The notes under the pieces: generated by a model | Seen by the model: only the letters and a program-made list of their open reading frames with translations | The model's database searches: none | What the model was told of the DNA's origin: nothing | Shown here: positions 1 to 32,821 of the stretch, piece by piece | Layout of the letters: each line of letters opens with the position of its first letter | Numbering within the stretch: position 1 is the first letter of the stretch | Assembly (NCBI RefSeq): GCF_000485595.1 | Contig: NW_014577080.1 | Span: forward strand, 900,200 to 933,020 | Direction of reading: 5' to 3' | Origin: Priapulus caudatus | Taxonomy: Eukaryota | DNA length: 32,821 nt | Translations under genes and position numbers: made by a program

Positions 1-127
1 GTATGTATGTATGTATGTATGTATGTATGTATGTATGTATGTATGTATGTATGTATGTATGTATGTATGTATTGTCATTAAGTATATTTCGGATCATAGA
101 TACGGTCATAGCGGAAGCACCGTACCG

Positions 128-158
<31 letters not shown>

Positions 159-250
159 ATGCATGTATGTATGTATGTATGTATGTATGTATGTATTGTC
201 ATTAAGTATATTTCGGATCATAGATACGGTCATAGCGGAAGCACCGTACC
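1..250. repeat. (GTAT)n/(GCGT)n microsatellite with a tandemly duplicated 56-bp unique unit
   Basis: (GTAT)n at 1-70 and ~161-195, (GTGC)n at ~127-158; ATTGTCATTAAG...GCACCGTACC occurs at 71-126 and 195-250. Confidence 0.9.
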
Positions 251-1521
251 ATTGCTAAGTGCCGAGTGTTGTGCACAATGATACACCCGAGTAAATGTAC
301 TGCCACTACTCATTCCTGATCAGTATCGCGGTATTGTAAACCGTCCTGTTTAGTGCGCCATAATTCTACCTTATAAAGAAAACAATAATTAAATTTCTCA
401 TCCCAATAATCCTAATATTGCAACCATGTGCTAAATGCAGACAAATCCACCTAATACCTAAATATGGCCAGGTGCTAAACCTTAATTATATTACGATGTT
501 TGACTCGTTAATCGGATGTTGGCTAACACGTCAAGGCATCAGGTTCCATTGCCACTTCTTTCCATCACCCTCAAGCCTTCGTTGTCACGAGTTGTTTTCG
601 GGAATAATAGTACGGGCTGCGAGTAACCGATCCTCCAAGTATTAGATCCGTTTAGGGATAGCCTGAATAATATTGACCCAACCACTATATGTTTGAGCTG
701 TCAGGCGCTTATATTCGCAGTAACGAGCGAATATAACAGGTAATGTGATCGTCAACAATCCAAACACAAGGTCGGCCTTACCTTATAAACAGGATCTTAC
801 AACAGCCACGAAAAACACACATTGGCCGCTACGACAAACATACCGAACACTATAAAAGCCAAAAACTGGGTTATAGGAATCAATACCTAGTTCCTAGGGA
901 AAGTTTGCTGTTCTAAGAGTGATCACAACATAGCCTAGACGACCACTATATTACACGGTCACAAGTGAAGCACCTCTGTGGAGTTTTCTATAAATAAGGT
1001 ATCACTGACGTAATAAATATATTGTAAACAGGTAGTTTACATAAGTTTTAAGAATGCAAACTCCTATTTAAAATTACATTGCCAGCAGATTATTCTTATA
1101 ATAACTATAGCTTGGGCAGCAAAAGCAGGCTTAATGGAGCTGTGTGAAACACGAGTCTTCCACGTCCAGGGTCTTTGCGCATGAAACACAACAGCTAATG
1201 TTGTTATTGTTTATGCATGTGGTAGCAAGACTAGAGCGTACACGATTTCTTCACACGATTCGTGCAGCTGAGCTCGAGGTCGCTCTGTCTGCCTTAGAGA
1301 TGGGTTCAGGTGCTACCATTCCCTTGCTAAAATTGGACACGCCGATCGAGATGTGTGAAACACCGTGCGGCCTGCAGCGGATTCACACTATCTGCGCTAC
1401 TGCGTAGACATATTAATTACCGACATCGTCAGGCTGTTTATTTAGAGTTCTGTTCTATAAACGGGTAGGATCTGCTAGGTTCTCTCTCGGCCAGCCGATT
1501 CGAATAGGTAAATTAAGCGCT

Positions 1522-1556
1522 TATATAAAGGAACGCGAAACGTCTAGAGTTTAGTC
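1522..1556 (+). promoter_or_regulatory. RNA polymerase II core promoter (TATA box + initiator) of the GH8 gene
   Basis: TATATAAAG at 1522-1530; TTAGTC (Inr-like, TCAGTY type) with its A at 1553, ~30 bp downstream; followed by a splice donor at 1601. Confidence 0.65.
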
Positions 1557-1600
1557 CTGTGCCTGCGTGTTCGTGCATCGTTCGTTGAAGTCTTCTGTAC

Positions 1601-2018
1601 GTAAGTTCTTCTTAAGCTGTTGGCTTAGGGTTTTGCTACTCTGTCTTGATTTACTTTGCTACTTTCTAATCTTGTATCTATCTCTTCTCGAAGATTAATT
1701 CTTATATTTCTTAACGTGGAATTTCTTCACATCTGTTGTAAGAGTATTCACTCGCGCTAGCTTGTCTTGGCACCTACTGTACTATCGTGTTAACCTATTG
1801 TTACAGAATTTCCTTGTAATAAATCTATCTTTCGTAGCACTGTCTTCTCTTGTGTTCTTGTAATTATTAAGTGTTAACATTTTTTACGCACTTTAGTGTA
1901 AGACGTATAAGCACGCTTACAATATATAAAAATATAATTTAAGAATTTTACCGTTTCTTCGTGCATGATCACGAATGAAAATGTACATTAATGTGTTTGC
2001 GTTTGTTCTCGGTTGTAG
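1601..2018 (+). other. Predicted 5'UTR spliceosomal intron of the GH8 gene
   Basis: Consensus donor GTAAGT at 1601-1606, AT/T-rich body, branch-like CATTAAT at 1986-1992, T-rich tract and TAG acceptor at 2016-2018, 6 nt before the ATG at 2025. Confidence 0.65.
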
Positions 2019-2024
2019 GTAATA

Positions 2025-3968
2025 ATGGCAAGATCGGTTCTTTGCTTTCTAATGCTGGCTGGCTCGTTGCTGACAGCAGTCAACGCCGGCTGCTCGGTTC
2101 AGAGTAACTGCTGGAGTACAGGCTGTACGGTCCAGGTTAACACGGACCCCTGGACTCCCAACGCCGTCGAGAGCTTCACGTTCACGAGCGACTACGCCAC
2201 CGTTTCGGACGAGATATGGAACGCGATATTGATCGATCAGAATGGCAAGACGTACACCGTAAAGCTGGCATCGTACTCGACGAATCTCTGGGGCTTCAAC
2301 GTCAGGGGTGTGAGCGAGATCCCACAGGTAAGCTGCGAGGGGAGCGCACCAAGCACACCGTCGCCAACGACTTCGCAAACCACACCGCAAACCACACCGC
2401 AAACGACGCCGAAAACGACGCCGCAAACGACGCCGCAAACCACACCGCAAACGACGCCGCAAACGACGCCGCAAACGACGCCGCAAACCACACCGCAAAC
2501 GACGCCGCAAACGACGCCGCAAACCACACCGCAAACGACGCCGCAAACGACGCCGCAAACGACGCCGCAAACGACGCTGCAAACCACACCGCAAACGACG
2601 CCGCAAACCACACCACAAACGACATCGCAAACAACACCGGAAACGACACCGCAGGCGTCGAGTACAACGTCGCCCGGCAGCGGTATCCTGCTTCCGACCG
2701 TAAGCCTCCAGTCGAGCTTCAGTCGCATGATCGAATTCAGTAACACCCTCACTACGATCGTCGACAGCGCCTCTAGCGCCCGAGCCGTCCACAGTAGCGG
2801 TGGCGCTGCCGGCGGGGTCGTCTCCGAGGGTCAAGGGTACGGACTTTTCATCGCCGCCTCCGTCGCTGCCACGACGTCGGCTGGCGAACGCGATACGGCG
2901 CTCAGTTACGCCTTCGAGATATTCCGCGGCTGGAAGAGAATGTGCGAGCTGACGGACCAGAGTAGTTGCCAGGGTGGTGGCTACATCTGCGAGGGTAACC
3001 CCTGCCTGCCCAACTGGAAGTTCGACGACAATATCGCGGGAGCGCTTGGCACCGGTGCGGCGGCGGACGGGGACGCGGACGCTATATTGGGAATGATCAT
3101 CATGGTGGAGACATCTGCCGGTGAGGTACGTTCGTGGTGGAACGAGATCGCAAGCTGGGCTTACCAGAGCTGCAAGGCTTTCATGGATTTCAACACGATA
3201 CTAGATTTGTCCGGAACGAAGAGGATTATGCGACTTGGTAGCTGCTGGGGAGGTTGGGACTGCGCGAATCCGTCCTACTACGCACCGGCGCACTACCGCG
3301 TGTTCAGAGATTACATGTTGAAGTACGCCAGCACATACGCCACGACAAGCGAAGGACTCGATTACAGCACCAAGTGGAACGACCTCATCAACAACGTCTA
3401 CCTCGTCTTAGAAGCCAATCAGTGTTCTTCGACCGGACTGACGACTAACTGGTTCGTTCCGTCTCAGTCCGACCCATCTAGCGGTGGCGCCACTGCCTGC
3501 TCCGGAAGTGGAACACCGGCGGCCGAGTTCGGCTCCGAGGCTTCGCGCGGCATTTGGCGAGTCGCTCTCGATGTCTTCTGGTTCTTGGAGGAAGCTACGC
3601 AGGGCGTCGGTGCCGCCACCTACTCGGCGCGCGTCGCCAACCAGGTCATATCAAAGATGAAGACGACCAACAGCAGCTGCCTCTCCACGCACTGCGTCGG
3701 CAACCTGGACACGGGATGCTTCGTCACGTCGATCCACTCCGGCTGGCTGGACAACGCCTTCATGTTCGGGCCAATGTTTTCGTCGCTGCTGCCGCCGCTC
3801 GTCGGCGGAGAAGCGGCCGACCAGCAGCGCGTGCTCGACCTCGCAGCTACGAAGGTCGACTCGCAGAGCATCAGCGATTACTACAGCGGTAGTTGGACGG
3901 CGCTTGCCACGCTCACGCTGTCGGGCGATCTGGCTGCTCTGAATCCCCTACTTTCCGGTTTGATCTAA
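2025..3968 (+). CDS. Secreted glycoside hydrolase family 8 enzyme (endoglucanase/lichenase/xylanase/chitosanase family) with N-terminal CBM2-like module and PQTT linker
   Basis: 647-aa uninterrupted ORF; hydrophobic signal peptide ending VNA-G. GH8 motifs in order: VSEGQGYG (E268), LPNW, AADGDADAILG (D348), NPSYYAPAHYRVF, GLTTNW, FGSEASRGIWRVALD, YYSGSWTALATLTLSG. These parallel Clostridium thermocellum CelA-type motifs (recalled, not aligned by software). Confidence 0.93.
   Translation: MARSVLCFLMLAGSLLTAVNAGCSVQSNCWSTGCTVQVNTDPWTPNAVESFTFTSDYATVSDEIWNAILIDQNGKTYTVKLASYSTNLWGFNVRGVSEIPQVSCEGSAPSTPSPTTSQTTPQTTPQTTPKTTPQTTPQTTPQTTPQTTPQTTPQTTPQTTPQTTPQTTPQTTPQTTPQTTPQTTLQTTPQTTPQTTPQTTSQTTPETTPQASSTTSPGSGILLPTVSLQSSFSRMIEFSNTLTTIVDSASSARAVHSSGGAAGGVVSEGQGYGLFIAASVAATTSAGERDTALSYAFEIFRGWKRMCELTDQSSCQGGGYICEGNPCLPNWKFDDNIAGALGTGAAADGDADAILGMIIMVETSAGEVRSWWNEIASWAYQSCKAFMDFNTILDLSGTKRIMRLGSCWGGWDCANPSYYAPAHYRVFRDYMLKYASTYATTSEGLDYSTKWNDLINNVYLVLEANQCSSTGLTTNWFVPSQSDPSSGGATACSGSGTPAAEFGSEASRGIWRVALDVFWFLEEATQGVGAATYSARVANQVISKMKTTNSSCLSTHCVGNLDTGCFVTSIHSGWLDNAFMFGPMFSSLLPPLVGGEAADQQRVLDLAATKVDSQSISDYYSGSWTALATLTLSGDLAALNPLLSGLI
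2088..2340 (+). other. CBM2-like carbohydrate-binding module (within CDS)
   Basis: C-x-V...W-S-T-G, IWNA and WGF motifs bracketed by terminal Cys, matching the W..GF / WNA / FGF pattern of CBM2; shorter than typical. Confidence 0.6.
2376..2654 (+). repeat. Coding 12-bp minisatellite encoding a (QTTP)n Pro/Thr linker
   Basis: ~23 in-frame units alternating CAAACCACACCG and CAAACGACGCCG. Confidence 0.95.
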
Positions 3969-4766
3969 ATTACGGAAACACCTTAGTGGCTATATCATAT
4001 ATCGTATTGCATCGGCTTTATACTATATATATATATTCCTAGCTGCGTAGTAATACTTAGATATTATGCAACAAAACAGATCAAGTAATAAGAAATCAAT
4101 ATAGAGTATAGTACCTATATTTTTGAGTAGTTTTTATGTAGTATTTTTGTGCGAGTAAGTGGAGAGAGACTCACTACATACGTAATGCATGCGGTATGTC
4201 AGCGCATAGATGTGAATAATTTCAGCGTGGGCAACCGCTCTATAGCTTACGGTATCTGTTTTTGGAGGGTAACGAGTGGTGGTTTTAGATACGTGGCACA
4301 AATTCGCTGAAATGTGAGTGTGTCAGTTGAGTTAATGGTGTACGGTGCGGAGAGATACGTGTACCAGCGCGAAGCGTGTATTCTGTTAAATGACCAGGCG
4401 GCACAGCTAGGTGTATTATTAGTGTCAGAGACATTTAGCACGTCACGTCGTTCTGAGTTAGTAAACTGGATAGTTGTCACCCGTTAGATCTGTTGTTGTG
4501 TTATTTCCTGGTTGCCACATGATATCACGGAACTGTCCACCCGTTGTCACAGTAACTAAAATGTGTAAGAATCCGATATGCTGGCTGATTTACTAATATA
4601 CCTGATATCGATACAAAGCAGTTTGTATGTAATGCATTCAATGGGTAATCAATACGCTGCGCACGTAGCATGACTTTCACTGCGAGAGAACGGTAAGATC
4701 TAGTGTGGGAAGGTCGGGGGAAAAGAGATCAAATGATGCTTTGCGACGTGCGAGAGCGTTCAATAT

Positions 4767-4975
4767 CACTCACTCACTCAATCACTCACTCACTCACTTA
4801 CTCACTCACTCACTCACTCACTCACTCACTCACTCACTCACTCAATCACTCACTCACTCACTTACTCACTCACTCACTCACTCACTCACTCACTCACTCA
4901 CTCACTCACTCACTCACTCACTCACTCACTCACTCACTCACTCACTCACTCACTCACTCACTCACGCACTGACTC
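4767..4975. repeat. (TCAC)n microsatellite
   Basis: Near-perfect tetranucleotide array. Confidence 0.95.
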
Positions 4976-5189
4976 AATCAACCAATCACCAATCAATGAG
5001 TTTGTTTATGAAGCACATGTACACCTGCTCCCAATATACTTAATTATACAATCACTTATAATGTATGTTATTATAATTATTATTATGTTATAATTTTTGC
5101 TAGCAGTTCTCGTCATTGGTCAGTTGAATTAAACTTCGGTAGACATAATGACAAATAAACTAAAAATTGTCGCATGATTATCGACAATA

Positions 5190-5965
5190 CGCCATCACTC
5201 ACTCACTTCACTCACTCACTCACATCACTTCACTCACGCACGTCACATCACTCACCCACTCACCACCTCACTCAACTCTACCTCACTCAACCCTCACTCA
5301 CTCTACCTCACTCAACACCAGCCACGTCACTCATCTCACTCACACACATCACTCATCACTTCACTCACTCACTCATACAGCTCCCTGACCCTCCCACAAA
5401 GTTTCAGACATACAGATACGATGATCCCCAGTCAATCCCTCCTCGCGCAACATTGGGCAGCAAATGGACATGGACGCCACAGCCCCTCATCACACTGCCA
5501 CCCAGATCCCCAGTTCATTAACCTCGCCGATCACCCCCTCGACGACTCATCCACCTCCTCTCACGACCACTTGCACTCCAGCCTCCAGACACCGCCGCAT
5601 CTCAATTCACTCACCCTCAACAGCCCTCCCATCAGCGCCCGCCCGCACCATGCATACGTCTATCATCGTCATCTCCCAGCCCGCTCAGCCCTAGTGGGGA
5701 CAACTCCCGGTGTTTTCTCACCCCCAACTAACTTCCTCACACCACCCATGTAATCAACCACACCGCACAGTCGCCAGGCCCACTCCCGCACCTACCGCTA
5801 CCGACTCCCAGAATCAAACTCAACCTCCCACCACCATCGCCATCCGCATGTTCACTTCTCGTAGCATCCATCACCACTCACTTCTATCCTAGCCCACACA
5901 CAAGCATCACATCTCCCTCGCCGCCAATCAGACGCGCCACACCACACTCACTCACTCACCACTCA
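5190..5965. repeat. Degenerate (TCAC)n-derived, C/A-rich low-complexity tract
   Basis: TCAC units with many indels grading into C-rich noise; probably low-quality read sequence. Confidence 0.7.
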
Positions 5966-6960
5966 CGTCAGAATGCATTACCCTGATAATTGCTCATCCA
6001 AATATGCACGAGAAGTAGGAAAATAAATTTCATGGGTAAATTTTCGGTTAATTACATAAGCAAAACCTGTGATTAGTTAATACAGCATTGAAAAGTAACG
6101 TATTTATTCAAGAAAATTTCGTGTGCCATTCTCCGGACATAATAATTAACCTTAACGGTTAACTTAAAAAAGCACATTTGGTTGTGTTGCGCGTGCTGCG
6201 CGCACATGTGTGTGAACGTATGCCGTATCACGTCTTCGCGCTTGATCGCGCCTGGATGTTGAGGCTTTGCGTGCGAAAAGCAATTGGTAATGCGCGCGCG
6301 GCGCGCGTGTGTGTGGTCGCCGTGCGTATGCGGCTCGTGCGATCGCGATTTAGAGAAAATAAGCACGTATAATATATATTAGCCAGCAGCGTATTTAGAT
6401 TTTAATTAGATAACTTAAATTTATAATTATTAGTATTAATTAGATTAAGTAACATACAGTCTTCAAGTCTTTGCTAATATATATATTATATTATATAATA
6501 GCTGAATCAGAATATAAATATAATAAATAATAATAATAATAATATTATATATATATATATATATTCCAAATCCAGCCATAAAGTGCAGGTATAATTCATC
6601 AGAACCTGTCATCAGGTAGGGTACTAGTACAGAATTGCTGTAATCACAGGTAACTGAAACGTCTCAAAAAAAAAACAAGGTAAATAAACACGAAATATTT
6701 CTAACCCAAAGTCTAATTTCTACTACTCTATTTTCGCTATTATTAGCCGATAAGCACCTTAAAGCCGTCAAATCTCACTACAAACACACAAGTACCACCG
6801 CACACACCTGGCACAACAACATGAATCTTATTATTGTCTTATTCTTATGCTGTTGTACCCAAAACTTGGAATCTTGTCACAAACTAGAATCAGCGCATTC
6901 GTCCAGTTTTGGGCAACCAATCTGCAAATTGCGCAAAAAACCTGTCGGCTCTTACATATT

Positions 6961-7428
6961 TTATACCTCTCCCAAAGTGGTTGGCAGGAGTTAATATTCA
7001 CCGGCGTTTTTGTTGTTTGTGGTTTGTGCGTTTGGTTTGTTGTGACACCTAACTGAAAATGTATGACGGAATGTCATATCCAATTTCCAGGATAGGTCAG
7101 AAATGGCTAACTCGAAAACTGATTTTGTTTGGTGGTGAACCGTCCAATTAATTAATTAATTAATAAATTAATGAAAATTTTAGCTTAGTCAGAAAAATGG
7201 ACAAACTTAGAATTGATACATTTGTGTATCCGGATCCAAAATAATTAATAATAATTAATTAATAAAATTTTCAGGATAGGTCAGAAATGGGTAACTTAGA
7301 AATCGATACAATTTGGTGATCCGGAATACCAATTAAAATTAAATTAATTAATCTAATTAAATAATTTTTAAGCAGTCAACATCAAATGAGCTGCCTGGCG
7401 GAGGTCTGCTCTCACCGATGCCCGTCTG
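6961..7428 (+). mobile_element. Non-autonomous Helentron-associated (DINE-1/HINE-like) element
   Basis: 5' ACCTCTCCCAA (6965-6975) is an imperfect inverted partner of (T)TGGCGGAGGT (7396-7405; cleaner copy at 13060-13070); GTTT-type microsatellite near the 5' end; three ~92-bp internal tandem units (7084, ~7178, 7268); short degenerate 3' hairpin. Confidence 0.55.
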
Positions 7429-8716
7429 CACACACATAACTAAATCCAAGTCCTGATCCTAGACCCTAGTCACTATCTGGACGTGAAGGTGTGCCAGTCG
7501 ACAGACAAAATACTGATACATATGGACTGTGAATCATGATTTACATGACAGTCATTCTGCCTTCGGCTCAGAAAGTCCAACGGACCACCTGACTAATTAA
7601 TTCCAGCACAAATTACGATATTTACCAGATACCAGCAATTGATGTGCAACTGTATTTCACTCTATATATTCGTTCCGCCAACAATGCCCAATAGGTATAC
7701 TGTTAATTGTATGTCTTGACCAACCTGACCATTATTGAAATACTGCGTTGGAGATTAAAGACTGAAGACATAATTGCAGTCTTGAACAGCAATTCGTTTC
7801 CTAACAATCAAACAAAATCATTTATGCATGTCTACAGTACCCACAAACGTTCACGAGAACGCATGTGTGGAACATCTTTAGATGCGATGCCGCATCTTAC
7901 AAGCTACAATACCAACAAAAGGAACGAAGGCTCAACAACTTCCATTGAAGAAAAGTTTCAGACTAAATCTAAATATGGTACTTTCAACTTTCAATAACGT
8001 AACCCCACACCACAAGTATACAATTTCACCAAGAGTACCCAATGATCAGAAACGCCCAAACATTCGCTTACAAATCGCTGAAAACCTCCTGCACAATCTA
8101 TCAGACTCTAACACCCCACCCCACGCCCGATAAACCAGCCCAGCAAACCCTGAAAACGGCACCGATCGCTAGAAACCCCTCTCGGCACCTGCACGAGTGT
8201 AAAACTCGACAAACATTTTTTATAATCTTATATTACGACTATTTTATTAGACAATTTAGTAACTATTCAGAAACTCAGATTAACCCGTTACAGTAACCGA
8301 CATAATATAAATAGACCTTAGTCATTGTTAACTAAAAGATTTCCAACAAATGTATTGTTGTTATTAACAATACAATTTACATATATTATATAGTTTAAGA
8401 AAATGCAGAGTAAATTATGAATAATCTGCTTGATCAAGATTATAATATCCATAAAAAATTACAAGAAAAGAATACAAAGTACTCGACCACAGTGGTTGAA
8501 AATAATTACTCATCGATTTTGTGTGTGTGGACAGCACTGAAAGTGAGCTGAACACTGTTCACGGATGCAATGAGTTCAACGAATCACGGAAATTCACGAT
8601 ATTCGTTGAGTCTTCACGTTTGGGTCGTCTAGAACACTCCCCGGTAAAATGAGGAAATATCGCCCTCCCTGAAAAAGCATCCAGATCGCTTGTGCGGTTT
8701 GCCGGCCATAGGGTAC
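7382..8716. repeat. Block X, copy 1 (copy 2 at 13045-14414)
   Basis: Colinear direct repeat differing mostly by 1-bp indels. Confidence 0.9.
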
Positions 8717-8763
8717 AGATAACATACATACATAACATACATACAACTTCAATATAGATAAGA
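8500..8763 (-). mobile_element. 5' terminal segment of a non-autonomous Helitron-like family (also 14200-14414 and 16590-16863)
   Basis: Minus strand starts A|TCTTATCTATAT followed by (GTAT)n; the same ~260 bp recurs next to different left flanks. Confidence 0.5.
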
Positions 8764-10979
8764 TATGACCTATAATTTAATAATATATATATTTTATATA
8801 TCATTATAATCTCTCCCTTTATAATCATATTAAACTTACAATTACCAACTACCTAACCTAACACATACCTTACCTACCATTACTTCTCACCACAATACCT
8901 AACGTTTTCCTACTTTATAACCGACGTAGGGCGCACGAAAAACTAAATAAAACTGAAATAACCCTAAATACCCAAAGACAACCCCACCTACAGTCACTCA
9001 ACGATTACTCGGTACGATGCCCTCGAAATCCCATGGCTGATAACCAAATCTACGTGCCTCAAACTCCTCCAAGACGCCCCAGTTACAAGCACATCCATAA
9101 CACAAAAACCCCAATGCCGTCGATAACTGAAACGCATAGACAGAGACGACACTGCTGAAAGCGTTGGATCGGGAATCCCGTCTGTTTTTTAATAATTCTT
9201 GTTCTGTATATTCTGTTTATCCATATTACGGTGAGCAAGCAGATGCGTGAAGTCATACACAGCGAACTCGCACAGGGTACTTTGTACGTAACCCACGTTG
9301 GGTGCTGATCCACGCACCAACGCACGTTACGTGCACAAACAGCTCCATCCATGCACGCACCGCATGCACGCACGGACTGCGCATAGCACGCAACGTGACG
9401 TTTCGGCACGCCACAGCACGGCACCGCACCACTCACCACAGCACGTCTACTCACATGCATGCACCACAGCACTCTTCAACGTTACCACACACACACGAAA
9501 CGACGCACGCATACATGCACACACTGTACCTGCACACGCACGCACGCACGCAACGCACAAACGTGAACCTCACACGCGCGCACGCACAGCACGTGTACGT
9601 GCCAACACACAACGAGACGCAAGCACTCACACGCCATCGTGTAAGCACACGCACGCACGAAACGCACATGTAAACACGCAACGCTCGCACGCACGTGTAA
9701 CGTGTACACGCACCACAACACTCATGCACGCAACTGTACTGCCACGCGCCGTATACATGCACATGCACACAGCGCACGACGCACAGCACGCACCACGTTA
9801 CGGCACACACACGGACGCACGCACGCACGTGTACTGCACGCACAAGCTCGGACGCCGCACGCACGCACGTGATACATGCACCACCAACATGCACACACCA
9901 TGCTCCGCACGACCCATGGATTTGGGAGCTATACAGCACAGCTAATATTTCGCGCCGTTCGCTTGATGACTGAGCCAGTCCAGTGATTTCTCAATGCAAT
10001 CACGATTTCATGTGTAGCGAATTACTTCAACCTGAATACGACCGGCTCGAGCCACGTGGGCTAGCAGCAGATTGAAAGGAAAGTCCTGCGGCACCACTTG
10101 ACCTAATAGTTTAATTGACGGTCACCGACTGCAATTCACACCTTTGGGTCACAGACTGTAACGCACTGTTCCCACGGCTGTATATAATCGCGGCGACAGC
10201 TCCAAAGCACACAGAGACAGCTTTGCTCAGTCATGGAAGATCTCGCACCCTCCCACGCTCTCTACTGAGGCGGCTGTCCCCGCCTCTAGCGATCACATTA
10301 GGGTGTTAGCGACTCGGTAGAACTACGGCAAGATACAACAGCCAGGACAAAATCACGTGATTGCCGCTGCTGCCACTTCCTGACCGGCAAGGATACAACA
10401 GCCGGGAGCCAGCTCGGCTCAGCCAGGAAGCTCAACTGCTCGCGCACGCACGCAACGGTAAGTTCGCACGCACCATCGCACGCACATTAAGCGTCCGCAC
10501 GCCACGCAACGCACCAACGCCACGCAACCAGCACGCACGTGAACGTCACTACAAAACAGCGCTTTCTACAGAACATGGGTCATCCATCTGTAAATGTCAC
10601 AAGCATCACGCTTGCTCTGCCAACACACCAACACATAACAAATACACGTTACTTATCTAGACGTCACCGGAAACACGCTATTAGGCTAGCCGCTATGGGT
10701 GTGCATAGTTTCCTAGTGAATTTAGACCGTCTAAAATCAGACGCGCTGGCAGCAATTGATTCCTGCGCCGGCCTTTTCGATTGGCGGCACGATCAGAAGC
10801 TGCCAGCGCGTGATACTTCGTAGTACGCCCCGTCGCGTCACCTTGCCACGAAACTGCGCGCAAATCGCGCTACGGCAGGAATCAACACCTCTCAGGCCGA
10901 CGCCCTCTCTGTAATCCGGTCTCCTATCTGGTCATGTGCTATGTCATCAGAACTCGGTCGACGCATGCACTTATACACA

Positions 10980-12343
10980 TCAGGTAGATCATCAAGGCTG
11001 CGAACGCAAAATATTTTGGCGTAAATCTTGTTACGCAATCGACGCTTGCTAGTGCATTCAACCAACACACGCCATTTATAAATTTCGTACGCATTCGTGT
11101 ACGCAAGCGAGGCCTTTAGATGCGATTCAGCAAGCAAAATTACGTAACCTTGCNNNNNNNNNNACGCACGCACGTGTACGTGCACACGCACGCACGCACG
11201 TGTACGTGCACACACGCACGTGTACGTGCACACGCACGCACGCACGTGTACGTGCACACACGCACGTGTACGTGCACACACACGCACGCACACGTGCACA
11301 TGCACGCACGCACGCACGTGTACGTGCACACGCACGTGTACGTGCACACGCACGTGTACGAACGCACGCACGTGTACGTGACACGCACGCACACACGCAC
11401 GCACGCACGTGTACGTACACACGCACACACGCACGCACGCACGTGTACGTACACACGCACGCACGCACGCACGTGTACGTACACACGCACACACGCACGC
11501 ACGCACGTGTACGTACACACGCACGCACGCACGTGTACGTGCACACACGCACGTGTACGTGCACACACACGCACGCACACGTGCACATGCACGCACGCAC
11601 GCACGTGTACGTGCACACGCACGCACGCACGTGTACGTGCACACACGCACGTGTACGTGCACACACACGCACGCACACGTGCACATGCACGCACGCACGC
11701 ACGTGTACGTGCACACGCACACACGCACGCACGCACGTGTACGTACACACGCACGCACGCACGTGTACGTGCACACACGCGCGTGTACGTGCACACACAC
11801 GCACGCACACGTGCACATGCACGCACGCACGCACGTGTACGTGCACACGCACGCACGCACGTGTACGTGCACACACACGCACGCACACGTGCACATGCAC
11901 GCACGCACGTACGCACGCACGTGTACGTGCACACGCACACACGCACGCACGCACGTGTACGTACACACGCACGCACGCACGTGTACGTGTCGCTGCTTTC
12001 ATGAGTGTTGAACGCAATCGTATGAACGAAAATGAGGACACTATCACATCCCCCAGCACTCCCGTAGACAAAGCTAGACGAGCCATATGGTTTAAATACA
12101 AGAGAGGCGTCAGTTTGGTTCCTATGGTATGTGTCGCACAGTGTGATTGGTTTATGCTAGGCACGCCCTTCAACAGCCAGCAGTCACGATGGCGTAGTGG
12201 ATTTACACTAGAATTCATCAACATTTGCGTACGCAGGTGCTACGCTGCGTTGATGAATCGCACCTACGAGTTTTGCGTACGTACTTCGTAGAAACTCGGT
12301 GTACGCAATACACTTTACGCAACGTTGATGAATCCGGCCCCTG
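10980..12343. mobile_element. MITE-like element with GATTCATCAA terminal/subterminal inverted motifs (PIF/Harbinger-like) carrying a purine-pyrimidine microsatellite
   Basis: Right end TTGATGAATC at 12250 and 12325 (ending ...CCGGCCCCTG); left end GATTCA(T/C)CAA motifs, best seen in copy 2 at 19162, 19233 and 19309; ~71-76 bp spacing on both sides. TSD not resolved. Confidence 0.5.
11164..11990. repeat. Compound (GCAC)n/GTGTAC alternating purine-pyrimidine microsatellite
   Basis: Almost uninterrupted RY alternation; noisy equivalents at 19567-20572 and ~24945-25810; related tracts at 9320-9910, 17420-18045 and 22020-22590. Confidence 0.95.
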
Positions 12344-12447
12344 CGTAGTGGCCCCTGCGTAGTGGCCGCCCAGGCAGCACGGCACTGCCGTGGCACTATT
12401 TTGAGAAAAAAATTGTGCAGGGAACAACATATACCAAGGAGATGAAA

Positions 12448-12690
12448 CCCCGGGGGGGGCATCACCCCACATTATGGTAGGTATGTGCCACTGCGAAGTC
12501 AAAAATGGGGGGGGGGGACTCTGGAACTAACTCAAACCTTAAAATGGGGGTCTCTGGAACTAATGTTTGTTGAATGTGGTATGCTCTGGAACCGGCTATG
12601 TTCGAAAATGGGAGTCTCCGGAACTAGGATTTCGTTGAAATTCAATGCTATGAAACTGGACACGTTTAAAAAGAGGGGGACTCCGGAACT
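12448..12690. repeat. CCCGGGGGGG-headed segment with six 32-33 bp phased GGAACT units (probable DNA-transposon subterminal region)
   Basis: GGAAC(T/C) or GAAACT at 12523, 12556, 12588, 12620, 12652 and 12685; consensus AAAATGGGGGTCTCYGGAACT. Confidence 0.6.
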
Positions 12691-13044
12691 GTGGGGAGAA
12701 CAGTGATTTGCTTTAAAATTTATGCTGTGTAAACACGAATGAGCGTTCATGTAGAAATGATGAAGTAGATCCAAACTTGTGTGAAAAACTGTACAAACTT
12801 TAATATCTTACATACATCATATCTCCTTACACACAGACAAAGACCGCCGCACACGCACGGTCGCGCGTGCGCGTACTCTCGCGACCAGAACCAGAATCCT
12901 CGACTCCTATATCTCTGTCCTATATATTACCCGCCAACCCCCTATACATCTTGAGCGCACATGTCACCCGTTCTCCCAGACCGCGTCCTACCCCCATTTC
13001 ACAATGACCCTCTAATCTGTCTAACCTAACCACGTTTACCATTC

Positions 13045-14414
13045 TCAAATTGAGCTGCCTTGGCGGAGGTCTGCTCTCTCCGAGTCCCGTTCTGCACACA
13101 CATTAACTATATCCAATCCTGATTCCTAGACCCTAGTCACTATCTTGGTAGCGTTGAAGTGTGCCATCGACAGACAAAATACATGATACATATGTGACGT
13201 GTGTATCATGATTTTACATTGACAGTCATTGCTTCGGGCTCAAGATAGTCACGGACACCTGACTAATTAATTTTCCAGGGCACAATTTACTATATTTGAC
13301 AGATACCAGCAATTGATGTGCAACTTGTATTTCAGCTCTATATATTCGTTCCGCCACAAGGCCAATTAGGGTATATGTAATTGTATGTCTGTGACCAACT
13401 GACCATTGATTGAAATACTGGCGTTGGAGATTAAAGACGTGATACATAATTTGCGGTCTGTGGTACAGCAATTCGTTTCCTAACAATCAAAACAAAATTA
13501 TTTTATGATGTCTACAGGTTATCCACAAACGTTCACAAACGCTATGTGTGGAAATCTTTAGATTGCGATGCGCATTCTTACAGCTTATCAATAACAAAGT
13601 AATCGATATGCTCACACAACTTTTCCATTTGAAGAAAGTGTTCTAGACTAATCTAAATATGGTACTTTCAACTTTCAAGTAACTGTTAACCTAACCACAA
13701 GTTTACAATTTCACCAAGAGTCAGAGATGATCAGAAACGCCCAAACATGTACGCTTACAAATCCTGTAAAACCGGTCCTGCACAATCTTATCAGACTCTA
13801 GCACCCCAACCCACCCTGATAAACCAGCCAGCAAACCCTGTAAAACCGGACCGATCGGTAGACTGCACTGCACGATGTTAAGAATGCGCAACATTTTTTA
13901 TAATTTTTATATTTATGACTATTTTTTATTATGCAATTTAGTAACTATTTTATAACTCAGATTGAACCGTTACAGGTAACGACATATACTAATGATAGAC
14001 CTTAGTCATTGTTTATTCTATAAAGATTTCCAACAAATTTATTGTTGTTATTACAAATCAATGTTTACATATTTATTATACATGTTTAAGAAATTGCATG
14101 TAGTAATTATGTAATATATCTTGTTCTTGATCAAGATGTGATAATTCCATAATATATTTACAAGAAAGAATACAAATGTACTGACACAGTGGTGGGAAAT
14201 AATTACTCATCGATTTTTGTGTGTGTGCCAGCACTGTAAAGTGAGTGCTGACATTGTTCACGGAGTGCTGAGTTTCACGAATTCACGGAATTTTCACGGA
14301 TTATTCGGTGAGTTTCACGGTTTGGGTCGTCTAGGAACACTCCCCGGGTATAGGAAATCGCCCTCTGAAAATTGCATCCAGATCGCTTGGGCGGTTTGGC
14401 CGGCCATAGGGTAC
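13045..14414. repeat. Block X, copy 2
   Basis: Colinear with 7382-8716. Confidence 0.9.
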
Positions 14415-15665
14415 CAGTCCGACCAATCAGGGGCCTGCTTAGCAGCGACAAATCAGGGGCCCTCGTAGCAGCTGACAATCCTGGCCTCGTAGCCAGCCGA
14501 CCAATCCTGGGGTGTCGGTAGCAGCGACCAATCATGGACTCCAATTAGGGCGCTTGTTAAGCAGCGCACAATCAGGGGCACCTTCGTAGCAAGCCAACCA
14601 ATCAGGGGCTTCCTAGCCAGCGACAATCAGGGGCATTGAGTCAGCTGACAATTCAGGGCGTCCTAGGCAGCCGATCCAATCATGGACCTCCTAGCACTGA
14701 CAATCAGGCGGCTCTCTTGCAGCCAACCAATCAGGGGCCTGCGCTAGCAGCCGACCAATTCTGGCCGTCAGTAGCAGCTGCACCAATCAGGGCCTCGTAA
14801 CGCAGTCCGAACCAATCTTGGCTCTGTAGCCTAGCCGACCAATCCTGGGGTGTCCTAGCGCGCCGACCAATCATGGACCTCAATCAGTGGGCATTTAGCA
14901 GCGACCAATCAGGGGCGTCAGCAGCCGACCATATCAGGGCGACTCCTAGCCACCTGGCCAATCAGCGGGTCCTCGTAGTAGCCAAACCTAATCAGCGGCG
15001 CCTATCTTAGCCAGGCGCACCAATCAGGGGCCTCGTAGCAGCTGGACCAATCAGGGGCCTCGTAGCAGCCGACCAATCAGGGCGTCTCGTAGCAGCCGAC
15101 CAATCCTGGCGCCTCTAGCAGCCGACAAATTCAGCGGGCCTCCGTAGCACGACCAATCAGGGGCCTTACTTAGCAGCCGGACCAATCAGGGCCCTCGTAA
15201 CAGCCGACCAATCAGGGGCCTGTAGCCAGGCCGACCATCAGGCGCCTTGTAGCAGCTGTACAATCAGCTGCGGCCTCGTGTGCTGCCGACAATCAGGGGC
15301 CTCGTAGCATTCCGACCAATCAGGCGGCCTCGTAGCAGCCGACCAAGCATGGGGCCTCGTAGCAGCCGACCAATCCTGCGGCCCGTAGCAGGCCGACAAA
15401 TCAGGAGCCTCCTAGCAGCGACCAATCAGGGGCCTCTTAGCAGGACCAATCAGGGGCCTCGTAGCCGGCTAGCGACCAATCAGGGCCTCGTAGCAGCCGA
15501 CCAATCTCAGTGCGCCTTGTAGCAGTCTGACCAATCAGGGCGCCTCGTAGGCTGCGACTCAATCAGGGCCTTCGTAGCATCGACCAATCTAGGGCCTTCG
15601 CAGTAGTAGCAGCCGACAAGCAGCAGGGCCTTGTAGCAGCGGACAATCTATCAGCCTCCTAGCAA
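14415..15665. repeat. 26-bp minisatellite, consensus CCTCGTAGCAGCCGACCAATCAGGGG, roughly 45 copies
   Basis: Head-to-tail units without unique spacers; frequent 1-bp indels. Confidence 0.92.
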
Positions 15666-15767
15666 TCACGCGGTTCAATCAACCATCTCAGATCTTTTTA
15701 ACAATCATTTGTTCAGTGAATTGAATCTTTTAACATTCACTGAATCACTTATTACACTTATATTATA

Positions 15768-16863
15768 CTAGGCTGCGGGTACCGCTGCAGCTGACGGTAA
15801 ATTTGTTGTGCTTACTAATTCATACTACTAATAATGAGGACACAAAATAAGGAACATTGGGTAAAAATTCGACAATATACATTGCACACATATGAATATT
15901 TACAAATCAGTCTAATACGCATATATACAGCATGCCGGGAAAATCTGTTATGTATGACATTTTCATTCATGACTAGCACAATCCAACTTTAGAACCTCCT
16001 GAGACATAATCAGTAATATGGTGGTAAATGACAAAAAAGCTTATATATAAACAGCTATGTACGAATATGGCAGTTGCAACTTTTCATTTCAAAGTCTCTT
16101 GATAAACAATGCTTTTTCGTCTTATTCTCTGCGTGCAAAATATATAAGAGCATTTCCTTGGGCGCCTCTCCAACTTTGAGCTCCCACGTACAGCTATCCA
16201 TTGGTCAGAATTCGCTACCATGAATAAAAGAAATTCCATTATAGTATAGTCAGAGACAGGCCCAACGAGTCCTGTGTGCACTGAATATGTTGTCTAAGTG
16301 AATCGCTTGGCGCGAAACCATGCAGCATTGAAATTAAGAAATTTTTCTACCTGAATCAGCAAAATGCATAGCTTTTCGAATCGGTACAATGCATTCTGCA
16401 GATAGTAACTTAATAGCCAGAGTAGATTCTTGATATCTCAACTCAACCTCTCTACTCAGTGAGTAGCTACCTCTCAACTAGCGTTGCTTGCTCTGTTTTA
16501 GTTATTGTTTCGCCGCTTTCTTTTTTTTTTTTTTTTTTTTTTTTTGTTTTTTACAAATACCAGCAGCTGCATGCAGGTGCACGGAAATAAATAGCTCATC
16601 GATTTTTGTTGTGTGTGGGCAGCACACTGTACCAGTGCAGTGCTGACATTGCTTCACGGTCAGTGTTGAGTTCACGAATTCACCCGGAATTTTCACGGAT
16701 TATTCGGTGAAGTTTCACGGTTTGGGTCGTCTAGGAACACTCCCCGGGATATAGGAAATCGCCCTCTGAAATTGCCATCCAGCATCGCTTGGTGCGCGTT
16801 TGGCCGGCCATAGGGTACGATACATACATACATACATACATACGAACTCAAATATAGATTAGA
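15768..16863 (-). mobile_element. Non-autonomous Helitron-like element (~1.1 kb)
   Basis: On the minus strand: A|TC start at 16863 followed by (GTAT)n; CTAG|T end at 15771-15768, preceded by an imperfect hairpin TACCG-CTGCAGCTGA-CGGTA (15780-15799); A^T insertion site. Confidence 0.55.
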
Positions 16864-19800
16864 TTATATATATTATATATTATATTATATTTTATATATT
16901 ATTATATTCTTCTTCCTTTTATAATCATTATTAAACTTATCATTACCACTACCTTACCTAACACTTACCTTACCTACCTTACTTGGCTTCACACAATTAC
17001 CTAACGTTTTTTCCTACTTATATAACCGGAGTAGGGCTCACGAAAAACTATAATAAAACTGAAATAACCCTAATTACCTCAATGACCACGCCCAACCACA
17101 TGCCACTCACGCATGTTTACTCGGTTGTACGATGGCCCCGCAAATCCCATTGGTTGCCATTACAAATCACGCTGCTCAAACTCGCTCAATGAGCCCAGTG
17201 TATTCAAGGCACATCCATAACACAAAACCCCAATGCCTCGATAGCTGAACGCCAATAGACAGAGACGACAACTGCTGAAATGTCGTTGCGTGTTGGATCG
17301 AATTTACCCGTCGTGGTTTTTCTTTAATTATTTTCTTTGTTTTCTGTATTTTTCTTTTATCCATTATTACGGTTCAGGTAGCAGCGCAGATGCCCGTGAT
17401 ATTGTTCGATACAAGCGCTTACGCACGCACGTGTACGTACGCCACGCACGCACGCACGTTGTACGTGCACACACACACTCATGCACGCCACGCATGCCAC
17501 GCACGTGTACGTTCGCACGCACGCCACGCACGCCACGCACGCACGCACTGCACGCACGTCTACGGCTCATCATGCATGCACGCACGCACGCACGTGTACT
17601 ACACACACACGAACGGGTTACGCACGCATACATGCACACACGTGTCACCTGCCGACGCCACGCGACGCACATGCACGCCACAAAACGTGTACCTTCACAC
17701 GCGCGCACGCCACGCACGTGTACGCTGCAACAACACACGCGCACGCCACGCACGCATGCACTGCACCGCGCACGTGTAAGTTCACACTTCACGCACAACG
17801 CACATGTACGTACGCACGCTCGGCACGCACGTGTACGTGCCATCACGCACGCACCACACTATGCACGCCACGGTGTACGTGCGCACGCAACGTATACATG
17901 CACATGCACACGAGCGCACGGACGCCACGCACGCACGCCACGTGTACTGTGCACACTACACGGACGCACGCAACGCCACGATGTACGTGCCACGCACACG
18001 GACGCACGCACTGCACGTGTACGTGCCACACGTACGCACACACTCATGGGATTGGCAGCTATACAGGCACAGCTGTATATTTCGCCCGTTTTCGCTATTG
18101 ACGGAGCGTTCTCAGCTGATTCTCATGCAATAGCGATGTTTCATGCTGTAGCGAATTACTTCAACCTTGAAGACGTACGGCTTCGTAGCCACGTGGCGCT
18201 AGCAGCAGATTGGAAAGGAAAGCCTTGCTGCCACCACCCTTGACCTATAGTTTAATTGGATCTGTCACCTGCCAGGTCACACGTGGGGTCACATGATCTG
18301 TAACCACGCTGGTGTCCACGGCTGTATATAAGCTGCGGCGTCCAGCTCCAAAAGCTACACAGAGCCAGCTTGGCTCAGTCAGGGTAAGCTCGCACCCTCC
18401 CACTGCTCTCTAGCTGATTGCGGCTTGTCGCCCTGCTAGCTGACCTGTAGCGTGTACGGAGACTCGTCGGAAGTCTACGCAAGGATACACAGCTCAGGAC
18501 GATGATCACGCCGCTTGCTGCCCCTCTTCTGACGCAAGGATACACAGCGCGGAGCCAGCTCGGCTCAGTCAGAAGCTCGCTGCCTCGCGCACGCTACGCA
18601 CGTGTAAGTTCGCACGCACGCATGCACGCACAATGTACGTCCGCACCGCACGCACGCACGCACGCACGCACGCCCAGCACGCACGTGTACGTGCACTACA
18701 TAAACAGCGCCTTTCTATCAGAACATGTGGTCATTCATCTGTAAATGTCAAGCCGCACGCTTTGCTTCTGCCAACCACAACACATTAACAAATACACGTT
18801 ACCTGATCTATGACGTCACGTGAAACATCCGCCTATTAGGCTTGCGCTATGTGTGTGCATATGTTGCTAGTGAATTAGACCCGCTAAAATTCGAGACTGT
18901 TCGCTGCAGCAAATTGATCCGTGCGCCGGCCTTTCGATTTGCTCGCGCACGAATCAGAAGCTGCCAGCGTCGTGATACTTTCGTAGGACGCTTCCCGCGG
19001 TCGCGCGCCACCTTGCCGCGGAAAACTGCGCGCAAATTCGCCGCTTAGCGGCAGGATCAACACCTCTCAGCGACGCCTCTCTGGTATCCGCGTCTCTCAT
19101 CTGGTCTTGTGCGTAGGCATGCAGACTCGGCGACGCATGCACTGTATACACATCAGGCGGTGATTCATCAAGCTGCGAACCGCAAAATATTTTGCGTAAA
19201 TCTTGTGTACGCAATCGACGTTGCTTAGTTGCGATTCACCAACAACAGCCATTTAGTAAATTTCGTACGATTTCGCTGTACGCAAGCGAGGCCGTTTAGC
19301 GTGCCTTAAATTCATCAAGCTAAAATTTACGTAAACCTTTGGCGCTAACTTTACACGAGCTGACGAGGTGCCGTAAACACTCGAAATTTCCGCAGATGTT
19401 TTTCAGCATACGCAAGCATGCATTATTTTATGAGAAAACATTATAAAATTACTACTCAACTAAAAATAAAATAATAATTACCATACTACGCCGACAGGCG
19501 CCGCCTTTACGCCCTTCTTTTGTCATAGCTTGCATTGTTTCGTTATAAGCGAGTTCGTAGTTAGCCGTGTACGCTGCACACGCACGCACGTGTACGTCAC
19601 ACGCACGCACTTGTACGTCACACGCACGCACGTGTACGTGCACCACGCACGCACGTGTACGTGCCCACACGCCACGCACGCACACGCTGCCACAAGCACG
19701 CACCCACGTGTTACGCTACCACGCGCGCCCGTGTACTACACACGCTACGCACCACTGTACGTGCACACGCACGCACGCCACGCACGTGTACGTGCCACAC

Positions 19801-21438
19801 GCACGCACGCACGCACGTGTACGTGCCCCACAGCACTGCACTGCACACGTGCACATGCACACACGTACGCACGCACGTGTACGTGCACACGCACGCACGC
19901 ACTGTGTACGTACACACGCACGCCACGAACGTTACGTGACACACCCGCCACACACGAACGCACGCACGTGTACGTGGCACTACGCACGCACGCACGTGTA
20001 CGTGCACCACACACGCACGCCACACGTGCATAAGCACGCACGCACGCCCGTGTACGTACACACGCACGCACGCACGTGTACGTGCCACACGCCACGTACG
20101 TGTACGTGCACACACACGCACGCACGTGCACATGCACGCACGCACGCGCGCCCGTGTATGTACAAACGCCACGCACGCACGCCACATGTTTACGCTGACA
20201 CGCGCACGCACGCACACGTGCACACGTGTACGTGCACACACACGCACGCACACGTGCACACGCACGCACCGCCACGCACGTGTACGTGCACACGCACGCA
20301 CGCACGTGTACGTACACACGCACGTACGTGCACACGCCCACGCCACGCCGCCCGTGTACGTACACACGCACGCACGCACGTGTACGTGACACGAACGCAC
20401 ACACGCACGCACCGCACGTGTACGTTACACACGCACGCACGTACGTTGTACGTGCACACACGCCACGTGTACGTGCACACACACGCCACGCACACGCTGC
20501 ACCATGCACCACGCACGCTACGCACGCACTGTACGGCACACGCACACCACGCACGCACGCACGTGTACGTGTCCGCTGCTTTCATGAGTTGTGAACGCAA
20601 TCGCTATGAACGAAAATGAGGACACTATCACATCCCCCATAGCACTCCGTAGGACAAAAGCTCAGCACGCAGCCATATGGCTTTAAATACCAAAGAGAGC
20701 GTCAGTTTGTGTTCCATGCGTAGAGTCGCACAGATGCTGATGTCGTTTATGCTAGGCACGCCCTTCCAACCAGCAGCAGCTCACGATGGGCGTAATGGAT
20801 TTACACTTAGAATTCCATTCAACGATTTCGTACGCAGCCGCTGCCTACGCTCCTTTGAGATCGCCACCTACGGTTTTGCCGTTAACCTTACTTCGTAGAA
20901 ACTCGGTGTACGCAAACACTTTACGCAACGTTGATGAATCCGCCCCTGCCTATGCGCCCCTGTTGGCGTTAGTGCGCGCAGCTCGCCGCACTGTCTCGGC
21001 ACTATTTTTTGATGCAAAAAAATTGTGCAGGAACAACATATACACAGAAGAATGAAACCCGGGGGGTGCACTCCACCCCTACATTATCATGGTACGTATG
21101 TGCCATCTGCGAAGTCAACAAATGGCAAGGGGGGACTCTGGAACTATAACTCCAGACTGAAAATGGGGTCTCGAAACTAATGTTTGTTGAAGTTGTATGC
21201 TCTGGCAAACCGCGCTATGTTCGAAAATGGGAGTCTTCGCGAACTAGGCATGTCGTTGGAATTCAATCCCTATGAAACTGGACACGTTTAAAAAAGCGGG
21301 GACTCCAGGACTGTGGGTCGAGAACAGTGATTGTTAATATTTAATTGCTATTAAACACGAATGAGGCTTCATGTAGAAATGATGAAGTAGATGCCAAACT
21401 TGTGCTGCAAAAACTGTACAACTTTTAAATATCTTACA
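16590..21438. repeat. Block U, copy 2
   Basis: Colinear with 8500-12815; insertion-rich; ends at a 25-N gap (21439-21463). Confidence 0.9.
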
Positions 21439-21463
21439 NNNNNNNNNNNNNNNNNNNNNNNNN

Positions 21464-24400
21464 TAGTGTCGAATAATACATACTACATAATAGAACTCAA
21501 TACTAGATTTGCTTATATTTTATTTTATTATATTTTTTATATTATTTTATAGTTCTTTTCTTTTATAATCATGTATTAAATTATCATTACCACTACCTTC
21601 CTAAACTTACCTTTACTACCGTACTTGGCTTAGACACCAATTACCTACGTTTTTTCCTAACTTATATAACCGGAGTAGGGCTCCTAGCGAAAATATAATA
21701 GACTGAAATAAACCTATTACTCATGCCACGCACCACATTGCCACTCACGATGTTTCCTCGTGACGATAGCGCCTCGCAATCCATTGGTTGATACAAATCA
21801 CGTCAGTGCCTCAGTCATCAATGACGCCCCCAGTGTATTCAAGGCACATCATAACGAACCATTGCTGATTAGCTGACGCATAGGCAGAGACGACCTGCTG
21901 AAATGTCGGTGGATCGAATCCGTCCTGTTTTTTAATTACAGTTTTCTTGTTTTCTGCTATGTTTTATGTTTATCATTTTACGGTTGGTAGCAAGCAGATG
22001 CGTGATTTGTTTGATACAAGGCACGCACGCCGTTGTACGTACGCACGCACGCAGGCACGCCAGCGTGTTACGTTTGCCAGCACCACTATGCACGGCACGC
22101 TGACGCAGTGTACGTGCGCATGCACGACGTGTACGTTGCACGACGCAACGCACGCACCACGCACGACGCGTCTAGGCGTGCACATGCATTGCACGCGACC
22201 AAGCACGTGTCTACCACAACAAGGTCGCACGCGTACATGCCACACGTGTACATGCCACGCGAGCAGCGCACGCACGCACGACGTGCTACCTTACACCGGC
22301 GCGCACGGCCCGCACGTGGTAGTGCACACACAACGAGGCACGCACGCTGCATGCACGTGTATGGTTCACGGCACGCACGAACGCATGTACGGTACGCACG
22401 CTCGCCGCCGTGTACGTGTACCGCACGACACACTCATGACGCACGTGTACGTGCGCACGCACGTATACATGCACATGCACAGAGCGCACGGCCGCACGCA
22501 CACGCACGTGTTACGTGCCAACGACGAGACGCACGCACGTTTACGTGCACGCCCGGGACGCCGCGCGTGATAGTGCACACGCACGCACACACTTCATGTC
22601 CGACACTCATGGGATTTGGGAGCGTATACAGGCCGTGTATATTTCGCCGTTTCGCGTGCTTGACGGAGCAGTTTTCAGTGTTTCATGCGATAAGCGATGT
22701 TTCATGGTGGTAGCGATTATTCACTTGAAGACGTAGGCTTTGTAGCCACGAGGGTGCTAGCAGCAGATTGGAAGGGGAAAGCCTTGCATGCACATTGACT
22801 ATGTTTAATTGGAATGGTCACCTGCCAGAGGTCAACGTGGGGGTCATATGACTGTGACCACGTGGTGTCCCGGCTGTATAGTGCTGGCGGCGTCAGCTCC
22901 AAAGTCACGAGCCAGTTGCTTCAGTCAGGAAGCTCGGCACCTCCATGCTCTTCTAGCTGATGGCGGCCTTGTCCGCTGCTAAGCTTGAATGTAGGAGGTG
23001 TCGCGGAGCTCGGTTTAGAGTTCTATGCAAGGATCATCACTCAGGACTGATCACCGCCGTTGCTGCCCCTTGCCTGACGCAAGGATACACAGCGCCGGAG
23101 CGCTCGGTCGTCACGGGAGTCACTGCTCGCAGAACAAATCAGAAAACGCATCGATTGTAGTATCGTGCAAAACGCACACAGCATGACAACGCAAGCAAAG
23201 TAGATCCGCACCAAGAAACGCAAACGCACGAAAAAACCAGCAACAACGCGCAACCAGCAGCAAGCCAAGATAGTACGAAAATAGAACACACTACAAAAAT
23301 AAAAAGCGCTTTCTTAAACTACCAAGACAAAAATGATAAAAACGAAAAGTAATTCCATAACTAAGATGTAAAATGAATCCAACCAGACAAACAGCCCCGC
23401 TATAATGATATCATAGGACCAACAACAACAAACAAAACACACATTAATAAAAACAATAACAACGTTAACCTCGAAATAAACATCAATACCTAGAAAACGA
23501 ATCACGTGCAAGAACAGAAATAACAACAAAAAAAAAAAAAAAACAAAACCAAAAAAACAAACAAAAACAAAAACCAAAAACAACAACACCCAAAAACATA
23601 AAACCCCAACACAAAACAGCCACACCAACCCAACACCAACAAAAAAAAAACACAAAAAACACACAAAACAACAAACCGAACACACACAAACAAAAAAAGA
23701 ACAACCAAGCAAAACAAAACAAAACAAAAACAGTCACCAACACAACAACACAAAAGAACAAGACAGGCAAAAAAAACACGAAAAACAAACAAAAAACAAA
23801 AAGAAACAGCAAAAAAAAAAACACAACAAAAAACGAGGGCCAAACACAACACACAAAAAAAAAAAAAAATCAAAAAAACAACACAAACACAAAACACAAA
23901 AACCGACAGCAAACGCACACAAAAAAAGACACATAACAAAAAAACTAAATAAATTACAAACAAACAAAACACAAAAAACAACAACAAAAACAACAAACAA
24001 CAAAAACATCATATTAAGGCTTGACAGCATCGATGGGTGCTGTAGAAATAACCATGTATGCTAAAAGGACTCTCAGACCCCAGCTAAAAATTCAGAAAGG
24101 AAACTGTTTCAGAATTAACACAGGCCGACAATTTGATTCGATAAGCCGACCAGAGACCTATTCGATTTTGACGAAAGCAACACAAACCGGATCAGAACAG
24201 CTGCACAGCGCAGTGAATACTTATGTAGGACCGTTCCGCGAGGTCAGGCGCGTGCACACTCCAATTGACGAAAGCTTTGCGGCGCCAGTATATCGCGTCT
24301 ATGCAGAGGAGAACAGCGAATACAACAACCTCTCAAGCGAACACACGCTATCCTCTTGGTATCGGATCTCATCTCTAAGAAGAGTACTTACAACAAAAAC

Positions 24401-26781
24401 AAAAAACAAAAGATGGTGAACGTATAAAGGCATGGCCGAACAACTGGCACAGGCGACGAGTGCACACTGCATATAACAAAAATCAAGGAAGACGGTAAGA
24501 TTCTCAAGCTAAGCGATAACGCACAAAAAATATTTTAACAAGACCGTAATCTTGTGTACGCAACGACGGTTGATATAGATTCGCGATTACAAACACAAAC
24601 ACAAGCCCATTTAGTAAAATTTTCGTACGAATTTCCGTGTACGCAGCAAGAGGCAAAGCGCATTTTAAAGAGTGCGATTCATCAAGCTAGAAATTTATAC
24701 GTAAACCTGTTTGCGTAACTTTACACAGCTGGACGACCCCGGTGCCGTAAACCACTCGAAATTTCCGCAGATGTTTTCAGACTCCGGCAGCATGCAGTTA
24801 TTTTATTGAGAAAAATTATAATTACTTAACTCAATAAATAAATAAATAATTGACCATACTGCGCGACAGGGCGGGTCGCTTTGACGCTTTTTTTGTCAGG
24901 TAGCTTGGCATTGTTTTTGTTATAAGCGACTGTTAGTAGTTAGCCGTGTTACGTGCACCGTCACGCCGTGTACGTTGCAGCAGCGCACGCACTTGTACGT
25001 GCACAAGGAGGCGACGAAGGTGTCCGTGCACACGCACGCACGCCATGTGCACAAGCGACGCACCACGTGTACGGTACGCACGCGCGCCGTGATACGTAAC
25101 CGCACGCACGCACCGTGTCGTTCACACGCACGCAGCACGCACGTGTACCGTGCACCACAGCACGCACGCACCGTGTACGTGCACATCACAGCAGGCACAC
25201 GTGCACATGGCAACACGTACGCACGGCAAGCGTGTAGAGCGTGCCCCGCACGCACGCACGTGTGACGTACACAGACGACGCCACGAACGTGTACGTGAAC
25301 ACACCGCGACACACGCACGACACGCACGTGTACGTTGGAACACGACGCACGCACGTGGTTACGTGCACCACCGCCGCACACGTGGCATAAGCACGGCACG
25401 ACCGCCAGTGTAGTACACACACGCACGCAGCACGTTGTCGTGGGCACACGCACGTACGTGTACGTTTGCACACACACGACGACGTGACATGCACGCTAGC
25501 ACGCGTCGCCCGTGTATTATACAAACGCTACGCACGCAGACGCACTGTACGTGACACGCACGCACGCACACAGTTGCACACACACGCACGCCACACGTGC
25601 ACACCGCAGCACGCACGACACGTGTTACGTGCACACGCACGCCCGCACGTGTACGTGCACACGCATCGCACGCAGTGTGTACACCACGCGTGTACAGTGA
25701 CCTGTTGCACGCACGCACGCGGTACCGATTACACACGCACGACGCACGGTGTACGTGACACGAACGCACACGACGCACGCCGCACTGCGCGTTGTACGTA
25801 CCACGCACGCCGCACCCGCAATGTTTCCACCGTGACCCACCCCACCGCCGCCGTGCTTAAACACGTGCCCAGCCCCGCAACGCACCACCGTGCCACACTG
25901 CACAGCACCGCACGTACAACGCCAACCGACAACACGGCACCCCCCCGTGCTAACAGCAGCTGCACCGCACCACAGCCACCGCACACCGCTACGATGCTTA
26001 CGCTACCGTCCGCCTAGCCTTATCCATGAGAAGTGTTCGACGACGCCCACCATCAGTCCCATGACGCGCACCGACAAATCGACAGGCACTAATACAATCA
26101 CCCAAGCACTTCCCGGTAGACAAAGCTGACGAGCATTATGCGTTTACGAATACAAGACGAGAGAGGCGTTCAGTTTGGTTCCTACTGGTATTAGTGTCGC
26201 ACAGTGTGTTGGTGTTAATGGCTAGGCACGCCTTCAACAGCCAAGCCAGGTCACGCTGGGCGTAAGTGGATTTACACTATGAATTCATTACATTGCGTAC
26301 GCAGTGCTAGCTGTCGTTGATGAATCGCACCTGACGAGTTTTGGTACGTAACTTCGCTAGAACTCGTGTACGCCAATACACTTTTACGCAACGTTGTTGA
26401 ATCCCGGCCACCTTTGGGCGGGTTCATGTAGGCCACCTGCCCAGTAGTGGCCGGACCAGGCAGGCACGCGCCTGCCGTTTCCTGGCACTATTTGAGATAA
26501 CAATTGTGCAGGGAAAAAAGACAGTATGACCAAAGTGCAGAATGAACCCGGGGGGGAAGCATCCCCCACATATATGGTAGGTATGTGCCACATGCGAAAG
26601 TCAAAATGGGGGGGGGGGACTCTGGAACTAACTCAAAACCTTAAATTGGGGGTCTCATGGAACTAATGTTTGTTGAAATGTGTATGCTCTGGAACCGGCT
26701 ATGCGTTCGCGAAATAGCGGAGGTCTCCGCGAACTAGGATTCGTTGAATGCAATGCTATGGAACGCGACACGGTTAAAAAG
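21464..26781. repeat. Block U, copy 3 (most degraded, with an A/C-rich junk tract at ~23130-24010)
   Basis: Same landmarks in the same order; followed by 26783-27005, which repeats 12813-13046. Confidence 0.85.
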
Positions 26782-27447
26782 CATCACATCTCCTTACACA
26801 CAGACAAAGAACGCGCATACGCGCATGTGCTCACCTCCGCGCCCAGCACCAGAATTCTCCCGACTCCTATCTCCCTGTCCTATATATTACCCGCAAACCC
26901 CCTACATCCTGAGCGCACATGTCACCCGTTCTCCCAGACCGCGTCCTACCCCCATTTCACAATGACCCTCTAATCTGTCTAACCTAACCACGTTTACCAT
27001 TCTCTCTAATACATCAATGTAGCCGCGCATCTTGTTGCGCGACGCTCTGTCTAGCTAGCCATGTAACACGTGTAAAACAGATGTTACATGATCTCGCTTT
27101 TCCCAAAAACGATGTCTACCCTGTCATCGATTCAGCGTCCTCGCTGGTCTACACTTCAACCTAAACCTAAACTATTCCAAAAAAAAATTACTATCCTGAT
27201 ACTTTCCTAACTTAACCCAACGAGAGAAACGTCTTTCTGTCCGATTAAACCACCCACAATCAATACACACAAACATAACAACAATCAAAATACAATAAGA
27301 AAACACATATGAAGCGTAGAAAACAAGTAACGATAAAGTTCGATCACAATACAAGTCAGAAACTCAACACATTTGGCATGAACATTCTGATATCGCTGCA
27401 ATTACTCTCACTCTTGCGTATTTTTATGCTGTAACGTACGTGGCGTA

Positions 27448-28191
27448 TGTCACCGTGTCACTTCTTTATTTATGCCCACGCGTGACGGCGTGATCGTATC
27501 TCTGTTTAGTACCCCGTGAGGGAATAACCCGGATCGAGGATATAAAAGACAGCCATTGATATACAACTCAACGCCGTAATTTAGATAACACACGCACGTA
27601 TAACATTTATTAATTAATATCCCCCATCACCGTACACTTCAATCCCAACACCCCACTCGTTATAAATTCGTCATGTATTCTAATGACTACCCAGCACTTG
27701 CCTACAATTGCTGTTACTACCGTCGTTACCCGTCCGTCTCGCTCAAATCATCCCCGCGACCCATCTACTCCCGACACTGCTAAACTATATTATTAACCCG
27801 CAATACTGTCCCGTCCGAATTCTATACCATTTACTCTAACAACAATCTAAACAGTCTGTACAATCAACTAACATACAAAGAAAAACCATAGTTACGTATA
27901 TGCCATCTCGTCGGAGGAGTCTTGTTCAGCTTCGTCTCGGCTGGTCCCAGCACACTCTCTCCCTACTCTGTTAAACTCAGCTTATTTATGCTGCCCAACG
28001 TCTGCGTGCGACCTTGCTCCCTTCGGTCAATGGGCGTACCCGCCATCTTCCTTTGTTTCTTGTTCTGCTGCTGTTGTTCTTCCCGCAACTGGGTTAGTGA
28101 TGTCATGTACCTCCATCGCTCGGCTGGTACTGCCCGGTGGTCGGTGACGTAACCGTTTCGCGTTCCTTTTCGTACCATATGCTCGGTTACA
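27448..28191 (-). mobile_element. 3' LTR of Ty3/gypsy element (744 bp)
   Basis: Minus strand reads TGTAACCG...CGGTGACA (7/8 inverted match), preceded by polypurine tract AAAGGGAGGGG (28206-28196); 27448-27967 is a direct repeat of 31764-32280. Confidence 0.85.
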
Positions 28192-30359
28192 CATGCCCCT
28201 CCCTTTGAAAGAACGTACCTCCGGTACGTCTCCCCTCGTGTTCTCACGAGACCTTTCCCTCTCAGCTCACTCCGCCGTTGAAAGGAATAGGCCCTTGCGT
28301 TGTGTCTATGATGTTATTTGTATAGTGTTTTAACATATTCCTCTCAAAGCTATGCTCGCTGCTGTCTCTTTCTCCGTTGTCGCCTCTGTCCTGTCTATTG
28401 CTGTGGTCGTGGCGGTTGTTCCTGTGCTGTGTTAGTCTAGGTAGCATAGGTGTATGAGATGCTGACTGTTCCTTCTCTTTATTTCCCCCCCTCCGAGTGG
28501 CTCTATACCGTTCTACCCAAGATGCGTTCTTACTATATACTTGTTTCCTATGTACACTTTCTTTCTCTATTTTCTATCATCATCTTTCTTCTATTTGCGT
28601 CTATTCTATTCTATAGATTCGCGTCACGTTTCCCCCTTCCTCTTTCTCTGTTTTACTGTCTTCTTCTCTCCTCGTCTCTCAGTTCTTTGTGTTCGAACGA
28701 GTGCGTGGCTTCCCCCACGCGACGTCCCACCTGTAGAAAACCCCCTCGATGTATGAGGGTACATACGCGACTCGTTCGATTCTCACCTGAACTATGTCCG
28801 TCTTAATATTTCTCTCTGTCGTGTACCCTCAGTCGCCTTTGTTCATCTGTACCGTTATTTGTCGTTTTGTCCCGTTCGTAATGGTTGGGATGGTCAGTCC
28901 TTTTCGTTTTACAATCGGGTCGTGTCTTTGTCGTCGTTGTTCTCCCTGTCCTCCTTGGCGGCTGTACACCTCTTCTTTGTCAGCACTGTTTCTTCCGAGT
29001 ATGTTTCGTCCGAACATCTCCTTAGCTGATTCGTGCTCTCTCTCTTCCTGGAAGCTCCTGAATCTCGCTGGTTATCAGCTTCCTGTGTATCGCTGTGCAT
29101 GCCAGTTGATTCGCTAGCATGTGCAATCGCCTCTGTCTCCGGTGGCGTCTCTTTCACACCTGCTGTGTTGTGTTGATCCGAGTTTCCTTTCCGCTCGGGA
29201 TCGTAATGTGACGCTCGTGTTTCCTCGCCGTCACTGTCGTTCGTCGCCGTTCGTCGTCCGGCGTCGTTCCTCTCTCTCGACGTTGTATGGTTCTCAACAG
29301 CGTTTTATCGTCCGATGACCATTCTCCGTCGCCATCACCTGGTTGATAGGTCTGTTTTGCCCGCCCATCAAATCTTCGTCTCGTGTCTCTTTCTTCTCTT
29401 TCATTTTCTCATCTTTTAATATTCATTATTTCAAAATACATAATATGTACAGTTGACAACGTCTGCATATCTACACGAAATACATGCCACTTGCCCAGTA
29501 CCAGACTAATAAAATTTATACAATATCGCGCAAAAACACTTCTCGCTGCTGCCGTACTACCAATAATGTTTAAACAGTCGCATATTACTACAGATAGTCT
29601 CTGTCTAGACCTAACTGGCAACAGTTTTTTTCACGAAGAAATCCGTAGGTGCATTCGTGCGAGTACGTTCACTGACTGGTCAGTGTTCTAGCCTGTCGGC
29701 CCCTATTCGACCGGTGACCCCAATACGTCCCGTCTCCTCAAGTTCATGAGTTGTGACAAATGCTATTCTTAGCACAAACAGCGGGCTACACTGCCGTCAC
29801 TCAACCTTGATGAGGTTCATGATGAATTTGGGAATCCAGACGTGGACGCAGCTACTTAACCCCCCAGTAGCATATATATTAGTGAGGGATAGAGGGACCG
29901 AAGTATGAGAAAGTGAATGAACGTACTGCACATATTCACCTTCACAAGTAAATACATTTCAACAAGAACTCCTGACGAATCAGTACACACTAGTAGCCGT
30001 AACACCGTCAACGAAGTGAAGAAACCCGAGGTGCCGTAAAACTGATATACCGAAGTGATTTGATTGTGTTGGGCATTCCCTGGCTGGAAATCAAGATTCT
30101 ACTGCTAATCAGCTTTATCAAACAGAAAACAACTGTACCCTCAGCTGTTTACGAAATTACGCTTATTGCTAAGTTACGAACCAGTTACAACACGCTGGCT
30201 ACTTGGCTTACAAATTTATCGAGATCTGCTAGTTATCACATTGATTTCGTCAGCGTTAAAAACTAGTAGGCACTCCAGCATAGAAATCATCCACATTTAA
30301 ACCTCAAGAAAATATCGCGGCCTGATAACAGGATAAGAAATTCGAGACACACGTCCTTT

Positions 30360-30425
30360 GCCTTTCCTCTCTCCCACTCTCTCTCCTCTTTCTCTCTTTC
30401 TCTCACATACATATACTCGCTCTCT

Positions 30426-30466
<41 letters not shown>

Positions 30467-30671
30467 TCTCTCTCTCACTCTCATATACATCTGTTCGCTC
30501 TCTCTCTGTCTCTCGCTCTCTCGTGCTCTCTCTCTCTCTTTCTCTGTCTCTCTCTCTCTCGCTCGCTCGCTCTCGCGCTCTCTCTCTCTCTCTGTCTCTC
30601 TCCCTCTCTCTCGCTCTCTCGTGCTCTCACTCTCTCTCTGTCTCTCTCCTTCTCGCTCGCTCTCTCGCGCG

Positions 30672-30709
<38 letters not shown>

Positions 30710-30752
30710 CTCTCTCGATCACCCGCTCTCACTCTATCTCTCTCTCTCTCTC
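30360..30752. repeat. (CT)n/(CTCG)n microsatellite
   Basis: Long pyrimidine-rich dinucleotide tract abutting the gag stop codon. Confidence 0.95.
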
Positions 30753-31578
30753 TACTTTAATCGACCTTTCTCTTCCTTTGCTGTGGCGCTATTTACCTCC
30801 ATTGGGACCTCTTTTTCCCTCAGCGCTACCTCTCTGTCTAGTCTATCTTCTTCTCTCGCTACTTTTGCTGCCGCTTGTAGGGTATCAGGGTTCTGCGCTA
30901 TTAGTTTCCTCCTCATCGCCTTCTTAGCCAATCCATCTATAAAGGATTCTACTAACGTTTCCTGCCTCCCTGGTTTCTATCTCTCTTGGGTAAGCCGTAC
31001 TATATACCCTGGCGATGCGTTCCTCGAACTCCTCTATCGTCTCGTCCCGCTTCTGCATGATTCTTTTCAAATCTTGTCTCGCGGCTAGTCGTTCGAACTG
31101 ATCTCCGAATCTCTTCCTCATCAGTTCTATTAGCTCCTCGCCACCTATCCCCGCATCCTCCCTTGTTTGCCGGACGCAAAAATCATATGCCGACCCTGCT
31201 GTGGTCATTAGGAGTACCTCCTTTAGGTCTGCATTCGCCCCCAGCCGAGCGCCTATTCCCTCTAACTGCCTCTCATATTCTCTAAATTTCATGCTATCTG
31301 CCTTCGCATCCCCCGTAAATTTCCTTATTTCTCGTCGTATTCCGGCAGGGGCGTGTACAGGATTTTTACCAGGGGACTCCCCCAGAAAAATTTTGTAATT
31401 AGACCCCTCTAAAATGCATTTTCTGCGCGAGCAGGGGGGGGTCCGGACCCCCTGGACCCCCCCCTGTACACGCCCCTGTTCCCTGCAGCTTCATCTCATC
31501 TCTTAGCTCCCTTACCACCGGACTAAGCACTTGTCCTATAATCTGTACGATATCCCCCATATTTATCCCATGCGCCAT
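30752..31578 (-). pseudogene. gag: Ty3/gypsy gag, interrupted by a MITE and one frameshift
   Basis: MAHGINMGDIVQ...KLQG [MITE] GIRREIRKFTGD...RKRFGD...QKRDETIEEFEERIARVYSTAYP (MHR-like), then after a frameshift near 30970-30985 LVESFIDGL...NPDTLQAAAKVA...VPMEVN; typical gypsy Gag motifs. Confidence 0.8.
31346..31478. mobile_element. 133-bp MITE
   Basis: Perfect 16-bp TIRs CAGGGGCGTGTACAGG / CCTGTACACGCCCCTG; flanks TTCCGG / TTCCCT (possible imperfect 6-bp TSD). Confidence 0.9.
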
Positions 31579-31737
31579 CGTGCGCCCTAACTCTAGCGTC
31601 CTCCAAAATAGCTTACCCCTTACTGCCCTTTACCCGGCCCTACGATTTCTGAAACGGAATGTGCATTAACTGCTGGAAAACAATCGGATTAGATCACTCA
31701 TGCGCTAGCGCTGCGTATCACGTGACTGAAATTTTAT

Positions 31738-31758
31738 ATCCTGGTCGCACGGGCCCCA
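31738..31758 (-). promoter_or_regulatory. Primer-binding site, degenerate tRNA-His type
   Basis: Minus strand TGGGGCCCGTGCGACCAGGAT, 5 nt after the LTR end; resembles TGGTGCCGTGACCAGGAT, the complement of the invertebrate tRNA-His(GUG) 3' end. Confidence 0.6.
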
Positions 31759-31763
31759 TTTTA

Positions 31764-32280
31764 TGTCACCGCGTGCTTCTTTATTTATGCCCACGCGCGA
31801 CGGCGTGATCGTATCTCTGTTTAGTACCCCGTGAGAGAATAACCCGGCTCGAGGATATAAAAGACAGCCATTGATATACAACGCAACGCGGTAATTTAGA
31901 TAACACACACGTATAACATTTATTAATGAATATCCCTCATCACCGTACACTTCAATCCCAACACCCCACTCGTTATAAATTCGTCATGTATTCTAATGAC
32001 TACCCAGCGCTTGCCTACAATCGCTGTTACTACCGTCGTTACCCGTCCGTCTCGCTCAAATCATCCCCGCGACCCATCTACTCCCGACACCGCTAAACTA
32101 TATTATTAACCCGCAATACTGTCCCGTCCGAATTCTATACCATTTACTCTAACAACAATCTAAACAGTCTGTACAATCAACTAACATACAAAGAAAAACC
32201 ATAGTTACGTATATGCCATCTCGTCGGAGGAGTCTTGTTCAGGTTCGTCTCGGCTGGTCCCAGCACACTCTCTCCCTACT
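31764..32280 (-). mobile_element. 5' LTR, truncated (lacks its first ~225 bp)
   Basis: About 97% identical by eye to 27448-27967; identity stops abruptly at 32280. Confidence 0.85.
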
Positions 32281-32662
32281 GCCGACACAAGATTGATTCA
32301 CATACCCATTTTAAGTATTTCCGTCTCGTTCATCTCTTGCGTTCTTGTTCCTTTCGTGTTACTGCATCCTTCTCTTCCTTCGTCGGAATCTATCCTTCCT
32401 TTCTCGTCCTTTTCCTCTCCGTTGACAACCTTGCCAACGCGGCGGCCGCAACGGTCCTCCTTCTCCACGATCTCCAACCAATCCTCGTCGCCATCGTCAT
32501 CGTCGTCGGCGCTAGCGCAGCCTGGCTCCCATCTCATCATCAAAACTCGCTCTTTTCGTCCCTTTCTCCCTGTCTCGCTCTCCGTCATTCTTCCTCTGTT
32601 TCTTTGCTGGCCCATAGATCGATATAGTGTTTCGGCTATACTCTCTCCCATCTCGTCATCGG

Positions 32663-32821
32663 CAGGGGCGGCGCCAGGGTATTTTCTTAGGGGGCGAAAC
32701 CAGGGGCGTGTACAGGAGCACGCGAAGGAGGGGGGGGTCTTGGGGATTCCCCCAGGACATTTTTGAAATTAGACCCCCTGCCCTCAGAGCGTTTTCTGCG
32801 CGAGGCGAGGCGGGGGTCCGG
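32663..32821. mobile_element. MITE end (CAGGGGCGGCGCCAGG) with a second MITE (32701 to window end) of the same family as 31346-31478
   Basis: CAGGGGCGTGTACAGG at 32701 plus shared internal AATTAGACCCC and TTTTCTGCGCGAG...GGGGTCCGG; runs off the window. Confidence 0.75.

What the first reader, a model, noticed from the sequence alone, without database searches (positions are those of the whole stretch)
2025..3968. Secreted CBM2-linker-GH8 enzyme embedded in animal-type genomic DNA: candidate horizontally acquired polysaccharidase
Seen: an intact, intronless, GC/CpG-rich ORF with all GH8 motifs, flanked by AT-rich DNA, microsatellites, Helitron-like elements, MITEs and a gypsy element, with no neighbouring bacterial-style genes. 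Established: GH8 is overwhelmingly a microbial (mostly bacterial) family, whereas endogenous animal cellulases are mainly GH9, GH5, GH45 and GH7. Inference: gene transfer from a microbe (bacterium or microbial eukaryote) gave the host an unusual route to digest cellulose, beta-glucan, xylan or chitosan. The host taxon cannot be fixed from this window.
Basis: partly seen in the sequence, partly recalled or inferred. Interest (0 to 1): 0.88.

Follow-up and report, generated by a model that had tools for sequence, protein, structure and literature searches.

The report
Family-8 glycanase shared by priapulids, sponges
A marine worm, likely Priapulus, carries and transcribes a gene for a family-8 sugar-chain-cutting enzyme, a family usually described as bacterial; its closest named animal relative is a sponge gene inside a larger group of protist genes, so it is likely an old eukaryotic enzyme rather than a recent gift from bacteria.

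Summary
The ORF is real (2025-3968, 647 aa): likely signal peptide, divergent CBM2-like module, Thr/Pro/Gln linker and a GH8 barrel (Pfam 36.5 bits, cut-off 24; model pLDDT 94). It is a host gene, not a contaminant: the best hit is Priapulus caudatus XP_014663182 (90%), DNA runs of three studies and RNA runs of a fourth carry it or its paralogues, and it has a TATA box and a predicted 5'UTR intron. A bacterial donor is not supported: bacterial GH8s are about 30% identical or less over partial lengths, and the one 49% 'bacterial' hit is a misbinned eukaryotic contig. The gene belongs to a eukaryotic GH8 clade (Amoeba, Difflugia, Prymnesium, dinoflagellates) that I did not find described. Within it, priapulid-like and sponge-like (Ephydatia) proteins group together (95/93, 95/94, 91/97). 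The general-base site holds Glu, not CelA's Asp. Best reading: an old animal gene, widely lost, predicted to cut beta-1,4-glucan (0.5); separate transfers from protists or between animals stay open (0.35). Activity, tissue and root are untested or weak.

The parts
1522..1555 (+). TATA box followed by an initiator-like site; likely core promoter
   Evidence: one of 7 matches to the pattern in the window; the other 6 lie in two AT microsatellites; 0.41 expected by chance. The pattern was written after seeing the site, and the consensus is recalled.
1601..2018 (+). Predicted 5'UTR intron (GT donor; pyrimidine tract and AG acceptor ending 6 bases before the ATG)
   Evidence: RNA depth is zero at 1790-1938 in all 3 RNA runs and resumes in the 1939-2087 bin in X8, but no junction read was listed and X8 has about 1x at 1641-1789.
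2025..2090 (+). Likely signal peptide, residues 1-22
   Evidence: Hydrophobic N-terminus read from the sequence; no predictor was run.
2091..2345 (+). Shortened CBM2-like beta-sandwich, residues 23-107; keeps Trp30 and Trp65, lacks the loop with the third Trp
   Evidence: No Pfam hit. Atlas 0.93 by features, TM 0.73-0.77 to CBM2 parts. Foldseek ranks 1-12 are CBM2-type cellulose, xylan or chitin binding domains, best E 6e-3. Best Z 7.8 to 2xbd. Alignment.
2346..2690 (+). Thr/Pro/Gln-rich linker; 12-bp tandem repeat at 2362-2653
   Evidence: P0001 is 87 residues shorter, almost all in this linker.
2670..3968 (+). GH8 catalytic barrel, residues 216-647, with 12 cysteines
   Evidence: Pfam; CelA hit E 2.6e-7; model pLDDT 94.1, pTM 0.94; the top Foldseek rows are GH8 enzymes, best E 4.5e-14.
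2826..2828 (+). Glu268, predicted proton donor (CelA Glu95 position)
   Evidence: alignment; Glu in 52 of 52 rows of A2. CelA numbering partly recalled.
3066..3068 (+). Asp348, predicted to hold the -1 sugar (CelA Asp152 position)
   Evidence: Asp in 52 of 52 rows; role of the equivalent Asp in PMC5407803.
3276..3278 (+). Tyr418, predicted to place the attacking water; Ile in P0001, Leu in P0003
   Evidence: Tyr in 50 of 52 rows; role of the equivalent Tyr in PMC5407803.
3537..3539 (+). Glu505 at the GH8a general-base position (CelA Asp278)
   Evidence: alignment; Glu in 50 and Asp in 2 of 52 rows.
3969..4470 (+). Transcribed 3'UTR in AT-rich DNA; possible poly(A) signal variant at 4460
   Evidence: RNA depth runs on from the ORF to about 4470 in X8 and X9.

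Best explanation
This is a host gene of an animal, likely Priapulus caudatus, predicted to encode a secreted family-8 endo-glycanase that likely cuts beta-1,4-glucans, and it was likely inherited from early animals rather than taken recently from bacteria. Shown: the ORF, the GH8 match, the conserved catalytic positions, transcription of this gene family, several divergent copies, and the grouping with sponge-like proteins inside a eukaryotic clade. Inferred mechanism: after secretion the CBM2-like module docks on an insoluble glycan through Trp30 and Trp65; the linker, likely O-glycosylated, tethers the barrel; Glu268 protonates the glycosidic oxygen while Glu505 activates a water placed by Tyr418 (inverting hydrolysis, as in GH8a enzymes). 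Substrate odds (my estimate): cellulose or mixed-linkage glucan 0.55, xylan 0.2, chitosan 0.15, other 0.1. Likely role: digesting algal and detrital walls swallowed with mud and prey. Inferred history: one GH8 lineage entered eukaryotes long ago, was present before sponges and bilaterians split, was lost in most animals and was duplicated in priapulids. I put the 'host gene in a eukaryotic clade' part at about 0.95 and the 'inherited from the animal ancestor' part at about 0.5.
For: Host gene: best hit P. caudatus XP_014663182 at 90% on an 813-kb scaffold. Five DNA runs of 2 studies hold 0.26-0.71 of the words, a sixth 0.06. A Hi-C run of a third study covers 30 of 30 bins, flanks included; three RNA runs of a fourth give 321, 169 and 13 reads. 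12 of 13 amino-acid-changing codons among the listed read variants match P0001. Eukaryotic clade: named hits are Ephydatia, Amoeba, Difflugia, two Prymnesium, Symbiodinium, Durusdinium, Polarella. In GTDB genomes 11 of 12 loci were 23-30% identical; the twelfth (L001, 49%) has split reading frames and TBCA and ANTH neighbours. Neighbours of 5 close metagenome loci scanned (L017, L023, L027, L028, L030) include HMG-box, CCCH-finger, actin/F-box, kinase, TPR and Tudor-knot proteins. Animal grouping: FastTree 98 (119 rows); IQ-TREE mixture model 95/93, 95/94 without bacteria, 91/97 with 13 bacteria-like rows. AU tests rejected priapulid-like rows joined with the haptophyte group (p 0.032), the Amoeba pair (4e-5), two unnamed rows, one CBM2-bearing (0.017), dinoflagellates plus their unnamed sister group (2e-4) and 13 bacteria-like rows (0.03). 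Substrate: 18 of 115 listed relatives carry CBM1, CBM2, LPMO or expansin-type domains. Diet: algal remains, mud and detritus in gut contents (PMC3530608). Precedent for patchy retention: GH13_1 amylases (PMC7003070).
Against: Only two named animal species appeared, so inheritance needs many losses; no choanoflagellate, cnidarian, fungal or other bilaterian name was seen. Identity to Ephydatia (53%) is no higher than to Amoeba (52%). With only 4 distant bacterial rows, priapulid-like plus bacteria was NOT rejected (p 0.285), and three of the rejections are modest (p 0.017-0.032). In one search the animal branch has bootstrap 91, below the star. P0002, P0003, P0005, P0006 and P0008 are unnamed; calling them animal is inference. 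The coding region has no intron, unusual for a very old animal gene. Expression is low (about 14 reads per million at best), comes mostly from the P0001-type copy, which has Ile at the Tyr418 site, and the tissue is unknown. Foldseek ranks chitosanase, CelA and lichenase about equally (E 4.5e-14 to 7e-13). Priapulus is described as a predator and omnivore, not a herbivore.
Confidence: 0.5

Rival explanations
1. Separate transfers from related, unsampled protists into demosponges and into the priapulid line, or one such transfer followed by a sponge-priapulid exchange. The enzyme would work as described above.
For: Very patchy animal distribution (absent from the PMC6011409 tables). Coding region without introns. 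The sponge-like proteins P0101, P0006 and P0007 are full-length products on long ENA contigs, which suggests they lack introns too (inference; no DNA seen). Some protist loci have an uninterrupted match as well (L017, L029, L030). Both animal groups ingest protists (own knowledge).
Against: No sampled protist row falls inside the animal group in 4 of 4 trees. Depth within each animal subgroup is large (P0003 0.72 changes per site from the window), so any transfer is old. Animal-to-animal transfer is judged rare in PMC7003070.
Confidence: 0.35
2. Direct transfer from a bacterium into the priapulid line.
For: GH8 is mostly bacterial, and bacterium-to-eukaryote transfer of GH8 is documented for lichen algae and fungi (PMC11126685). 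One AU test with 4 distant bacterial rows did not reject it (p 0.285). The GTDB scan covered 40 of 64 parts.
Against: Bacteria-like rows form a separate side at 100/100 and are about 30% identical or less over partial lengths, against about 50% over the whole domain for eukaryotes. AU p 0.03 with better outgroups. The one close 'bacterial' contig is eukaryotic. No match in plasmids or viral contigs.
Confidence: 0.05
3. Same origin, different job: defence or cuticle work (chitosan in moulting, or walls of parasites and biofilms) rather than digestion.
For: Chitosanases are the top Foldseek rows. CBM2-type chitin-binding domains are among the fold matches. Low expression; copies differ at an active-site residue.
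Against: The base site is Glu in the GH8a position, not the Asn of GH8b, which includes lichenases (PMC11126685) and, from recall, chitosanases. No chitin-specific binding family appears in the Pfam column of the 115 relatives.
Confidence: 0.2
4. Contaminant or chimera: a protist sequence assembled into an animal scaffold.
For: Much of the window downstream is noisy, indel-rich sequence. No long read or contig bridging both edges was seen (table 8 is empty). Hi-C depth drops from about 15-22x to 4.6x after position 4025.
Against: Present in runs of four studies; RNA runs from the ORF into the AT-rich 3' flank; a second copy is annotated on an 813-kb scaffold; relatives with the same architecture at 72% and 56%. 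The depth step is explained by several copies sharing the upstream and coding parts.
Confidence: 0.03

Closest known systems
Priapulus caudatus LOC106805923 / XP_014663182 (uncharacterized; P0001)
   Same: Same architecture; 90% identical in the catalytic domain, 82% in the N-terminal module.
   Different: Linker much shorter (protein 87 residues shorter), 66 substitutions in 559 aligned residues, Ile in place of Tyr418. Probably a paralogue.
Ephydatia muelleri KAL5493300.1 / Em0005g1480a (cluster of P0004)
   Same: Nearest named lineage in the trees; 53% identical; all four catalytic positions kept.
   Different: No binding module or linker; a sponge; on a 10-Mb scaffold.
Clostridium thermocellum CelA (GH8a endoglucanase; PDB 1cem, 1kwf)
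   Same: Same barrel (TM 0.62-0.73), acid Glu, Asp and Tyr positions align.
   Different: 20% identical; Asp278 site is Glu; about 70 residues longer, 12 cysteines; CBM2-like module attached.
Lichen-alga and fungal GH8 acquired by transfer (PMC11126685)
   Same: GH8 anchored in eukaryotic genomes; a precedent for eukaryotic GH8.
   Different: Those have the GH8b Asn and lichenase activity and nest with bacteria and Mucoromycotina. No green alga or fungus was named among my hits, and their supplements did not contain Priapulus, Ephydatia, Symbiodinium, Prymnesium or Metazoa (12 of 13 files searched).
CBM2b xylan-binding domain of Cellulomonas fimi xylanase D (PDB 2xbd, 1e5b)
   Same: Best fold match in two searches; same length; lacks the loop with the third Trp (rule in PMC9996879).
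   Different: 16-28% identical. It has Gly three residues after the first Trp, which from recall is the cellulose-type (CBM2a) state.
GH13_1 alpha-amylases of animals (PMC7003070)
   Same: Same pattern: amoebozoans, sponges and scattered bilaterian phyla; authors favour loss over transfer.
   Different: There, shared intron positions back inheritance; here the coding region has none to compare.

Membership tests
GH8 | Pfam PF01270 above the curated cut-off | tested here: met
   36.5 bits against 24.
GH8 | (alpha/alpha)6 barrel like solved GH8 enzymes | tested here: met
   Model pLDDT 94.1; best Foldseek rows are GH8 structures, E to 4.5e-14, TM 0.6-0.7.
GH8 | Proton-donor Glu and the -1 subsite Asp and Tyr | tested here: met
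   Glu268, Asp348, Tyr418 align with CelA.
GH8 | Inverting hydrolysis of a beta-1,4 glycan | not testable with these tools
   Needs an enzyme assay.
GH8a (Asp at the CelA Asp278 site) | Aspartate general base at that position | tested here: not met
   Glu505; Glu in 50 of 52 relatives. An acid is kept, so it likely works like GH8a; not filed as GH8a. Five bacteria-like rows also show Glu there.
GH8b (chitosanases, lichenases) | Asn at that position | tested here: not met
   Glu, not Asn (definition from PMC11126685).
CBM2 | Pfam PF00553 match | tested here: not met
   No hit at E up to 1.
CBM2 | CBM2 beta-sandwich fold with surface Trp residues | tested here: inconclusive
   CBM2-type domains rank first in three searches, but E 6e-3, Z 7.8 and a pLDDT 76.6 model are middling. 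Two of three Trp positions kept (that profile included two true CBM2 rows).
CBM2 | Binding to cellulose, xylan or chitin | not testable with these tools
   Needs a binding assay.
Bacterium-to-animal transferred gene | Nested in or sister to a bacterial clade; best non-self hits bacterial | tested here: not met
   one weaker test did not reject.
Bacterium-to-animal transferred gene | Integrated in the host genome and transcribed | tested here: met
   long-read bridging not seen.
Gene inherited from the animal ancestor | Animal copies form one group | tested here: met
   Split supported in 4 of 4 trees; 5 of the 8 rows are unnamed, and the root is weak.
Gene inherited from the animal ancestor | Shared introns or gene order; presence in further phyla | not testable with these tools
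   No host genome was held and no sponge DNA could be read.

The most novel reading that the evidence does not exclude
A eukaryote-wide GH8 subfamily with a glutamate general base, not found described, reached animals once and then moved between two animal phyla (demosponges and the priapulid stem): an old animal-to-animal enzyme transfer, with a binding module added and the gene duplicated in priapulids.
Probability: 0.12. Interest if true: 0.85.

Novelty: new variant of a known kind. Interest (0 to 1): 0.6.

Why it matters
A 2024 paper states that, by CAZy, GH8 had been found only in bacteria, and adds fungi and lichen algae (PMC11126685). This window points to a separate, large eukaryotic branch (225 representative proteins at E up to 1e-10) in amoebozoans, haptophytes, dinoflagellates, a sponge and a priapulid. 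If it dates to the animal ancestor, early animals had a further endogenous glycanase family that nearly all descendants lost, which bears on what the first animals and Cambrian-type worms could digest. It is also a clear case of a gene that looks like bacterial transfer until protists and sponges are sampled. I found no characterised member, and the Glu base and paralogues differing at Tyr418 are easy to test.

Tried and rejected
No whole genome was held, so copy number, gene neighbours and host codon usage could not be measured. Contig-level bridging of the gene edges in other runs was not obtained. No indexed holder was on record as RNA (no evidence either way). Viral contigs: no relative in 2 scans. 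Plasmids: no match. NCBIfam: nothing informative. A search with the N-terminal module alone had only 22 candidates and returned P0001, so the module's origin is open. My acceptor-plus-ATG pattern found 0 matches, so it gives no statistic for the intron. GC contrast was rejected as a sign of foreign origin: there is no host gene in the window to compare, and CpG content is flat. L001 was rejected as a bacterial donor. The first domain extraction was discarded because its profile included linkers. Rows left out of trees: 128 partial or intron-broken domains, near-duplicates at 80% or more, one row under 300 aa; IQ-TREE runs used hand-picked subsets of 46, 32 and 42 rows. The groups for the protist AU tests were read from the trees, not named beforehand. 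Three look-ups of earlier findings returned nothing. 'GH8' hits in PMC12198962 and PMC11083476 were GH81. Not-in-print claim rests on: GH8 + Priapulus, 0 papers; listings, where no title concerned this family, 0 papers. The library lacks most subscription journals; 3 picture-only supplements and 1 oversized file of PMC6011409 and 1 file of PMC11126685 were not seen.

Full report
Observation. The window holds one substantial protein-coding gene, an uninterrupted ORF at 2025-3968 (+) of 647 residues. It reads as a hydrophobic leader, an 85-residue module, a Thr/Pro/Gln repeat (2362-2653) and a GH8 domain (PF01270, 36.5 bits, cut-off 24). GC is 0.56-0.61 against 0.40 in the flanks, but CpG observed/expected is about the same inside and outside (1.24 against 1.08-1.20), so 'CpG-rich' is no marker. 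The flanks hold microsatellites, a small inverted-repeat element and an LTR-like element with a weak gag match. No whole genome was held.

Is it a host gene? The best database hit is Priapulus caudatus XP_014663182 (P0001), 90% identical in the catalytic domain, on an 813-kb scaffold. Six DNA runs of one organism, from two studies, hold 0.06-0.71 of the sampled words. A Hi-C run of a third study covers 30 of 30 bins of 300-4750. Three RNA runs of a fourth study give 321, 169 and 13 reads from about 22 million each; in X8 and X9 the depth continues from the ORF into the AT-rich 3' flank to about 4470. Of 17 codons touched by the listed variants (the tool showed 40 of 332 rows), 13 change the residue and 12 of these match P0001. 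The organism is therefore likely P. caudatus, and most RNA comes from the P0001-type copy; about a third of X9 reads at 3'UTR sites carry the window's letters (for example 9 of 23 at 4162). Hi-C depth averages 22x upstream, 15x over the catalytic part and 4.6x downstream, and 470 of 695 reads are under 99% alike: several divergent copies share the upstream and coding region. Upstream lie a TATA box with an initiator-like site (1522-1555) and a predicted 5'UTR intron (1601-2018); no junction read confirms the intron. Long-read bridging was not seen.

The enzyme. The model of residues 216-647 (pLDDT 94.1) matches solved GH8 enzymes, with chitosanase, CelA and lichenase about equal. Against CelA, Glu268 sits at the proton donor, Asp348 and Tyr418 at the -1 subsite positions described in PMC5407803 (passages), and Glu505 at the Asp278 general-base site. 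Across 52 aligned relatives these are Glu 52, Asp 52, Tyr 50 and Glu 50/Asp 2. The two exceptions at Tyr418 are P0001 (Ile) and P0003 (Leu). The site is neither the Asp of GH8a nor the Asn of GH8b, but an acid is kept, so inverting hydrolysis as in GH8a is the likely mechanism. The N-terminal module has no Pfam hit; CBM2-type domains rank first in three fold or feature searches with middling scores. It keeps two Trp positions and lacks the loop with the third, the CBM2b trait (PMC9996879, passages), while the Gly after the first Trp is, from recall, the cellulose-type state. Of 115 listed relatives, 18 carry CBM1, CBM2, LPMO or expansin-type domains (names of PF03443 and PF03330 recalled). A beta-1,4-glucan substrate is the best guess (0.55). 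Priapulus gut contents include algal remains, mud and detritus besides prey (PMC3530608, passages), which fits a digestive role, but tissue data are lacking.

Where it comes from. Two searches listed 92 and 115 relatives, each from the top 7,998 candidates; a full scan found 472 representatives at E up to 0.001 and 225 at 1e-10. Most are unnamed; 30 clusters were looked up. Every taxon name on a close relative is eukaryotic: Ephydatia muelleri, Amoeba proteus, Difflugia compressa, Prymnesium polylepis and P. parvum, Symbiodinium, Durusdinium, Polarella. In GTDB genomes (40 of 64 parts scanned) 11 of 12 loci were 23-30% identical; L001 (49%, labelled Gammaproteobacteria) has split reading frames and flanking TBCA and ANTH genes and is a misbinned eukaryotic contig. 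Five close metagenome loci whose neighbours I scanned look eukaryotic too. Viral contigs and plasmids gave nothing.

Trees. The window, P0001, P0002 (72%) and P0003 (56%) share the same N-terminal module. They group with Ephydatia and four unnamed sponge-like proteins: 98 in FastTree on 119 rows, and 95/93, 95/94 and 91/97 in mixture-model trees on subsets holding three of those four. Haptophytes, amoebozoans and dinoflagellates fall in their own parts of the tree. AU tests rejected joining the priapulid-like rows to the haptophyte group (p 0.032), the Amoeba pair (4e-5), two unnamed rows of which one bears CBM2 (0.017), dinoflagellates plus their unnamed sister group (2e-4) and 13 bacteria-like rows (0.03). 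With 4 distant bacterial rows the last test did not reject (p 0.285), so the root is weakly placed. Whether P0003 joins the other priapulid-like rows or the sponge-like ones is unresolved.

Reading. A recent bacterial donor is unlikely (0.05) and contamination less so (0.03). The simplest reading of one animal group inside a eukaryotic family is presence before sponges and bilaterians split, with wide loss (0.5), as argued for GH13_1 amylases (PMC7003070, passages). Against it: only two named animals, identity to the sponge no higher than to Amoeba (53% and 52%), five of eight animal-group rows unnamed, and no coding introns. Separate old transfers from unsampled protists, or an exchange between the two animal lines, remain open (0.35).

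Novelty. PMC11126685 (passages; 12 of 13 supplements searched) describes GH8 as bacterial plus fungi and lichen algae, with an Asn site; that is a different branch. GH8 is absent from the animal and crustacean GH tables of PMC6011409 (section 6 and supplements). A search for GH8 with Priapulus returned 0 papers, and the listings showed no title on this family; the library lacks most subscription journals. The proteins are already in databases as uncharacterised entries with an automatic GH8 tag. Verdict: a real animal GH8 in an apparently undescribed eukaryotic subfamily; new variant of a known kind; interest 0.6.

Noticed in passing
window 2085-2666: Three Hi-C reads (2 start places) join 2085 to 2666 with 13 other letters, a net in-frame loss of 567 bases. 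This may be a copy without the binding module and linker, like the sponge form, or a library chimera.
   Followed up: partly
window 3276-3278: The main expressed copy (P0001 type; 11 of 14 X8 reads) has Ile where 50 of 52 relatives have the water-placing Tyr; P0003 has Leu. Possible change or loss of activity among copies.
   Followed up: partly
window 3862-3877: Most Hi-C reads (17 of 24) show a one-base insertion and a nearby one-base loss plus substitutions not seen in RNA or in P0001: a third copy type.
   Followed up: partly
window 7382-27004: Several copies of a multi-kilobase repeat are 70-83% alike with gaps about as many as mismatches or more, as expected of uncorrected long-read gap filling; this part of the assembly is probably unreliable.
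   Followed up: partly
window 27446-32280: LTR-like element: 522-bp direct repeats at 97%, a gag-like ORF (30924-31292, minus strand, below Pfam cut-off), no polymerase domain in the ORFs scanned, and a small inverted-repeat element inserted at 31346-31478.
   Followed up: partly
window 14414-15650: Degenerate tandem array of a 25-28-bp unit containing a CCAAT core, about 26 good copies at 14881-15597.
   Followed up: no
L001 (GTDB genome G001, contig C17): A 42.8-kb contig in a genome labelled Gammaproteobacteria is eukaryotic (split frames, TBCA, ANTH); its GH8 (P0057) is mis-called through an intron and could mislead transfer analyses.
   Followed up: yes
P0006, P0007: Two sponge-like copies share a longest contig of 1,093,144 bases and end in hydrophobic tails that look like GPI-anchor signals (read by eye), suggesting surface-anchored forms.
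   Followed up: no
P0167, P0172, P0169, P0325: Relatives are fused to CBM1, LPMO, EGF, expansin-like and CBM2 modules; P0167 has two GH8 domains.
   Followed up: partly
L052, L054, L057: A more divergent group (27-30% identical) lies between the bacterial rows and the main eukaryotic clade and keeps Asp at the base site.
   Followed up: partly
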